Positions 1-58,278 of a DNA stretch of 58,278 nt are shown here, one piece after another. Position 1 is the stretch's first letter, and every line of letters begins with the position of its first letter. A program made the position numbers and the translations under genes. The notes below the pieces were generated by a model. It was given only the letters and a program-made list of their open reading frames with translations, made no database searches and was not told the origin of the DNA. Origin of the DNA: an uncultured Gammaproteobacteria bacterium (GTDB lineage: Bacteria > Patescibacteriota > Microgenomatia > UBA10105 > UBA927). The DNA is taken from the NCBI GenBank assembly GCA_964449675.1, contig CAYVAR010000003.1:1-58278 (forward strand), written 5' to 3'.

Positions 1-8504: not shown

Positions 8505-9314
8505 ATGGCAGATACACAACAAGTGCTTCATCTTGATATCGAATTAGTCGAACCAAATCCATTGCAGCCTCGTGGCCTCATTTCTCCAGATTCACTCTCT
8601 GATCTAGTTCACTCTATACAAGAACACGGTATCATCGAGCCACTCATAGTTGCCAAAACTCCGGCAGGCTTTCAAATCATCGCGGGTGAGCGCAGGTGGC
8701 GAGCATCAAAGCTTGCAGGACTGACCACTGTTCCGGTCATCGTCAAAGAGACGACCGCAAAGGGCATGCTTGAGATGGCAATCGTTGAGAATGTTCAACG
8801 GGAAGATCTTAATCCCATAGAACGAGCACAGGCATTTCAACGGTTGATAGAAGAATTTGGTCTGTCGCTTTCAGAAATTGCAAAAAGAATCGGAAAAAGT
8901 GAATCGTATGTCAGTAACACCATGCGTCTATTAGCTCTCCCAGATGCGATTAAAGATGGACTTATCTCAGGAGCCATCACGGAAGGTCATGCGCGTGCAA
9001 TAGCAGGTCTTGGCGAAACCAAGCTTATGGTTGATGCATATAAAACGATTTTGTCAGAAAGCGCGTCCGTTCGCAGGGCTGAAGATTTGGCGAGGAGACT
9101 TAAAGCGCAATATGATAAAAAACCTGTAGGTCGAGTCGAACGAATTCATAGCGATGAACTTGACGGAATGGCCAAAGACATGGCACAGGCAATCAATGGG
9201 TTAGTAAAAATAACGCAATCTAAAGTTGAAGCGCGGCTTGTTTTTGTCATACGGGGAACATTAGAATCAACAAGCAAAACCCTCAAAATAGTCCACGAAC
9301 ATCTCACGAAATAA
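8505..9314 (+). CDS. parB: ParB/Spo0J chromosome partitioning protein
   Basis: ParB box PNPLQPR and GERRWRASKLAGL, plus HTH LSLSEIAKRIGKSESYVSNTMRLL. Confidence 0.9.
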   Translation: MADTQQVLHLDIELVEPNPLQPRGLISPDSLSDLVHSIQEHGIIEPLIVAKTPAGFQIIAGERRWRASKLAGLTTVPVIVKETTAKGMLEMAIVENVQREDLNPIERAQAFQRLIEEFGLSLSEIAKRIGKSESYVSNTMRLLALPDAIKDGLISGAITEGHARAIAGLGETKLMVDAYKTILSESASVRRAEDLARRLKAQYDKKPVGRVERIHSDELDGMAKDMAQAINGLVKITQSKVEARLVFVIRGTLESTSKTLKIVHEHLTK

Positions 9315-9327
9315 AAATTTACGTTAG

Positions 9328-9894
9328 TTACTCAATATCGTAGGATGGGTGCGAGATGAAACCGAATAGAGAGAAGGGCCAGTAACGTAAAAAAGCTTGG
9401 CCGATAATGTCATCTTTGGATATCGGACCAAATTCTCGGGAATCTGAACTATGTGGCCTGTTATCTCCTGCGACAAAGTAGAGCCCTTCGGGGACCGTGA
9501 TTTCTTGTCCTTCTTGTAAATATGATCCTCCAAATATTGTAATATCCGGGGCGAGATACGGTTCTTCGACCGGTTGACCATTGACATAAAGCTTGTTATT
9601 TTTTAGTCCGACCGTATCTCCCGGGAGTCCTAAAATACGTTTGATATAATCCACTTCTTTGTTTCTTGGTGATTTAAATATGACAACATCACCTCGAGTA
9701 GGTTCTTTCATTTTATAGACAATTTTATTGGTGAGGATGTACTCACCGTTATGAAAGTTTGGTTCCATTGATGCGCCGTTTATTTCCTGTGGCGACATGA
9801 TAAAGAGGTAGATCATCACCATGATCGCTAAAACGACAACGATGCCTTGAAGAAAATCAAAAATCGCGGCGATAGCGCGCTTTATGGATTCCAT
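9328..9894 (-). CDS. lepB: signal peptidase I
   Basis: N-terminal TM helix then GASMEPNF (catalytic Ser box), and the KRILGLPGD and GDNRPHSSDSR boxes. The start is moved to MESIKR (9894); the 56 upstream codons of the track ORF run through GC-rich hairpins. Confidence 0.85.
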   Translation of the reverse strand: MESIKRAIAAIFDFLQGIVVVLAIMVMIYLFIMSPQEINGASMEPNFHNGEYILTNKIVYKMKEPTRGDVVIFKSPRNKEVDYIKRILGLPGDTVGLKNNKLYVNGQPVEEPYLAPDITIFGGSYLQEGQEITVPEGLYFVAGDNRPHSSDSREFGPISKDDIIGQAFLRYWPFSLFGFISHPSYDIE

Positions 9895-9909
9895 AAATGA
9901 TGTAATTAG

Positions 9910-9981
9910 GCCGCATCCGATAATAACTTTGTTATATCGGTGCGGCACAAAGTGCCGTAACCGTCCCGCTAAGCGGGACGG
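9910..9981. repeat. cluster of three consecutive stem-loops between lepB and tRNA-Val
   Basis: GCCGCATCCGATAATAA-ctttg-TTATATCGGTGCGGC, then GGCAC-aaa-GTGCC, then CCGTCCCGC-taa-GCGGGACGG. The last shares CCCGCTAAGCGGG with the gatD insert at 29207-29221. Confidence 0.7.
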
Positions 9982-10076
9982 ACGTGCACTTAGCGTACAT
10001 GATATAATTATTCTCGTCAATGACATGAGCAGGGCGGTTAACTCAGTGTATCTCGTTGACACCGGTCTGCCAAAGC

Positions 10077-10150
10077 GACCACTTAGCTCAGTTGGTTAGA
10101 GCGTCACGTTGACATCGTGAAGGTCGGTGGTTCAAATCCACCAGTGGTCA
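10077..10150 (+). tRNA. tRNA-Val (anticodon GAC)
   Basis: Manual cloverleaf: GACCACT TA GCTC AGTTGGTTA GAGC G TCACG TTGACAT CGTGA AGGTC GGTGG TTCAAAT CCACC AGTGGTC A. CCA is not encoded. Confidence 0.9.
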
Positions 10151-10157
10151 CAAAAGC

Positions 10158-10274
10158 GTCGGGCAGGTTGCAAAGGTCTCAGGCCTGCCCCGTAGACGCG
10201 CTTTTGCGACGCAAGGCTGTAAACCTTGGGAGCAAGTAAGTGTTGTACGGGGTTCGAATCCTGATGGGCCCGCA
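10158..10274 (+). other. tRNA-like relic or aberrant tRNA (Tyr-GUA-like anticodon arm plus T-loop motif)
   Basis: CAAGG-CTGTAAA-CCTTG looks like an anticodon arm (GTA), and GGTTCGAATCC is a T-loop box. The 3' end GGGCCCGCA equals the 3' end of tRNA-Asp at 23484. I could not fold a canonical acceptor or T stem. It is preceded by a GCGTC-GGGCAGG...CCTGCCC-cgta-GACGC hairpin. Confidence 0.3.
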
Positions 10275-10334
10275 AAATACACCAAGTTAGAGCTTTATGT
10301 TATAACACGTATCCTTGTGGACTAATAAAATAAA

Positions 10335-11299
10335 ATGGGAGAAGATAAGATTGACCAACCAAACACGATTCAACTCAAAGACGTGGCAGAACGTTCTCCT
10401 TATAAAGAGCATCTCGAACAAATCCTTGGGTTTTATGTTCCTTTAGCTTTGCAATTACCAACCTTGAGGGATGACCCCGAATTTATGTAAGCTACCATTA
10501 AAGCCACAGCGGCATCAGGAATTACGGATGTAGCAACTAAAGCCGACGTGCATATGCAACAACTTATAAAGGAGCAAGTTATTACAACTCGTCCCGATTG
10601 GCAATTTTGGGGAGAAGAGGGAGAGGATAATGTCAAAGAATATGACGAGACAAAACCTTTTTACTCGTTACCGACCTAATAGAGGGCACTAATAATTTTG
10701 GAGCGAAAAAAGACGACCAGTGGGGCTCGGTAATAGCATTAGTTGATTTAAAAACAAAGGAGCCCGTAATTGGTATCGTGGCTCATCCCACAAAAAGGTT
10801 ATTTTATGTAGGAGTTAAAGGAAGCGGTGCCTATACTCTTCAATATGATGAGGGAGGAAACTTGGTAAGCGTTCAACCTATGGATAAAACCCCCGAAAAA
10901 GATATTTTTACCTATAACGCAAGTCCTCATTTTGAACAACCTCTAGTCGAGCAAGTTGATAGATTTTTTGGTTTAGCAAACGTTCAACAAGATGCGCCAA
11001 ATGCAAGTGAATTGGATAAATCAAGGGAAATAGCTCATATACCAAATGGTGCGGGGAAAGAGAGTGTTTTTGAAGATCCAGAAAGTGGTGCATTGGAAGC
11101 AATAAGGTACAAAGGAACAATTTATTTCAAAACAAGTAATGAGATGGCTGCGGTTTTTGCAATTTTAAATGAGCTTGGAGGGAAAGTTACCGATGCAAAA
11201 GGTGAGCCTTGGCATTTAGGAATAAATACACTCATCGCGGCACGTACACAAGGAGACCACACATATTTACAAGGGGTTTATAACAAAACCACGAGTTAG
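10335..11299 (+). pseudogene. inositol monophosphatase (IMPase/SuhB/CysQ) family gene, disrupted by an in-frame TAA and a frameshift
   Basis: Frame 3 from the ATG at 10335 hits TAA at 10488-10490, then continues in-frame with ...TKADVHMQQLIKEQVITTRPDWQFWGEEGEDN (GEE metal motif). After a T5 run near 10655 the homology moves to frame 2: LLVTDLIEGTNNF (DPIDGT.NF-like) ... ILNELGGKVTDAKGEPW. Confidence 0.6.
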
Positions 11300-11414
11300 A
11301 AATATAGTTAGTATACTAAAAGGCGAGTAGGTTTGACGTGGGGATTTATATACATTTGCTCTAAAAACTTTTGGTAGTACGTTCCAACATAGTCAACTAG
11401 GCACCACAAATACT

Positions 11415-11756
11415 ATGCCATCGCGTTCCCACAAAATATTATTCTGGATTGTCTTATCTCTCACAATTATTTCTGTTATTTTAATTAAAGCCTACTTTTA
11501 TGCGAACGACTGTTATGACTTATTGCTTATATGTATCGTGGGCATGAATTTACTTGAAATATTCTTCGTATTTTTAATGCTGATACCGTTTCTCATCTTA
11601 GCAATTCCATACAGAGTGATACGAATAATACAAAAAAAGGAAATAAATTATTGGACACTTCTTTTATTTGGATTTATCTCCGCGGTAGTTGTAGGAATTC
11701 TTGATAAAATGCAATCACCGATGATTATCCGTCTTTTATCGCTTATTGGTTTTTAG
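11415..11756 (+). CDS. small hypothetical membrane protein (about 3 predicted TM helices)
   Basis: 113-aa hydrophobic ORF with no recognisable family. Confidence 0.45.
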   Translation: MPSRSHKILFWIVLSLTIISVILIKAYFYANDCYDLLLICIVGMNLLEIFFVFLMLIPFLILAIPYRVIRIIQKKEINYWTLLLFGFISAVVVGILDKMQSPMIIRLLSLIGF

Positions 11757-11762
11757 AGAAAA

Positions 11763-14081
11763 TTATTTTAGTATATCTTCAGAAGCACGTATTGGGTCAA
11801 AGTCGAGATTTGAAAATTTAGGCAGAATTGAGTTGTGTTTGTATTCCTTCCACAATGTCCTGCCATCCTTGAGAAACTGAGCGACGATGATGGTCGTGTT
11901 TAAACTTTTTGGAAACAGTCGAAGTTTATAGCGGCCCTTTCGGGGATTTGCGATTGCAACGAGACTCTGTGAGGATGAAACAGTTCTTCCGTTTGGATCG
12001 ACAACCCAGAACTGCGCTGGATGACCGAGAACGACGAGTGCAGATAATGGTTCACTCACTTCAGACACTGATATCGCACGTGATGCAAGAAGAGATGGGT
12101 TGAGAAAAGCCAATATAGCAGAGACTCCTTCCTGTGATTGAACGACACCAATGTGTGACTGGTTAATCGTAAATTGCGTTGCTCCCGAAATATTGCTACT
12201 TGAAGCGAGAACAGTATCGTCTCCTTTAGAAGAAAACTCTCTCTTGGTCGGCTTGCCATCTAGCCAATTGCCCTGACGAATATCACGATTGCTGGGAGGA
12301 ATGACCGTTATAGTGCTCAGCGTTTTGAGTCCGGTGCCGGTGAGCGACGCCACGGTTGCACCGAAAAACGGTGGCGCGAATAGGTTATTGGGCAGCCAAT
12401 CGTTTTGTGCGTGCATGGAAGATTCTGGTTTGAGTACCCCGGTTTTTTTGTCGCGCAAATAATCAGACGTAGGGAGAAGTTGTTGTGCAGAGGGGATATA
12501 CTGCTCTACAGCTTCTCGCTCACTTATTTGATGAACTTTTGAGCAATATTTCACTGCAATCGTTAGCATAATCCGAAAGGGAAGACTATTGCTCCAAATT
12601 TCTCCTGCGGACCATGCAGGGTATCCTAGCACTGTGCCTTTGTGTGGAGAACCTGCGGTCAGGAAGCGGTCCAGACGATGCCCCGTACCTAATTGTTCAA
12701 GATAACCTCGCCCGACGAGTCCGCCCATGCTATGTCCGACAAGGTCTATTCGCTCACCGCTTACGATCTGGTTATTGATAAACTGTGAAAGATCCGATGC
12801 GTGGGATGGCATAAGCTTCCTCCAGTCATAGAAAAATTGTGTTTGTGAGAATCCCGCGTTTTGGAGTGCATCGTGAAGGGGACCATAGATAAGTTGGCCA
12901 AAAACTGGCACCTCTGTCCAGCTTCCTGAATAATCATTTGCTTTACATTTAAGGATCGCATCTTCATTCCAACTTCCTCCAAATCCAGGGACCACGACGA
13001 CTTTTGTTGTAGGGATTGGTGTGGGAGTAGGAGTCGGTGACGGTGTTGGTGTAAGCGATGGTGAAGGAGTGGGTGTTGGCGTTTCCGTGGGGGTGGGAGT
13101 AGGTAACTCGATAGGTCCGTCGGTCGCTAGTCCAATACGATAGGAAGTTATTCCCCCGACTGATCCGAGCCCACCGTAGTAAAGGAGTGTCGTGCCATTA
13201 GGCAGTCGTAGTGCACTGGGACCGGCCATCCCTAGTGCATCAAACGTATCAGCGTCTTTTAAAAGGACCTTAACCGGCGTAGACCAATTGATAATGCCAT
13301 CGCTTGATGTGGCATAAGATAGATCTCCACCAACTCCGTGAAAAAATAATTCGTAACTACTTCCGTTATATATGACCGATGCCCCATCTGCGTGATTTCC
13401 GGATCCTGATAGATCAATAATCGGATTACCTACATACGGCGTCCAATTGACGCCATCCGACGACGTCGCATACCCTATGCGCCAAAACCCATTCTTCAGC
13501 GCCGAATACCACATCTTATATTCATTGCCAGTTTTTAGAACAAACGGTGAAGAAATACCTTCGGTATCCCAAGTTTGACTCGGAATGAGTACTGGATTTG
13601 AAGGAGACAAGGACCATAAAATTCCATCAATACTAGTTGCATGATAAATCTTAAAGTTTGATGATCCGCCGTTTAGAGAAGATGCATACCACATTTCGTA
13701 TGTATTATTCATAAATATTACGGATGGATCATGAGAATCACGGTTGTCTATAGTAAGCCTACTTACGATTGGATTCGATGATGATTTAGTCCAGTTTAGT
13801 CCATCTGGTGAAGTTGCTAAACCTATTTGAAATCGGCTTCCGTTGAAACCTGTATAATACATTTTAAATTCTGTATTGTCATAAATTACAGATGGCTGCC
13901 AAACATAAGAGCTATCCCAGCTATTTGATAAAACATTAAGTACGGGATTACCTGAATATTTACTTAATGAATTGATGGCCTGAGAAGATTGAGGTAGGAT
14001 TTTTAGAAGAAGAAGAGACAATAGAAGGATTAAGAAGATTTTCCTATATCTTCGTATTGTCATGGGCATGTAATGAGTCAT
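11763..14081 (-). CDS. secreted fusion protein: five-bladed beta-propeller (GH43/GH130-like) + Pro/Thr linker + alpha/beta-hydrolase lipase-like domain
   Basis: N-terminal signal/TM segment, then five repeats of the pattern NP(V/I)...WD...V..PSVI...Y.MWY...IG.ATS.DG..W. Linker PTPTPTETPTPTPSPSLTPTPSPTPTPTPIPTT, then VVVPGFGGSW and the nucleophile elbow GHSMGG. Confidence 0.7.
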   Translation of the reverse strand: MTHYMPMTIRRYRKIFLILLLSLLLLKILPQSSQAINSLSKYSGNPVLNVLSNSWDSSYVWQPSVIYDNTEFKMYYTGFNGSRFQIGLATSPDGLNWTKSSSNPIVSRLTIDNRDSHDPSVIFMNNTYEMWYASSLNGGSSNFKIYHATSIDGILWSLSPSNPVLIPSQTWDTEGISSPFVLKTGNEYKMWYSALKNGFWRIGYATSSDGVNWTPYVGNPIIDLSGSGNHADGASVIYNGSSYELFFHGVGGDLSYATSSDGIINWSTPVKVLLKDADTFDALGMAGPSALRLPNGTTLLYYGGLGSVGGITSYRIGLATDGPIELPTPTPTETPTPTPSPSLTPTPSPTPTPTPIPTTKVVVVPGFGGSWNEDAILKCKANDYSGSWTEVPVFGQLIYGPLHDALQNAGFSQTQFFYDWRKLMPSHASDLSQFINNQIVSGERIDLVGHSMGGLVGRGYLEQLGTGHRLDRFLTAGSPHKGTVLGYPAWSAGEIWSNSLPFRIMLTIAVKYCSKVHQISEREAVEQYIPSAQQLLPTSDYLRDKKTGVLKPESSMHAQNDWLPNNLFAPPFFGATVASLTGTGLKTLSTITVIPPSNRDIRQGNWLDGKPTKREFSSKGDDTVLASSSNISGATQFTINQSHIGVVQSQEGVSAILAFLNPSLLASRAISVSEVSEPLSALVVLGHPAQFWVVDPNGRTVSSSQSLVAIANPRKGRYKLRLFPKSLNTTIIVAQFLKDGRTLWKEYKHNSILPKFSNLDFDPIRASEDILK

Positions 14082-14094
14082 CGTAACTTATTTT

Positions 14095-14997
14095 ATGTAT
14101 ACAGCAATTTGTTATCTATGTAAATCCACAAAATATACCAAATGGCGAAGTATATCCAATTATGATCTTCAACAATGCGATAATTGCGGTTTCATTTTTG
14201 TCTTTCCTCTTCCCAGTACCGAAACCCTAAAGAATTTTTATGAATTTTTTGACTACAAAGACGTACCTCTCCAGGAAGTGAGAATACGAAAAGATGCGGT
14301 GAGAAGTTTGAGCTTAATTAAAAATCATTTAGAGAAAGAAAATATATCTCTTTTGGATATTGGATGCGGGCGTGGTTATTTAATGGATGAGGCTAGAAAA
14401 CTGGGGTGGAATACTTTTGGTATTGATTATTCAAGAAACACGATCAGATACGCTCTTAAGAACCTAAATCTGAAAGTAGTTCAGTCAGACATAGGTTCTT
14501 ATAGAACAACGACTAGATACGATGTTATCGTTTTAAGTCAATTCATTGAACATGTAAGTAATCCTAACGACATATTAAAAAAATGTTATCTGTTATTAAA
14601 AAACAATGGATTTTTATATATAGCAACGCCTAATATAAAAAGTATTTCAGCCAAAGTATTAGGAGTCGGATTCGATCATTTAATTCCGCCAGAACATCTT
14701 GGATATTATAGTAGAAAAACACTAGAAAGATTATTGATTAATAATGGGTTTAGAATACTTCATGCAGGTTCTTGGAGTTATAAAGAAGACCTTGCTGGAA
14801 TAATAAAAAGTATAATAAAAAAAGAATCAAATAAGACAATAATAAAAAATAGCGCAATTATTTCTTCAGACAAAAGTATATCAATAAAAAGAATCAAATA
14901 TATACTTTTTGATGAAATTTTTTGTAAGCTTTTTTATCAATTTCTTAATATTAATTGCTTTGGAACTATTTTGGAAGTATTAGCAGTAAAGAAATAA
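14095..14997 (+). CDS. class I SAM-dependent methyltransferase with N-terminal Cys4 zinc ribbon
   Basis: CYLCKS...CDNCGF, then LLDIGCGRGYLM (motif I) and VIVLSQFIEHV. Confidence 0.8.
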   Translation: MYTAICYLCKSTKYTKWRSISNYDLQQCDNCGFIFVFPLPSTETLKNFYEFFDYKDVPLQEVRIRKDAVRSLSLIKNHLEKENISLLDIGCGRGYLMDEARKLGWNTFGIDYSRNTIRYALKNLNLKVVQSDIGSYRTTTRYDVIVLSQFIEHVSNPNDILKKCYLLLKNNGFLYIATPNIKSISAKVLGVGFDHLIPPEHLGYYSRKTLERLLINNGFRILHAGSWSYKEDLAGIIKSIIKKESNKTIIKNSAIISSDKSISIKRIKYILFDEIFCKLFYQFLNINCFGTILEVLAVKK

Positions 14998-15004
14998 TTA
15001 ACTT

Positions 15005-15808
15005 ATGTCTCTTTCGGTAATTATGTTGACAAGTGACTCTGGCGAAGTTTTAAAGCAGGCGCTTGAGAGTATCGAGGGGTTGTGGGATGAGTTGATTGTG
15101 GGGGATGCAGGGAGCACTGATGGGACGAGGGAGATATTGACTCAATATAAGGCGAGGATTGTTGAACAGAAAGAGGGCAACCTCGGGGCGAGAAAGCAGG
15201 AGCTAGTAAGAAAAGCCAAGGGTGAGTGGATATTGGTGCTTGATAGCGATGAACGGGTATCGGAGGAGCTTTATCAAGAAATTAAGTCGCTTTCTCATTC
15301 ACCTCGGAGGAGTCATGGCCTCTCCGCCAGCAGGCGGATCAGCCTGCCACCGTCCGAGGTGGCGAGCACGGTAAGACAATGCGTTGCGTACCGGATACCA
15401 TATCAAAACTATGTATTTGGCAAACCGGTGTATTATGGAGGTGAGAAGTATAGCAAAGTCCGAATGTTTCGAAAAGGAAAAGGGAGAGTAGAGACGGTCC
15501 CCTTACATGAAGAGGTTATCGTTACCGGAAGGGTCGGAGATCTACACGGAGTCTTACTCCATCATTCGTATCGGAGTGTACCACAACTTTTTGGTAAATT
15601 TACTCAGTACGCAATTACTCTCGCAAGAGAAAAGAAGAAAAACCGCGAACGCCCTTCACTCCAAAAACTTTTTCTGTACGGCCCGCATATGTTTTGGGCG
15701 CGATTTATCAGTGATCAAGGATATAAGGATGGTTTGGGAGGATTTGTACTCGCAATCGCATTTTTTTATATGGAAACTCTAACGTATTGGCTACTACTTT
15801 TTAAGTAA
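15005..15808 (+). CDS. glycosyltransferase family 2
   Basis: SVIMLTSDSGEVLKQALESI, then ILVLDSDERVS (DxD). Carries an in-frame palindromic insert at 15299-15371. Confidence 0.8.
   Translation: MSLSVIMLTSDSGEVLKQALESIEGLWDELIVGDAGSTDGTREILTQYKARIVEQKEGNLGARKQELVRKAKGEWILVLDSDERVSEELYQEIKSLSHSPRRSHGLSASRRISLPPSEVASTVRQCVAYRIPYQNYVFGKPVYYGGEKYSKVRMFRKGKGRVETVPLHEEVIVTGRVGDLHGVLLHHSYRSVPQLFGKFTQYAITLAREKKKNRERPSLQKLFLYGPHMFWARFISDQGYKDGLGGFVLAIAFFYMETLTYWLLLFK
15299..15371 (+). repeat. palindromic GC-rich element in-frame within the GT2 gene (related to copy E at 7531)
   Basis: CACCTCGGA...TCCGCCAGCAGGCGGA...CCACCGTCCGAGGTGGCGAGC. A 9-bp terminal inverted repeat CACCTCGGA/TCCGAGGTG encloses an inner CGCC-agca-GGCG hairpin. 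It encodes HSPRRSHGLSASRRISLPPSEVAS. Confidence 0.6.
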
Positions 15809-15837
15809 GACTCACTAATATAAATCTTACAGAGATA

Positions 15838-15879
15838 CTATTCATGTTACTATGTTTTAAAACAAGATAACATGAATAG
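15838..15879. repeat. 12-bp perfect stem hairpin ending 4 nt before the next start codon
   Basis: CTATTCATGTTA ...18 nt... TAACATGAATAG, then the ATG at 15883. Confidence 0.7.
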
Positions 15880-15882
15880 ATT

Positions 15883-16683
15883 ATGAAAAAAATGATACAG
15901 ATACAAACTCAATGCTTTTGTGGATCGCAAGTGACACACAAACTTTTTGGTGCACATCCGTATATAATCGTCACGTGTTTAGCGTGCGGACAAGTACGGA
16001 CACAAACACCTCATGGTATAAAGCGGACGCAGTTTTACAAGAAAGAAAATTTTTCTATATATATTGAGAAAGAATCGATGTTTCGAAATATATTTAGTGA
16101 AAAGATACGGTTTATACAACGATTCCGAAAAGACGGAACATTACTTGATATTGGTGCTGGGGTAGGGCTGTTTATCGATGAAGCAAGAATTGCCGGATTT
16201 GACGCCATGGGGTTTGAGCCATCAAAAAGCGCGGTAGCTGCAGCAAAAAAGTATCTTCACGTATCGCTTATCAATGTCGAGTTTAACCAAAGCTTTGCCA
16301 AAGGTCCGTATGATATCGTCGTGATCAATCATGTGCTGGAGCATATGGCCTCTCCGAAAGAAATTATTGGTGAAGTAAGTCATGTGGTAAAAAAGAATGG
16401 GATACTCGTCATAGGACTTCCAAATTTTGATAGTATCTTGAGATATATTAAGCGTGGACGGTGGCAGTCGTTGATTCCCGACCAGCACCGCTGGCATTTT
16501 ACGCTCAAAACGCTTGACCAACTGATACTTCGCTTCGGCTTTACGCGCTTGGGTGTCGAGTACGAAAATCATGATCGACACATGATCCCCGTGTGGAAAC
16601 AGCGTATCTATGAGATAATTGACACTATCGCACTCGCAACTGGCACTGCCGAAGCCATGTTTGTGGTGTATCAGAAAACATGA
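15883..16683 (+). CDS. class I SAM-dependent methyltransferase with N-terminal Cys-rich zinc ribbon
   Basis: CFCGS...CLACGQ, then LLDIGAGVGLFI (motif I) and IVVINHVLEHM. Confidence 0.8.
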   Translation: MKKMIQIQTQCFCGSQVTHKLFGAHPYIIVTCLACGQVRTQTPHGIKRTQFYKKENFSIYIEKESMFRNIFSEKIRFIQRFRKDGTLLDIGAGVGLFIDEARIAGFDAMGFEPSKSAVAAAKKYLHVSLINVEFNQSFAKGPYDIVVINHVLEHMASPKEIIGEVSHVVKKNGILVIGLPNFDSILRYIKRGRWQSLIPDQHRWHFTLKTLDQLILRFGFTRLGVEYENHDRHMIPVWKQRIYEIIDTIALATGTAEAMFVVYQKT

Positions 16684-17471
16684 AACAAGAAAACAATGTC
16701 TGGTGTGTCGTCCTGACGTATTATCCAAAAGTACCGTTAGTTACAACAATAATTGAGGCGTTTTATCCGATTCCGGTCGTGGTTGTTGATAATACACCAA
16801 AAATTAAAGAAAGAAGTTTTGTGCATGCCCAAACTCTCGTCAAAGGTGACAACTTGGGGTATACCGGCGGGGTAAATAAAGGGCTACAGTATGCGTTCAA
16901 AAAAGGCGCGACGTGGTGCATCGCGGTCAATGACGACATTTCTATACCAAAATCGTCAGCTAAAACATTTATCAAAAAACTGCGTTCAATGCCGATGGCA
17001 ATTGTTGGTCCATACGCCGGATCGCTTGATAAAAAGCGGTGGACAACTGTCTACTCACCGCGAGAAACTCCCAAACGTGTAGACTATATTTCTGGTTCTT
17101 TTATGGCAATCCATAAAAATGTATGGAGGTCGGTTGGCCCGTTTTATACTCCATATTTTATGTACTACGAGGATGTGGAACTGTGCATACTGGCGCGGCG
17201 CAACGGTTTTCCCCTCGTCCATATACCGTTAAATGTTTCGCACAGCGACACACCGTCATTAGGTAGGGGATCATACTTACACAACTATTACCTTGCGAGA
17301 AACCATATGCTTTTTGTCGAGCGCAATGCACCGTGGTCTGTGAGAGTCCGTGAATATATCCGACTCCCAAAAACCTGGTGGGAACACTCAGAGAGGAGTA
17401 ATATCGGTGCTCTTGCGGGCATGCGCGATTATATACGACGGAGATTTGGAAGAGCTCCGAACGGATTATGA
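16680..17471 (+). CDS. glycosyltransferase family 2 (rhamnosyltransferase-like)
   Basis: VVLTYYP..., NLGYTGGVNKG, AVNDD, and YYEDVELC, typical of GT2. 4-nt overlap with the upstream gene. Confidence 0.8.
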   Translation: MKQENNVWCVVLTYYPKVPLVTTIIEAFYPIPVVVVDNTPKIKERSFVHAQTLVKGDNLGYTGGVNKGLQYAFKKGATWCIAVNDDISIPKSSAKTFIKKLRSMPMAIVGPYAGSLDKKRWTTVYSPRETPKRVDYISGSFMAIHKNVWRSVGPFYTPYFMYYEDVELCILARRNGFPLVHIPLNVSHSDTPSLGRGSYLHNYYLARNHMLFVERNAPWSVRVREYIRLPKTWWEHSERSNIGALAGMRDYIRRRFGRAPNGL

Positions 17472-18544
17472 TCATAGGCGTAGATGCTGGAATGCTTGGA
17501 GTAGCTGATAATCGACTCAAGGTAGGCGTGTGGCGTGTTGCGGTAGAACTGCTCAAAATATTGGGTAAAAACGGAGATCATACATACCGACTCTATAGCT
17601 TTCGTCCTATAGACCCACAACTTCTTAAGGAGTTTGGATCTTCAATGAAAAATATCGTGCTTGCCCCTTCGATAGGATTTCGTAAAATACGCTTGCCTAT
17701 TGAGCTACGTCTCCATCCTGTCGACTGTTTTCTCGCCTTGGGTCAAGCGCTTCCTCCGATACTTCCTAAGAAAACCATCGGTTTTGTATACGATATCGCC
17801 TTTCTACAAACGCCCCAAGCATATCCCGATTCATACCAGAAATTAAAAGATCAGACACATAATCTCATAAAACGGTCAAGCCACATAATTACAATTTCTC
17901 ATGCTGTCAAAAAAGATCTTACAAAAACATATGATGTCCCAGACGAAAAAATTACTGTCGCGTATCCTGGCGTCAGCAGTATATTTTTAAAAAAAGGAAA
18001 AACGATGCATACTGTTCGTCCATATTTTCTGTTTGTCGGAAGTCTGAAACGCGGAAAAAATGTCTCCTTCATCATTAAAGCATTTGCTCAATTTTTATCT
18101 ATGAGCAATACACACTATAACCTTTTATTAATTGGAAGTAATTATTGGAAAGACCCGCAGATTACACAAGCTATTTCTCGGTTTCATTTAGAGAGTCGAG
18201 TAAAGCTTATGGGATTTATTCCTGATAATGAACTTGCATGTTATTACCGAGGCGCACTTGCTTTCGTGTCACCATCTCTTGCAGAAGGATTTGGTTTGCC
18301 GGTTGTTGAAGCGATGGCCTGTGGTTGTCCAGTGATTGTATCTGATACTGCGGTATGCAAAGAAATAGTCGGCGATAACGGGATATTCATAGACCCGTCA
18401 GATACGAAAAAACTCGCCCAGGCTATGAAAAAGATGACGGAAGGCCCTGTTCGAGATTCCTTGCGGAAGAAGGGGATTACACGATCCCAACAATTTTCAT
18501 GGAAATTATTTGCAAGCAAAATACTTTCGTGCATCAATACATAA
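17468..18544 (+). CDS. glycosyltransferase family 4 (GT-B fold)
   Basis: C-terminal EGFGLPVVEAMACGCPVIVSD motif. 4-nt overlap with the upstream gene. Confidence 0.9.
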   Translation: MIIGVDAGMLGVADNRLKVGVWRVAVELLKILGKNGDHTYRLYSFRPIDPQLLKEFGSSMKNIVLAPSIGFRKIRLPIELRLHPVDCFLALGQALPPILPKKTIGFVYDIAFLQTPQAYPDSYQKLKDQTHNLIKRSSHIITISHAVKKDLTKTYDVPDEKITVAYPGVSSIFLKKGKTMHTVRPYFLFVGSLKRGKNVSFIIKAFAQFLSMSNTHYNLLLIGSNYWKDPQITQAISRFHLESRVKLMGFIPDNELACYYRGALAFVSPSLAEGFGLPVVEAMACGCPVIVSDTAVCKEIVGDNGIFIDPSDTKKLAQAMKKMTEGPVRDSLRKKGITRSQQFSWKLFASKILSCINT

Positions 18545-18559
18545 TGGTATACAATATCC

Positions 18560-19336
18560 ATGATGATTTCAGTAGTTGTTTTGACGCACAACGATGAAGT
18601 ACACCTAGCAAAAACGCTTGAGAGCCTTTCTTGGTGCGATGAGCTCATTGTTGTTGATGACCAGTCGAGAGACAAATCATGTGAAATCGCTAAACACCAT
18701 GGTGCTAGTGTTTTTGTTCATGCGCTTCAAGATGATTTTGCCGCGCAGAGGAATTTTGGATTAAGTAAAGTAAAAGAAGATTGGGTGTTGTTTGTCGACT
18801 CCGACGAAATTGTTACACCAGAGCTTGCTACTGAGATTAAACAGCTTACACAAGCTTTGCGTGATGGAGAATCTACAATTCAGAATTCAAAATTGAAGAA
18901 TGGATATTATATAAGGCGAAAAGACTTCTTGTTTGGAAGATGGCTTGAGCATGGAGAAACGGCGAACGTGAAACTGCTTCGTTTGGCGCGAAAAGATGCT
19001 GGAGAATGGATTCGGCCGGTTCATGAAGTTTGGGATGTGAAAGGACCAACGGGAGAATTATTCCATCCGCTCCTCCACTATCCTCACCAGAACGTCGCAC
19101 AATTTTTAGATGAAATTAATCGATATTCTTCTCTTAATGCACACTACTTATATAACCAAGGTGTTCATGTACATTGGTGGCATATTATCGTATATCCAAA
19201 AGTAAAATTTTTTCTTAATTACATTTGGTACCTAGGATTTTTAGACGGAACCGGCGGTATAATTGTAGCCCTCATGATGAGTTTTCATTCATTTCTCACC
19301 CGGTCTAAACTTTGGAAACTCTGGGATAAAACATGA
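18560..19336 (+). CDS. glycosyltransferase family 2
   Basis: ISVVVLTHNDEVHLAKTLESL, LIVVDDQSRD, and FVDSDE (DxD). Confidence 0.85.
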   Translation: MMISVVVLTHNDEVHLAKTLESLSWCDELIVVDDQSRDKSCEIAKHHGASVFVHALQDDFAAQRNFGLSKVKEDWVLFVDSDEIVTPELATEIKQLTQALRDGESTIQNSKLKNGYYIRRKDFLFGRWLEHGETANVKLLRLARKDAGEWIRPVHEVWDVKGPTGELFHPLLHYPHQNVAQFLDEINRYSSLNAHYLYNQGVHVHWWHIIVYPKVKFFLNYIWYLGFLDGTGGIIVALMMSFHSFLTRSKLWKLWDKT

Positions 19337-20517
19337 AGATTCTTTTTATTTTGTTTTTTACATCATTAGCTCTCGGGCACCTGGTCGCTATACCGATTTC
19401 GTCAACCGCCGTCCTGTACCTTCATGATATGTTATTGATTTTGATACTTCTCGTCTCCAGTGTGCGTTTGATAGTTTTCAGAAGAAACATTGCTTGGCCA
19501 CGTCTTACTAAGCCAATTCTACTTTTTATGTCAATTGGAGGTATTTCCCTTCTCGTAAATAGTTCCCGATTTACTCAACCAGAACTTATTACAAGTTCGT
19601 TGTATCTATTTCGATGGGTAGCGTATGGAGCTCTCTATGGAGTTGTTGTCTCAGGTAAACTTGATCCCCGATTTTTTGTGCGCGGCCTGTACGGTGCGGG
19701 ACTGGTCATTACACTTTTAGGAATAGCGCAATTTTTTTTCTATCCGGATCTGCGAAATCTCTATTATTTAGGTTGGGACCCTCATTATCAGCGACTATTT
19801 TCTACACTTTTGGACCCAAATTTTTCAGGATTACTGTTTGTTCTCATGTTTTCTCATACATCGTTTGTGTTTTCCAGGAAACAAAACATACTTCGTTTTT
19901 TATGCATGACGCTTATCCTCTCGGCGCTTCTTCTGACATTTTCTCGAAGTAGTTATATCGCTTTTGCTGCCTCCCTTATTACTGTTGGGATAGTACTAAA
20001 AAAATGGAAAGACATATTGCTTATGCTTGCTTTTTTTATCGTATTGATTTTACTTTTACCAAAAAGTGGAGAAGGACAAAATATCACAAGGATTACGTCG
20101 TCTCTGGCTCGTTTAGAAAATTGGCAGGAAGGTTGGCAGTTATTTGTAAGATATCCTCTTTTTGGTCATGGATTCAATACGCTTCGCTATGTGAGGATGA
20201 CAACGGATCAATATCTTTTAAGTGGGGAGATTATTACTTCCAGAGCTCTCTCTGGTCTTGATAACAGTATACTTTTTATATTAGCAACAACAGGTATTGT
20301 GGGTTTTGCTGCATATGCCTGGATTGGAAAAAGGATGATTATGCTTGCGAGTCAACTTAACAAGGAAGATGGTCACATAAAGGCTATGTATATTTCGATG
20401 CTGGTAGCAGTACTCATACACAGTCTTTTTACTAATAGTCTCTTTTACCCATGGGTGATGATTTGGTTGTGGTTTATGACGGGTACCATCGAACGAAGAA
20501 TTAGGGCGCGTAAGTAA
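19333..20517 (+). CDS. O-antigen ligase/polymerase-like (Wzy_C family) membrane protein
   Basis: About 10 TM helices, a central TFSRSSYIAF motif, and a loop with FGHGFNT. 4-nt overlap with the upstream GT2 gene. Confidence 0.7.
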   Translation: MKILFILFFTSLALGHLVAIPISSTAVLYLHDMLLILILLVSSVRLIVFRRNIAWPRLTKPILLFMSIGGISLLVNSSRFTQPELITSSLYLFRWVAYGALYGVVVSGKLDPRFFVRGLYGAGLVITLLGIAQFFFYPDLRNLYYLGWDPHYQRLFSTLLDPNFSGLLFVLMFSHTSFVFSRKQNILRFLCMTLILSALLLTFSRSSYIAFAASLITVGIVLKKWKDILLMLAFFIVLILLLPKSGEGQNITRITSSLARLENWQEGWQLFVRYPLFGHGFNTLRYVRMTTDQYLLSGEIITSRALSGLDNSILFILATTGIVGFAAYAWIGKRMIMLASQLNKEDGHIKAMYISMLVAVLIHSLFTNSLFYPWVMIWLWFMTGTIERRIRARK

Positions 20518-20571
20518 ATAATCTTTACAACTTTTCCATTGTACTTCGCGCCACAAAGGAGCGTAATCGCC

Positions 20572-21276
20572 TTAGCGAGAATAGGTAACGTGGCGCTCGA
20601 GGATCGTTTGATTGCCGGCCGGATCTGTCGCGATTATCGTAAGAGTATTTAATCCTTCGGAAAGCTGCGCTTTAAAGCTAAAGGATCCATCTTTTAAAAG
20701 TAGGACAAATCGGTCATTGATAGTGACCGTGTTTTCTTCTTCTGTTTTTCCTTGAACGGAAAAAGTAGCATCGTCACTTATGATATTTGCATCCTCTTGC
20801 GGGCTAGCGATTTCAAGAAGTGGTTTAGACTTTTTTACTATAACTTTTATGACATTAGACAAATCACTGAGGGTCCCTTTTTGGTCAAGAGTTTTTGCGC
20901 TAATAGTATTATCTCCTTCTTTAGCCGAAAGCTCTACTGAAAAGGCACCATCCTTTGGAACCGTGAGTTTTTTCGTTTCAGATTCGTTGAGATAGATGAT
21001 GAGCGTGATATCCGGTTGGGCTTTGCCGATGATCTTGAGAGAAGCACTATTGGTGGCTTCAGGGAGGGCATCAAGAACTGGGGGTAAAAGGATAGACTGC
21101 TGTTCTTTTTGTGGCGTGTTTCCTCGAATTTTATCGATGAATAAACTAAACCCTACTAGTAGTTTTAAACCGAAAAGTAGGAGAAATACCATGATCCCGA
21201 CGCTTCCCAGTACAGATAAAATCAATCGTTTCTGTTGTTTTTTTTCTTCAAATCTACTTAAGCGAGTTAAAGCCAT
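20572..21276 (-). CDS. membrane-anchored protein with two Ig-like beta-sandwich repeats
   Basis: Basic N-terminus plus one TM helix, then two similar beta-rich segments (...LKIIGKAQPDITLIIYLNESE... and ...FSVQGKTEEENTVTINDRF... LNTLTIIATDPAGN). Confidence 0.55.
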   Translation of the reverse strand: MALTRLSRFEEKKQQKRLILSVLGSVGIMVFLLLFGLKLLVGFSLFIDKIRGNTPQKEQQSILLPPVLDALPEATNSASLKIIGKAQPDITLIIYLNESETKKLTVPKDGAFSVELSAKEGDNTISAKTLDQKGTLSDLSNVIKVIVKKSKPLLEIASPQEDANIISDDATFSVQGKTEEENTVTINDRFVLLLKDGSFSFKAQLSEGLNTLTIIATDPAGNQTILERHVTYSR

Positions 21277-21310
21277 ATTCAGTTTTTAGTGAAATTAACT
21301 ATATCACATA

Positions 21311-21559
21311 TTAAATCGGGAGGTGGACTTGTGGAGAGGGAGATGGTGGTGACTGCTTTTTTTTCTGCCGAACGTTACGCTTTAGAGCATCAGATACAGC
21401 AAGCTCAAGAAGGTCGCTTCTTGCAATCGCATAGATACCATTTTTCCCCGCTGAAAGTTTTCGGGCACGAAGGGTTTTTTCCTCTATCCAACGGCGGATG
21501 GTGTCTGGGTGTTTATGCAGGAAGGCAGCTGCTTCTTTGACCGTCACAATCTCTTTCAC
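21311..21559 (-). CDS. excisionase-family helix-turn-helix DNA-binding protein
   Basis: VTVKEAAAFLHKHPDTIRRWIEEKTLRARKLSAGKNGIYAIARSDL matches the excisionase/MerR-type HTH pattern. It lies beside tRNA-Thr. Confidence 0.7.
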   Translation of the reverse strand: MKEIVTVKEAAAFLHKHPDTIRRWIEEKTLRARKLSAGKNGIYAIARSDLLELAVSDALKRNVRQKKKQSPPSPSPQVHLPI

Positions 21560-21682
21560 AGCAATTTCAAGTATAGCATACTATAGAATCCGACGGCCCA
21601 CTTACATGAGATTGAGCTGAAAGGGCGAAATGAACACAGAGGACCCACGCTTTATCCCAGTACCATTTAGCCGACACGTATG

Positions 21683-21755
21683 AGCCGACTGTCGGGATCG
21701 AACCGACGACCTACGCTTTACGAAAGCGCCGCTCTGCCAACTGAGCTAAGTCGGC
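21683..21755 (-). tRNA. tRNA-Thr (anticodon CGT)
   Basis: Manual cloverleaf on the minus strand: GCCGACT TA GCTC AGTTGGCA GAGC G GCGCT TTCGTAA AGCGT AGGTC GTCGG TTCGATC CCGAC AGTCGGC T. Confidence 0.9.
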
Positions 21756-21813
21756 GTATATGTACGGGATTCTGCAAATCTAATTCTGATATTACCAAAA
21801 TCAGAAAGATTGT

Positions 21814-21854
21814 GCTGGGACGAAAGCGTTGCTCTACCCCTGAGCTACTTCGGC
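21814..21854 (-). pseudogene. tRNA 5'-half fragment (Thr-CGT-like, truncated right after the anticodon)
   Basis: The minus strand reads GCCGAAG TA GCTC AGGGGTA GAGC A ACGCT TTCGT then diverges. There is no 3' anticodon strand, T arm or acceptor 3' strand. Confidence 0.6.
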
Positions 21855-21894
21855 GTGCCAGTTTACCAGCTGAGCTATGTCGGCGTCACGCGTA
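21855..21894 (-). pseudogene. tRNA 5' fragment (acceptor plus partial D arm only)
   Basis: The minus strand reads GCCGACA TA GCTC AGCTGGTAAACTGGCAC. The D stem is not closed and nothing tRNA-like follows. Confidence 0.5.
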
Positions 21895-22148
21895 ATTATA
21901 TAGTATTATCTGTTATAATACTTCCTATATGTATACATCTATTTAGATGTGCCGGAAACGAATAAAAAAGCAGACGCTCTTGCCAAGCGATACAAAATGA
22001 AACCCATGTTTGAAACCGCACGAATGTACACGAAAACCCCACCGGAGGTAGCGCTTCATCGAGTTTTTGGCGTGACTACGTTTGAGCTGGGATAACATAT
22101 GAATCAACAACAATGCAATCAATTTGCTCGATATATCGTCAAGAACAT

Positions 22149-22676
22149 ATGAAAATAATAGATTTAACCCAGCAACTTTTTGACCACATGCCAGCTTACC
22201 CAGGCGATCCGGAGGTGATTATTGAAGAAATTCATACGATCAAAAATCAAGGCTGGAATCTTCGAAACATGACTTTTTCGACCCATATTGGCACTCATGT
22301 TAATGTGCCGTATCATATGGTGCAAAGTGGTAAAACGCTTGATGATTTTTCTCTCGATATCTTTATGGGAAAATGCACAGTGTATAAACCTGGAATGCAA
22401 TTTCAAAAAGACGTAGGTGTGATTTTTCATGATCCAAACATTGACAATCTACTCGCAGATCAATTGATTAAATCCTTGCCAAAATTTATTGGCATAAGTA
22501 ATAAATATGAGTTTGACGTAGCGATAGAAAAGAAATTGTTACGCCATGGCATTATTTCCTACGAAAATCTAACCAACACCGAGGCGCTTCCCGATGAGTT
22601 CTTCTTTTACGGTCTACCTCTAAATATTAAGGGTGGCGACGGTAGCCCTGTTCGCGCTTTTGCGGTAGTGGGGTAG
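22149..22676 (+). CDS. cyclase-family protein (kynurenine formamidase-like)
   Basis: HMPAYPGDP and STHIGTHVNVPYH resemble the HxGTHxDxPxH cyclase/arylformamidase motif, with N in place of D. The start at MKIIDL is preferred. Confidence 0.7.
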   Translation: MKIIDLTQQLFDHMPAYPGDPEVIIEEIHTIKNQGWNLRNMTFSTHIGTHVNVPYHMVQSGKTLDDFSLDIFMGKCTVYKPGMQFQKDVGVIFHDPNIDNLLADQLIKSLPKFIGISNKYEFDVAIEKKLLRHGIISYENLTNTEALPDEFFFYGLPLNIKGGDGSPVRAFAVVG

Positions 22677-22750
22677 TTATTTCTTTTCCTCAAACTGAAG
22701 AGGCACTTCTCTTACATCGGTAAATCAAAAAATGTCACCTTTCCTTCGTG

Positions 22751-22822
22751 AGCGGGTGAGGGGAAATCGAACCCCCGCCTCATCCTTGGGAAGGATGCAT
22801 CCTACCATTGGACCACACCCGC
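22751..22822 (-). tRNA. tRNA-Gly (anticodon CCC)
   Basis: Minus strand: GCGGGTG TG GTCC AATGGTA GGAT G CATCC TTCCCAA GGATG AGGC GGGGG TTCGATT(T) CCCC(T) CACCCGC T. The T arm needs either an 8-nt loop or a G-U closing pair. Confidence 0.8.
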
Positions 22823-22882
22823 CGCGTCAAACGCGGCTGGCACGTTTGACGTGCCGCATATAGGTATTATATTGTATCACGA

Positions 22883-23440
22883 CTAGGGCAGAGTAAAGAC
22901 GTTACCTGCGTGTATGAGATCGGGATTAACTAAGTTATTGGCACGTGCTATATCTACCCACCTGTATCCACTTCCATACTGCGCTGTCGCTATATTCCAC
23001 AAATTATCTCCGTGTACCACTCTATATACTTTTGTTTGAATCGTTTGTGTAGGTGTAGGAGAAACTTCTGTCATGCTTCCAGAAGCAATTTCTCCAGAGG
23101 ACGTTGCGTCAGGTTTTACCTCTGGTATGGTAAGAGATTGACCAACTTCTAGTGCTTCCGGATTTGATAGATTATTCGCTTTTTGAATATCCACCCAGTT
23201 ATATCCATTTTTGTAATATGTCTGCGCTATACTCCAAAGCGTTTCTCCTTTGGCTACTGCATGGGTAAGCGGGAGACTTTTTTGCCCTTCTTGTTGCGAT
23301 TGATTTACTTTGGACTGTTCACGCTTACCGGATACATAATTAAACACTAACGTCCCAACGACGAGTATTACTGCAAGGCCGAGAATAAGCGATACAAAAG
23401 AATCAGGTGATTGTAGTCGTTTTGTAAGATTGTTTACCAT
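22883..23440 (-). CDS. LysM-domain protein (membrane anchor plus two LysM repeats)
   Basis: N-terminal TM helix and two LysM repeats: HAVAKGETLWSIAQTYYKNGYNWVDIQKANNL...LEVGQSLTIP and YRVVHGDNLWNIATAQYGSGYRWVDIARANNL...IHAGNVFTLP. Confidence 0.85.
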   Translation of the reverse strand: MVNNLTKRLQSPDSFVSLILGLAVILVVGTLVFNYVSGKREQSKVNQSQQEGQKSLPLTHAVAKGETLWSIAQTYYKNGYNWVDIQKANNLSNPEALEVGQSLTIPEVKPDATSSGEIASGSMTEVSPTPTQTIQTKVYRVVHGDNLWNIATAQYGSGYRWVDIARANNLVNPDLIHAGNVFTLP

Positions 23441-23483
23441 TAAAAAGAGTTTCCTCCGTTCCGGGTAGATATGAATGCTTATG

Positions 23484-23557
23484 CGGGCCCGAGCGGATTC
23501 GAACCGCCGATCTCGTCCTTGACAGGGACGCGTGTTAGGCCACTACACCACGAGCCC
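23484..23557 (-). tRNA. tRNA-Asp (anticodon GTC)
   Basis: Minus strand: GGGCTCG TG GTGT AGTGGCCTA ACAC G CGTCC CTGTCAA GGACG AGATC GGCGG TTCGAAT CCGCT CGGGCCC G. Confidence 0.9.
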
Positions 23558-23648
23558 AAAAGATACTCATTATATACTGTATGAATAGTCGTGGGTTATT
23601 ATAATTGAAATTAGAGATTGATACAATGCGTATGTTAGGATTAAAGAT

Positions 23649-25472
23649 ATGACAAATCTAGAAATAGCACAACTTTTTCGAAAAGTGAGCGCTGCATATC
23701 AAATTCTTGACGAAAACCGGTTCAAAATTATAGCGTATGATAGAGCCGCTGATAGCATAGAGCACCTGACGAGTGACGCCAAAGACCTTTGGGATGACGG
23801 GAAACTCAATGACATACCCGGTATTGGAGAGGGAATCGCGCATTACCTTGATGAATTATTTCGGACGGGAAAAGTCAAGCACTTCGATGACGTGATGAAA
23901 CGGGTGCCTGAGGCGGTATTTCCGCTCCTTCTTGTACCTGGTATCGGACCCAAAAAAGCCTATCGACTCGTCAAAGAGTTTGGGTTTATCAAAGCTGATA
24001 CGGTTATATCAGACTTGGCAAAGGCTGCTAAGAACGGAAAAATTGCTCCGCTTGAAGGGTTTGGTGAAAAATCCCAAGAAATCATTTTGTCTTCGATAGC
24101 TCTTTTTAAGAAGGGTGCTATTAAAGAAAATCGAATGGAACTTCCTATTGCCGACGCGATTGCGCAGGAGATAATAACATATCTTCGTAAAATGAAGGAA
24201 GTGGAGCGTTTGGACGTGCTGGGAAGTTTACGTCGACAAGTATCAACAATTGGAGATATAGACCTTGCTGTGGCAACGAAAAAACCTCTGCAAGTGACCA
24301 GTCATTTTGTGAAATATCCTCATGAGAAATTAATCGATGAAGGACCGCATGGTGCGACGCTCCTTCTTCGTAGTGGTCGTCAGGTTGATTTACGAGTGCA
24401 AGATCCGAGTAAGTATGGTGCGATGCTTCAGTATTTTACTGGTTCAAAAAATCACAACATCAAACTTCGTTCATTGGCATTAGAAAAAGGCAAAAGCCTC
24501 AATGAATATGGCATAAAAGATATAAAAAGCCAAAGAACAAAATTTTTCGAAACTGAGGAAGCTTTTTATAAAGAAATTGGTCTTGACTTCATACCTCCGG
24601 AATTGCGTGAAGACAATGGTGAGATAGAACTTAGTCAAAACGGAAACCTACCGAACCTTGTTGAACTTAATAAAATCAAAGGAGATCTGCATATCCATAC
24701 CAATTATGATCTAGAACCGTCTCATGACCTCGGTATAGATCCATTAGTAAGTTATCTTGATCGGGCACAAGATCTTGGATACGAATATATCGGCCTGAGC
24801 GATCATAATCCAAGTATGATGAATCATAGTGAAAATAAAATTCTATCAATTATGAAGCGACGAAAGGAAGAATACGAACAGGCTTATTATACGTGGATAA
24901 AAAGTGTTCATAAACCCTTCGGCAAAGGGTTTCGACTGGGCTCAGCCGAACGTCCTCATGGAAAGCGAGTACAAATATTTATCATGTGTGAGGTAGATAT
25001 CCTTCCTGACGGGAAATTAGCACTAACGGATTATGCATTTGACTATGTCGATGCAGTTATAGTATCAATTCATTCAAGTTTTGGGCAACCAAAAGATATT
25101 GCGACTAAACGTGTCATACGTGCGTTGATGAGCCATCCGAAGGTACGTATTTTTGGACACCCAACCGGTAGGCTTTTGATGAAGCGAGAAGGCATTGAGC
25201 TTGATTGGGATGCTGTTTTTGCAACGTGCAAAGAACGATCGATTGCCCTTGAGATCAATGCCTATCCATCTCGACTTGACCTTCCTGACACCATTGTCTT
25301 TGATGCGGTCAAAGAAGGAGTGCGATGTTGTATCGATACCGATAGCCATGCCGTTGGTCAGATGGATATGATGCGCTATGGAGTATCAGTGGCAAGGCGT
25401 GGTTGGGCAACCGCTCGTGACATAGTTGATACGATGGAGTATAATGATTTCAAAAGCTGGCTTTTGAAATAA
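23649..25472 (+). CDS. polX: family X DNA polymerase with C-terminal PHP phosphoesterase domain
   Basis: N-terminal HhH (IPGIGEGIAHYLDEL, VPGIGPKKA), palm GSLRRQVSTIGDIDLAV, and PHP motifs GDLHIHTNYD and GLSDHN. Confidence 0.9.
   Translation: MTNLEIAQLFRKVSAAYQILDENRFKIIAYDRAADSIEHLTSDAKDLWDDGKLNDIPGIGEGIAHYLDELFRTGKVKHFDDVMKRVPEAVFPLLLVPGIGPKKAYRLVKEFGFIKADTVISDLAKAAKNGKIAPLEGFGEKSQEIILSSIALFKKGAIKENRMELPIADAIAQEIITYLRKMKEVERLDVLGSLRRQVSTIGDIDLAVATKKPLQVTSHFVKYPHEKLIDEGPHGATLLLRSGRQVDLRVQDPSKYGAMLQYFTGSKNHNIKLRSLALEKGKSLNEYGIKDIKSQRTKFFETEEAFYKEIGLDFIPPELREDNGEIELSQNGNLPNLVELNKIKGDLHIHTNYDLEPSHDLGIDPLVSYLDRAQDLGYEYIGLSDHNPSMMNHSENKILSIMKRRKEEYEQAYYTWIKSVHKPFGKGFRLGSAERPHGKRVQIFIMCEVDILPDGKLALTDYAFDYVDAVIVSIHSSFGQPKDIATKRVIRALMSHPKVRIFGHPTGRLLMKREGIELDWDAVFATCKERSIALEINAYPSRLDLPDTIVFDAVKEGVRCCIDTDSHAVGQMDMMRYGVSVARRGWATARDIVDTMEYNDFKSWLLK
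24912..24956 (+). repeat. GC-rich hairpin module in-frame in polX (KPFGKGFRLGSAERP)
   Basis: AAACCCTT-cggc-AAGGGTTT (8-bp stem) followed by GGCT-c-AGCC. It sits in a linker of the PHP region. Confidence 0.5.
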
Positions 25473-25596
25473 CTATCAAAATTAAAGCACCAATATTCAA
25501 ATAATTAAGGTAATGAATTGTTTTTTTTCTTTTTGATGCTTTGATATTGTTTGCTGCTTGAATATTGAAATTCGGTACTTTTGATGAGGAGGTAAT
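25473..25596. repeat. AT-rich spacer element with inverted k-mer arms (polX-lemA spacer)
   Basis: AAAGCACCAATATTCAAATAATT ... T-run ... GATATTGTTTGCTGCTTGAATATTGAAATT. It shares the GATATTGT core and AAGCACCAA/TGCTT arms with the elements at 42232 and 43274. Confidence 0.55.
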
Positions 25597-26154
25597 ATGC
25601 TTACGCCACTTTGGATACTCATTGGAGTTCTCGTATTACTAGGTCTTTACTTGCTTTCGTTATATAACGGCCTCGTTTCCCTCAAAACACAGATTGAGGA
25701 AGCGTGGAGTCAGATAGACGTGCAGCTCAAGCGTCGAGCTGATCTTATTCCTAACCTAGTAGAAACCGTGAAGGGATACGCCAAGCATGAAAAAGGTGTA
25801 TTTGCCGAAGTCACCAATGCGCGCAGCGCGCTTATGTCTGCAAAAACGCTTCCAAAGATGGCACAGGCAAGCGATATGTTGACTAACGCCATGGGCAAGC
25901 TATTTGCTATCGCGGAAAATTATCCGCAACTTAAGGCAAATGAAAATTTTGTTCAGCTGCAAAAAGAACTCTCTGATACAGAGGATAAAGTCGCCTATTC
26001 CAGGCAATACTACAATTCAGTTGTCTTGGATTTTAATACAAAGATACGTTTGTTCCCGAACAACATGCTTGCTTCAGGTTTAGGCTTTAGCGCTAAAGAA
26101 TTCTTTGGTGCTACAGATGAAGAGCGAAAGAGTGTGAAGGTCAATTTTAATTGA
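25597..26154 (+). CDS. lemA: LemA family protein
   Basis: N-terminal TM, YNGLVSLKTQIEEAWSQIDVQLKRRADLIPNLVETVKGYAKHE, and ENYPQLKAN. Confidence 0.9.
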   Translation: MLTPLWILIGVLVLLGLYLLSLYNGLVSLKTQIEEAWSQIDVQLKRRADLIPNLVETVKGYAKHEKGVFAEVTNARSALMSAKTLPKMAQASDMLTNAMGKLFAIAENYPQLKANENFVQLQKELSDTEDKVAYSRQYYNSVVLDFNTKIRLFPNNMLASGLGFSAKEFFGATDEERKSVKVNFN

Positions 26155-26258
26155 ACTCAAAACTCAAAGTTCAAAACTCATAAGTAAAACTCAAAACGAA
26201 AAAGCTAAAGACATTTGCCTCAGATTTGACTTTTGAGCTTTGACCTTTGAGTTATTTT
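26154..26258. repeat. periodic (~8-nt) imperfect inverted-repeat element in the lemA-htpX spacer
   Basis: The left arm is AACTCAAAACTCAAAGTTCAAAACTCATAAGTAAAACTCAAAAC. The right arm is GACTTTTGAGCTTTGACCTTTGAGTT, whose reverse complement reads AACTCAAAGGTCAAAGCTCAAAAGTC. Confidence 0.7.
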
Positions 26259-26259
26259 T

Positions 26260-27159
26260 ATGTCCATTCAATCCCAAATTGCCTCAAATAAAACGAAAAC
26301 CTATATCATCATGTCAGTATTTGTTGTTTTCGTCGTGGTGGTTTCTTATGTACTTGGAGTTTCTTTAGGATACGGTAAAAGCTGGATGTACGCAGCTATT
26401 CTATTTTCAGTATTTTCAAGTTTAGCTAGTTATTATTGGGGTGATCAAATGGTACTCGCCATGAGCGGTGCAAGGCCAGCAGATCGAAAGCGAGATTTCG
26501 ATTTTTTTACTGTCGCAGAAAACCTCGCTATCGCCGCGGGGATTCCCAAGCCAAAACTGTACGTCATTGATGACAGTGCGATGAATGCATTTGCCACCGG
26601 CCGGGATCCGACGCATGCAGTGGTTTGTGCGACGACCGGGATAGTGGAGCGATTAGAGCGTCGAGAGCTTGAAGGAGTCATTGCGCATGAACTATCCCAT
26701 GTAAAAAATTTTGATACACGACTTATGGCGGTTGTCGCTATTTTAGTAGGAACTGTTGCTTTTTTAGGTGACATGTTTTTACGGAATTTGTGGTGGGGAG
26801 GAGGCAGAAGAAGTCGCGATGATGATCGGGGCATAGGACAAATTTTACTTCTCGTCGGCATAGTACTTGCGATCATTTCTCCGATTCTTGCTATGCTTAT
26901 ACAACTTTCTATATCGAGAAAACGTGAATTTTTAGCAGACGCATCAGGAGCAAACCTTACTCGTTATCCAGAGGGTCTCGCACGAGCACTTGAGAAACTC
27001 GGAAAAGATAAAGAAGTTCTTGAAGCGGCAACTAACGCGACAGCGCACCTTTATATAACCAACCCCTTCAAAGGAAAGCAATTTGCTGCCTGGTTTTCCA
27101 GTCTCTTCGACACCCATCCACCACTTATAGAACGGATAAAGATTCTCCGGGCGATGTAA
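26260..27159 (+). CDS. htpX: zinc metalloprotease HtpX (M48 family)
   Basis: HELSHVKN, a downstream EFLAD glutamate, four TM segments, and a THPPLIERI C-terminus. Confidence 0.9.
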   Translation: MSIQSQIASNKTKTYIIMSVFVVFVVVVSYVLGVSLGYGKSWMYAAILFSVFSSLASYYWGDQMVLAMSGARPADRKRDFDFFTVAENLAIAAGIPKPKLYVIDDSAMNAFATGRDPTHAVVCATTGIVERLERRELEGVIAHELSHVKNFDTRLMAVVAILVGTVAFLGDMFLRNLWWGGGRRSRDDDRGIGQILLLVGIVLAIISPILAMLIQLSISRKREFLADASGANLTRYPEGLARALEKLGKDKEVLEAATNATAHLYITNPFKGKQFAAWFSSLFDTHPPLIERIKILRAM

Positions 27160-27162
27160 GGG

Positions 27163-27236
27163 GTCAATTTTCTTGCGGCCGCAGAAAAATTGACTCCGAT
27201 TGACAACAATAAAGCGGCCGCTTTATTGTTGTCAAT
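27163..27236. repeat. two adjacent palindromes, each centred on GCGGCCGC, between htpX and murT
   Basis: GTCAATTTTCTTGCGGCCGCAGAAAAATTGAC (imperfect) is followed by ATTGACAACAATAAAGCGGCCGCTTTATTGTTGTCAAT, a perfect 38-nt palindrome at 27199-27236. Its last two nt are the A and T of the murT ATG. Confidence 0.85.
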
Positions 27237-28686
27237 GCATTTATTAAATCTTCTTATTGTTTGGGCAGGAAAGTCGGCATCGCGAATAAGTCGTATTTTC
27301 AGAATCGGCTCTGGGGCAACGTGGCCGGGGGAGATAGCGCTTCGACTTCGTCCCGATATCCTTTCTTTATTATTCTCTCAACTTCGCAAAGGCGTCATCA
27401 TAATCGCCGGAACCAATGGAAAAACGACGACGGCGCTTATGGTTAAAAAAATAGCAGAAGCGCAAGGAATGTCTGTCATTCACAACGATAGTGGAGCAAA
27501 TCTTGACAACGGTATCATTTCTGCATTTATTAAACATGCATCATGGGGTGGAACGATTCGAGCTGATTGGGGAGTTTTTGAAGTCGATGAAAATATATTG
27601 CCACAAATAGTAGCGCAGCTCAAAACTCAAAACTCGAGGCTCAAAACCACAACGAAAAACGTAAAACTTATTATCGTTTTACTTAATTTATTTCGTGATC
27701 AGTTGGATCGGTATGGGGAAGTGGATGTGATTGCGGAGAAGTGGGAGAAGGCGCTTCGGCTGCGCTCAGGGCAAGCGCTTGAGCATAAAAACACAACATT
27801 GATTCTCAATGCAGACGATCCGCTTGTGGCACATCTTGGAGTAGCCAGTAAGCTTCCAGTTACATATTTTGGAGTCAATGACAAAACGCAATATCTGTCA
27901 AAAATGGAGCATGCCACTGATTCTATCTTTTGTCTCAATTGTGGCGGACGACTTTCGTATGAAGGGATCTATTATTCTCATATAGGAATCTGGTACTGCA
28001 CCACATGTAAAGAAAAAAGACCCATCCCTGATGTTTCTGATTGGAAATCACCGCTACCTGGCTTGTATAACCAGTACAATACTCTTGCAGCAGTAATCGT
28101 GGCAAAGGCATTGCACATTAAAGATAAAGATATTGAAGCTTCACTTACGACGTTTCGACCGGCGTTTGGGAGGCAGGAAGAATTTACCGTGAATGGTAAA
28201 ACGATAAAGATTTTTCTTTCAAAAAATCCAGCAGGATTTAATCAATCTCTGAAAACCGTATTAGCATTAGGCGCGACACAACTACTGTTCGTACTCAATG
28301 ATCGTATACCCGATGGCCGTGACGTCTCATGGATTTGGGATGTGGATTTTGAGCTCCTTAAGGAGGATAAACGCGTGATTGAAGAACCTTTCGGCTACGC
28401 ACAGGGCAGGCATGATGAACACGTGAAGAAAAAATATAAAAAGGGGGAGAAGATCGGGCGTTATACGATGAGAATTTCTGTAAGCGGGGAGCGATGTTAT
28501 GATTTGGCTGTGAGGCTTAAATATGCTGATATACCACTGCAGGAATCACAAGTTTTTGAAAATCTTGAGAAAGCAGTGAGGCAAAGTCTCGAACAAGAGC
28601 ATACTGGCGAAACACTATATATTTTACCAACATACTCAGCTATGTTAGAAACAAGAAAGATATTAACCGGTAAGAAAATCTTGTAG
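27235..28686 (+). CDS. murT: lipid II isoglutaminyl synthase subunit MurT (Mur ligase family)
   Basis: LIVWAGK...IIIAGTNGKTTT (P-loop), NLFRDQLDRYGE, Cys4 ribbon CLNCGG...CTTC, and a C-terminal DUF1727-like region (SWIWDVDFE). Followed by gatD. The start at MHLLNL is preferred. Confidence 0.85.
   Translation: MHLLNLLIVWAGKSASRISRIFRIGSGATWPGEIALRLRPDILSLLFSQLRKGVIIIAGTNGKTTTALMVKKIAEAQGMSVIHNDSGANLDNGIISAFIKHASWGGTIRADWGVFEVDENILPQIVAQLKTQNSRLKTTTKNVKLIIVLLNLFRDQLDRYGEVDVIAEKWEKALRLRSGQALEHKNTTLILNADDPLVAHLGVASKLPVTYFGVNDKTQYLSKMEHATDSIFCLNCGGRLSYEGIYYSHIGIWYCTTCKEKRPIPDVSDWKSPLPGLYNQYNTLAAVIVAKALHIKDKDIEASLTTFRPAFGRQEEFTVNGKTIKIFLSKNPAGFNQSLKTVLALGATQLLFVLNDRIPDGRDVSWIWDVDFELLKEDKRVIEEPFGYAQGRHDEHVKKKYKKGEKIGRYTMRISVSGERCYDLAVRLKYADIPLQESQVFENLEKAVRQSLEQEHTGETLYILPTYSAMLETRKILTGKKIL
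27618..27669 (+). repeat. AT-rich periodic element in-frame inside murT (QLKTQNSRLKTTTKNVKL)
   Basis: GCTCAAAACTCAAAACTCGAGGCTCAAAACCACAACGAAAAACGTAAAACTT shares CTCAAAACTCAAA and AACGAAAAA with the spacer element at 26154. Confidence 0.55.
27751..27778 (+). repeat. GC-rich hairpin module in-frame in murT (ALRLRSGQALE)
   Basis: GCGCTT-cggctgcgctcagggc-AAGCGC. A second GC-rich patch at 28387-28415 encodes PFGYAQGRH. Confidence 0.5.
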
Positions 28687-28704
28687 ATAAAGGCTCATCG
28701 AGTA

Positions 28705-28744
28705 AATCCTACAAAATCATGCTCGAGCATGATTTTGTAGGATT
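28705..28744. repeat. perfect 40-nt palindrome centred on CTCGAG between murT and gatD
   Basis: AATCCTACAAAATCATGCTC|GAGCATGATTTTGTAGGATT, ending 10 nt before the gatD ATG. Confidence 0.9.
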
Positions 28745-28754
28745 AATATAGCTT

Positions 28755-29582
28755 ATGAAATATTCGTTACAAATCGGTTGGATGTACCCAGACTTAATGT
28801 CCACATACGGAGATCGGGGGAATATCATCGTGTTGACCAAGCGTTGCCAGTGGCGTGATATAGAGGTAAACGTTGAGGAAATTACTCTCGAAACTCCAAC
28901 CTCGAAACTCGAAACTTGTGATCTTATCTTCATGGGTGGCGCGCAGGATCGGCAGCAGAAACTAGCGGGAGAAGATTTTCTCAAACGAAAAGGTCCGGTG
29001 GTGAAAGAGATGGTTGAAAAAGGCATTCCGGCGCTTTTTGTCTGCGCAGCCTATCAATTCGTCGGCCATTACTACAAACCATATCAAGGAGATCCGATTC
29101 CGGGCGCCGGGATTTTTGATCTCTATACGGAGCATCCTGGTGACCAAGCCAAGCGCTTGATCGGAAATGTAGTTGCGGAGCTCATCTCTCCGTTGTCATC
29201 GCGAGACCCCGCTAAGCGGGGCGACGCGATCCCACTTGGTGAGATTGCTTCGTCGTCCGCCAACAGGCGGATTCCTCGCAATGACAACACGATTGTTGGG
29301 TTTGAAAATCACGGAGGACGGACGTATTTGGGTCCAAAAATGAAGCCATTCGCCCGCGTCAAACGCGGTTATGGAAACAATGGAGAAGATGGCTATGAGG
29401 GAGCCGTCTATAAAAACGCAATCGGCAGCTATTTCCACGGCCCCCTCCTTCCAAAAAATCCTCACATCGCCGATTGGCTTATTAAAACAGCACTTAGGAA
29501 AAAATATCAGGAGAATTTTACACTTAAAAACTTGGATGATGAACTAGAAATCAATGCTCATGAATTTATACGGAAAAAATAA
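28755..29582 (+). CDS. gatD: lipid II isoglutaminyl synthase glutaminase subunit GatD (CobB/CobQ-type GATase)
   Basis: LMSTYGDRGNIIVL, the catalytic Cys context FVCAAYQ, and HGGRTYLG / YFHGPLLPKNP. Immediately downstream of murT. Confidence 0.85.
   Translation: MKYSLQIGWMYPDLMSTYGDRGNIIVLTKRCQWRDIEVNVEEITLETPTSKLETCDLIFMGGAQDRQQKLAGEDFLKRKGPVVKEMVEKGIPALFVCAAYQFVGHYYKPYQGDPIPGAGIFDLYTEHPGDQAKRLIGNVVAELISPLSSRDPAKRGDAIPLGEIASSSANRRIPRNDNTIVGFENHGGRTYLGPKMKPFARVKRGYGNNGEDGYEGAVYKNAIGSYFHGPLLPKNPHIADWLIKTALRKKYQENFTLKNLDDELEINAHEFIRKK
29195..29285 (+). repeat. ~90-nt GTCAT...ATGAC palindromic element in-frame inside gatD
   Basis: Terminal inverted repeat GTCATCGCGAG / CTCGCAATGAC. Inner hairpins are CCCCGC-taa-GCGGGG and CGCC-aaca-GGCG. 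It encodes SSRDPAKRGDAIPLGEIASSSANRRIPRND. Confidence 0.7.
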
Positions 29583-29593
29583 TTAAAAAGAAC

Positions 29594-29665
29594 AGGTGCG
29601 AACATATTTCACCCGGAGGGTGAAGAAAGGGTGAAGAACCGGAGAGTGAAGAAAGGGTGAAAAAC
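29594..29665 (+). repeat. REP-like element, copy C (plus), 24 nt upstream of the HAD gene
   Basis: AGGTGCGAACATATTTCACCCGGAGGGTGAAGAAAGGGTGAAGAACCGGAGAGTGAAGAAAGGGTGAAAAAC. The head is 29/31 identical to copy A. The tail has four GTGAAGAA-type repeats. Confidence 0.8.
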
Positions 29666-29688
29666 TTGATGAAAAATTTCTGAAATCT

Positions 29689-30297
29689 ATGAAGTCAATC
29701 AAATTCATATATTTTGATGTTGGTAGTGTGCTATTAGACAATGATATTGCAATGCAAAAGCTTGCAGTTCATGTAAACCACCAATATGAAGAAATTAGGA
29801 ATTTTTTCGACTCTCATTGTGAAAAAGCTAATCGTGGAGAAATAACTACGAAACAATATATGAATTTGTTTCATGCTGTATTTGATTATTTTCATCCCAC
29901 TGGGGATCTTGCTGATATTTGGACGGATTTTCAGGAGCCTATCGCTCCGATGCATAAACTTGTGGGAGAAGTACATAAAGAGTATCGGGTAGGAATCTTT
30001 TCAAACGCTGAGCTCGGAATAATGGACCTAGAAATGAGAAAAGGACTTGTTCCATCGATTGACTGGAATGCGATTATTGTGTCTGCAGATCATAAAATTA
30101 TCAAACCCGAAAAAAAGATATATGAAATCGCCCAAAAAGCTTCTGGGGTGTCGCACAAGGAAATATTATTTGTAGATGATAGAGAAGAAAATGTTCGAGT
30201 GGCTCAAATGTTCGGCTGGAAGGGTGTTGTTTTTGATCCATTGCGACCGAAAAAATCGATTAAAGAAATAAAAAAAATATTAGCTTCAAATAAATAA
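29689..30297 (+). CDS. HAD-superfamily hydrolase (subfamily IA-like)
   Basis: IYFDVGSVL (DxG/DxD-type motif I variant), GIFSNA (motif II), and K...LFVDDREENV (motifs III/IV). Confidence 0.8.
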   Translation: MKSIKFIYFDVGSVLLDNDIAMQKLAVHVNHQYEEIRNFFDSHCEKANRGEITTKQYMNLFHAVFDYFHPTGDLADIWTDFQEPIAPMHKLVGEVHKEYRVGIFSNAELGIMDLEMRKGLVPSIDWNAIIVSADHKIIKPEKKIYEIAQKASGVSHKEILFVDDREENVRVAQMFGWKGVVFDPLRPKKSIKEIKKILASNK

Positions 30298-30361
30298 TAG
30301 TGAATGCATATATCTACCAAACACCCGATGTGTGAAGTCATTGAAGGTTAAGGGAAAGAAT

Positions 30362-30410
30362 AGGTGCGAAAGTAGAACACCCGGAGGGTGAGGTTTGATG
30401 AGGTTTGATT
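30362..30410 (+). repeat. REP-like element, copy D (plus), downstream of the HAD gene
   Basis: AGGTGCGAAAGTAGAACACCCGGAGGGTGAGGTTTGATGAGGTTTGATT. Tail TGAGGTTTGA is duplicated. A degenerate partial copy may lie at 30321-30360. Confidence 0.75.
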
Positions 30411-30411
30411 T

Positions 30412-30768
30412 TCAAGGTATCTCTCCGTTAAAATCTTCAGATGTGGCTAAACGTAAACCATTAAAGTTTCTACAATTCGGTAGAAGGTTTCGAAAACCAT
30501 AGATTTCAGAGTCTGACATTGGTACACTGTTGCAAACACGGCATTTTACTGTCATCAATCTATCTTCATATGTGAACGTTTTAAAACCTTCCCATCCCAT
30601 CTCTGGGTTATATTTAACAGAGAACGTTATGCCACCTGGGGTCGATCCTAACAATATAAGTTCATCATTGTCGCCATGATATACAAAAGGACGATTGGCC
30701 TTAAGACCATCTATAATAGGTTCTTGAGGTATAAGATCACGCAATATTAGAGGTCTTTCTTCAAGCAT
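30412..30768 (-). CDS. hypothetical protein
   Basis: 118 aa from the ATG at 30768 (the track start is a TTG at 30783). No recognisable motif. Confidence 0.45.
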   Translation of the reverse strand: MLEERPLILRDLIPQEPIIDGLKANRPFVYHGDNDELILLGSTPGGITFSVKYNPEMGWEGFKTFTYEDRLMTVKCRVCNSVPMSDSEIYGFRNLLPNCRNFNGLRLATSEDFNGEIP

Positions 30769-30900
30769 AATTTTTCGTAACAAGAAGATCTTATAGCATT
30801 GAAGTGATAAGTTTAGGCCGTAACTACGATAAAATCAAGTAATATCATATATTTCATGGGATTTCGTAGAAAACTCATTTGATTTATAATAACCGTACAT

Positions 30901-31197
30901 ATGAATGAGAAGTCACTTTCAGTCAAGCAAGTCAGTCATATAACCCAACTCGCTCACTTACCAATCAACGAAAAAGATATGAGTATATTGGCATCCGAAT
31001 TGAAGAAGATTTTGGATTTGGTCAATACTCTTCAGAATGTCGATACACATGACGTGGAGCCGACGAGCCAAGTGACCGGACTTAGTAATGTTTTTCGAGA
31101 AGATAAAGTAACCGCCTCACTAAGCCAAGAAGAAGCGCTTTCAAATGCAAAAGCAACGCACAAAGGATTTTTTGTCGTGCCTGCGATATTTGAATAA
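30901..31197 (+). CDS. gatC: Asp/Glu-tRNA(Asn/Gln) amidotransferase subunit C
   Basis: VSHITQLAHLPINEKDMSILASELKKILDLVNTLQNVDT..VEPTSQV is canonical GatC. Followed by gatA and gatB. Confidence 0.9.
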   Translation: MNEKSLSVKQVSHITQLAHLPINEKDMSILASELKKILDLVNTLQNVDTHDVEPTSQVTGLSNVFREDKVTASLSQEEALSNAKATHKGFFVVPAIFE

Positions 31198-31198
31198 T

Positions 31199-32590
31199 AT
31201 GCTCTTAGATAAATCAATTAAAGAATTAGCCAGCTATACATCTGTTGAAATTGTCGGTGAGTGTTTAAAAAATATTGAGTGTTTCAATCCTACTCTTAAC
31301 GCACTAATCACGGTCGTTGGCAAAGAGCAAGCATTGGCTACTGCCCGGAAGGCGGATAAAACTAAGCGCCCAAAAAGCTCACCCCTTCACGGACTACCCT
31401 TTGTCATAAAAGATTCATATAACACAAAAGGAATACCCACCACCGCAGCATCAAATGTACTCAAAGGCTACGTGCCTCTATATAACGCAACAGTGTACAA
31501 AAAACTTATTGATGCAGGTGCGATACTTTTGGGTAAATGTAATATGGATGCCTGGGGCCATGGGGCAACGAGCGAAAACACAGATTTTGGTCCGGTCAAA
31601 AATCCTTGGGATATATCTAGGAGTGCCGGAGGTTCAAGTGGTGGGGTTTCCGCTGCTTTGGCCTCTGGTATGGCAGTATTTGGCATTGGAGAAGATACAG
31701 GCGGATCAATTAGAAATCCTACTGCCTGGTGCAATATTACAGGACTTAAGGTTACCTATGGCCGTGTATCGCGCTACGGTTGCATCGCCTATGCTTCGTC
31801 ATTTGATACCGTCGGTCCAATGGGAAAAAGTGTTTCAGATTGTGCCGTAGTACTTGAAGTAATCGCAGGTATTGATGAACACGATGCAACCAGTTCTCCT
31901 CAACCTGTGCCTCATTACACGAGCTCACTTAATAAAGGGGTAGAAAATAAGGTAGTTGGTATTCCTAAAGAACTCTTGGGTACTGGTCTTGATAAAGAAA
32001 TAAAAGCTGCTATTGAAGCGGCAATGAAAGAGTTAGAACGACTTGGTATAAAGACGAGAGAAATATCAATGCCGATGATTAATTTCGGATTGCCGGTCTA
32101 TTACTTAATCGCACCGAGTGAGACCAGTTCTAATCTTGCTCGTTACGACGGGATTCGTTTTGGACAAGGTCGGGAACATTTTACCAAAGATACGATGCGC
32201 CGGATTATGATCGGTACGTATGCGTTGTCTGCCGGATACTACGATGCCTATTACAAAAAAGCTCAACAGGGAAGAACATTATTTATTAAGGAGTATGGGA
32301 AAGCATTGGGAAAATGTGACGTACTGCTCATGCCGGTTACACCAACGCCTCCAACGAAATTGGGCCAAACCAGTCAAGATCCTATTCAAAACTTTTTGAT
32401 TGATGCCTACACAGTGACCCAAAATCCAGTTGGTGTGCCATCTTTAGCACTCCCGTGTGGTTTTACAAAAAATGGACTGCCCATAGGCATGCAACTCGTT
32501 GGAAAAATGTTTTCTGAGTCTCTATTGTTTCAATTAGGAGACGCGTATCAACAATCGACACAATGGCATAGGAGAAAACCAAGAATGTAA
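31199..32590 (+). CDS. gatA: Asp/Glu-tRNA(Asn/Gln) amidotransferase subunit A (amidase signature)
   Basis: The amidase signature GGSSGGVSAALASG...GEDTGGSIRNP. The start at MLLDKSIKEL (31199) is preferred over the track start at 31145. Confidence 0.95.
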   Translation: MLLDKSIKELASYTSVEIVGECLKNIECFNPTLNALITVVGKEQALATARKADKTKRPKSSPLHGLPFVIKDSYNTKGIPTTAASNVLKGYVPLYNATVYKKLIDAGAILLGKCNMDAWGHGATSENTDFGPVKNPWDISRSAGGSSGGVSAALASGMAVFGIGEDTGGSIRNPTAWCNITGLKVTYGRVSRYGCIAYASSFDTVGPMGKSVSDCAVVLEVIAGIDEHDATSSPQPVPHYTSSLNKGVENKVVGIPKELLGTGLDKEIKAAIEAAMKELERLGIKTREISMPMINFGLPVYYLIAPSETSSNLARYDGIRFGQGREHFTKDTMRRIMIGTYALSAGYYDAYYKKAQQGRTLFIKEYGKALGKCDVLLMPVTPTPPTKLGQTSQDPIQNFLIDAYTVTQNPVGVPSLALPCGFTKNGLPIGMQLVGKMFSESLLFQLGDAYQQSTQWHRRKPRM

Positions 32591-32634
32591 GGATTGCGAT
32601 AGGGATCAACCCTATAAAGCAGGATTGATCCATC

Positions 32635-34116
32635 ATGAGAACTATGAGTTATGAACCAGTTATCGGCTTAGAAGTGCATGTAGAGCTTGCCACAAAGTCA
32701 AAGATGTTTTGCGGGTGTCAGGCGGATCATTTTGGCAGGGAGCCAAATACCATCACCTGTCCGGTATGCTTAGGACTTCCCGGCGCGCTTCCGGTACCAA
32801 ACAAAAAGGCAGTTGAGTGGACTATTCTTTTGGGACTGGCGTTGGGTTGCACGATCAACGACGAGAGTAAATTTGACCGCAAGCATTACTACTACCCGGA
32901 TTTACCCAAAGGGTATCAGATTAGTCAATACGATGAGCCCATCGCCATCAACGGGCAGCTTGTCATTCCGAGTGAACGCAGTGAATCGAGGAATCTCACG
33001 CGTATGCGAGACCTCAAACAAGTTGAGGGATCCCTCGACTTCGCTCGGGATGACAAAAGGATAGACGGAGATGATCAAAAGACCGTCCGCATTCGGCGAG
33101 TGCATTTGGAGGAGGATACGGGAAAACTTCAACATGCGGTGGTTGATGGCCGCGACGTCTCACTTGTAGATTTTAATAGAAGTGGTGTACCGCTTGTGGA
33201 GATAGTTACAGAACCGGATTTGCAATCAGTTGAAGAAGTTGATGCATTCGTGAGAAAGATTCAGCAAACCGTCCGATACTTGGAGATATCAGGAGCAGAT
33301 ATGGAAAAAGGGACGATGAGGATAGAGCCCAGCATATCAATACTACCAATGTCAAATACTACCAAAACTACCAATATCAAATATTCAAAGCGGGATAAGA
33401 AACTTCCGGGATATCGTGTGGAGATAAAGAACATTAATTCATTTAAGTTTGCGAGAAAGGCAATAGAATATGAGATTGAGAGGCAACGCGAGCAACTCGA
33501 GCAAGGCGAGCAACTCAGGCAAGAGACTCGCGGGTGGAGTGAGAACAAGGGAATTACGGTGGCGCATAGGGAAAAGGAGGAAGCACATGATTACCGCTAT
33601 TTTCCGGAGCCGGATATTCCACCGATGCGCTTCGCGCAAGCTCAAATTTCAAAGCTCAAATCTCAAATCGGAGAAATGCCGGATGCAAAGAAAGAACGGT
33701 TTATGAGAGATTATCAACTGAGTGAATATGATGCGACGATTCTCATTGAGACGAGGGAGAGGGCGGAGTACTATGAAAAAAGTACAAAGTACACAGTACA
33801 AAGTACACAGTACAAAGACTTAAAACCAAAAATAATTGCAAATTGGATTATTAATAAGAAAGTGGATGTGGAAAAAGTGACGCCCGCGCTACTGGTTGAT
33901 CAAATAGCCCAATCTATGCAAACATCGTCGATCACTGATGAAGAATTAAAAAAAATAGTGAAAGACGTTCTTGCCCAAAATCAAAAGGCAGTTGACGATT
34001 ACAAAAAAGGAAAAGAACAATCGCTTATGTTTTTGATTGGTCAGGTGATAAGAATGACAACGGGTCGTACAACTGCAGAAACTATTAAAAAATTATTAGT
34101 TGAATTATTACAATGA
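32635..34116 (+). CDS. gatB: Asp/Glu-tRNA(Asn/Gln) amidotransferase subunit B
   Basis: YEPVIGLEVHVEL, CPVCLGLPGALP, YYYPDLPKGYQISQ, HLEEDTGK, EIKNINSF, and the C-terminal GatB/YqeY domain. Carries several in-frame inserts. Confidence 0.95.
   Translation: MRTMSYEPVIGLEVHVELATKSKMFCGCQADHFGREPNTITCPVCLGLPGALPVPNKKAVEWTILLGLALGCTINDESKFDRKHYYYPDLPKGYQISQYDEPIAINGQLVIPSERSESRNLTRMRDLKQVEGSLDFARDDKRIDGDDQKTVRIRRVHLEEDTGKLQHAVVDGRDVSLVDFNRSGVPLVEIVTEPDLQSVEEVDAFVRKIQQTVRYLEISGADMEKGTMRIEPSISILPMSNTTKTTNIKYSKRDKKLPGYRVEIKNINSFKFARKAIEYEIERQREQLEQGEQLRQETRGWSENKGITVAHREKEEAHDYRYFPEPDIPPMRFAQAQISKLKSQIGEMPDAKKERFMRDYQLSEYDATILIETRERAEYYEKSTKYTVQSTQYKDLKPKIIANWIINKKVDVEKVTPALLVDQIAQSMQTSSITDEELKKIVKDVLAQNQKAVDDYKKGKEQSLMFLIGQVIRMTTGRTTAETIKKLLVELLQ
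32962..33054 (+). repeat. 93-nt GTCAT...ATGAC hairpin element in-frame inside gatB
   Basis: GTCATTCCGAGTGAA pairs with TTCGCTCGGGATGAC (15 bp including two G-U on the sense strand). Inner pairs are CGAGGAATC/GATCCCTCG and CCTCAA-acaag-TTGAGG. Exactly 31 codons (VIPSERSESRNLTRMRDLKQVEGSLDFARDD). Confidence 0.75.
33781..33818 (+). repeat. heptamer tandem repeat (AGTACAM)x5 in-frame in gatB (STKYTVQSTQYK)
   Basis: agtacaa agtacac agtacaa agtacac agtacaa ag. A second periodic patch at 33338-33390 encodes ILPMSNTTKTTNIKYSK. Confidence 0.7.
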
Positions 34117-34985
34117 ACGAAAAAGATAAAAATGAATTAGTTGGACAATATAATGCGATAAGACAGTCTTTAGAACCACAGATTAAGAAACGTTCAATAG
34201 GACTTTCAGAAAAAGATAGGTATCGATTAGTATCAATCGCTGCAGCACGGGAGTTTAGAGCAAGACAAACATCTCTTAAGGATACAGTTACTATTTTATG
34301 GAATAGACGCTATTTCAACGAACAACTTGCAAAGGTGATAAGTCGTAAAACGCGATCAAAAGGAATAAAGGATGTCCAAGAATCCATAGGTTTGGGAAGT
34401 GGGGATGTCCGTGGATTCAAACGATATAATGACACATATGGTCACGATGGAGGTGATGATATTCTCCGGGCAGTTGGTACCACACTCAATAATGGGGGTG
34501 GTTTGAGGAGTACGGATATCGCAGCCCGTATGGGGGGAGATGAATTTAATATCTTGCTATATGATGTCGAACCTCATATAACCGGTGATTATCACTTAAA
34601 TCCTAAAGCAGGTCTTGCAATTGCAGCTCTTCGATTGGTTGAATCAATGCATACGCAACACATTAAATTAAAAGATCAAAGTGACGGGAAAGTAGTTGAT
34701 GAGTCATACCATTTTGATCTTGGTGTAACTTTAATACAAGACACAGATACTCAGGAAAAAGCTATGAAAAGAGCAGATCGTGCTTCGTATGAAGCAAAAA
34801 ATAGGCTATCACCAGATGCTATACAAATTGTAATTGCCAGTGAAGTTGACGGTGTCGACATATTTGAAGTAGCATCCTTTCGTTTATCGAGTCCAGTCGA
34901 GAAGACTCAAACAGGATTAAATCATATCGTTACTTTTGAGCCGACCGAAAATTACCCTCCAAGAATTATTTCTGAACGCGCCTAA
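34113..34985 (+). CDS. GGDEF-domain diguanylate cyclase (stand-alone)
   Basis: GFKRYNDTYGHDGGDDIL, RSTD (RxxD I-site) five residues before GGDEF in ARMGGDEFNILL. 4-nt overlap with the gatB stop. Confidence 0.8.
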   Translation: MNEKDKNELVGQYNAIRQSLEPQIKKRSIGLSEKDRYRLVSIAAAREFRARQTSLKDTVTILWNRRYFNEQLAKVISRKTRSKGIKDVQESIGLGSGDVRGFKRYNDTYGHDGGDDILRAVGTTLNNGGGLRSTDIAARMGGDEFNILLYDVEPHITGDYHLNPKAGLAIAALRLVESMHTQHIKLKDQSDGKVVDESYHFDLGVTLIQDTDTQEKAMKRADRASYEAKNRLSPDAIQIVIASEVDGVDIFEVASFRLSSPVEKTQTGLNHIVTFEPTENYPPRIISERA

Positions 34986-34991
34986 TAATGT

Positions 34992-37900
34992 ATGGCTAAC
35001 TTTGTTCACCTTCATACGCACTCTGAATTTTCGCTTCTTGACGGATTGGGGAAACTCGATCATCTCATCGACCGGGCAAAATCCTTTGGCATGGACGCCC
35101 TCGCTATCACCGATCACGGAGCGATGTACGGCGCCTTTAAGTTTTACCTCAAGGCAAAAACCGCCGGTATCAAACCCATTATCGGTGTTGAGACGTATGT
35201 AGCTCGGCGCAGTCGCTTCGATAAGGAAGCAAAAGTCGATACCGACCCATACCATCTCGTGCTTCTTGCTAAAAATATCACGGGATATAAAAATTTGATG
35301 AAGCTCGTCACCCATGCACATTTAGAAGGATATTACTATCGTCCACGCATTGACTTCGAACTACTAGAGCAGCATCACGAGGGACTTATTTGCTTGAGCG
35401 CGTGTCTGCAGGGACAAGTACCCTATCTTCTTGGCAACAATCAAGACAAAGAAGCAGAAGAAGTCGCACGGTCGTATGGCAAACTCTTCGGTCCGGATCA
35501 TTATTATTTAGAACTTCAAAAGCATCCCCATATACCGGAGTGCGATATCGTCAATGAAAAATTAGTGAAACTTTCCCGGAAATTAGGACTACCCTTGGTT
35601 GCCACGAACGATATTCATTATGTCGCCCCTGAAGATGCCGAGGCGCAGGAGATCCTTCTTTGTGTCCAGACACAGCATACAATCGTAGAAAAAAATCGCC
35701 CGCTCACGATGATTGGTTCACCGGATTTTTATATGCGAACGCCCGACGAGATGAAGGGCCTTTTTATCCAATATCCGGAAGCTATCGATAATACAGCTAA
35801 AATTGCGTCCATGTGTGATCTCATACTTGAGGTTGGGAAATGGATTTTGCCCAACTACCCGCTTGATAAAGGAGAAACGCCTACGAGCTTTTTAAGAAAA
35901 CTCATTGTAGAAAAAACTCCACAAAGATATCCGAAAATGACTGCTGACATGACAAAACGGCTCGAGTATGAATTTGACATCATCGACAAAAAAGGATACG
36001 CCACGTATTTTTTGATCGTACAGGATTTTGTAAACTGGGCAAAAAGTAACGGTATATCCGTAGGTCCGGGGCGTGGATCGGCAGCTGGATCAGTGGTATC
36101 TTATATATTAGGGATAACGGGTATCGATCCATTTTTTTTTAATTTACCATTTGAAAGATTCCTCAATCCGTTTCGTCCAACACCTCCTGATATAGATTTG
36201 GATTTTGCCGATGATAGGCGTGATGAGGTCATTGCCTACGTCACCGAGCGATTCGGACACGAAAAGGTAGCCCAAATTATTACCTTTGGCACGATGGAGG
36301 CAAGAGGAGCGGTACGAGACGGTGGTCGAGCACTCGGTATGCCCTATAGTGGTCCCGACAGAATTTCTAAAATGATTCCACAAGGATTTCAAGGAAGTGC
36401 CATGACGATAGATAAGGCACTCGAACAGTCCCCTGAACTTTCCCGTGCGTACCAGACGGAGCCAGAAACGAAACGGTTACTCAATGTCGCTCGAAAACTG
36501 GAAGGAGTTGCACGGCACGCCTCTGTTCACGCTGCGGGAGTGGTCATTGCCGATAAGCCGATCGTTGAGTACACGCCGCTTCAGAAAGAAAGCAAGGGCG
36601 AGCGTATCGTCACCCAGTATGACATGTATACGATTGGCGAAGACGGGGTAGGACTTCTGAAAATGGATTTTTTGGGACTTCGAAATTTAACGATCATGTC
36701 TCAGGCGCTTGGGTTTATTGACCGCGTGCATGGGAAGAAGATAGACCTTGACGCCATACCACTCAATGATAAAAAAACGTTTTCCATGCTCGCTTTGGGA
36801 GAAACCACTGGAATTTTTCAGCTTGAAAGTAGCGGTATGCGACGATATGTGAAAGAACTCAAGCCGTCGTCTATTTTTGACGTCATGGCAATGGTTGCGC
36901 TCTTTCGGCCGGGACCAATGCAAGTGATACCCGAATTTATTCGCAGAAAGCACAATACCAACCTCATAACCTATCCTGATCCGCGACTCAAAGACGTATT
37001 AAAGCAGTCCTACGGAATAATCTGTTATCAAGACGATGTGCTCCTTACTGCTATAACCATAGCAGGGTATTCTTGGGGGGACGCAGATAAGTTGCGAAAA
37101 GCAGTCGGAAAAAAGATTCCTTCTGAGATGAAAAAACAAAAAGAAAAATTTATTGACGGCTGCGTCGCTGGCGGGCTTACGAGGGATAAGGGCGAAGAAA
37201 TTTTTACTCTTATTGAACCATTTGCCGGTTACGGATTTAACAAAGCACACGCAGCATGCTACGCCATGATAGCCTACCAAACAGCGTATTTGAAAGCAAA
37301 CTACACGGTGGAGTTTATGACCGCTGTGTTAACTGCTGAGAGTCGTGCAAATACAGGTCCTGCCCGAGATGAAAAAATATCCGGGATTGTTGCTGAGTGC
37401 AGACGTATGCATATACCTCTTCTTCCTCCGGATATCAACACGTCAGATATAGAATTTACTATTGAGAATAATTTTATTCGTTTTGGACTTTCTGCAATAA
37501 AAAATGTCGGGACAGCTGCGATAGATAATATCTTATCTGCGCAAAAAGTAGCGGGTTCATTTAAAAACCTCTCAGATTTTATACGTCGGGTAGACATATC
37601 GAGAGTCAATCGAAAGACTATCGAAAGTTTGATAAAAACCGGATGTTTTGATGCGTTTGGCACGCGCGCGGCACTCCTTGCCGCCATAGACGGACTTTTA
37701 GAGTCGGCTCACCGCAGCCGGAAGTCCCTCGCAAGCGGTCAGGTTGGATTATTTGGAGAAGATGATGAGGAGTCGGAAGATCATCTTCCAAAGGTCGATG
37801 AATTATCTTCCATGCAGCTTCTTGGTTTTGAAAAAGAATTCTTAGGATTTTATCTGACCAGTAATCCCATTGAACCGCTTCTCGGGCGACTTGCCGCGTT

Positions 37901-38192
37901 TGAAACTGTTCCCATTGAAGAAATTACATCCTCACGTGTTGGGGAGCGTGTTGTCATTGGCGGGTTTGTCGGATCGATAAAAAAAATTACGACGAAGGCA
38001 ACCAATAACGAGATGGCATTTGTGCGCGTAGAAGATTTGACCGGTTCAGTTGAAGTAGTTGTATTTCCTAAAATATATAGTAAAACCTATGATTTATGGA
38101 CCAGTGATACTGTGGTCCTTATCGCCGGAAAGGTAGATGAAAAAGACGACCGTTTAACGATATTAGTAGACGAAGCAAAGAAAATTGAATGA
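34992..38192 (+). CDS. dnaE: DNA polymerase III alpha subunit
   Basis: PHP N-terminus FVHLHTHSEFSLLDG, palm GPGRGSAAGS, PDIDLDF, and a C-terminal OB fold. 1066 aa. Confidence 0.95.
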   Translation: MANFVHLHTHSEFSLLDGLGKLDHLIDRAKSFGMDALAITDHGAMYGAFKFYLKAKTAGIKPIIGVETYVARRSRFDKEAKVDTDPYHLVLLAKNITGYKNLMKLVTHAHLEGYYYRPRIDFELLEQHHEGLICLSACLQGQVPYLLGNNQDKEAEEVARSYGKLFGPDHYYLELQKHPHIPECDIVNEKLVKLSRKLGLPLVATNDIHYVAPEDAEAQEILLCVQTQHTIVEKNRPLTMIGSPDFYMRTPDEMKGLFIQYPEAIDNTAKIASMCDLILEVGKWILPNYPLDKGETPTSFLRKLIVEKTPQRYPKMTADMTKRLEYEFDIIDKKGYATYFLIVQDFVNWAKSNGISVGPGRGSAAGSVVSYILGITGIDPFFFNLPFERFLNPFRPTPPDIDLDFADDRRDEVIAYVTERFGHEKVAQIITFGTMEARGAVRDGGRALGMPYSGPDRISKMIPQGFQGSAMTIDKALEQSPELSRAYQTEPETKRLLNVARKLEGVARHASVHAAGVVIADKPIVEYTPLQKESKGERIVTQYDMYTIGEDGVGLLKMDFLGLRNLTIMSQALGFIDRVHGKKIDLDAIPLNDKKTFSMLALGETTGIFQLESSGMRRYVKELKPSSIFDVMAMVALFRPGPMQVIPEFIRRKHNTNLITYPDPRLKDVLKQSYGIICYQDDVLLTAITIAGYSWGDADKLRKAVGKKIPSEMKKQKEKFIDGCVAGGLTRDKGEEIFTLIEPFAGYGFNKAHAACYAMIAYQTAYLKANYTVEFMTAVLTAESRANTGPARDEKISGIVAECRRMHIPLLPPDINTSDIEFTIENNFIRFGLSAIKNVGTAAIDNILSAQKVAGSFKNLSDFIRRVDISRVNRKTIESLIKTGCFDAFGTRAALLAAIDGLLESAHRSRKSLASGQVGLFGEDDEESEDHLPKVDELSSMQLLGFEKEFLGFYLTSNPIEPLLGRLAAFETVPIEEITSSRVGERVVIGGFVGSIKKITTKATNNEMAFVRVEDLTGSVEVVVFPKIYSKTYDLWTSDTVVLIAGKVDEKDDRLTILVDEAKKIE

Positions 38193-38204
38193 GCGTACGC
38201 CTCG

Positions 38205-38233
38205 TTGACGATACGATTAATTTTCTATACAAT
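38205..38233 (+). promoter_or_regulatory. candidate sigma-70-type promoter of the ATP synthase operon
   Basis: TTGACG (38205-38210), a 17-nt spacer, then TACAAT (38228-38233), about 30 nt upstream of the atpZ-like start. Confidence 0.4.
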
Positions 38234-38261
38234 AGAAACAGATTTACTATAAACGCTACTA

Positions 38262-38603
38262 ATGGGCGAAACACATAAAAAAGAACGATTTGACATACGC
38301 ATAGATGAACAGGGAGTGGGCACGCGTCCGAGAAAGGACGAGAAACAGAATAAAAATAATTTAGACTCGTGGTATTATCTGGGGGTTGTCGGACAGATTG
38401 GATTTAGTATCGCTCTTCCCATTGCAGGAGGCGCGATACTTGGGTCATTTATTGATCGACAGATGAGTATATATCCCAAAGCAACATTGGGATTATTATT
38501 TTTTGGAGTTGTTGTTTCATGTGTTACATTTTATCAAACAATTAAGACAATATTAAAAGGTACAGAAGGTACAAAAAGTACGGGAAGTATGGGAAGTAAA
38601 TAA
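38262..38603 (+). CDS. AtpZ/AtpI-like small membrane protein preceding the ATP synthase genes
   Basis: Two TM helices with YYLGVVGQIGFSIALPIAGGAILGSFIDR, typical of the ATPase_gene1 (AtpZ) family. First gene of the atp cluster. Confidence 0.6.
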   Translation: MGETHKKERFDIRIDEQGVGTRPRKDEKQNKNNLDSWYYLGVVGQIGFSIALPIAGGAILGSFIDRQMSIYPKATLGLLFFGVVVSCVTFYQTIKTILKGTEGTKSTGSMGSK

Positions 38604-38657
38604 AAAAGAATTAAATCCTTGCCGTACCCTTCGTACATCCCGTACCTTTCATACATT
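38556..38657. repeat. periodic (~9-nt, GTAC-containing) imperfect inverted-repeat element spanning the atpZ 3' end and the atpZ-atpB spacer
   Basis: Left arm AAAGGTACAGAAGGTACAAAAAGTACGGGAAGTATGGGAAGTAAA (encodes KGTEGTKSTGSMGSK*). Right arm CCTTGCCGTACCCTTCGTACATCCCGTACCTTTCATACATTT. Confidence 0.6.
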
Positions 38658-38664
38658 TGAAATA

Positions 38665-39420
38665 ATGCCACATATATCACTTGCTGCTGAAACTCTATGG
38701 AGAGTGGGAGGATTCCCAATTTCAAACGCACTCCTTGCGACCTGGCTCGTTATGGCTTTTATAGCTATAGTATCATTTGTTTCTACTCGAAAACTAACTC
38801 TAGTGCCGGGGCATGCTCAGTCACTAGCAGAACTTCTCGTCGGCGGCTTATATGATTTTTTTGAAGGCGTCATAGGCAAACACGTCAAAGAAGTGTTTCC
38901 TCTTATTGCATCGTTATTCTTTTTTATCATCATCGCAAATTGGGTGGGGTTGTTACCGGGATTGGGAACCATTGGATTTTTTAAACAAGAGCATGAAGTA
39001 CTTAAATTTGTACCGCTTCTACGAGGCGCAACTGCTGATTTGAATACGACTCTTGCTTTAGCACTTGTATCGGTTGTCGCAATTCAATATTATGGATTTA
39101 GAACATTAGGTTTCCACTATGGCGGACGATTTATAAATATAAAAAATCCGATATATTTCTTCGTCGGTATTTTAGAAATACTTTCAGATATATCAAAAGT
39201 GATATCATTTGCATTTCGACTTTTTGGCAATATCTTTGCAGGAGAAGTGCTCCTTACTGTCATGGCGTTTCTTATGCCGTTTATCGTACCTTTACCATTT
39301 CTTATGCTTGAACTATTTGTAGGATTTATTCAAGCCTTAGTCTTTTCTATGTTGACGGCAGTATTTTTGAATGTTGCCGTAAGTCATGATGGAGGAGAAC
39401 AGAGTCATGAGTCCTCCTAA
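38665..39420 (+). CDS. atpB: F0F1 ATP synthase subunit a
   Basis: Polytopic protein with LSFAFRLFGNIFAGE (essential Arg motif). Confidence 0.9.
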   Translation: MPHISLAAETLWRVGGFPISNALLATWLVMAFIAIVSFVSTRKLTLVPGHAQSLAELLVGGLYDFFEGVIGKHVKEVFPLIASLFFFIIIANWVGLLPGLGTIGFFKQEHEVLKFVPLLRGATADLNTTLALALVSVVAIQYYGFRTLGFHYGGRFINIKNPIYFFVGILEILSDISKVISFAFRLFGNIFAGEVLLTVMAFLMPFIVPLPFLMLELFVGFIQALVFSMLTAVFLNVAVSHDGGEQSHESS

Positions 39421-39425
39421 GCTTA

Positions 39426-39464
39426 CCGAACAGCTTTTCAGTATTATTCATACACGCTGTTCGG
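39426..39464. repeat. 9-bp stem hairpin in the atpB-atpE spacer
   Basis: CCGAACAGC ...21 nt... GCTGTTCGG. Confidence 0.7.
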
Positions 39465-39539
39465 AGCGCTGAAGCGGCGGGCTTAAGCATATCTATTACT
39501 CGCAGACTCGTAAAGATCTGCTAAAGGAGGTGAGCATAC

Positions 39540-39767
39540 ATGGATGAATCAACTATAAAACTCGTTATGACGGGAGTAACCGTCGCTATCGGTGGGAGTA
39601 TGCCAGCTCTTGCAATTGGCATGATTACCGCCAAAGCCATGGAAGCCATCGGACGAAACCCGGAAGCTTCCGGTGAAGTACGAACGAGCATGATTTTGGG
39701 TCTTGCATTTGCTGAGGCTATTGCTATTTACGCACTTGTTGCAGGACTAATTATTAAATTTGTCTAG
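39540..39767 (+). CDS. atpE: F0F1 ATP synthase subunit c
   Basis: 75-aa hairpin protein with GRNPEA loop and the carboxylate in LAFAEAIAIYALV. Confidence 0.9.
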   Translation: MDESTIKLVMTGVTVAIGGSMPALAIGMITAKAMEAIGRNPEASGEVRTSMILGLAFAEAIAIYALVAGLIIKFV

Positions 39768-39768
39768 T

Positions 39769-39845
39769 GTGGATAGGAAGAGAGGAAGAGAGGAGGATAG
39801 GAAGAAAAATTTCTTCACATCTTCCACTCCCCACATTATCCTATC
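39769..39845. repeat. purine-rich/pyrimidine-rich imperfect inverted repeat in the atpE-atpF spacer
   Basis: GTGGATAGGAAGAGAGGAAGAGAGGAGGATAGGAAGAAA / TTTCTTCACATCTTCCACTCCCCACATTATCCTATC. The track ORF extension of atpF runs through it. Confidence 0.6.
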
Positions 39846-39853
39846 TTAGAAGT

Positions 39854-40351
39854 ATGGAACAACTCGGTATTGAACCTAAGTTATTACTGGCGCAGATTAT
39901 TAACTTTACCATTATCATGGTCGTCTTGACGAAGCTTCTTTATAAGCCGATTCTATCAATGCTCGAAAAACGAAAAAAAGAAATTGAAGCTGCATTAGCA
40001 TTAACAGAAAAGATGCGACTTGAGGAAGAAAAAATGAAGGAGCGAAAAGAAAGACTCCTATCCGACGCTCGTAAAGAAGGGCATGTTGTGCTTGATGAGA
40101 TGAGAAAAGTTGCCAAAGAAGAAGAGAAAGAAATTATCGCGCGTGCCCGTAAAGAAGCGGAAGCCATAATCGAAAAGGGAAAACAAGATGTCGCCCGTCT
40201 CAAAGAAGAACTTATGATTGATGTGCGTCGGGAAGCAGTTGGTCTGGCTGGCGCAATGGTGCAAAAACTACTAAGCAGATCTCTTACGAACACAGACAAA
40301 CACGCCATAATCGCCAAAAATCTCAAAGATCTCGAATCAGTTAAAGGATAA
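39854..40351 (+). CDS. atpF: F0F1 ATP synthase subunit b
   Basis: N-terminal TM (LLLAQIINFTIIMVVL) followed by a long charged helix. The start at MEQLGIEP is preferred. Confidence 0.8.
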   Translation: MEQLGIEPKLLLAQIINFTIIMVVLTKLLYKPILSMLEKRKKEIEAALALTEKMRLEEEKMKERKERLLSDARKEGHVVLDEMRKVAKEEEKEIIARARKEAEAIIEKGKQDVARLKEELMIDVRREAVGLAGAMVQKLLSRSLTNTDKHAIIAKNLKDLESVKG

Positions 40352-40354
40352 TAT

Positions 40355-40711
40355 ATGAGTAGTCTTTCTAAAGATGCCAGGGGGTTTGTCGATGGAGTCG
40401 TTTCTTACCTTTCTCATGGAGAAAAATCTTCTGCCCTGCCAAAAGTCGCGACTCTTCTTCACAAAGTGACCTCTCAAGCGAAACGGCAAAAAAGTGCTCG
40501 AGTAGAGTCATGCATTGCTATGGTGTCAAACGAACGGTCTAACCTTGAAAGAATTCTCGCGCGAGTGTTAGGACATAGTGTTGATGTCGAGTATTCCGTA
40601 AATGCATCCTTGCTTGGTGGATTTCGAGTACAAGTAGCAGATTGGATCATCGATACAAGTTTATCATCACAATTAGCACTTTTAATGTTGTCTATGAATA
40701 GCGAGCGGTAA
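40355..40711 (+). CDS. atpH: F0F1 ATP synthase subunit delta (OSCP), unusually short
   Basis: Position between atpF and atpA. The C-terminal [22 protein letters not shown] matches the conserved delta C-terminal block. Only 118 aa. Confidence 0.6.
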
Positions 40712-40716
40712 AAGTT

Positions 40717-42276
40717 ATGAAATCAGATATTACCAGTCTTATTGCAAAAGATTTACAGAAAAAAATTTCAGTTTTTGAACCAGGAGCGACAAACCGTCGT
40801 GTCGGTCATATTTTGACGATTGCCGACGGAGTAGCGAAGGTGAGTGGGCTTCCGACGGTTGCATATCTTGAGCTTGTAGAGTTTGCGGGTGGAATATCCG
40901 GTGTCGCGGTTAACTTGGAAGAAGACGCTGTTGGTGTTATCGTATTAGGTGATTATCTCGCCCTTTCCCAGGGAGACGAAGTACGCGCGACCGGTAACCT
41001 TCTTTCTGTTTCTGTGGGAGATAATTACTTAGGCCGAGTTGTCAATCCGCTTGGTGATCCTCTCGATGGTAAAGGAACAATCAATACAAAAAAACGATAC
41101 TCAATGGAAAAAATCGCTCCCGGAGTCACCGAAAGGCAATCTGTGAGTACCCCGCTTCAGACCGGGATTAAAGCAATAGACGCCATGATCCCGATAGGGA
41201 AAGGTCAACGGGAACTTATTATCGGCGACCGAAATACCGGCAAAACTGCGGTATGTGTGGATACCATCATAAATCAAGCAAAAGAAAATGTTATTTGCAT
41301 TTACGTCGGCATTGGACAAAAGACGTCACGCATTGCCCATGTAGTATCTGATTTAGCTAAACACGGTGCTTCCTCTTACACTATTGTTGTATCTGCCTCT
41401 GCTTCAGATCCAGCTTCTTATCAGTATTTAGCCCCGTATGCGGGGACAGCCATTGCCGAATATTTTATGGATCAGGGGAAGGATGTGCTCATTATTTATG
41501 ATGATCTTTCAAAGCACGCATGGGCGTATCGACAAATTTCTCTTATTCTCAAAAGACCATCAGGGCGGGAAGCGTATCCGGGAGACGTATTTTATCTCCA
41601 TAGTAGACTTCTTGAGCGCGCGTGTCGGTTAGATAAAGCTCACGGCGGAGGGTCGATTACGGCTCTTCCTGTTATAGAAACCCAGGCTAATGATATGTCC
41701 GGCTATATACCGACAAACGTCATATCCATAACCGATGGACAATTATTTTTGGAATCAGATCTTTTCTATGCTGGACAGCGACCGGCGATAAATGTCGGTG
41801 TCTCTGTATCGCGCGTTGGAGGGACCGCTCAGATAAAAGCGATGAAAAAGGTAGCTGGTAATTTACGGTTGGACTTGGCCCAGTATAGAAGCTTAGCCGC
41901 ATTTGCCCAGTTTTCTACTGATTTGGATGAGGCGACGAAAAAGCAAATAGACCGCGGAGCGCGCATGATGGAGCTTCTGAAACAAGATCAATACCAACCC
42001 ATGCCGGTAGAAAAACAAATTGTCCTCATATGGACGGGAGTCAATGGCTATATCGATGATATTCCTGTTTCCCGAGTAAGTAAATTCGAAACAGAGTTTT
42101 TAACATATATAGATCGAGGGTATAAAAAAACGCTTGCGACAATAGCAAAGGAAAAAGTTATATCAGAAAGCGCGGAAAAAGAGCTGAAAGAAGCAGTTAT
42201 GGAGTTTAAGAAGACATTTACAGAGGAAAATCACCAAGCACCAAGCACCAAGCACCAAATTCCAAACAAATTCTAA
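40717..42276 (+). CDS. atpA: F0F1 ATP synthase subunit alpha
   Basis: Walker [30 protein letters not shown]. The C-terminal tail [14 protein letters not shown] is encoded by (CACCAAG)n repeats. Confidence 0.95.
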
Positions 42277-42406
42277 TGTTCAAAATTCCAAATAGAATTT
42301 TTTTTGAACATTGGTTATTTGAATTTTGATATTGTCCTTCGACACGCTGAAGGATAGTGAGCGAAGTTGAACTATTTGTGATTTGATGCTTAAGATTTGG
42401 AATTTA
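42232..42406. repeat. AT-rich spacer element, copy 1 (atpA 3' end to the atpG start), with a nested GC-rich module
   Basis: (CACCAAG)x3 CACCAAATTCCAAACAAATTCTAATG ... AAATAGAA ... TTTGAACATTGG ... GATATTGT [CCTTCGACACGCTGAAGGATAGTGAGCGAAGTTGAA] ... TTGTGATTTGATGCTTAAGATTTGGAATTT. Confidence 0.7.
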
Positions 42407-42414
42407 TTTAAGGT

Positions 42415-43273
42415 ATGGCTAACATTCGTCTTATCAAGGGTCGGATAAAATCAGCAAAAAACATTGCACAAATTACCAAAGCAATGGAAATGGTTGCTGC
42501 ATCAAAAATGAAAAAGGCACAGGCAGTAGCAAGCGCAGGAAAGCTTTATGCGGGTAAAATTTATGATATGGTGCAAGAGCTTGCTCGTCGCGTCGATGTC
42601 ACCGACAATCCACTTCTTCAAAAATCCAAAACTCTGATTGGGAAGTCCCTTGTTATCTATATAACGACGAATAAGGGACTGTGTGGAGGACTCAATAGCA
42701 CGAGTTTTCGTTTCTTGACGGGACAATACAAAAATTTCCAAAATACTCAATTTATTACACTCGGTAAAAAAGGAGCGGGATATGTCGTTTCGTTCGGAGG
42801 AACTATCATCGCTGATTTTTCCCAAATCAGTCCATTTACATCGGCTGTCCCTGCACTCACTACGCGGATACTAGAAGAATTTTTAGAGCGTCGCGTTGAT
42901 GGAATAGATCTTGTGTACAACGAATTTCTATCTATCGTCAAACAGGAACCAAGGAGAAAAATGATATTACCCCTATCCATAGAATCAAGTACTACTCAAG
43001 TAAAAAAAGATAAACGAGAATTTTTGATTGAACCTAGTCCCAAGCAAGTCTTTGATGCGCTTCTCCCGCATTATTTAGAAAATCAAATCAGAGACGCGAT
43101 ATTGCAATCTGAAGCAAGCGAACAGAGTAGTCGGATGATGGCAATGCGAAATGCTACAGATAACGCACTTTCCCTTATGGATGAGCTTACCTTAGTTTAT
43201 AATAAAGCGCGACAGGAAAAGATTACGTATGAGATAAGTGATATGGTGACTGCACGACTAGCTGTCGAGCAGT

Positions 43274-43275
<2 letters not shown>
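42415..43275 (+). CDS. atpG: F0F1 ATP synthase subunit gamma
   Basis: IKGRIKSAKNIAQITKAMEMVAASKM N-terminus and ITYEISDMVTA C-terminus. Confidence 0.9.
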
Positions 43276-44841
<1,566 letters not shown>

Positions 44842-44846
44842 AACAA

Positions 44847-44913
44847 ATGGCTATATGGCTAGATGGCTGTATGGCTAAAAGATGACCATCTAACCATTTA
44901 ACCATCTAACCAT
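44847..44913. repeat. 8-nt periodic inverted-repeat element filling the atpD-atpC spacer
   Basis: Left arm ATGGCTAT ATGGCTAG ATGGCTGT ATGGCT. Right arm GACCATCT AACCATTT AACCATCT AACCAT, ending 1 nt before the atpC ATG. Confidence 0.8.
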
Positions 44914-44914
44914 T

Positions 44915-45349
44915 ATGGTTTCGTTCTTATTAGAAATAATCACTCCCGAGCGAAAAGCATACGAAGAGGAAGTGGACGAAGTGAGTGTTCCAACTCCTGA
45001 CGGAACAATCGGGGTACTCCCACATCATGAGCCATTATTTAGTAGTCTATCTGATGGAGAAATAAAGATAACGAAAGACAAACGGGAATATTTTCTCGCT
45101 ATCGGTGGAGGATTTATGGAGGTGACCGGTACCAATGTTTCTATTTTAGTTTCTCGAGCAGTTGCCGCCGACGAGCTTAATGAAGCAGAGTTAAAGAAGG
45201 CAGAAGCAGCTGCTAAAGATATTCTAGCCAACAAAGTCAAAGGGACTGAATATGCTACTGCTCAAGCGATATTTCGAAGGTCTCTTTTGGAATTAAAAGT
45301 ATTACGACGACATAAAACCCATCATAGTTCCTCAATAGGAATACACTAA
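44915..45349 (+). CDS. atpC: F0F1 ATP synthase subunit epsilon
   Basis: Last gene of the atp cluster. ITPERKAYEEEVDEVSVPTPDGTIGVLPHHEPL is a typical epsilon beta-sandwich N-terminus. Confidence 0.85.
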   Translation: MVSFLLEIITPERKAYEEEVDEVSVPTPDGTIGVLPHHEPLFSSLSDGEIKITKDKREYFLAIGGGFMEVTGTNVSILVSRAVAADELNEAELKKAEAAAKDILANKVKGTEYATAQAIFRRSLLELKVLRRHKTHHSSSIGIH

Positions 45350-45351
45350 TG

Positions 45352-45380
45352 TTGACATCATTCGATAAGTAGCGTAGACT
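45352..45380 (+). promoter_or_regulatory. candidate sigma-70-type promoter of the CBS-carAB-pyr operon
   Basis: TTGACA (45352-45357), a 17-nt spacer, then TAGACT (45375-45380), 28 nt upstream of the CBS gene start. Confidence 0.4.
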
Positions 45381-45407
45381 TCTAGAAATTTTTAAAATAT
45401 TTTCATT

Positions 45408-45881
45408 ATGAAAGTCGGCGATGTCATGAGCAGGAAGTTGATCACCGTCAATAGCGACGATACACTTCGGCAGTTGTGGAAAATACTTTTTAAAAGCCAT
45501 ATTAACGCTCTTCCCGTTGTTGATAAAAAACAAAAATTGTTGGGTATTATCACCAAAGACGATATACTCAAGTTGATATATCCGGATTACGAAGATCTCA
45601 TCGAAGATTTTTTTTCTATAACAGATTTTGAAGAAATGGAGAAGCGCATTATTGCGCTCGGAAAAAAGAAATCGACAGATATTATGTGTAAGCGTGTCAT
45701 TTATTGCCGAGAAGATTTACCGATTATGCGTGCACTTTCTCGTATGATAGTACGAAATTTTAACCAACTGCCTGTATTATCTGATACTGATAAAGTTGTG
45801 GGTATGGTGACCAAGGGAGATATTTTTTATGCACTATTTCGCTCTCAACTTAAAGGAAATACGTTGTCTCTTAAGAAGTAA
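45408..45881 (+). CDS. CBS-domain pair protein
   Basis: Two CBS repeats: VGDVMSRKLITVNSDDTL...INALPVVD and IMCKRVIYCREDLPI...NQLPVLSDTDKVVGMVTKGDI. Confidence 0.85.
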   Translation: MKVGDVMSRKLITVNSDDTLRQLWKILFKSHINALPVVDKKQKLLGIITKDDILKLIYPDYEDLIEDFFSITDFEEMEKRIIALGKKKSTDIMCKRVIYCREDLPIMRALSRMIVRNFNQLPVLSDTDKVVGMVTKGDIFYALFRSQLKGNTLSLKK

Positions 45882-45884
45882 GAA

Positions 45885-46934
45885 ATGGCAACTCGTCTCT
45901 CAGCGTATCTATATCTTGAAGATGGAGAAATTTTATCTGGAACAAGTTTCGGATATAGGGGAGAAAGCGATGGAGAGGTGGTATTTACGACCGGTATGAC
46001 CGGATATAACGAAAGCGTCACAGACCCTTCGTACGCAGGACAGATACTCGTTTTTACCTACCCCTTAATAGGCAACTACGGAGTTCCACATCCCAAAAAA
46101 ATCAATAAACATCTGCTCGCGAATTTCGAGTCCGAACAGGTTTGGGTGAAGGGAGTAGTAGTTTCGACGGTTTCTCGTTCTTTTGACGGGTGGCTTACTC
46201 GTCAAAAGATACCGGGAATTTCCGGGATTGATACGCGCGCGCTCACCCAAAAGATTCGCGAAAAAGGAGTTCTGCAAGGGAGAATTTCTTCAAAGAAGAA
46301 TCCTTCATTATTCAAAAATAAACCCAATGGAGTGCATCTTGTCGATCAGGTAAGCCTTCATAAAGTAGTTATCTACCATCCAGACGTACCCAACGGTAAG
46401 CATATCGCGCTTATTGACTGTGGGGTCAAGCACGGTATGGTACGTGAGTTACTCCGACTCGGGTATCGTGTGACGCGCGTTCCCTGGAATATAAACCCTC
46501 TTGTTGCGACAGGCAATATCGATGGCATCGTCTGTTCCAACGGTCCTGGTGATCCCAAAGATTGTGCTATCACCATACAACATATTCGATTGGTCTTACA
46601 AAAAAATATTCCTTTTTTAGGCGTCTGCTTAGGCCATCAGTTGCTCGCGCTTGCCATAGGTGCTGACACATATAAACTTCCCTATGGGCATCGTGGCGTC
46701 AATCAACCATGTCAAGACGTCACAAATCATAAAGCTTACATAACGTCACAAAACCATGGGTATGCCGTCAAACGGGGTACCTTGCCTAAAAATTATAGAG
46801 AATGGTTTGTCAATCTCAATGACCTGACGATAGAAGGAATCCGTCACCAGACGAAAAACATTCAAAGCGTTCAATTTCATCCTGAAGGTTGTCCGGGGCC
46901 ATTTGACACGCGAGGGATTTATAAATTTATATGA
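45885..46934 (+). CDS. carA: carbamoyl-phosphate synthase small (glutaminase) subunit
   Basis: VFTTGMTGYNESVTDPSYAGQILVFTYPLIGNYG, catalytic GVCLGHQLL, and HGYAV / FHPE. Confidence 0.95.
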   Translation: MATRLSAYLYLEDGEILSGTSFGYRGESDGEVVFTTGMTGYNESVTDPSYAGQILVFTYPLIGNYGVPHPKKINKHLLANFESEQVWVKGVVVSTVSRSFDGWLTRQKIPGISGIDTRALTQKIREKGVLQGRISSKKNPSLFKNKPNGVHLVDQVSLHKVVIYHPDVPNGKHIALIDCGVKHGMVRELLRLGYRVTRVPWNINPLVATGNIDGIVCSNGPGDPKDCAITIQHIRLVLQKNIPFLGVCLGHQLLALAIGADTYKLPYGHRGVNQPCQDVTNHKAYITSQNHGYAVKRGTLPKNYREWFVNLNDLTIEGIRHQTKNIQSVQFHPEGCPGPFDTRGIYKFI

Positions 46935-49900
46935 ATACTATTTTACTCCTCGGTTCCGGGGCACTCAAAATTGGTGAAGCTGGTGAGTTTGACTATTCGG
47001 GAACGCAGGCAATTAAAGCGCTGAAGGAAGAAGGAAAGCGGGTCGTTTTGGTAAATCCTAATGTCGCAACGATCCAGACGTCTGAGGGACTCGCGGATCA
47101 AATATATTTTCTTCCGGTAAACGCTTATTTTGTGGAAAAAGTTATAGAAAAGGAAAAACCTTCCGGTATCCTCCTATCATTCGGCGGTCAGACCGCATTA
47201 AATTGCGGTATCGAACTTTATCGGACAGGGGCGCTTATTAGAAAAAACGTCGCTATACTCGGCACGCCCATGGAAGCAATTCTGGCAACCGAGGATCGCA
47301 AGCTCTTTTCTTTACGCCTTAGAGCTATTGGTGTGCCTACAGCCAAAGGTAAAACAGTCGGAAGTGTCGATGAGGGAGTGAGGTACGCTCGTTTACTTGG
47401 ATTTCCGGTAATGATGCGTTTGGGATTTGCCCTCGCAGGATCGGGATCTGGGGTTGCCAAAAACGAAAAAGATCTCATTGACCTATTGACCAAGGCATTT
47501 GCTACAGGCGATCAGCTGATAATCGAAGAGGACTTAACCGGCTGGAAGGAAGTCGAGTATGAAGTCGTAAGAGATAAAGATGACAACTGTATCACGGTCT
47601 GTAACATGGAAAACATGGATCCTGTGGGTATCCATACCGGTGAATCGATTGTCGTAGCCCCATCGCAGACATTGAATAATTCCCAATATTACTCGCTTCG
47701 TCAAACATCGATTGATGTCACTTGCGCGCTTGGCATAGTCGGAGAGTGCAATATCCAGTTTGCGATTCATCCTGATACGAACGAAACACGAGTGATTGAG
47801 GTAAATGCACGGCTATCCCGATCATCAGCACTTGCCTCCAAAGCCACGGGATACCCTCTTGCGTATATTGCTGCCAAACTAGCTTTAGGTAAAACCTTAC
47901 CAGAACTTAAAAATCTCATTACACAAAAAACCAGCGCGTTTTTTGAACCCGCACTTGACTATGTCGTCGTCAAAATTCCCCGATGGGATTTGGACAAATA
48001 TACGCATGTGGACGCGGGTATCGGCAGTGAAATGAAAAGTGTCGGCGAAGTTATGAGTATTGCGCGGACGTTTCCTGAGGCTATACAAAAGGGATCGCGG
48101 ATGCTTGGTGACGGATATGAAGGGGTTATAGATAAAGGCTACGGGCAACTTTCCCGGTCAAAGATTCTCGCAAAGCTCAAAAAACCAGACTCTATGCGGC
48201 TTTTTACTATCCTTTCGGCTTTACGCAGTGGTATTTCCCTATCGCAAATCAAAAGGCTTACGCACATAGATAGATGGTTTCTTGAACAGTTTGCCGATAT
48301 TGTTTCCGTCTATAGACGACTAGACACGACGGCGCGTCTGACCCGGCAACTTCTATCCACTGCCAAACAGTACGGTTTTTCTGATAAGCAAATTGCTGAT
48401 ATCCGTGGCATGTCGCCCTCTGCCGTGCGCAAAAGGCGGTTATCCCTGGGTGTTAGACCCGTGACAAAGCACATCGATACGCTTGCAGCTGAGTTTCCCG
48501 CATATACGAATTACCTCTATATGACCTATAACGGTACTAAAAACGATCACAGCCCCAAGTCAAAAGAAAAGAAAGTAATCGTTTTGGGATGCGGTCCCTA
48601 TGCAGTTGGCACATCGGTCGAATTTGACTGGTGTGCGGTCAGCGCCGTTGCCGCTATCCGGGATAAAGGCATAAAAACAGTACTTATCAACTGCAATCCC
48701 GAGACCGTATCAACTGATTTTGACACAGCAGACTATCTGTATTTTGAAGAACTCACGCTTGAACGAGTGCTTGATATATATGAGGGAGAGGTATCGCCCT
48801 TTCTGCTTGCCGTCGGTGGTCAGATAGCCAATAACCTCGCCCCCAAACTCTCTAAACTTGATATACCGATACTCGGAACCAAACCGGAAAATATTTTTCG
48901 TGCAGAACACCGAGAAAGTTTTAGTAAGCTTCTGGATAGGCTGAATATACATCAGCCAATATGGAAAAAAGTATTTTCTATCGCCCAGTCACGAACGAGC
49001 GCGCGCACTATTGGTTTTCCTATTATCCTGCGCCCCTCTTTTGTCCTTTCCGGAAAATCCATGAGCGTTGTTGACTCAGAGGAATCCTTGACCACCTACC
49101 TAAAGCAGTACAAGATGAGCTTACGGGAATACCCATTGGTGATGAGTAAGTTTCTCAAAGATGTGACCGAGTGTGATGTTGATGCAGTCGCAAGAAATGG
49201 AAAGATTGTATTATCTGCCATTTCCGAACACGTGGAGCATGGCGGCGTACATTCAGGTGATTCAACGATGATGCTGCCGCCCGTGACCATCTCGGAAGTC
49301 ACCAAAGGAGAGATTCACCGAGTAGCCGGTCGCATTGCTCGCGCGCTTGAAATCAGTGGTCCTTTTAATATCCAGTTGCTTATTGCTGACGATACGCCGT
49401 ATGTTATAGAATGCAACATTCGTGCGTCGCGAAGCTTTCCCTTTGTCAGTAAAGTGCTGCATAGTAATTTTATTGCTCACGCGACAAACATTATGCTCGG
49501 GCAAACGGTGAGGATAAAGCAAGATAATGTAGCCACTTATCAAGCAGTTAAAGTACCACAGTTTTCTTTTTTGAAACTCAAAGGTGCAGATCCGGTGTTA
49601 CGGGTAGAGATGAGCTCAACTGGTGAAGTGTGCGCAATCGGACGGGATGTTTTTGAATCGTATCTCACGGCAATTCTTGCTACCGGGCAAAAATACCCGC
49701 TTCAAAAAGCGGTGTTTTTGAGCCTTGGTGGCGGCAGGGGGAAATTACAATTTCTTAAGGGAGCGACGTTCTTGTCAAAATCCGGGTATATGATTTATAG
49801 TACAGCAGGGACGCATCTGTTTCTTAAAGAAAATAGTATTGCATCAACCAGAGTCGGGAAGATGTATGAGGGAACCCATCCCAATGTTTTTGATCTACTG

Positions 49901-50131
49901 AACAAAAAACAGATTGACTTTGCCGTAGTTATCCCGGAGCATTATACGGACCGCGGCGCGACCGAGTTTCGAAAATCCGTAACTGACGGATATCTTATAC
50001 GAAGAAAAGCAATAGATATGGGAATACCTGTATGTACCAATGCACCATCAGCAACACTTTTTGTCGAGGCAATACGCCGCTATAGCCTTGACGATATTGC
50101 CATAAAATCGTGGAATGAATATGTCTCGTAA
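46931..50131 (+). CDS. carB: carbamoyl-phosphate synthase large subunit
   Basis: 1066 aa with duplicated ATP-grasp halves ([20 protein letters not shown]; [16 protein letters not shown]) and a C-terminal MGS-like domain. Confidence 0.95.
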
Positions 50132-51065
50132 TCCTTTTTATCTTCAAGACATTCTAAGCGCTGACCAGTTTATCAAAAGTGAGCTTCTTCTCGTTGTCAG
50201 AACCGCTGACCGGATGAAAAAGCTCGTAGAGACAAAAGGCGGAGAGGAAACCCTCAAAGGTAAGATCATGACGGCGCTTTTTTACGAGCCGTCAAGCCGA
50301 ACCTTCGGATCGTTTATCGCCGCGATGCAACGCTTGGGTGGTGGCGTCATACCCATCCAGGGAGTCCAATATTCTTCTGTTTCGAAAGGAGAAACGCTAG
50401 CCGATACCGTGCGCACGTTTGGCAGTTATTCTGACATTGTCGTTTTGCGTCACCCAGAGGTGGGGTCGGCGAAGATCGCTGCGGAATTTTGCGATAAACC
50501 CGTCATCAATGCCGGTGACGGCGTAGGAGAGCACCCTACCCAGGCGCTTCTGGATTTTTATACGATTACCCGTCATTTTCAAGATATTTCCGGCTTAACG
50601 GTTACTATGGTAGGGGACCTTCTCAACGGCCGCACGATTCACTCACTCTCTAAATTACTGTCTTTGTATCGACCGTTGACGTTAAACCTCGTATCGCCGG
50701 AAATCCTGCGTTTGCCACAAGAGCTTTTGCGTATACTAAAAGATCGTAAGATGCGTGTGCACGAAACGGAAAACCTTGGTGACGTGATCGGAGATTCGGA
50801 CGTACTGTATGTCACGCGTGTACAAAAAGAACGTTTTACGGACTTAACCTCATATGAACGGCTCAAGCACCAGTATATCGTAACGCCCACACTCCTCCGT
50901 AAAGCAAAAAAAACGGCAATCATCCTGCATCCCCTGCCGCGCGTCGGAGAAATCACTATGGACGTAGATTTAGATCCGCGCGCCCTCTACATACGCGAAC
51001 AGATGGTCAACGGTATGTATATCCGCATGGCGCTTCTGTCTCTCATATTAACTAAAAGAGCATAA
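50115..51065 (+). CDS. pyrB: aspartate carbamoyltransferase catalytic subunit
   Basis: [12 protein letters not shown] (STRT motif), HPTQALLD, and HPLPR. Confidence 0.95.
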
Positions 51066-51099
51066 ATGAATAGTAATTGATGCAAAGCGGGAAGTAGTT

Positions 51100-51867
51100 A
51101 TGACCAAAAACTCTACGAAAAAACCTGTTGAAAAACAATCACTTATTAAAAGGATGTGTATTCCATTTGATGGCGATACTTTGAAGATTGAATATGATTC
51201 ACGTGTCTATGCTCCGACCAGCCACAGTTCTCTTTTGGGTATTTATAATTTTTCCATTCATATTGATGATAGGCTTGGGGCTGTCGTTGGCACGGGAACA
51301 GGCATTGACGCAATCGCAATGGTTAAGAAGGGTATGCCCAGGGTTATTGCTACAGACATAGATGCACATGCTTTAGAAATTGCCCGACGAAACGCGCACT
51401 TCAATCACGTTTCTGAAAAGATTATATTTAAACAAGGAGACATGTTTGATCCACTGGCTACGTTTATCCCAGAAGGACAGCGCTTTGACGTGATCTTGTC
51501 CAACCCTCCGTGTCTTCCTGTACCAGAAAGCCTGTCAGATGATTATCCGGTAAGTCTCGACGGTGGCCCGGACGGAACGAAGTATCTCGCTTTTGTCATT
51601 GAACAGGCAAGGACGTATCTCAATAAACCCAAGGGACGATTGTATATTAATTTTGGATCTACCTCAAACCCCAAAAAATTATTTTCAATCCTTGATACGT
51701 ATTATTTCTGGAAAGAAACCTGCCGCATTACGATTCCCTTTTCTGAACAGTTTCTCCTTTTGTGGGATTATCTGGGAGAGTTACGCGGGCAAGGGAAGGC
51801 AGAGTTTTGGGAGGAACATGGAGTGCCCATGCGTTGGTACGCTACCGCAGAAGCGAGGCCAAAGTGA
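51100..51867 (+). CDS. class I SAM-dependent methyltransferase (HemK/PrmC-like, NPPC motif)
   Basis: VGTGTGIDAIAM (motif I), ATDID, ILSNPPCLP (NPPY-like), and DGGPDG. The stop overlaps the next gene's GTG start (GTGA). Confidence 0.7.
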   Translation: MTKNSTKKPVEKQSLIKRMCIPFDGDTLKIEYDSRVYAPTSHSSLLGIYNFSIHIDDRLGAVVGTGTGIDAIAMVKKGMPRVIATDIDAHALEIARRNAHFNHVSEKIIFKQGDMFDPLATFIPEGQRFDVILSNPPCLPVPESLSDDYPVSLDGGPDGTKYLAFVIEQARTYLNKPKGRLYINFGSTSNPKKLFSILDTYYFWKETCRITIPFSEQFLLLWDYLGELRGQGKAEFWEEHGVPMRWYATAEARPK

Positions 51868-53528
51868 AATACCAAACAGTTAAAACGGATGTTCTTGTTA
51901 TCGGTGCAGGGGGAGCGGGTTTGCGGGCGGCGATAGAGGCAAAGTCGCTTGGGGTAAACGTTCTGCTTTTGGGAAAAGAAGTATTAGGATGTGCCCATAC
52001 CGGCATGGCGATGGGTGGCATGAACTGCGCGCTTGTTTCTCCAGCGACACCAGCTTACCACGGAGAAATCACCAACGAAGGCGGCTATTTCATCAATAAT
52101 AGAAAGATGGTGAAGGCATTTGTTGATGAAATGCCAGGGCGCATACATGATTTGGAAAACTATGGCGTCCTATTTGATCGCACCGAAGACGGTAATTTCT
52201 ATGTATGGGCAGGACCGAAGCAAAAATATCCACTTAACGTCTGCGTGGGTGATTACACGGGAAGAGAGATGATGCAAGGGCTGGTTGATCAGGTGAGAAA
52301 ACTTCATATTTCGTATAGCGATGAGTTTTTTATCTCAAGACTCCTCGCCCAAAGCGGCCGTGTGGTTGGTGCTGTCGGATACAATTTGAAATCAGGACAT
52401 CTTACTGCTTTTTCTGCCAAAGCGGTAATTTTAGCAACCGGTGGGGCGGGTCGGATGTATCAAGTGACGACCAACGCTGCTTCTAACACCGGTGATGGGT
52501 ACGCGATGGCTTTGGATGTTGGCTGTGATCTCGTGGACATGGAAATGGTTCAGTTCCACCCAACCGGTATGGCATTCCCTGCGTCAAGTAGAGGGGTACT
52601 CGTGACGGAAAAAGTCCGCGCGCACGGAGGCATTCTTCGTAATGCCAAGGGAGAACGGTTCATGAGTAAGTACTTCCCCAAAGAAATGGAACTTGCCAAG
52701 CGCGATGAAGTCAGCCGGTCCATCTATCAGGAAGTGGCAGCAGGAAACGGAACCGCTCATCAGGCGGTATACCTCCATGTCGACCATTGGACCAAAGACA
52801 AGATCCTCGAGCAGATTCCGGATGTGTACGAGCAGTACCATGCGGTGGGAGTAGATATCTCCAAGGTGCCGATGGAGGTGTATCCGTCGATGCATCATAT
52901 GATGGGAGGGATTAAGGTGAACGAATGGGGGGAAAGTAGCGTTATAGGTCTTTATGCTGCCGGTGAAGTGACGGGAGGAGTGCATGGGGCCAATCGTTTA
53001 GGAGGAAACTCTATCGCTGAAGGACAGGTATTCGGAAGACGGGCGGCTCTTCGCTCTACCCGATATGTTGGAAAAATTAAGCACACCCGCCTGCCGACTG
53101 CGCAAATAGAAAAGGAGCGGGAGAGTATACGCAGTTTCCTTGACAGGAAAACGGGGATTACTCCGTATGAGATTGAGAGCGAGCTTAAAAAAGTCATGTG
53201 GGAAGACGTAGGGATATTTCGCGATGAAGCAAGCCTCACCCAGGCGCATAGGCGGGTGGCATGGTTGAAAAAAGAAGCAACTCGTATGAGAACTCGTCAT
53301 AAAGATAGAGAGCGAAACAGGGATTTACAAGATTGCCTGGAAGTTAACAATATGATCAAAACCGCTCAAGTAGTGATTGAAGCGGCGATAATGCGAAAAG
53401 AAAGCCGGGGCGCCCACAGTAGAACCGATTACCCTGACACCAAAAAACAATGGGAAAAAAACATTGTCGTTTCTCAAAAATCCAGTAATCTTGAGATCCG
53501 TACTATTGATACGGTCAAACTCAAATAG
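51864..53528 (+). CDS. succinate dehydrogenase/fumarate reductase-type flavoprotein subunit (FrdA/SdhA-like)
   Basis: DVLVIGAGGAGLRAA (FAD), AHTGMAMGG (His at the covalent-FAD position), QFHPTG, ERF...RDEVSR, HHMMGG, GANRLGGNS, and ESRGAHSR. The GTG start at 51864 is preferred over the track start at 51762. Confidence 0.85.
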   Translation: MKYQTVKTDVLVIGAGGAGLRAAIEAKSLGVNVLLLGKEVLGCAHTGMAMGGMNCALVSPATPAYHGEITNEGGYFINNRKMVKAFVDEMPGRIHDLENYGVLFDRTEDGNFYVWAGPKQKYPLNVCVGDYTGREMMQGLVDQVRKLHISYSDEFFISRLLAQSGRVVGAVGYNLKSGHLTAFSAKAVILATGGAGRMYQVTTNAASNTGDGYAMALDVGCDLVDMEMVQFHPTGMAFPASSRGVLVTEKVRAHGGILRNAKGERFMSKYFPKEMELAKRDEVSRSIYQEVAAGNGTAHQAVYLHVDHWTKDKILEQIPDVYEQYHAVGVDISKVPMEVYPSMHHMMGGIKVNEWGESSVIGLYAAGEVTGGVHGANRLGGNSIAEGQVFGRRAALRSTRYVGKIKHTRLPTAQIEKERESIRSFLDRKTGITPYEIESELKKVMWEDVGIFRDEASLTQAHRRVAWLKKEATRMRTRHKDRERNRDLQDCLEVNNMIKTAQVVIEAAIMRKESRGAHSRTDYPDTKKQWEKNIVVSQKSSNLEIRTIDTVKLK

Positions 53529-53530
53529 CC

Positions 53531-54193
53531 ATGAATATACAGGTTCGTATATCGCGAACGAAAGGCAGGAGGCAAATATATCAGACCTATCGTATCTCCT
53601 ACGAAAAAGGGATGACGGTACTCGACGGCCTCATGTTCGTTCATAGGACGCTTGATCCGACCCTTGCCTTTCGCTGGGAATGCAGGCAGGGAATCTGTGG
53701 GACGTGTGGCGTCATGCTTAATGGAACGCCTGTCCTATCGTGCATGACTCAAATTGACAAACGACGCAGCAATGTGATTGCCCCGCTTGCCAATTTTCCG
53801 GTTGAAAAAGATCTCATCGTCAATTTGGCGCCAATTCTTACGCGATATGGGAAAGTCAAGCCGTATCTGGATAAAATCCATATGGTTATGTTGACCAAGA
53901 CAGAGGCAAACAAGTCCAAGCCATTTCGCAAATGCATTGAGTGCGGCTGCTGCATCGCTGGTTCGCCAACAGTTGCTAAAAACCCGTCAATCCATTTAGA
54001 TCCCATGGCGCTTGTGAAAATCGCTCGGTATGTGACCGATCCGCGTGATGGTGTCAATCGGAAAGCGCTTCTTGGTAGCGATGAAATTACCAGATACTCT
54101 TCAAAAGAACTTCGCCGACTAGAGGCGTTGTGTCCGAGAGGTGTTCCCATAGAAAAAGCTGTAGAGATTTTGCGTGCAAAACGCTATGTATAA
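53531..54193 (+). CDS. succinate dehydrogenase/fumarate reductase-type iron-sulfur subunit (FrdB/SdhB-like), cysteine-depleted
   Basis: A 2Fe-2S motif CRQGICGTC...C, then CIECGCC and a single LCPRGVP. 9 Cys in total. Confidence 0.75.
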   Translation: MNIQVRISRTKGRRQIYQTYRISYEKGMTVLDGLMFVHRTLDPTLAFRWECRQGICGTCGVMLNGTPVLSCMTQIDKRRSNVIAPLANFPVEKDLIVNLAPILTRYGKVKPYLDKIHMVMLTKTEANKSKPFRKCIECGCCIAGSPTVAKNPSIHLDPMALVKIARYVTDPRDGVNRKALLGSDEITRYSSKELRRLEALCPRGVPIEKAVEILRAKRYV

Positions 54194-55550
54194 CGGTATT
54201 ACTAATGCGCGCATTGTAACGCCGCAAGGCATCAAGCGCGGATCTATCATATTTAGTCCGGACGGGACAATAGATAAAATCATTAATCAAAATATGCCTG
54301 TATCAAAAGGTCAGTATTATGATGCTCATGACGGCTACGTACTTCCCGGTCTTATAGAAACACACGGTCACTTTCGTGAACCAGGGCTTGAACATAAGGA
54401 AACCATACGAGATGGTTCTCGTGCGGCACTCGCCGGAGGGTTTACCACGGTGTTTGACATGCCCAATACCAAGCCACCGACGACGACGGTCAAGCTCCTT
54501 CATGAGCAGATTGATCGGTACAAAAAACATTCATACTGTGATTTTGCAATAAATTTTGGTACCTCTGTTGATCACATCGAAGAACTTGAAAAGGTAGATC
54601 CAGCAGAAATTACTGGGGTGAAGGTCTTTACCGCCGGACATCAGACGACGCCGACAACAATCCCTACATTATCTAATCAAGCGCGCATTTGGGAAATCGC
54701 TGCACGACGCGGATTTCCGGTGCTTGTGCATGCGGAAAATCAAGATCTGGTAACGGCGCGAGAAGCCGCATATCAAAAGTCCGGTCGACATGACATGCTT
54801 GCGTATTCTCAAGCACGTAATGAACTGGTTGTCGAGATGGCAGCGTGGGAAGCAGTGATATTAGCAAAGTACTATAAAACAAAGCTCTGGATTCTTCATG
54901 CGTCAACCAGAGGCGAATTTGATGGGATTGAATACGCAAAAGCTCATGGCATACAAGCTGGTGGTGAAGTAACCGGATATCAACTCTTTTTTACTACGAA
55001 GGATTATAAAAAATTTGGAACACTTCTGAAAGTGAGTCCTGCGCTTCGATCACCAGCGGTCAATCGTGTACTTTGGCAGATGGTACGTTCGGGAGTCGTT
55101 GACGGAATTTGCTCTGAGCATACACCCCATGCGCTGTCAGAAAAACAGGGTGATATCTGGAAAGCAGCTAGCGGCATGCCCAATATCCAGGAAACCGTAC
55201 CGGCATTTATTACCGGATGGATACGAGAATTTGGAAAGCCTACACTTGAGGAAGGTCTTGTGTGTCTGGCGCGATGTGCTTCGACCAATGTGGCTAATTT
55301 TTTTGGATACCAGCAAAAATCCGGTATACGAAAAGGAAATGACGCAGACCTTATGATCATAGACGTTGATAAGAAATGGAAAGTAAAAAAAGGAGACTTA
55401 TTTACCAAACTTCGCTGGTCGGTCTACGAAGGCATGGAGCTCATCGGAAGACCGGTCGCGACGTTTTTGCGGGGATCCTTAGTGTATCAACAGGGAATTA
55501 TTGTTGAGCCAAAACATGGGCAGTGGATAAAAAAAGGAGGAAGCGCATGA
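54186..55550 (+). CDS. pyrC: dihydroorotase
   Basis: LIETHGHFREPG (HxH), GGFTTVFDMPNTKPP, VFTAG / VHAEN, and a C-terminal amidohydrolase fold. 8-nt overlap with the upstream gene. Confidence 0.85.
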   Translation: MYNGITNARIVTPQGIKRGSIIFSPDGTIDKIINQNMPVSKGQYYDAHDGYVLPGLIETHGHFREPGLEHKETIRDGSRAALAGGFTTVFDMPNTKPPTTTVKLLHEQIDRYKKHSYCDFAINFGTSVDHIEELEKVDPAEITGVKVFTAGHQTTPTTIPTLSNQARIWEIAARRGFPVLVHAENQDLVTAREAAYQKSGRHDMLAYSQARNELVVEMAAWEAVILAKYYKTKLWILHASTRGEFDGIEYAKAHGIQAGGEVTGYQLFFTTKDYKKFGTLLKVSPALRSPAVNRVLWQMVRSGVVDGICSEHTPHALSEKQGDIWKAASGMPNIQETVPAFITGWIREFGKPTLEEGLVCLARCASTNVANFFGYQQKSGIRKGNDADLMIIDVDKKWKVKKGDLFTKLRWSVYEGMELIGRPVATFLRGSLVYQQGIIVEPKHGQWIKKGGSA

Positions 55551-56860
55551 GTAAATCATATGCAGGGCAACAGACCTTTAGTGCAGTAAAAAATTTTCCC
55601 TTTTCTATACACAAAGCGCGTATTGAGCTTGTTTACGCAATATCTGAAATAAAACGAGCAGCAGCCGTGGTTCACGGACGTATCGGTGAACTTGATAAGG
55701 ATATTGCTCATGCCATTGTTTCATCGTGCGATGAGGTACTTCGTGGTAAACATGATGACCAATTTGTCACTCCGGCCCTACAGGGAGGGGCCGGAACGTC
55801 GATGAACATGAACGTCAATGAAGTTATAGCCAATCGGGCAACGGAAATCCTTCGCTCTTCTGGCAACAATCTCAGCGTCCATCCCAACGATCATGTCAAC
55901 CGGTCACAATCGACCAACGACGTCAATCCTACTGCGCTTAAACTTGTCTGTCGCACGCTCGGGCAGGAGCTTTTGAGAAGTATTGATGCGGTCGTAAAAG
56001 AATTTTATACACTCGAAAAACGCTATAGTAAAGTGCCAAAACTTGCTCGTACGCATTTGCAGGATGCCATACCTATAACATACGGCGATGAGTTTTCCTC
56101 ATATGCAGCAATTTTTAGCCGTAACGGTGACCGAATCAATCACGCTCTTTCCTATATGAACGATTTAAGCTTAGGTGGTACGGCTGTAGGCAATGGTCTG
56201 AATGCGTCTTCTGCATATCGGGATGCCGTCTACAAAGAACTTCGCAAGAGAGTTGATAAACATATCCATCCCGCAACGAATTTCATGGCACAAACGAGCA
56301 GCCAAACGGATTTTGTGATGCTTTCTCAAGCGATTGTCGCTCTTACCCTTGACGCGTCAAAAATTGCAAGCGATATTCGACTGCTGTCAAGTGGACCAGC
56401 CGGAGGAATTGGAGAAATAAAGCTTACCGAGCTTCAGCACGGGTCATCGATCATGCCCGGCAAAGTTAATCCGGTCATTGCGGAAACCGTCAATCAGACC
56501 TATTTTCTTGTCTCGGGCAATAACCATAGCATAGAGGCGGCAGCGCACGGGGCGCAGCTTGAGCTTGCCAATATGTTTCCGATACTTGCTGATCGCCTCA
56601 TCGAATCGATGAAGCTGACCAGCGAAGTACTGACGCAATTTGCCAGGCAATGTCTCGCGACTCTTACCGTCAACCAAAAACGTGCAAAGGAAATTCTTGA
56701 AAAAACCACAGCGTACTCAACACTATTGTCCCCAATCTTGGGTTACGACAGGGTAGCTACCCTGGTTAAAGAGGCCCTTAATACAGGAAAGACGCTTCGT
56801 GAATTGGTACTTGAGAAGCATTTACTTACCGATGAGCAATATAACAATATAGTAACATAG
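55547..56860 (+). CDS. class II fumarase/aspartase family lyase, aspartate ammonia-lyase-like
   Basis: SQSTNDVNPTA and the signature GSSIMPGKVNPVIAE. The V-I/V after NP is the pattern I associate with aspartases; fumarases usually read NPTQ. ATGA overlap with pyrC. Confidence 0.75.
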   Translation: MSKSYAGQQTFSAVKNFPFSIHKARIELVYAISEIKRAAAVVHGRIGELDKDIAHAIVSSCDEVLRGKHDDQFVTPALQGGAGTSMNMNVNEVIANRATEILRSSGNNLSVHPNDHVNRSQSTNDVNPTALKLVCRTLGQELLRSIDAVVKEFYTLEKRYSKVPKLARTHLQDAIPITYGDEFSSYAAIFSRNGDRINHALSYMNDLSLGGTAVGNGLNASSAYRDAVYKELRKRVDKHIHPATNFMAQTSSQTDFVMLSQAIVALTLDASKIASDIRLLSSGPAGGIGEIKLTELQHGSSIMPGKVNPVIAETVNQTYFLVSGNNHSIEAAAHGAQLELANMFPILADRLIESMKLTSEVLTQFARQCLATLTVNQKRAKEILEKTTAYSTLLSPILGYDRVATLVKEALNTGKTLRELVLEKHLLTDEQYNNIVT

Positions 56861-56864
56861 GAGT

Positions 56865-57683
56865 ATGACGTTTCAACAAAAACTTGATGCGATCGTTGTA
56901 AAAAACAACTCTCTGGTTTGTGTGGGGCTGGATAGCGACATAAAGAAGCTTCCAAAGCATGTAGAGAGCGAGAAATATCCTCAGTTTTCTTTCAATAAAG
57001 CCGTTATCGATGCGACGCATGATCTGGTTTGTGCCTATAAGCCTAATAGTGCATTTTACGAAGCCCGGGGTGTCGATGGAATACGTGAACTGAAGATGAC
57101 GTGTGATTATTTACATACGAAATATCCTAATATTCCAATCATTCTTGACGCCAAACGGGCAGACATTGGTAGTACCAATGAAGGATATGTCACCTATGCT
57201 TTTGACTATCTCGGCGTTGATGCGATCACCCTTCACCCCTATTTGGGTCGCGAAGCAATCCAACCTTTTCTTAATAGAAAAGATAAGGGTTGTATTATTC
57301 TATGCCGCACCTCAAATCCAGGCGCTGGTGAATTTCAAGATTTAACGTCTAGTGCTGAGCCGTTGTATAAAGTAGTTGCGAGGAAAGTTGTTAGTGAGTG
57401 GAACAAAAACGATAACTGTTTACTCGTTGTTGGTGCAACCTACCCTGAAGAGCTTGCCGAAGTGAGAAAGCTTGCCGAAGACATGACGTTTCTCGTTCCT
57501 GGTATTGGCGCGCAAGGAGGGGATATAGAAAAAACAGTTAAATCAGGATTAAATTCTACAAAAGCCGGAATGATTATTAATTCATCGCGCGGTATTATTT
57601 TTGCGAGCGCAGAAAAAGATTTTGAAAAAAGAGCGAGACAAGAAGCTACACTACTTAAGGATCAAATAAACCAATGTAGATAA
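56865..57683 (+). CDS. pyrF: orotidine 5'-phosphate decarboxylase (type 2)
   Basis: VGLDS, ILDAKRADIGST, and PGIGAQGG. Confidence 0.9.
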   Translation: MTFQQKLDAIVVKNNSLVCVGLDSDIKKLPKHVESEKYPQFSFNKAVIDATHDLVCAYKPNSAFYEARGVDGIRELKMTCDYLHTKYPNIPIILDAKRADIGSTNEGYVTYAFDYLGVDAITLHPYLGREAIQPFLNRKDKGCIILCRTSNPGAGEFQDLTSSAEPLYKVVARKVVSEWNKNDNCLLVVGATYPEELAEVRKLAEDMTFLVPGIGAQGGDIEKTVKSGLNSTKAGMIINSSRGIIFASAEKDFEKRARQEATLLKDQINQCR

Positions 57684-57691
57684 GGAGGGTT

Positions 57692-58278
57692 ATGAAGGAC
57701 GTAAAAAATAAAATTTTAGATATTCTTATAAAGGTCGGTGCAGTGATAACCAATAGTCATTTTGTCTATACATCGGGCAAACACGGGAGTGTGTATATTA
57801 ACAAAGACGCGCTGTATCCGCATACAGAGGAGACTTCGCGAGTCGGAGAGATGTTTGCCCAAAAGTTTAAGGATAAGGCTATTGATGTGGTGGCAGGTCC
57901 GGCGCTTGGCGGTATTATACTTTCCCAATGGACTGCCTATCACTTGTCAAAACTTAGGGGCAAAGAGGTGCTTGGCGTTTATACTGAAAAAACACCAGAG
58001 AAAAACCAGGTATTCACCCGAGGATACGATAGATTGGTCAAGGGCAAAAACGTTTTAGTCATTGAGGATTTGACGACAACCGGTGGATCGGTTCGGAAAG
58101 TTGTCGACAGTGTGAAGGCCGCAGGTGGCCATGTGGTAGCGGTGTGCGTCATGGTCAATCGGGACCCGGTTAAGGTGACCTCGGAAGTCGTCGGTGGACC
58201 ATTTTCCGCGCTTGGGGTACTTGAAGCTGAAGCGTTTGATGAAGCAGATTGTCCGCTTTGTAAAAAGAATGTCCCTAT
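57692..58278 (+). CDS. pyrE: orotate phosphoribosyltransferase (partial; runs off the window end)
   Basis: Not in the ORF track because no stop is reached. RBS AAGGAGGG then the ATG at 57692. FVYTSGKHGSVYINKD and PRPP motif VLVIEDLTTTGGS. Confidence 0.8.
   Translation, partial: MKDVKNKILDILIKVGAVITNSHFVYTSGKHGSVYINKDALYPHTEETSRVGEMFAQKFKDKAIDVVAGPALGGIILSQWTAYHLSKLRGKEVLGVYTEKTPEKNQVFTRGYDRLVKGKNVLVIEDLTTTGGSVRKVVDSVKAAGGHVVAVCVMVNRDPVKVTSEVVGGPFSALGVLEAEAFDEADCPLCKKNVP

What the first reader, a model, noticed from the sequence alone, without database searches (positions are those of the whole stretch)
32962..33054. A 93-nt near-perfect hairpin element (exactly 31 codons) sits in-frame in gatB
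Seen: GTCATTCCGAGTGAA pairs with TTCGCTCGGGATGAC over 15 bp, including two G-U pairs on the sense strand. There are two further nested stems. The element lies between the conserved YQISQYDEPI..NGQL and RVHLEEDTGK blocks of GatB. The antisense ORF 32902-33135 is also open across it. Inference: this is the same element family as in gatD. The sense-strand G-U compensation suggests the hairpin is maintained at the RNA level even within an essential coding region.
Basis: partly seen in the sequence, partly recalled or inferred. Interest (0 to 1): 0.65.

Follow-up and report, generated by a model that had tools for sequence, protein, structure and literature searches.

The report
Selfish hairpin repeat translated inside gatB
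The 93-base hairpin in gatB is a real copy of a known kind of selfish DNA repeat: two inverted 'GTCAT' hairpins of the type that flank small Ssn nuclease genes. It sits in frame in a tolerant surface loop of an essential enzyme of a tiny groundwater bacterium and is read through as 31 extra amino acids, so it is not a purpose-built RNA structure.

Summary
Window 32962-33054 is a 93-nt (31-codon) near-perfect palindrome inside gatB. It is present in contigs assembled from four groundwater runs.

The element is a dimer of two inverted (T)GTC-tagged hairpin units around a 33-nt structured spacer. The units are GTC-ATTCC...GGAAT-C and GTC-ATCCC...GGGAT-C. This is the architecture of CGTC-tagged REP dimers, also known as Ssn-related motifs (Neisseria dRS3/NTS, Rickettsia RPE-4/-6).

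In this genome the same units flank a small GIY-YIG (Ssn-like) pseudogene, with GTCAT ends outward. In related genomes intact homologues are flanked the same way, some by canonical NTS.

Removing exactly 93 nt restores an orthologue-like beta-hairpin. AlphaFold2 models the insert as a low-confidence loop.

Of 120 Microgenomates GatBs, 26 carry such inserts in this loop, and 20 of them start at the same codon. Insert types are scattered over the GatB tree. Element identity between lineages is 0.87-0.90, against 0.37-0.41 at third codon positions, so the site is reused.

The RNA-level reading is not supported. Sense and antisense fold equally well, the gatD copy folds better as antisense, and the position-6 wobble comes from the two ends being different unit subtypes.

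Verdict: a new member of a known kind. The recurrent same-site insertion is the interesting residue.

The parts
32635..34116 (+). gatB ORF (493 aa), the host gene
   Evidence: PF02934 and PF02637 hits; PDB GatB chains down to E = 1.7e-114.
32962..33054 (+). Whole 93-nt element: an inverted dimer of two GTC-tagged hairpin units plus a spacer. It encodes VIPSERSESRNLTRMRDLKQVEGSLDFARDD.
   Evidence: Removing it leaves NGQL|KRIDGDDQKTVRIRR, which is collinear with T. maritima GFLEIDGDEGRKKVRIRR.
32962..32995 (+). Left unit, read on the + strand: GTC-ATTCC-GAGTGAACGCAGTGAATCGA-GGAAT-C (TCC subtype, long loop)
   Evidence: census. The same unit type is found in gatB of L199 and L200 and in the tgt copy.
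32996..33028 (+). 33-nt spacer with two small hairpins, including CTCAA-ACAAG-TTGAG at 33013-33027
   Evidence: The spacer is conserved in C2:31683-31764 and in L198 and L199. L198 has the compensated form CTCAG...CTGAG.
33029..33054 (-). Right unit, read on the - strand: GTC-ATCCC-GAGCGAAGTCGA-GGGAT-C (CCC subtype)
   Evidence: The same 26-nt unit occurs in 18 of 41 related genomes. It is the right end of Ssn-like gene cassettes in G026 and G030. Contig depth over it reaches 668.
32961..32961 (+). Flanking T. With A at 33055 it gives the conserved YT|GTCAT...ATGAC|AR junction, which is either a target preference or part of the tag.
   Evidence: -1 is T in 102 of 134 copies and +1 is A in 105 of 134. 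No target-site duplication.
32902..33135 (-). Antisense ORF of 77 aa. It is a by-product of a stop-poor palindrome, not a gene.
   Evidence: 4 of 6 frames are open across the element. Solo units are open in 5-6 of 6 frames.
29195..29285 (+). Sibling element in gatD (GATase_3). Same superfamily, CGC/TGC subtype, 91 nt.

Best explanation
The element is a gene-less miniature of an 'SRM-ssn-SRM' cassette. It consists of two inverted copies of a (T/C)GTC-tagged hairpin repeat with their GTCAT heads outward, around a short structured spacer. This repeat class is the CGTC-tagged REP / Ssn-related motif superfamily, which includes Neisseria dRS3/NTS and Rickettsia RPE-4/-6.

The element entered gatB at a T^A step (CTT^AAA). 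It lies in the first strand of a surface beta-hairpin, just upstream of the RVHLEEDTGK active-site strand. Because the net length is a multiple of three and the frame has no stop, the gene survived. The element is transcribed and translated as a 31-residue floppy loop.

The palindromy is a property of the DNA element. Each unit is the kind of hairpin that small GIY-YIG Ssn nucleases bind as single-stranded DNA. It is not an adaptation of the gatB mRNA.

Shown here:
- family architecture;
- association with Ssn-like genes in this genome and in related genomes;
- precise insertion relative to orthologues;
- presence in contigs assembled independently from public runs;
- recurrent use of the same site.

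Inferred:
- translation (from frame and stop constraints only);
- that an Ssn-type nuclease mobilises or maintains the units;
- the insertion mechanism.
For: 1. Unit anatomy. GTC lies immediately 5' of a palindrome that starts with AT, and C lies immediately 3' of it, in both units. In PMC11893778 these are the positions critical for SsnA cutting and binding.

2. Association with Ssn-like genes. In the same genome, units of this subfamily flank a 98-aa GIY-YIG pseudogene, GTCAT-out (C1:50512-50537, gene 50562-50780 with one TAG, C1:50851-50876). Intact homologues (63% identity) in G026 and G030 are flanked by GTCATCCCGACC... and ...CTCGGGATGAC. Homologues in G007 and G022 are flanked by canonical NTS-like GTCATTCCCGCGAAGGCGGGAATCCAG.

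3. Spread. Dimers with identical termini occur in at least 120 loci across Acidobacteriota, Gemmatimonadota, Verrucomicrobiota, Burkholderiales, Rickettsiales and CPR. Their inner arms CGAGGAATC and GATCCCTCG are conserved.

4. It is an insertion.
- About 15 of 30 relatives, and most of the 120 homologues, lack it.
- T. maritima GatB aligns across the gap.
- The near-sister pair L196 (filled) and L197 (empty) differs by exactly the GTCAT..ATGAC length of 87 nt.

5. Translation is tolerated. All 26 inserts in this loop keep the frame open. In the AF2 model (pTM 0.82) the insert has pLDDT 45-65 and lies between strands 101-109 and 145-157.

6. Other hosts in this genome. Seven of 11 dimers lie inside Pfam-confirmed genes: gatB, gatD, tgt, a radA-like gene, an M16 peptidase and two FemAB genes. 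Solo units lie in ychF and an AspRS-like ORF.

7. Precedent. Intragenic CGTC-REP dimers encoding 20-30 aa, and the RPEs, are already described (PMC3733652, PMC10969869).
Against: - The gatB units do not match the published degenerate SRM search sequence.
- They have 5-bp Watson-Crick stems with 12-20-nt loops, not the 8-9-bp stems and 4-5-nt loops of the described CGTC families.
- As isolated ssDNA hairpins they are weak by nearest-neighbour energies: -1.2 and -2.4 kcal/mol, no better than shuffles.
- The only Ssn-like gene in this genome flanked by this subfamily is a pseudogene.
- No transposition activity of any Ssn has been shown (PMC11893778 only raises the idea).
- No RNA or protein data exist for this organism, so translation is inferred.
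- All five copies of this subfamily in genes have the same orientation relative to the host gene. The simple selfish-insertion model does not predict that.
Confidence: 0.85

Rival explanations
1. The hairpin is kept by selection at the RNA level within gatB mRNA, for example to pause ribosomes, set GatA:GatB stoichiometry or stabilise the message. On this reading the G-U pairs are sense-strand compensation.
For: The sense RNA folds strongly (z = -4.85). All wobble positions in the four gatB copies of this subfamily are G.U on the sense strand, and all five in-gene copies of the subfamily share one orientation. A spacer hairpin shows one compensated change (CTCAA/TTGAG to CTCAG/CTGAG).
Against: - Antisense RNA folds equally well (-40.3 against -41.3). 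The gatD copy is better as antisense.
- Family-wide, the sense strand has 9 G.U against 4 A.C, and these are not independent.
- The same elements are mostly intergenic in other phyla (118 of 134) and flank nuclease genes.
- Many GatB orthologues have no insert at all, so gatB expression does not need it.
- The position-6 wobble comes from the two ends being different unit subtypes.
Confidence: 0.06
2. The insert has been exapted: the 31-residue loop now contributes to GatB function in these bacteria, for example contacts with tRNA, GatA or a partner. That would explain why the loop is so often extended in Microgenomates.
For: 26 of 120 GatBs carry hairpin-repeat inserts in this loop and many others carry tandem-repeat expansions there. 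Copies with the same spacer peptide (SRNL.RMR.LKQVE.SLDFARDD) recur in four lineages.
Against: - The encoded peptides differ completely between subfamilies at the same site (VIPSERSES... against VIARSESSS...).
- Presence and absence are scattered on the tree.
- AF2 confidence over the insert is low.
- Conservation is at the nucleotide level, including palindromic symmetry, not at the protein level.
Confidence: 0.06
3. The element is an intervening sequence that is removed, either by RNA processing plus ligation or by protein splicing, so the mature GatB lacks it.
For: A strong terminal helix brings the two junctions together. CPR genomes are known for unusual insertions in rRNA genes (my own knowledge, not checked here).
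Against: - Every insert seen at this loop is in frame and free of stops. Removal before translation would not require that.
- There is no intron or ribozyme family match.
- There are no intein motifs.
- 93 nt is far too small for group I or group II introns.
Confidence: 0.02
4. Assembly artefact: a repeat was wrongly threaded into gatB.
For: Logan contigs break inside the 26-nt right unit, which is a high-depth repeat shared by many organisms in the sample.
Against: Both gatB halves are contiguous with element sequence in four runs, with zero mismatches, and no empty-site joint is seen. Homologous inserts occur at the same site in independently assembled genomes from other studies.
Confidence: 0.01

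Closest known systems
Ssn-related motifs (SRM), including the Neisseria NTS/dRS3, with Ssn GIY-YIG ssDNA nucleases (Chenal et al. 2025, Nat Commun 16:2388, PMC11893778)
   Same: A GTC tag 5' of a hairpin whose stem starts with AT, and a C right after the stem. The units are oriented and flank about 95-aa single-domain GIY-YIG genes on both sides, heads outward. They are spread widely across phyla. Related CPR genomes carry canonical NTS-like flanks around homologues of this genome's nuclease pseudogene.
   Different: - The gatB units fail the published degenerate SRM pattern because of a short Watson-Crick stem and a long GAGCGAAG-type loop.
[quoted passage not shown]
- The role shown for NTS (modulating transformation) is untested here.
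- Membership of the local nucleases in cd10448 could not be tested.
CGTC-tagged REPs and their HH dimers (Di Nocera, De Gregorio and Rocco 2013, BMC Genomics 14:522, PMC3733652), which include R. conorii RPE-4 and RPE-6
   Same: The tag is CGTC or TGTC. Stems begin with AT. Units are mostly in inverted dimers with 20-100-bp, often structured, spacers, and heterodimers are common. Intragenic dimers encode 20-30 aa inside housekeeping genes. Different repeats are reported at about the same site of one gene (recB in Xanthomonas).
   Different: The described families have 8-9-bp stems and 4-5-nt loops and come mainly from Proteobacteria. They were reported as lacking a dedicated enzyme. CPR hosts, this GAGCGAAG-core subfamily and gatB as a target are not in that paper.
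Rickettsia palindromic elements (RPE; Ogata et al. 2000, as summarised in PMC10969869)
   Same: Palindromic selfish repeats inserted in frame in many unrelated essential genes of a reduced genome. They are translated and predicted to be compatible with the host protein fold.
   Different: RPE-1-type elements are about 150 bp and each family encodes a conserved peptide. Sequence homology of this element to any RPE was not tested here. Here the same site is hit repeatedly in different lineages.
REPIN/RAYT and IS200/IS605 single-strand transposition
   Same: Hairpin doublets associated with a small ssDNA-acting enzyme gene that is flanked by the same hairpins. There is no target-site duplication.
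   Different: The tag is GTC, not GTAG, and the enzyme is GIY-YIG, not HUH/Y1.

Membership tests
SRM / NTS (Ssn-related motif) | GTC trinucleotide immediately upstream of the palindrome (needed for cutting) | tested here: met
   Both units have it: GTC-ATTCC... on the + strand at 32962 and GTC-ATCCC... on the - strand at 33054. The requirement comes from PMC11893778.
SRM / NTS (Ssn-related motif) | Cytosine immediately after the palindrome (needed for binding) | tested here: met
   ...GGAAT-C and ...GGGAT-C.
SRM / NTS (Ssn-related motif) | Match to the published degenerate search sequence HGTCWYN(0-2)YYVSBRHN(0-5)WNVSBRGN(0-2)RNCYNB | tested here: not met
   neither gatB unit matches, while the NTS control does. 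The whole genome has 4 hits against 3.9 in shuffles. Only C20:20129 is a true unit.
SRM / NTS (Ssn-related motif) | Units flank a small single-domain GIY-YIG (ssn) gene on both sides | tested here: met
   C1:50512-50876 in this genome, where the gene has one TAG. Intact cassettes occur in G026 (L204) and G030 (L059, L203). Canonical NTS flanks occur in G007 and G022.
SRM / NTS (Ssn-related motif) | The nuclease belongs to CDD family cd10448, and the unit is bound and cut as ssDNA but not as RNA or dsDNA | not testable with these tools
   Pfam gives only PF01541. NCBIfam has no specific model. The PDB gives only weak UPF0213 hits.
CGTC-tagged REP dimers (Di Nocera 2013) | Terminal CGTC/TGTC tag, stem starting with AT, short unpaired tail | tested here: met
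   TGTC at both ends (T at 32961; A at 33055 gives T on the - strand). The stems are ATTCC and ATCCC.
CGTC-tagged REP dimers (Di Nocera 2013) | Stem of 8-9 bp and loop of 4-5 nt | tested here: not met
   The Watson-Crick stem is 5 bp and the loops are 20 and 12 nt. Other dimers in this genome, such as C14:6114 and C20:20130, do have 8-9-bp stems with 5-6-nt loops.
CGTC-tagged REP dimers (Di Nocera 2013) | Inverted dimer with a 20-100-bp spacer, often structured; intragenic dimers encode 20-30 aa | tested here: met
   The spacer is 33 nt with two small hairpins, and the insert encodes 31 aa. I did not check the paper's definition of 'HH' against the heads-outward layout seen here.
Classical MITE | Terminal inverted repeats plus a target-site duplication | tested here: not met
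   TIRs are present. No duplication of 1-4 nt is seen (10, 1, 1 and 0 of 134). The L196/L197 filled/empty pair differs by exactly the element length.
Rickettsia palindromic elements | In-frame insertion in functional genes of a reduced genome; sequence relatedness to an RPE family | tested here: inconclusive
   The in-frame behaviour is met. Sequence relatedness to RPEs was not tested. PMC3733652 equates RPE-4 and RPE-6 with CGTC families.
Known structured RNAs, introns or ribozymes (Rfam) | A match at the gathering score | tested here: not met
   only four tRNAs are found in the window.

The most novel reading that the evidence does not exclude
Insertion is targeted rather than random. The same miniature subfamily sits at the same nucleotide of gatB (CTT^AAA), in the same orientation, in at least four lineages whose gatB third positions are saturated. 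A different subfamily occupies that very site in the closest relative.

This would mean that Ssn-type GIY-YIG nucleases drive a still undescribed single-strand 'cut at T^GTCAT and paste at YT^AR' transposition, or a cassette-exchange reaction at resident units. It would make them the missing mobilisation machinery for CGTC-REPs and RPE-like coding palindromes, and a main source of lineage-specific loops in CPR proteins.
Probability: 0.25. Interest if true: 0.7.

Novelty: new member of a known kind. Interest (0 to 1): 0.35.

Why it matters
This copy is one more example of Rickettsia-style 'coding palindromes', here in Patescibacteria. It explains an odd low-complexity loop in an essential enzyme without invoking RNA regulation.

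Three wider points follow:
- It warns annotators that such peptide inserts in CPR proteins (...VIPSERSE..., ...SLDFARDD, ...LGMT) are repeat-derived.
- It ties the in-gene copies to Ssn-type nuclease cassettes in the same lineage.
- It gives a clean natural data set for asking whether Ssn-associated hairpin dimers are mobile and site-selective. That data set is one loop of one universal gene, hit again and again, with filled and empty alleles. The published work leaves this question open.

Tried and rejected
- Rfam at gathering score over the whole window found only tRNAs.
- The published SRM regex does not match the gatB units.
- NCBIfam and PDB searches of the local GIY-YIG proteins gave no Ssn-specific model or structure, only weak UPF0213 and SLX1 hits.
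- No target-site duplication of 1-4 nt was found.
- Length mod 3 across 134 cross-phylum dimers is 56/40/38, so there is no real bias. In-gene copies in this genome are not all multiples of three between GTCAT and ATGAC. 'Multiple of three' is therefore a survivor filter, not a design feature.
- The sense-strand wobble bias is 9 against 4 and the cases are not independent, so it is not significant.
- No empty allele was found in the source samples, and there is no close relative: the best GatB hit is 73% identical.
- No RNA runs are available, so transcription and translation are untested.
- A single ancient insertion followed by vertical descent is rejected as the sole explanation. Insert types are scattered on the GatB tree (TCC needs 9 changes against a shuffled mean of 8.6, and at least 4 are forced by well-supported branches). 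The elements are also far more alike than silent sites.
- Transfer of larger gatB segments by recombination is unlikely, because the high identity stops at the element ends.
- I considered the RAYT at window 1704-2553 as a possible mobiliser. It is flanked by a different repeat, TCACCCGGAGGGTGA.
Full report
**1. Observation**

Window 32962-33054 reads GTCATTCCGAGTGAACGCAGTGAATCGAGGAATCTCACGCGTATGCGAGACCTCAAACAAGTTGAGGGATCCCTCGACTTCGCTCGGGATGAC. The first and last 15 nt pair, with two T.G wobbles at positions 6 and 12. As RNA the stretch folds at -41.3 kcal/mol, against -25.5 +/- 3.3 for shuffles (z = -4.85), with two inner stems.

It is 93 nt, exactly 31 codons, in the frame of the 493-aa gatB ORF 32635..34116. 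It encodes VIPSERSESRNLTRMRDLKQVEGSLDFARDD. The antisense ORF 32902..33135 is open across it.

Contigs assembled independently (Logan) from four groundwater runs hold 32700-33054 and 33025/33029-33400 without a single difference. They break only inside the 26-nt right unit, which is a high-depth repeat in those samples. No contig joins 32961 to 33055. One caveat applies: the four runs are from one study and may include the sample the genome came from.

**2. Anatomy**

The element is not one long designed hairpin. It is a dimer.
- Positions 1-34 are GTC-ATTCC-(20-nt loop)-GGAAT-C.
- Positions 68-93, read on the other strand, are GTC-ATCCC-(12-nt loop)-GGGAT-C.
- Between them lies a 33-nt spacer with small hairpins of its own, such as CTCAA-ACAAG-TTGAG.

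A census of the 1.24-Mb genome (G000, 41 contigs) for GTC + AT-palindrome + C gives 49 hits, some of them chance matches. The real ones fall into stem subtypes TCC, CCC, TGC, CGC and TTC with matching 3' arms. Eleven inverted dimers of 65-93 nt are present.

The stem triplet covaries within each unit, not between the two ends. The TCC/CCC heterodimer seen in gatB recurs in the tgt copy and around a nuclease gene. The position-6 wobble of the long outer stem follows from this heterodimer layout.

**3. What it belongs to**

That paper defines the Neisseria NTS as CGTCATTCCCGCGMAVGCGGGAATCYRG. It shows that:
- SsnA, a 94-aa GIY-YIG protein, binds the NTS only as ssDNA;
- the C after the palindrome is critical for binding;
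- the three bases before the palindrome are critical for cutting;
- ssn genes are typically flanked by such motifs on both sides.

Di Nocera et al. 2013 (PMC3733652) had already classed these as CGTC- or TGTC-tagged REPs. Their stems start with AT and they are mostly arranged as dimers with 20-100-bp spacers. That paper equates them with Neisseria dRS3 and with R. conorii RPE-4 and RPE-6. It documents intragenic dimers encoding 20-30 aa in housekeeping genes.

I tested the link to Ssn directly.
- The genome has eight small GIY-YIG ORFs plus UvrC.
- One of them, C1:50562-50780 (one in-frame TAG), is bracketed by GTCATCCCGACCGAAGCGGAGGGATC on the left and GAGATTCCTCGACTTCGCTCGGAATGAC on the right. 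This is the gatB element's architecture with a gene in place of the spacer.
- Its homologues in 37 of 41 relatives include intact 97-100-aa genes in G026 and G030 flanked by the same CCC-type units.
- Homologues in G007 and G022 are flanked by canonical NTS-like GTCATTCCCGCGAAGGCGGGAATCCAG and GTCATCCCCGCG...GGGGATCC.

Dimers with the gatB termini (GTCATTCCGAG...CTCGGGATGAC) occur in at least 120 loci from many phyla. Their inner arms CGAGGAATC and GATCCCTCG are conserved and their flanks read YT|...|AR. They show no target-site duplication.

Two membership tests failed.
- The gatB units do not fit the published degenerate SRM pattern.
- Their Watson-Crick stems are shorter and their loops longer than in the described CGTC families. 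Taken alone they are weak ssDNA hairpins by nearest-neighbour rules. The loop core GCGAAGC resembles the known stable d(GCGAAGC) mini-hairpin. That comparison rests on my own knowledge and was not tested.

I therefore file the element as a variant member of the superfamily.

**4. It is an insertion, and the protein tolerates it**

- T. maritima GatB (3AL0) aligns up to GFLEI and resumes at IDGDEGRKKVRIRR. Our sequence minus exactly 93 nt reads GQLKRIDGDDQKTVRIRR.
- About half of 30 related genomes have no insert here.
- L196 (filled) and L197 (empty) have gatB genes 85-91% identical at the nucleotide level. They differ by exactly the 87-nt GTCAT..ATGAC element.
- An AlphaFold2 model built on 105 homologues has pTM 0.82. 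The insert has pLDDT 45-65 and emerges between strands 101-109 and 145-157.
- In this genome 7 of 11 dimers lie inside Pfam-confirmed genes: gatB, gatD/GATase_3, TGT, a RadA-like gene, an M16 peptidase and two FemAB genes. Solo units lie in YchF and an AspRS-like ORF. All are in open frames.
- In other phyla 118 of 134 dimers are not inside long open frames.

**5. The site is reused**

- Among the 120 best GatB homologues, 26 carry hairpin-repeat inserts in this loop, and 20 begin at the same codon (VI...). Eleven are of the VIP/VIL type and nine of the VIAR type. Six others sit at nearby positions or in other frames.
- On a GatB tree built without the loop, the types are scattered. TCC needs 9 changes against a shuffled mean of 8.6, and well-supported branches force at least 4.
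- The closest relative (73% identity) has a TGC-type dimer exactly where ours has the TCC/CCC type.
- Four lineages (this window, L198, L199, L200) carry the same subfamily, spacer hairpins included, at the same nucleotide and in the same orientation. Element identity is 0.87-0.90 for pairs that include this window or L198, and 0.80 for L199 against L200. The coding sequences are 0.60-0.65 identical, and third positions 0.37-0.41, for those same pairs.
- The similarity ends at the element borders.
- The two TGC-type copies (L196, L201) are 0.96 identical.

Two explanations remain open. Either these are young, independent insertions into CTT^AAA, or resident copies are homogenised or exchanged from other genomic copies. 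Selection for a tolerant loop and an open frame surely contributes. Flank complementarity at positions -2/+2 (41 of 84 against 27 expected) hints at a YT^AR target.

**6. The RNA-level idea**

- Sense and antisense RNAs of the gatB element fold at -41.3 and -40.3 kcal/mol. For the gatD element the values are -49.2 (sense) and -52.8 (antisense).
- As ssDNA the two strands fold at -22.9 and -21.7 kcal/mol.
- Across 16 in-gene copies the sense strand has 9 G.U and 4 A.C in the first 11 stem positions. Most of the G.U are the shared position 6.
- The shared orientation of the five in-gene copies of this subfamily is unexplained. It could reflect the replication strand, which would fit an ssDNA-acting enzyme, as easily as RNA folding.

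I see no need for, and no real evidence of, RNA-level maintenance.

**7. Verdict**

This is a confirmed, real element of a known kind, RPE-like in behaviour, in a Gottesmanbacteria (CPR) genome. I found no paper in the searchable library that describes such in-gene repeats in CPR. Earlier notes of this scan report the same phenomenon in at least 29 genomes. Those notes are leads, not evidence.

The part worth following is the recurrent, orientation-constant reuse of one gatB codon. It also offers a way to test whether Ssn cassettes are mobile.

Noticed in passing
window 29195-29285: The sibling dimer in gatD (GATase_3) is 91 nt between GTCAT and ATGAC, which is not a multiple of three. It is of the CGC/TGC subtype. 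Its antisense RNA folds better than its sense RNA (-52.8 against -49.2 kcal/mol).
   Followed up: partly
window 1738-1773, 2495-2538, 29587-29630, 30355-30398: A different repeat family with a TCACCCGGAGGGTGA hairpin head. The family is unrelated to the GTCAT elements.
   Followed up: no
window 28705-28744: A perfect 20+20-nt palindrome (AATCCTACAAAATCATGCTC/GAGCATGATTTTGTAGGATT) lies between the ORFs 27190..28686 and 28755..29582 (murT/gatD).
   Followed up: no
GatB loop in relatives (L012, L019, L020, L026; P0003, P0009, P0043 and others): The same GatB loop is also expanded in many relatives by a second, unrelated kind of sequence: short A-rich tandem repeats such as CTCAAAACTCAAAAC, giving LELKTQNSKLK or NNPIIQSSNNPI. 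This genome's M16 peptidase has QLKTQNSKLKSTSQNSKVK just upstream of its hairpin insert.
   Followed up: no
L015 (G026 gatB): A third unit (CGTCATCCTGAACTTGTTTCAGGATCT) is nested inside the spacer of a TGC-type dimer at the gatB site. This suggests that units insert into, or next to, resident units.
   Followed up: no
G000 C13:137-358, C13:34004-34201, C12:4329-4544, C21:10420-10623, C21:7066-7272, C24:18100-18309, C10:11659-11823: Seven further small GIY-YIG ORFs, two of them with internal stops. They are flanked by other repeat types that are not GTCAT-tagged, for example GTGGTGAGCTTGTCGAACCAC repeated upstream of C13:137. Each nuclease may have its own cognate repeat.
   Followed up: partly
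flanks of 134 cross-phylum dimers (L076-L195): The junctions read YT|GTCAT...ATGAC|AR with no duplication. Positions -2 and +2 are complementary more often than independence predicts (41 of 84 against 27). This looks like insertion into the centre of a short palindromic YTAR target.
   Followed up: partly
window 33012-33059 in runs X1-X4: Summed contig depth over the 26-nt right unit reaches 668, against about 35 for the flanking gatB. The same unit must therefore be carried by many other organisms in that groundwater community.
   Followed up: no
window 5055-5069 (inside ORF 2632..5538): GTCTTTCCGAGGGAA on the - strand, coding ...HSLGKTQDRRDSS..., may be a decayed remnant of a unit inside another large housekeeping gene.
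   Followed up: no

What the first reader, a model, noticed from the sequence alone, without database searches (positions are those of the whole stretch)
51864..56860. Pyrimidine operon lacks pyrD/pyrK and instead carries a soluble fumarate-reductase-like pair plus an aspartase-like lyase
Seen: on one strand, with overlaps or gaps under 40 nt, the order is CBS, carA, carB, pyrB, MTase, FrdA-like, FrdB-like, pyrC, AspA-like, pyrF, pyrE. No dihydroorotate dehydrogenase (PyrD) or PyrK ORF is present, and no membrane-anchor (sdhC/D, frdC/D) genes either. The flavoprotein keeps all the dicarboxylate-site motifs I can recognise (HPTG, the ERF...RDEVSR block, HHMMGG, GANRLGGNS, ESRGAH). Established: the pathway needs a DHO-oxidising step between PyrC and PyrE. 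Class 1A DHODH uses fumarate as acceptor. In Firmicutes pyrK-pyrD occupies this operon position. Aspartase interconverts fumarate plus ammonia and aspartate, the PyrB substrate. Inference, three alternatives: (a) a fumarate hub, in which the lyase makes aspartate for PyrB and the Frd-like enzyme recycles succinate and fumarate for a fumarate-dependent DHODH encoded elsewhere; (b) the flavoprotein/Fe-S pair is a non-homologous replacement for the DHO-oxidising step; (c) an aspartate-oxidase-like role. I consider this the best candidate in the window for an undescribed functional module.
Basis: partly seen in the sequence, partly recalled or inferred. Interest (0 to 1): 0.75.

Follow-up and report, generated by a model that had tools for sequence, protein, structure and literature searches.

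The report
Complex-II-type flavoprotein replacing PyrD
A pyrimidine-biosynthesis operon of an uncultured Patescibacterium has no dihydroorotate dehydrogenase and instead carries a succinate-dehydrogenase-like flavoprotein, always next to an unusual dihydroorotase whose catalytic aspartate is a glutamate; comparison with about 160 related loci suggests this pair is an undescribed way of making orotate.

Summary
On one strand, tightly packed, lie CBS-carA-carB-pyrB-MTase-frdA-like-frdB-like-pyrC-aspA-like-pyrF-pyrE, with no pyrD, pyrK or membrane-anchor gene.

The linkage is not chance:
- The flavoprotein belongs to a bacterial clade found in Patescibacteria, Ktedonobacteria (including two cultured species) and Aggregatilineales. 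It sits directly upstream of pyrC in 36 of 40 loci with enough downstream sequence.
- No PyrD was found in any of these loci.
- Every linked PyrC (59/59) has Glu in place of the catalytic Asp.
- Five closely related Ktedonobacteria-type operons (CarB ~80% identical) lack the flavoprotein. They carry pyrD after pyrF, and their PyrC has the canonical Asp.

The flavoprotein keeps all succinate/fumarate catalytic residues and the covalent-FAD histidine. The Phe (Glu121 in NadB) that lines substrate C2 is replaced by Gly/Ser, and a clade-specific Lys, Tyr and Met appear. The window's FrdB-like protein lacks the three [3Fe-4S] cysteines, and many relatives have no FrdB at all.

Best reading: this is a non-homologous replacement of PyrD. 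It may oxidise carbamoyl-aspartate (ureidosuccinate) before ring closure by the Glu-type PyrC. I could not check whole genomes for pyrD, and nothing here is biochemically tested. I found no published description.

The parts
45408..45881 (+). CBS-pair protein, first gene of the cluster (after atpC)
   Evidence: Pfam CBS, 109.5 bits. The same atpC-CBS-carA arrangement is in L001, L022, L025, L026, L042, L046 and L166. Its role is not established.
45885..46934 (+). carA, carbamoyl-phosphate synthase small subunit
   Evidence: TIGR01368, 397 bits against a cut-off of 307.
46931..50131 (+). carB, carbamoyl-phosphate synthase large subunit
   Evidence: 1066-aa ORF. Homologous genes in related loci carry the CPSase_L domains. 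Overlaps carA by 4 nt.
50115..51065 (+). pyrB, aspartate carbamoyltransferase (canonical)
   Evidence: TIGR00670, 341 bits against a cut-off of 237.
51100..51867 (+). HemK/MTQ2-like methyltransferase inserted between pyrB and the flavoprotein; probably a passenger
   Evidence: NCBIfam PRK14968-type and Pfam PrmA/MTS hits. Present at this position only here and in the nearest relative L166, and absent from the other loci.
51864..53528 (+). Complex-II-type flavoprotein (554 aa), proposed PyrD replacement
   Evidence: PF00890 plus PF02910. Below the curated cut-offs of TfrA, SdhA/FrdA and NadB. AF2 model pLDDT 84.5; Foldseek TM 0.87-0.92 to SdhA/FrdA. H45, H232, T248, E249, R280, H344 and R378 are conserved. 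Clade-specific G117, K119, Y131 and M343. Member of the pyr-linked clade.
53531..54193 (+). SdhB/FrdB-like Fe-S protein (220 aa) with [2Fe-2S] and [4Fe-4S] ligands but no [3Fe-4S] ligands
   Evidence: PF13085, TIGR00384. Matches only positions 3-216 of the 488-position TfrB model. Cys pattern CCCC/CCC.C kept; SdhB C159, C206 and C212 replaced by S, S and L.
54174..55550 (+). Dihydroorotase-family amidohydrolase with catalytic Asp replaced by Glu (E315, 'SEHTPH') and 'E-x-HGH' metal motif
   Evidence: TIGR00857, 282.6 bits against a cut-off of 279. PDB alignments show Glu opposite the Asp of 1GKR, 2GWN and 3E74. 59/59 flavoprotein-linked PyrC share it. The start may be the ATG at 54186.
55547..56860 (+). 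Aspartate ammonia-lyase-like protein
   Evidence: PF00206 plus PF10415. NF008909, 480.5 bits against a cut-off of 510. Motifs GGAGTS, QSTNDV and GSSIMPGKVNP match E. coli AspA rather than FumC. The ATG at 55547 overlaps the pyrC stop by 4 nt.
56865..57683 (+). pyrF, OMP decarboxylase
   Evidence: TIGR02127, 245.6 bits against a cut-off of 110.6.
57692..58278 (+). pyrE, orotate phosphoribosyltransferase (cut by the window end)
   Evidence: Frame translation with a PRTase motif, preceded by AAGGAGGG. 60-88% identical to the gene at the same position in related loci.

Best explanation
The flavoprotein (51864-53528), here with its two-cluster Fe-S partner (53531-54193), is the dehydrogenase of this organism's de novo pyrimidine pathway. 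It is a non-homologous replacement of PyrD and works together with a co-evolved dihydroorotase variant (54174-55550, catalytic Glu instead of Asp) to make orotate for PyrE and PyrF. SHOWN: the gene set and order; the clade-wide linkage to pyrC; the complementary distribution with PyrD; the coupled Asp/Glu switch in PyrC; the conserved catalytic residues and altered pocket residues; the loss of the [3Fe-4S] ligands. INFERRED: the chemistry. My preferred mechanism has about 55-60% of the weight within this explanation. PyrB makes N-carbamoyl-L-aspartate (2-ureidosuccinate). The flavoprotein binds it like a 2-substituted succinate, using both intact carboxylate clamps, with the ureido group in the cavity opened by Phe->Gly next to K119, W115 and Y131. 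It removes hydride to the covalently bound FAD and a proton via R280, giving ureidofumarate. The Glu-type PyrC then closes the ring directly to orotate. The other ~40% goes mostly to the usual order (PyrC makes dihydroorotate, the flavoprotein oxidises it). Electrons leave through FAD -> [2Fe-2S] -> [4Fe-4S] to an unidentified soluble acceptor, or to fumarate or O2 at the flavin itself, as in NadB and class 1A DHODH. Many relatives have no Fe-S subunit, so the direct route must be sufficient in them. The aspartase-like lyase links the aspartate and fumarate pools. It could supply fumarate as electron sink, or regenerate aspartate for PyrB from fumarate.
For: (1) Linkage. A genome scan with the flavoprotein alignment returned 73 loci. 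Of the 52 with a bacterial-clade flavoprotein, 49 carry pyr genes. In 36 of the 40 with at least 2.5 kb of downstream sequence, pyrC lies within 3.5 kb downstream. This holds in Patescibacteria, Ktedonobacteria (including Thermosporothrix hazakensis and the complete genome of Ktedonosporobacter rubrisoli) and Aggregatilineales, in different operon orders. (2) No PyrD hit in any of the 78 flavoprotein loci with three PyrD queries. Ktedonobacteria operons read pyrB-carA-carB-flavoprotein-pyrC-pyrE-pyrF and contain no other candidate. (3) Complementarity. Five operons (L091, L095, L101, L164, L165) have the same order and CarB ~80%, PyrB ~72% and PyrC 66-70% identical to the flavoprotein-type Ktedonobacteria operons. 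They lack the flavoprotein and have pyrD right after pyrF. (4) Coupled PyrC change. 59/59 linked PyrC have Glu at the catalytic position, 5/5 PyrD-type relatives have Asp, and 60/60 more distant PyrC have Asp. In a bootstrapped NJ tree the Asp/PyrD clade (99%) is nested inside the Glu subfamily (98%) next to the Ktedonobacteria Glu-type (79%). Among 1.84 billion cluster representatives the Glu form occurs only in the ~8 best-scoring clusters. (5) Pocket. Catalytic H232, T248, E249, R280, H344, R378 and the FAD-linking H45 are invariant. The residue equivalent to FrdA F116, SdhA F119 and NadB E121 is Gly/Ser in all 48 pyr-linked sequences but Phe in the sister archaeal clade. K119, Y131 and M343 are clade-specific. 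(6) The pyr-linked proteins form one clade, sister to archaeal TfrAB-like pairs that are not pyr-linked. (7) In close relatives of the window organism (PyrC ~71% identical) the FrdB-containing and FrdB-less flavoprotein types replace each other at the same operon position.
Against: No whole genome could be searched, so a pyrD elsewhere in these genomes is not excluded. Nothing is biochemically tested. All residues that clamp a C4-dicarboxylate are intact, so plain succinate/fumarate chemistry cannot be excluded from sequence alone. The Asp/Glu-PyrD/flavoprotein coupling may rest on as few as two evolutionary events, and the nesting has only 79% NJ bootstrap support. No electron acceptor was identified, and no conserved redox partner gene lies in the operons. 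Four loci carry the flavoprotein without an adjacent pyrC (L035, L037, L050, L078). The order-swap variant rests on indirect arguments only; ureidofumarate is not a known metabolite to my knowledge.
Confidence: 0.75

Rival explanations
1. Same replacement, conventional order. The Glu-type PyrC is an ordinary dihydroorotase, and the flavoprotein is a dihydroorotate dehydrogenase that binds the ring with one carboxylate clamp and the ring carbonyl at the other. This is a sub-variant of the best explanation; its probability is counted inside the 0.75.
For: It is the simplest change to the pathway. The PyrC keeps the metal ligands and the carboxylate-binding Arg, Asn and His (R68, N98, H319) and just passes the general dihydroorotase model. 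Hydride abstraction from C6 and proton abstraction from C5 of dihydroorotate map onto SdhA chemistry (established mechanism; my inference).
Against: It gives no reason why PyrC's catalytic Asp and its neighbours switch to Glu/Ser/Thr with the flavoprotein and switch back to the canonical T-D-H-A with PyrD. All cationic residues of both carboxylate sites, and the covalent-FAD His typical of hard C-C dehydrogenation, are retained.
Confidence: 0.3
2. Fumarate hub. FrdAB is a soluble succinate/fumarate oxidoreductase, and the lyase an aspartase, that service a fumarate-dependent PyrD encoded elsewhere.
For: The dicarboxylate site is intact. An aspartase-like lyase is co-operonic in 12 of the genome-scan loci, all Patescibacteria. 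Class 1A DHODH uses fumarate (established).
Against: Most pyr-linked flavoproteins have no FrdB and no lyase (Ktedonobacteria, several Patescibacteria). The flavoprotein and PyrD replace each other in colinear operons. The pocket and PyrC changes are unexplained. Ktedonobacteria are aerobes that would not need a dedicated hub (my knowledge).
Confidence: 0.08
3. NadB-like L-aspartate oxidase/dehydrogenase, or a TfrAB-type fumarate reductase, that sits in the operon for regulatory or historical reasons without acting on a pyrimidine intermediate.
For: Public annotations call the relatives 'L-aspartate oxidase' or 'thiol-driven fumarate reductase flavoprotein subunit'. TfrA is the best NCBIfam model (594.9 bits).
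Against: The curated cut-offs of TfrA (718), NadB (452.75) and SdhA/FrdA (567.3) are all missed. NadB Glu121 is Gly here, and the covalent-FAD His absent from NadB is present. FrdB lacks the TfrB C-terminal half. True TfrAB-like archaeal relatives are not pyr-linked. No nadA or nadC is nearby.
Confidence: 0.05

Closest known systems
Complex II flavoprotein / Fe-S subunits (SdhAB, FrdAB) and archaeal thiol:fumarate reductase TfrAB
   Same: Same fold (Foldseek TM 0.87-0.92). Same catalytic His/Thr/Glu/Arg/His/Arg set and FAD-linking His. The partner has the [2Fe-2S] and [4Fe-4S] ligands. TfrA is the best-scoring curated model, and the archaeal TfrAB-like clade is the sister group.
   Different: Below every curated cut-off. 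No membrane anchors. The [3Fe-4S] ligands are lost in the window's subclade, and FrdB is absent in another subclade. No TfrB CCG/HdrB-like half. Phe->Gly/Ser plus K119, Y131 and M343 at the substrate pocket. Embedded in pyr operons instead of TCA or respiratory contexts.
L-aspartate oxidase NadB
   Same: A stand-alone flavoprotein of the same family that oxidises a 2-substituted succinate (L-aspartate) and can pass electrons to fumarate or O2 at the flavin. This is a functional precedent for the FrdB-less forms (established knowledge).
   Different: NadB has no covalent-FAD His (Ser45) and uses Glu121. Here the residues are His45 and Gly117. TIGR00551 scores 357.9 against a cut-off of 452.75. 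Structural similarity is lower (TM 0.72-0.78). Linked to pyr genes, not nad genes.
Dihydroorotate dehydrogenases, classes 1A, 1B and 2 (PyrD, PF01180)
   Same: The proposed pathway role is the same: the two-electron oxidation that yields orotate. In Ktedonobacteria-type operons PyrD and the flavoprotein are mutually exclusive.
   Different: No homology: FMN TIM barrel versus FAD Rossmann/complex II fold. Possibly a different substrate (carbamoyl-aspartate) and therefore a different order of steps.
Type I dihydroorotase and cyclic amidohydrolases (hydantoinase, allantoinase)
   Same: Amidohydrolase fold. HxH, Lys, His, His metal ligands and the Arg/Asn/His carboxylate triad are conserved. Just passes TIGR00857.
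   Different: The catalytic Asp is replaced by Glu in all members linked to the flavoprotein. 'PHHL' becomes 'GYQL' and 'D-x-HxH' becomes 'E-x-HGH'. The best PDB match is an L-hydantoinase, at only 192.6 bits.

Membership tests
SdhA/FrdA flavoprotein of complex II (TIGR01812) | Score at or above the curated family cut-off | tested here: not met
   491.7 bits against a cut-off of 567.3.
SdhA/FrdA flavoprotein of complex II (TIGR01812) | Covalent-FAD His and the catalytic His/Thr/Glu/Arg/His/Arg set | tested here: met
   Window H45, H232, T248, E249, R280, H344 and R378 align with FrdA H44, H232, T244, E245, R287, H355 and R390.
SdhA/FrdA flavoprotein of complex II (TIGR01812) | Partner Fe-S subunit with three clusters, and membrane anchor subunits | tested here: not met
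   SdhB C159, C206 and C212 equivalents are S, S and L. Gene junctions leave no room for anchor genes, and none appear in related loci.
Thiol:fumarate reductase TfrAB | TfrA model cut-off | tested here: not met
   NF004900, 594.9 bits against a cut-off of 718.
Thiol:fumarate reductase TfrAB | TfrB of about 490 aa with a C-terminal thiol-oxidising (HdrB-like) half | tested here: not met
   The 220-aa protein matches only positions 3-216 of the 488-position model. Archaeal relatives have FrdB of 520-560 aa.
L-aspartate oxidase NadB (TIGR00551) | Model cut-off; Glu121; non-covalent FAD | tested here: not met
   357.9 bits against a cut-off of 452.75. Gly117 lies at the Glu121 position, and His45 where NadB has Ser.
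Dihydroorotate dehydrogenase PyrD (PF01180) | Homology to the FMN TIM-barrel family | tested here: not met
   No PF01180 hit on any operon protein. No tblastn hit in the window. The claim is 'works like', not 'is a member'.
Dihydroorotate dehydrogenase PyrD (PF01180) | Catalyses formation of orotate in the de novo pathway | not testable with these tools
   Only comparative evidence is available.
Type I dihydroorotase PyrC (TIGR00857) | Model cut-off and metal ligands | tested here: met
   282.6 bits against a cut-off of 279.05. H64, H66, K150, H186 and H242 are conserved in 95% or more of the 123 aligned sequences.
Type I dihydroorotase PyrC (TIGR00857) | Catalytic Asp on strand 8 ('[ST]DH[AS]PH') | tested here: not met
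   'SEHTPH' in the window and in all 59 flavoprotein-linked PyrC. Asp in 65 others.
Aspartate ammonia-lyase (NF008909 / TIGR00839) | Model cut-offs | tested here: not met
   480.5 against 510, and 415 against 681. NF008909 is missed only narrowly.
Aspartate ammonia-lyase (NF008909 / TIGR00839) | Signature motifs that separate aspartase from fumarase C (GGAGTS, QSTND, SS-loop GSSxMPxKxN) | tested here: met
   Alignment with E. coli AspA and FumC.

The most novel reading that the evidence does not exclude
The de novo pyrimidine pathway runs in a different order in these lineages. A complex-II-type flavoprotein dehydrogenates N-carbamoyl-L-aspartate (ureidosuccinate) to ureidofumarate, and a Glu-type 'dihydroorotase' cyclises that directly to orotate. 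Dihydroorotate would then not be an intermediate at all, and PyrD would be replaced by a non-homologous enzyme acting one step earlier.
Probability: 0.4. Interest if true: 0.92.

Novelty: new variant of a known kind. Interest (0 to 1): 0.85.

Why it matters
As far as I know, every described organism makes UMP by the same six steps, and every known dihydroorotate dehydrogenase (classes 1A, 1B, 2) belongs to one homologous family. A complex-II-type flavoprotein doing this job would be the first non-homologous solution to that step. If the order-swap reading is right, it would also be the first variant of the pathway with a different intermediate.

It would close a gap in metabolic reconstructions of Patescibacteria and Ktedonobacteria, where these genes are currently labelled 'L-aspartate oxidase', 'fumarate reductase' or 'FAD-binding protein'. 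It would show how an anaerobe without quinones handles the pathway's only redox step.

The module occurs in cultured Ktedonobacteria, and E. coli pyrC and pyrD mutants are standard hosts, so the idea can be tested directly.

Tried and rejected
- I first read the clade's 'TGRE' motif as the equivalent of NadB Glu121. Counting the E. coli sequence showed that Glu121 lies in 'TREGGHS' and aligns with window G117, so I dropped that argument.
- Eight full-text literature searches found no description of this module. The terms covered DHODH with fumarate reductase, Patescibacteria/CPR, Ktedonobacter, Microgenomates, aspartate oxidase, 'carbamoyl aspartate dehydrogenase', 'ureidosuccinate dehydrogenase', non-homologous isofunctional enzymes and others.
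- Rfam found only four tRNAs in the window.
- I looked for a conserved redox partner among the extra genes inserted in related operons. They are phosphoribosyltransferases, a HAD hydrolase, a methyltransferase, an alpha/beta hydrolase and an AbiEii toxin.
- The AF2 model and Foldseek confirmed the complex II fold, but the tools give no coordinates, so no docking or pocket measurement was possible.
- A first bootstrap run with Biopython's distance calculator timed out. I redid it with a vectorised Kimura distance.
- As an indirect test, I compared contig lengths for the top 120 Ktedonobacteraceae PyrD clusters and the top 120 flavoprotein clusters. No contig length is shared. The K. rubrisoli chromosome and the 5.6-Mb T. 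hazakensis contig appear only in the flavoprotein list. This is weak evidence, because the PyrD list stops at 74% identity.

Full report
**1. What is in the window**

The 3' quarter of the window carries, on the + strand, an F-type ATP synthase operon ending with atpC (44915-45349). A tightly packed cluster follows:
- CBS-pair protein (45408-45881)
- carA (45885-46934)
- carB (46931-50131)
- pyrB (50115-51065)
- HemK/MTQ2-like methyltransferase (51100-51867)
- SdhA/FrdA-family flavoprotein (51864-53528)
- SdhB/FrdB-like Fe-S protein of 220 aa (53531-54193)
- dihydroorotase-family protein (54174-55550)
- aspartase-like lyase (55547-56860)
- pyrF (56865-57683)
- pyrE (57692 to the window end)

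Junctions range from a 20-nt overlap to a 34-nt gap, and four are start/stop overlaps. There is no room for membrane-anchor genes. No PyrD-like sequence is detectable anywhere in the 58 kb with class 1A, class 1B-type or class 2 queries (best E = 0.11). The rest of the window is housekeeping: IleRS, FtsW, ParB, glycosyltransferases, MurT/GatD, GatA/GatB, DnaE and the ATP synthase.

**2. Whose genome, and what the flavoprotein resembles**

The closest homologues of the flavoprotein (66-78% identity) come from Patescibacteria of the Microgenomates group (Roizmanbacteria, Gottesmanbacteria). The protein scores best against the archaeal thiol:fumarate reductase TfrA model, but it is below the curated cut-offs of TfrA, SdhA/FrdA and NadB. 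An AlphaFold2 model (pLDDT 84.5, pTM 0.88) superposes on complex II flavoproteins with TM 0.87-0.92, and less well on NadB at 0.72-0.78. Every residue that binds and converts the C4-dicarboxylate in E. coli FrdA (H232, T244, E245, R287, H355, R390) is present, as is the histidine that carries covalent FAD (H44).

**3. The linkage to pyr genes is conserved across distant lineages**

A scan of one genome per GTDB species with an alignment of the flavoprotein returned 73 loci. I mapped the window's proteins and three PyrD references onto them.
- Fifty-two loci belong to a bacterial clade, and 49 of these contain pyr genes.
- In 36 of the 40 with enough downstream sequence, pyrC follows within 3.5 kb, usually directly.
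- The carriers are Patescibacteria, Ktedonobacteria (including the cultured Thermosporothrix hazakensis and the complete genome of Ktedonosporobacter rubrisoli) and Aggregatilineales.
- The operon orders differ. For example, Ktedonobacteria have pyrB-carA-carB-flavoprotein-pyrC-pyrE-pyrF, and Aggregatilineales have pyrB-pyrF-flavoprotein-frdB-pyrC.
- None of these loci contains a PyrD.

In a neighbour-joining tree all pyr-linked flavoproteins form one clade. Its sister group consists of Asgard and Bathyarchaeia proteins that are not pyr-linked. Their Fe-S partners are 520-560 aa long, as expected for TfrB.

**4. The Fe-S subunit is reduced and dispensable**

- In Aggregatilineales the FrdB-like protein keeps all eleven cluster cysteines.
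- In the window's Patescibacteria subclade the three [3Fe-4S] ligands are replaced: C159 by Ser/Ala and others, C206 by variable residues, and C212 by Leu/Ile (SdhB numbering). The [2Fe-2S] and [4Fe-4S] ligands remain.
- In Ktedonobacteria and several Patescibacteria there is no FrdB at all.
- Close relatives of the window organism (PyrC ~71% identical: L042, L046, L057) carry the FrdB-less flavoprotein type at the same operon position.

The two types therefore look functionally interchangeable, and the core function appears to reside in the flavoprotein.

**5. Complementary distribution with PyrD**

A metagenome scan with an alignment of the linked PyrC proteins returned 80 loci. Those of the same PyrC subfamily fall into two kinds.
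- Loci with the flavoprotein upstream, which have no PyrD.
- Three loci (L091, L095, L101) with the same order pyrB-carA-carB-pyrC-pyrE-pyrF but no flavoprotein, and a class-1-type pyrD immediately after pyrF.

L101 is a close relative of the flavoprotein-type Ktedonobacteria. Against K. rubrisoli (L052) its identities are CarB 81%, PyrB 72%, PyrC 67%, PyrE 73% and PyrF 68%; over four Ktedonobacteria-type loci the ranges are 77-81, 70-73, 66-70, 58-74 and 48-72%. Homologues of its PyrD at 74% identity or more are named Ktedonobacteraceae. Two further contexts (L164, L165) show the same PyrD-type operon without the flavoprotein. This is the classical pattern of non-orthologous gene displacement.

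**6. PyrC changes together with its partner**

The window PyrC aligns with solved hydantoinase, dihydroorotase and allantoinase structures along its whole length. However, it has Glu (E315, 'SEHTPH') opposite their catalytic Asp.
- All 59 PyrC proteins linked to the flavoprotein share this Glu.
- All five PyrD-type relatives have 'TDHAPH'.
- All 60 more distant PyrC proteins in the sample have Asp.
- Only five positions separate the Glu-type from its nested Asp-type relatives. Three of them flank the catalytic residue (S314/T, E315/D, T317/A), and one lies in the 'PHHL' motif, which is 'GYQL' in the Glu type.

With 200 bootstrap replicates the subfamily is monophyletic (98%), the Asp/PyrD clade is monophyletic (99%), and that clade groups with the Ktedonobacteria Glu-type inside the subfamily (79%). 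The most economical reading is a reversal to the canonical motif when PyrD took over. In a search of 1.84 billion cluster representatives, the Glu form is confined to the ~8 best-scoring clusters, and then the canonical Asp form takes over abruptly.

**7. The substrate pocket of the flavoprotein is altered in a specific way**

The catalytic residues are invariant, but four positions at or near the dicarboxylate site are fixed in all 48 pyr-linked sequences and differ from the archaeal sister clade and from E. coli FrdA and SdhA.
- The residue equivalent to FrdA F116, SdhA F119 and NadB E121 is Gly or Ser. It is Phe in the sister clade.
- The Gly/His two positions later is Lys (K119).
- Arg/Lys becomes Tyr (Y131).
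- Ala/Cys before the catalytic His becomes Met (M343).

From my knowledge of the NadB and complex II literature, the Phe/Glu position lines the substrate next to C2. In NadB it contacts the amino group of aspartate. I could not measure distances, so this remains an inference. A Phe-to-Gly change flanked by an invariant Lys and Trp would open a polar cavity for a larger C2 substituent.

**8. Mechanism**

What is shown: the flavoprotein and PyrD are alternatives in related operons; the flavoprotein travels with a PyrC variant; it keeps succinate-dehydrogenase chemistry and has a remodelled pocket.

What is inferred: it supplies the oxidation that yields orotate. Two orders of steps are possible.
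- **Conventional order.** PyrC makes dihydroorotate and the flavoprotein oxidises it. This is chemically reasonable, because hydride loss from C6 and proton loss from C5 mirror succinate oxidation.
- **Swapped order, which I favour slightly.** Carbamoyl-aspartate is 2-ureidosuccinate, a dianionic 2-substituted succinate. It would use both intact carboxylate clamps, as aspartate does in NadB. Trans-dehydrogenation gives ureidofumarate, whose geometry (carboxyl carbons trans, N and C4 cis) is that of ring-opened orotate. The Glu-type PyrC would then cyclise a planar substrate directly to orotate.

Three arguments favour the swapped order, all indirect:
- It explains why PyrC's catalytic residue tracks the partner enzyme.
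- It explains why all cationic clamp residues, and the covalent-FAD histidine needed for hard C-C dehydrogenation, are retained.
- It explains why the gene always sits between pyrB/carB and pyrC.

**9. Electron acceptor and the lyase**

No acceptor is identified. FrdB-less forms must hand electrons to a small molecule at the flavin (fumarate or O2), as NadB and class 1A DHODH do (established for those enzymes). In the window's form the electrons can also leave through [2Fe-2S] and [4Fe-4S] to an unknown soluble partner. The missing [3Fe-4S] is the cluster that faces the quinone site in complex II, which fits a soluble enzyme in an organism without quinones (the latter from my general knowledge of Patescibacteria).

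The lyase has aspartase rather than fumarase signatures. In the genome-scan loci it occurs only in Patescibacteria operons that also carry FrdB. One metagenome locus (L085) has the lyase without FrdB, beside a flavoprotein gene with an internal deletion. The lyase may provide fumarate as electron sink from imported aspartate, or regenerate aspartate from the fumarate released in purine synthesis. The data do not decide between these.

The methyltransferase between pyrB and the flavoprotein is found only here and in the nearest relative. It is probably a passenger.

**10. Rivals**

- **Fumarate hub.** It fails to explain the FrdB-less and lyase-less operons, the swap with PyrD, and the PyrC change.
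- **NadB-like or TfrAB-like role unrelated to pyrimidines.** It conflicts with the missed family cut-offs, Gly at the Glu121 position, the truncated Fe-S partner, and the fact that the true TfrAB-like relatives are not pyr-linked.

**11. Limits**

- I could not search any whole genome for pyrD.
- The trees are neighbour-joining only.
- The coupling of Glu with the flavoprotein and Asp with PyrD may reflect only two evolutionary events.
- Four loci have the flavoprotein without an adjacent pyrC. One of these (L037) and a pyrC-pyrE locus without the flavoprotein (L089) look like two halves of a split operon in one lineage.
- All functional statements are predictions.

**12. Novelty**

Public records name these proteins L-aspartate oxidase, fumarate reductase subunit A, thiol-driven fumarate reductase flavoprotein, or FAD-binding protein. 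Eight full-text searches found no paper that connects them with pyrimidine synthesis. I rate the finding as a new variant of a known kind: a universal pathway with a non-homologous enzyme at its redox step, and possibly a different intermediate. The interest is high, because the module occurs in cultured bacteria and can be tested by complementation and simple enzyme assays.

Noticed in passing
window 51100-51867 (+); also L166 9211-9978: A HemK/MTQ2-like (archaeal-type N5-glutamine) methyltransferase is wedged between pyrB and the flavoprotein, with a 4-nt stop/start overlap. It is conserved at this position in the nearest relative but absent from all other related operons. An unrelated methyltransferase sits between pyrE and pyrF in a PyrD-type Ktedonobacteria operon (L164 8336-9154), and another between frdB and pyrC in L013.
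   Followed up: partly
window 45408-45881 (+): A stand-alone CBS-pair protein directly precedes carA, after atpC, in the window and in several Microgenomates loci (L001, L022, L025, L026, L042, L046, L166). It could be a nucleotide-sensing regulator of the operon's enzymes.
   Followed up: no
L085 6530-7984: In one metagenome locus the flavoprotein gene has an internal deletion of about 70 codons that removes the catalytic His region ('MHHMMGG'). The neighbouring Glu-type pyrC and the lyase are intact. This may be a decaying copy or an assembly artefact.
   Followed up: partly
P0043 (773 aa), P0080 (769 aa): Some relatives encode the flavoprotein and the Fe-S protein as one fused polypeptide (PF00890 + PF02910 + PF13085). 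This supports a physical complex of the two.
   Followed up: no
L053, L055, L058-L070, L073, L075, L079, L081: Asgard (Hermod-, Prometheo-, Thor-, Odin-, Hodarchaeota) and Bathyarchaeia genomes carry the sister clade: a flavoprotein plus a 520-560-aa TfrB-like Fe-S protein with all cluster cysteines, not linked to pyr genes. These look like thiol:fumarate-reductase-type enzymes outside methanogens.
   Followed up: partly
L004 / L005 8015-9974: Two tandem OTCase-family genes precede the flavoprotein in one Patescibacteria lineage. One is a normal pyrB (47% identity to the window's), the other only 28% identical. An MGS-like 125-aa gene lies between pyrC and the lyase.
   Followed up: no
L037 and L089: In one Ktedonobacteria lineage the operon seems to be split exactly between the flavoprotein and pyrC. 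L037 has pyrB-carA-carB-flavoprotein with no pyrC downstream. L089 has a Glu-type pyrC-pyrE preceded by a MurJ-like gene.
   Followed up: partly
window 1773-2453 (-): An IS200-like Y1 transposase ORF (Pfam Y1_Tnp, E = 2.8e-7) lies next to a 492-aa ORF (84-1562, -) that has no Pfam match.
   Followed up: no
window 11763-14081 (-): A 772-aa protein combines a GH130/GH32-like N-terminal beta-propeller with a lipase/thioesterase-like (LCAT, Palm_thioest) C-terminal half. This is an unusual domain combination.
   Followed up: no
window 23649-25472 (+) and 34113-34985 (+): A PolX-type (DNA polymerase beta thumb, HhH) protein, and a GGDEF diguanylate cyclase placed between gatB and dnaE. Both are somewhat unexpected in a small Patescibacteria genome.
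   Followed up: no
L164, L165, L095, L101: The PyrD of the PyrD-type Ktedonobacteria operons is annotated as the class 1B catalytic subunit, but no PyrK-like gene is adjacent. Its electron acceptor is therefore also unclear.
   Followed up: no
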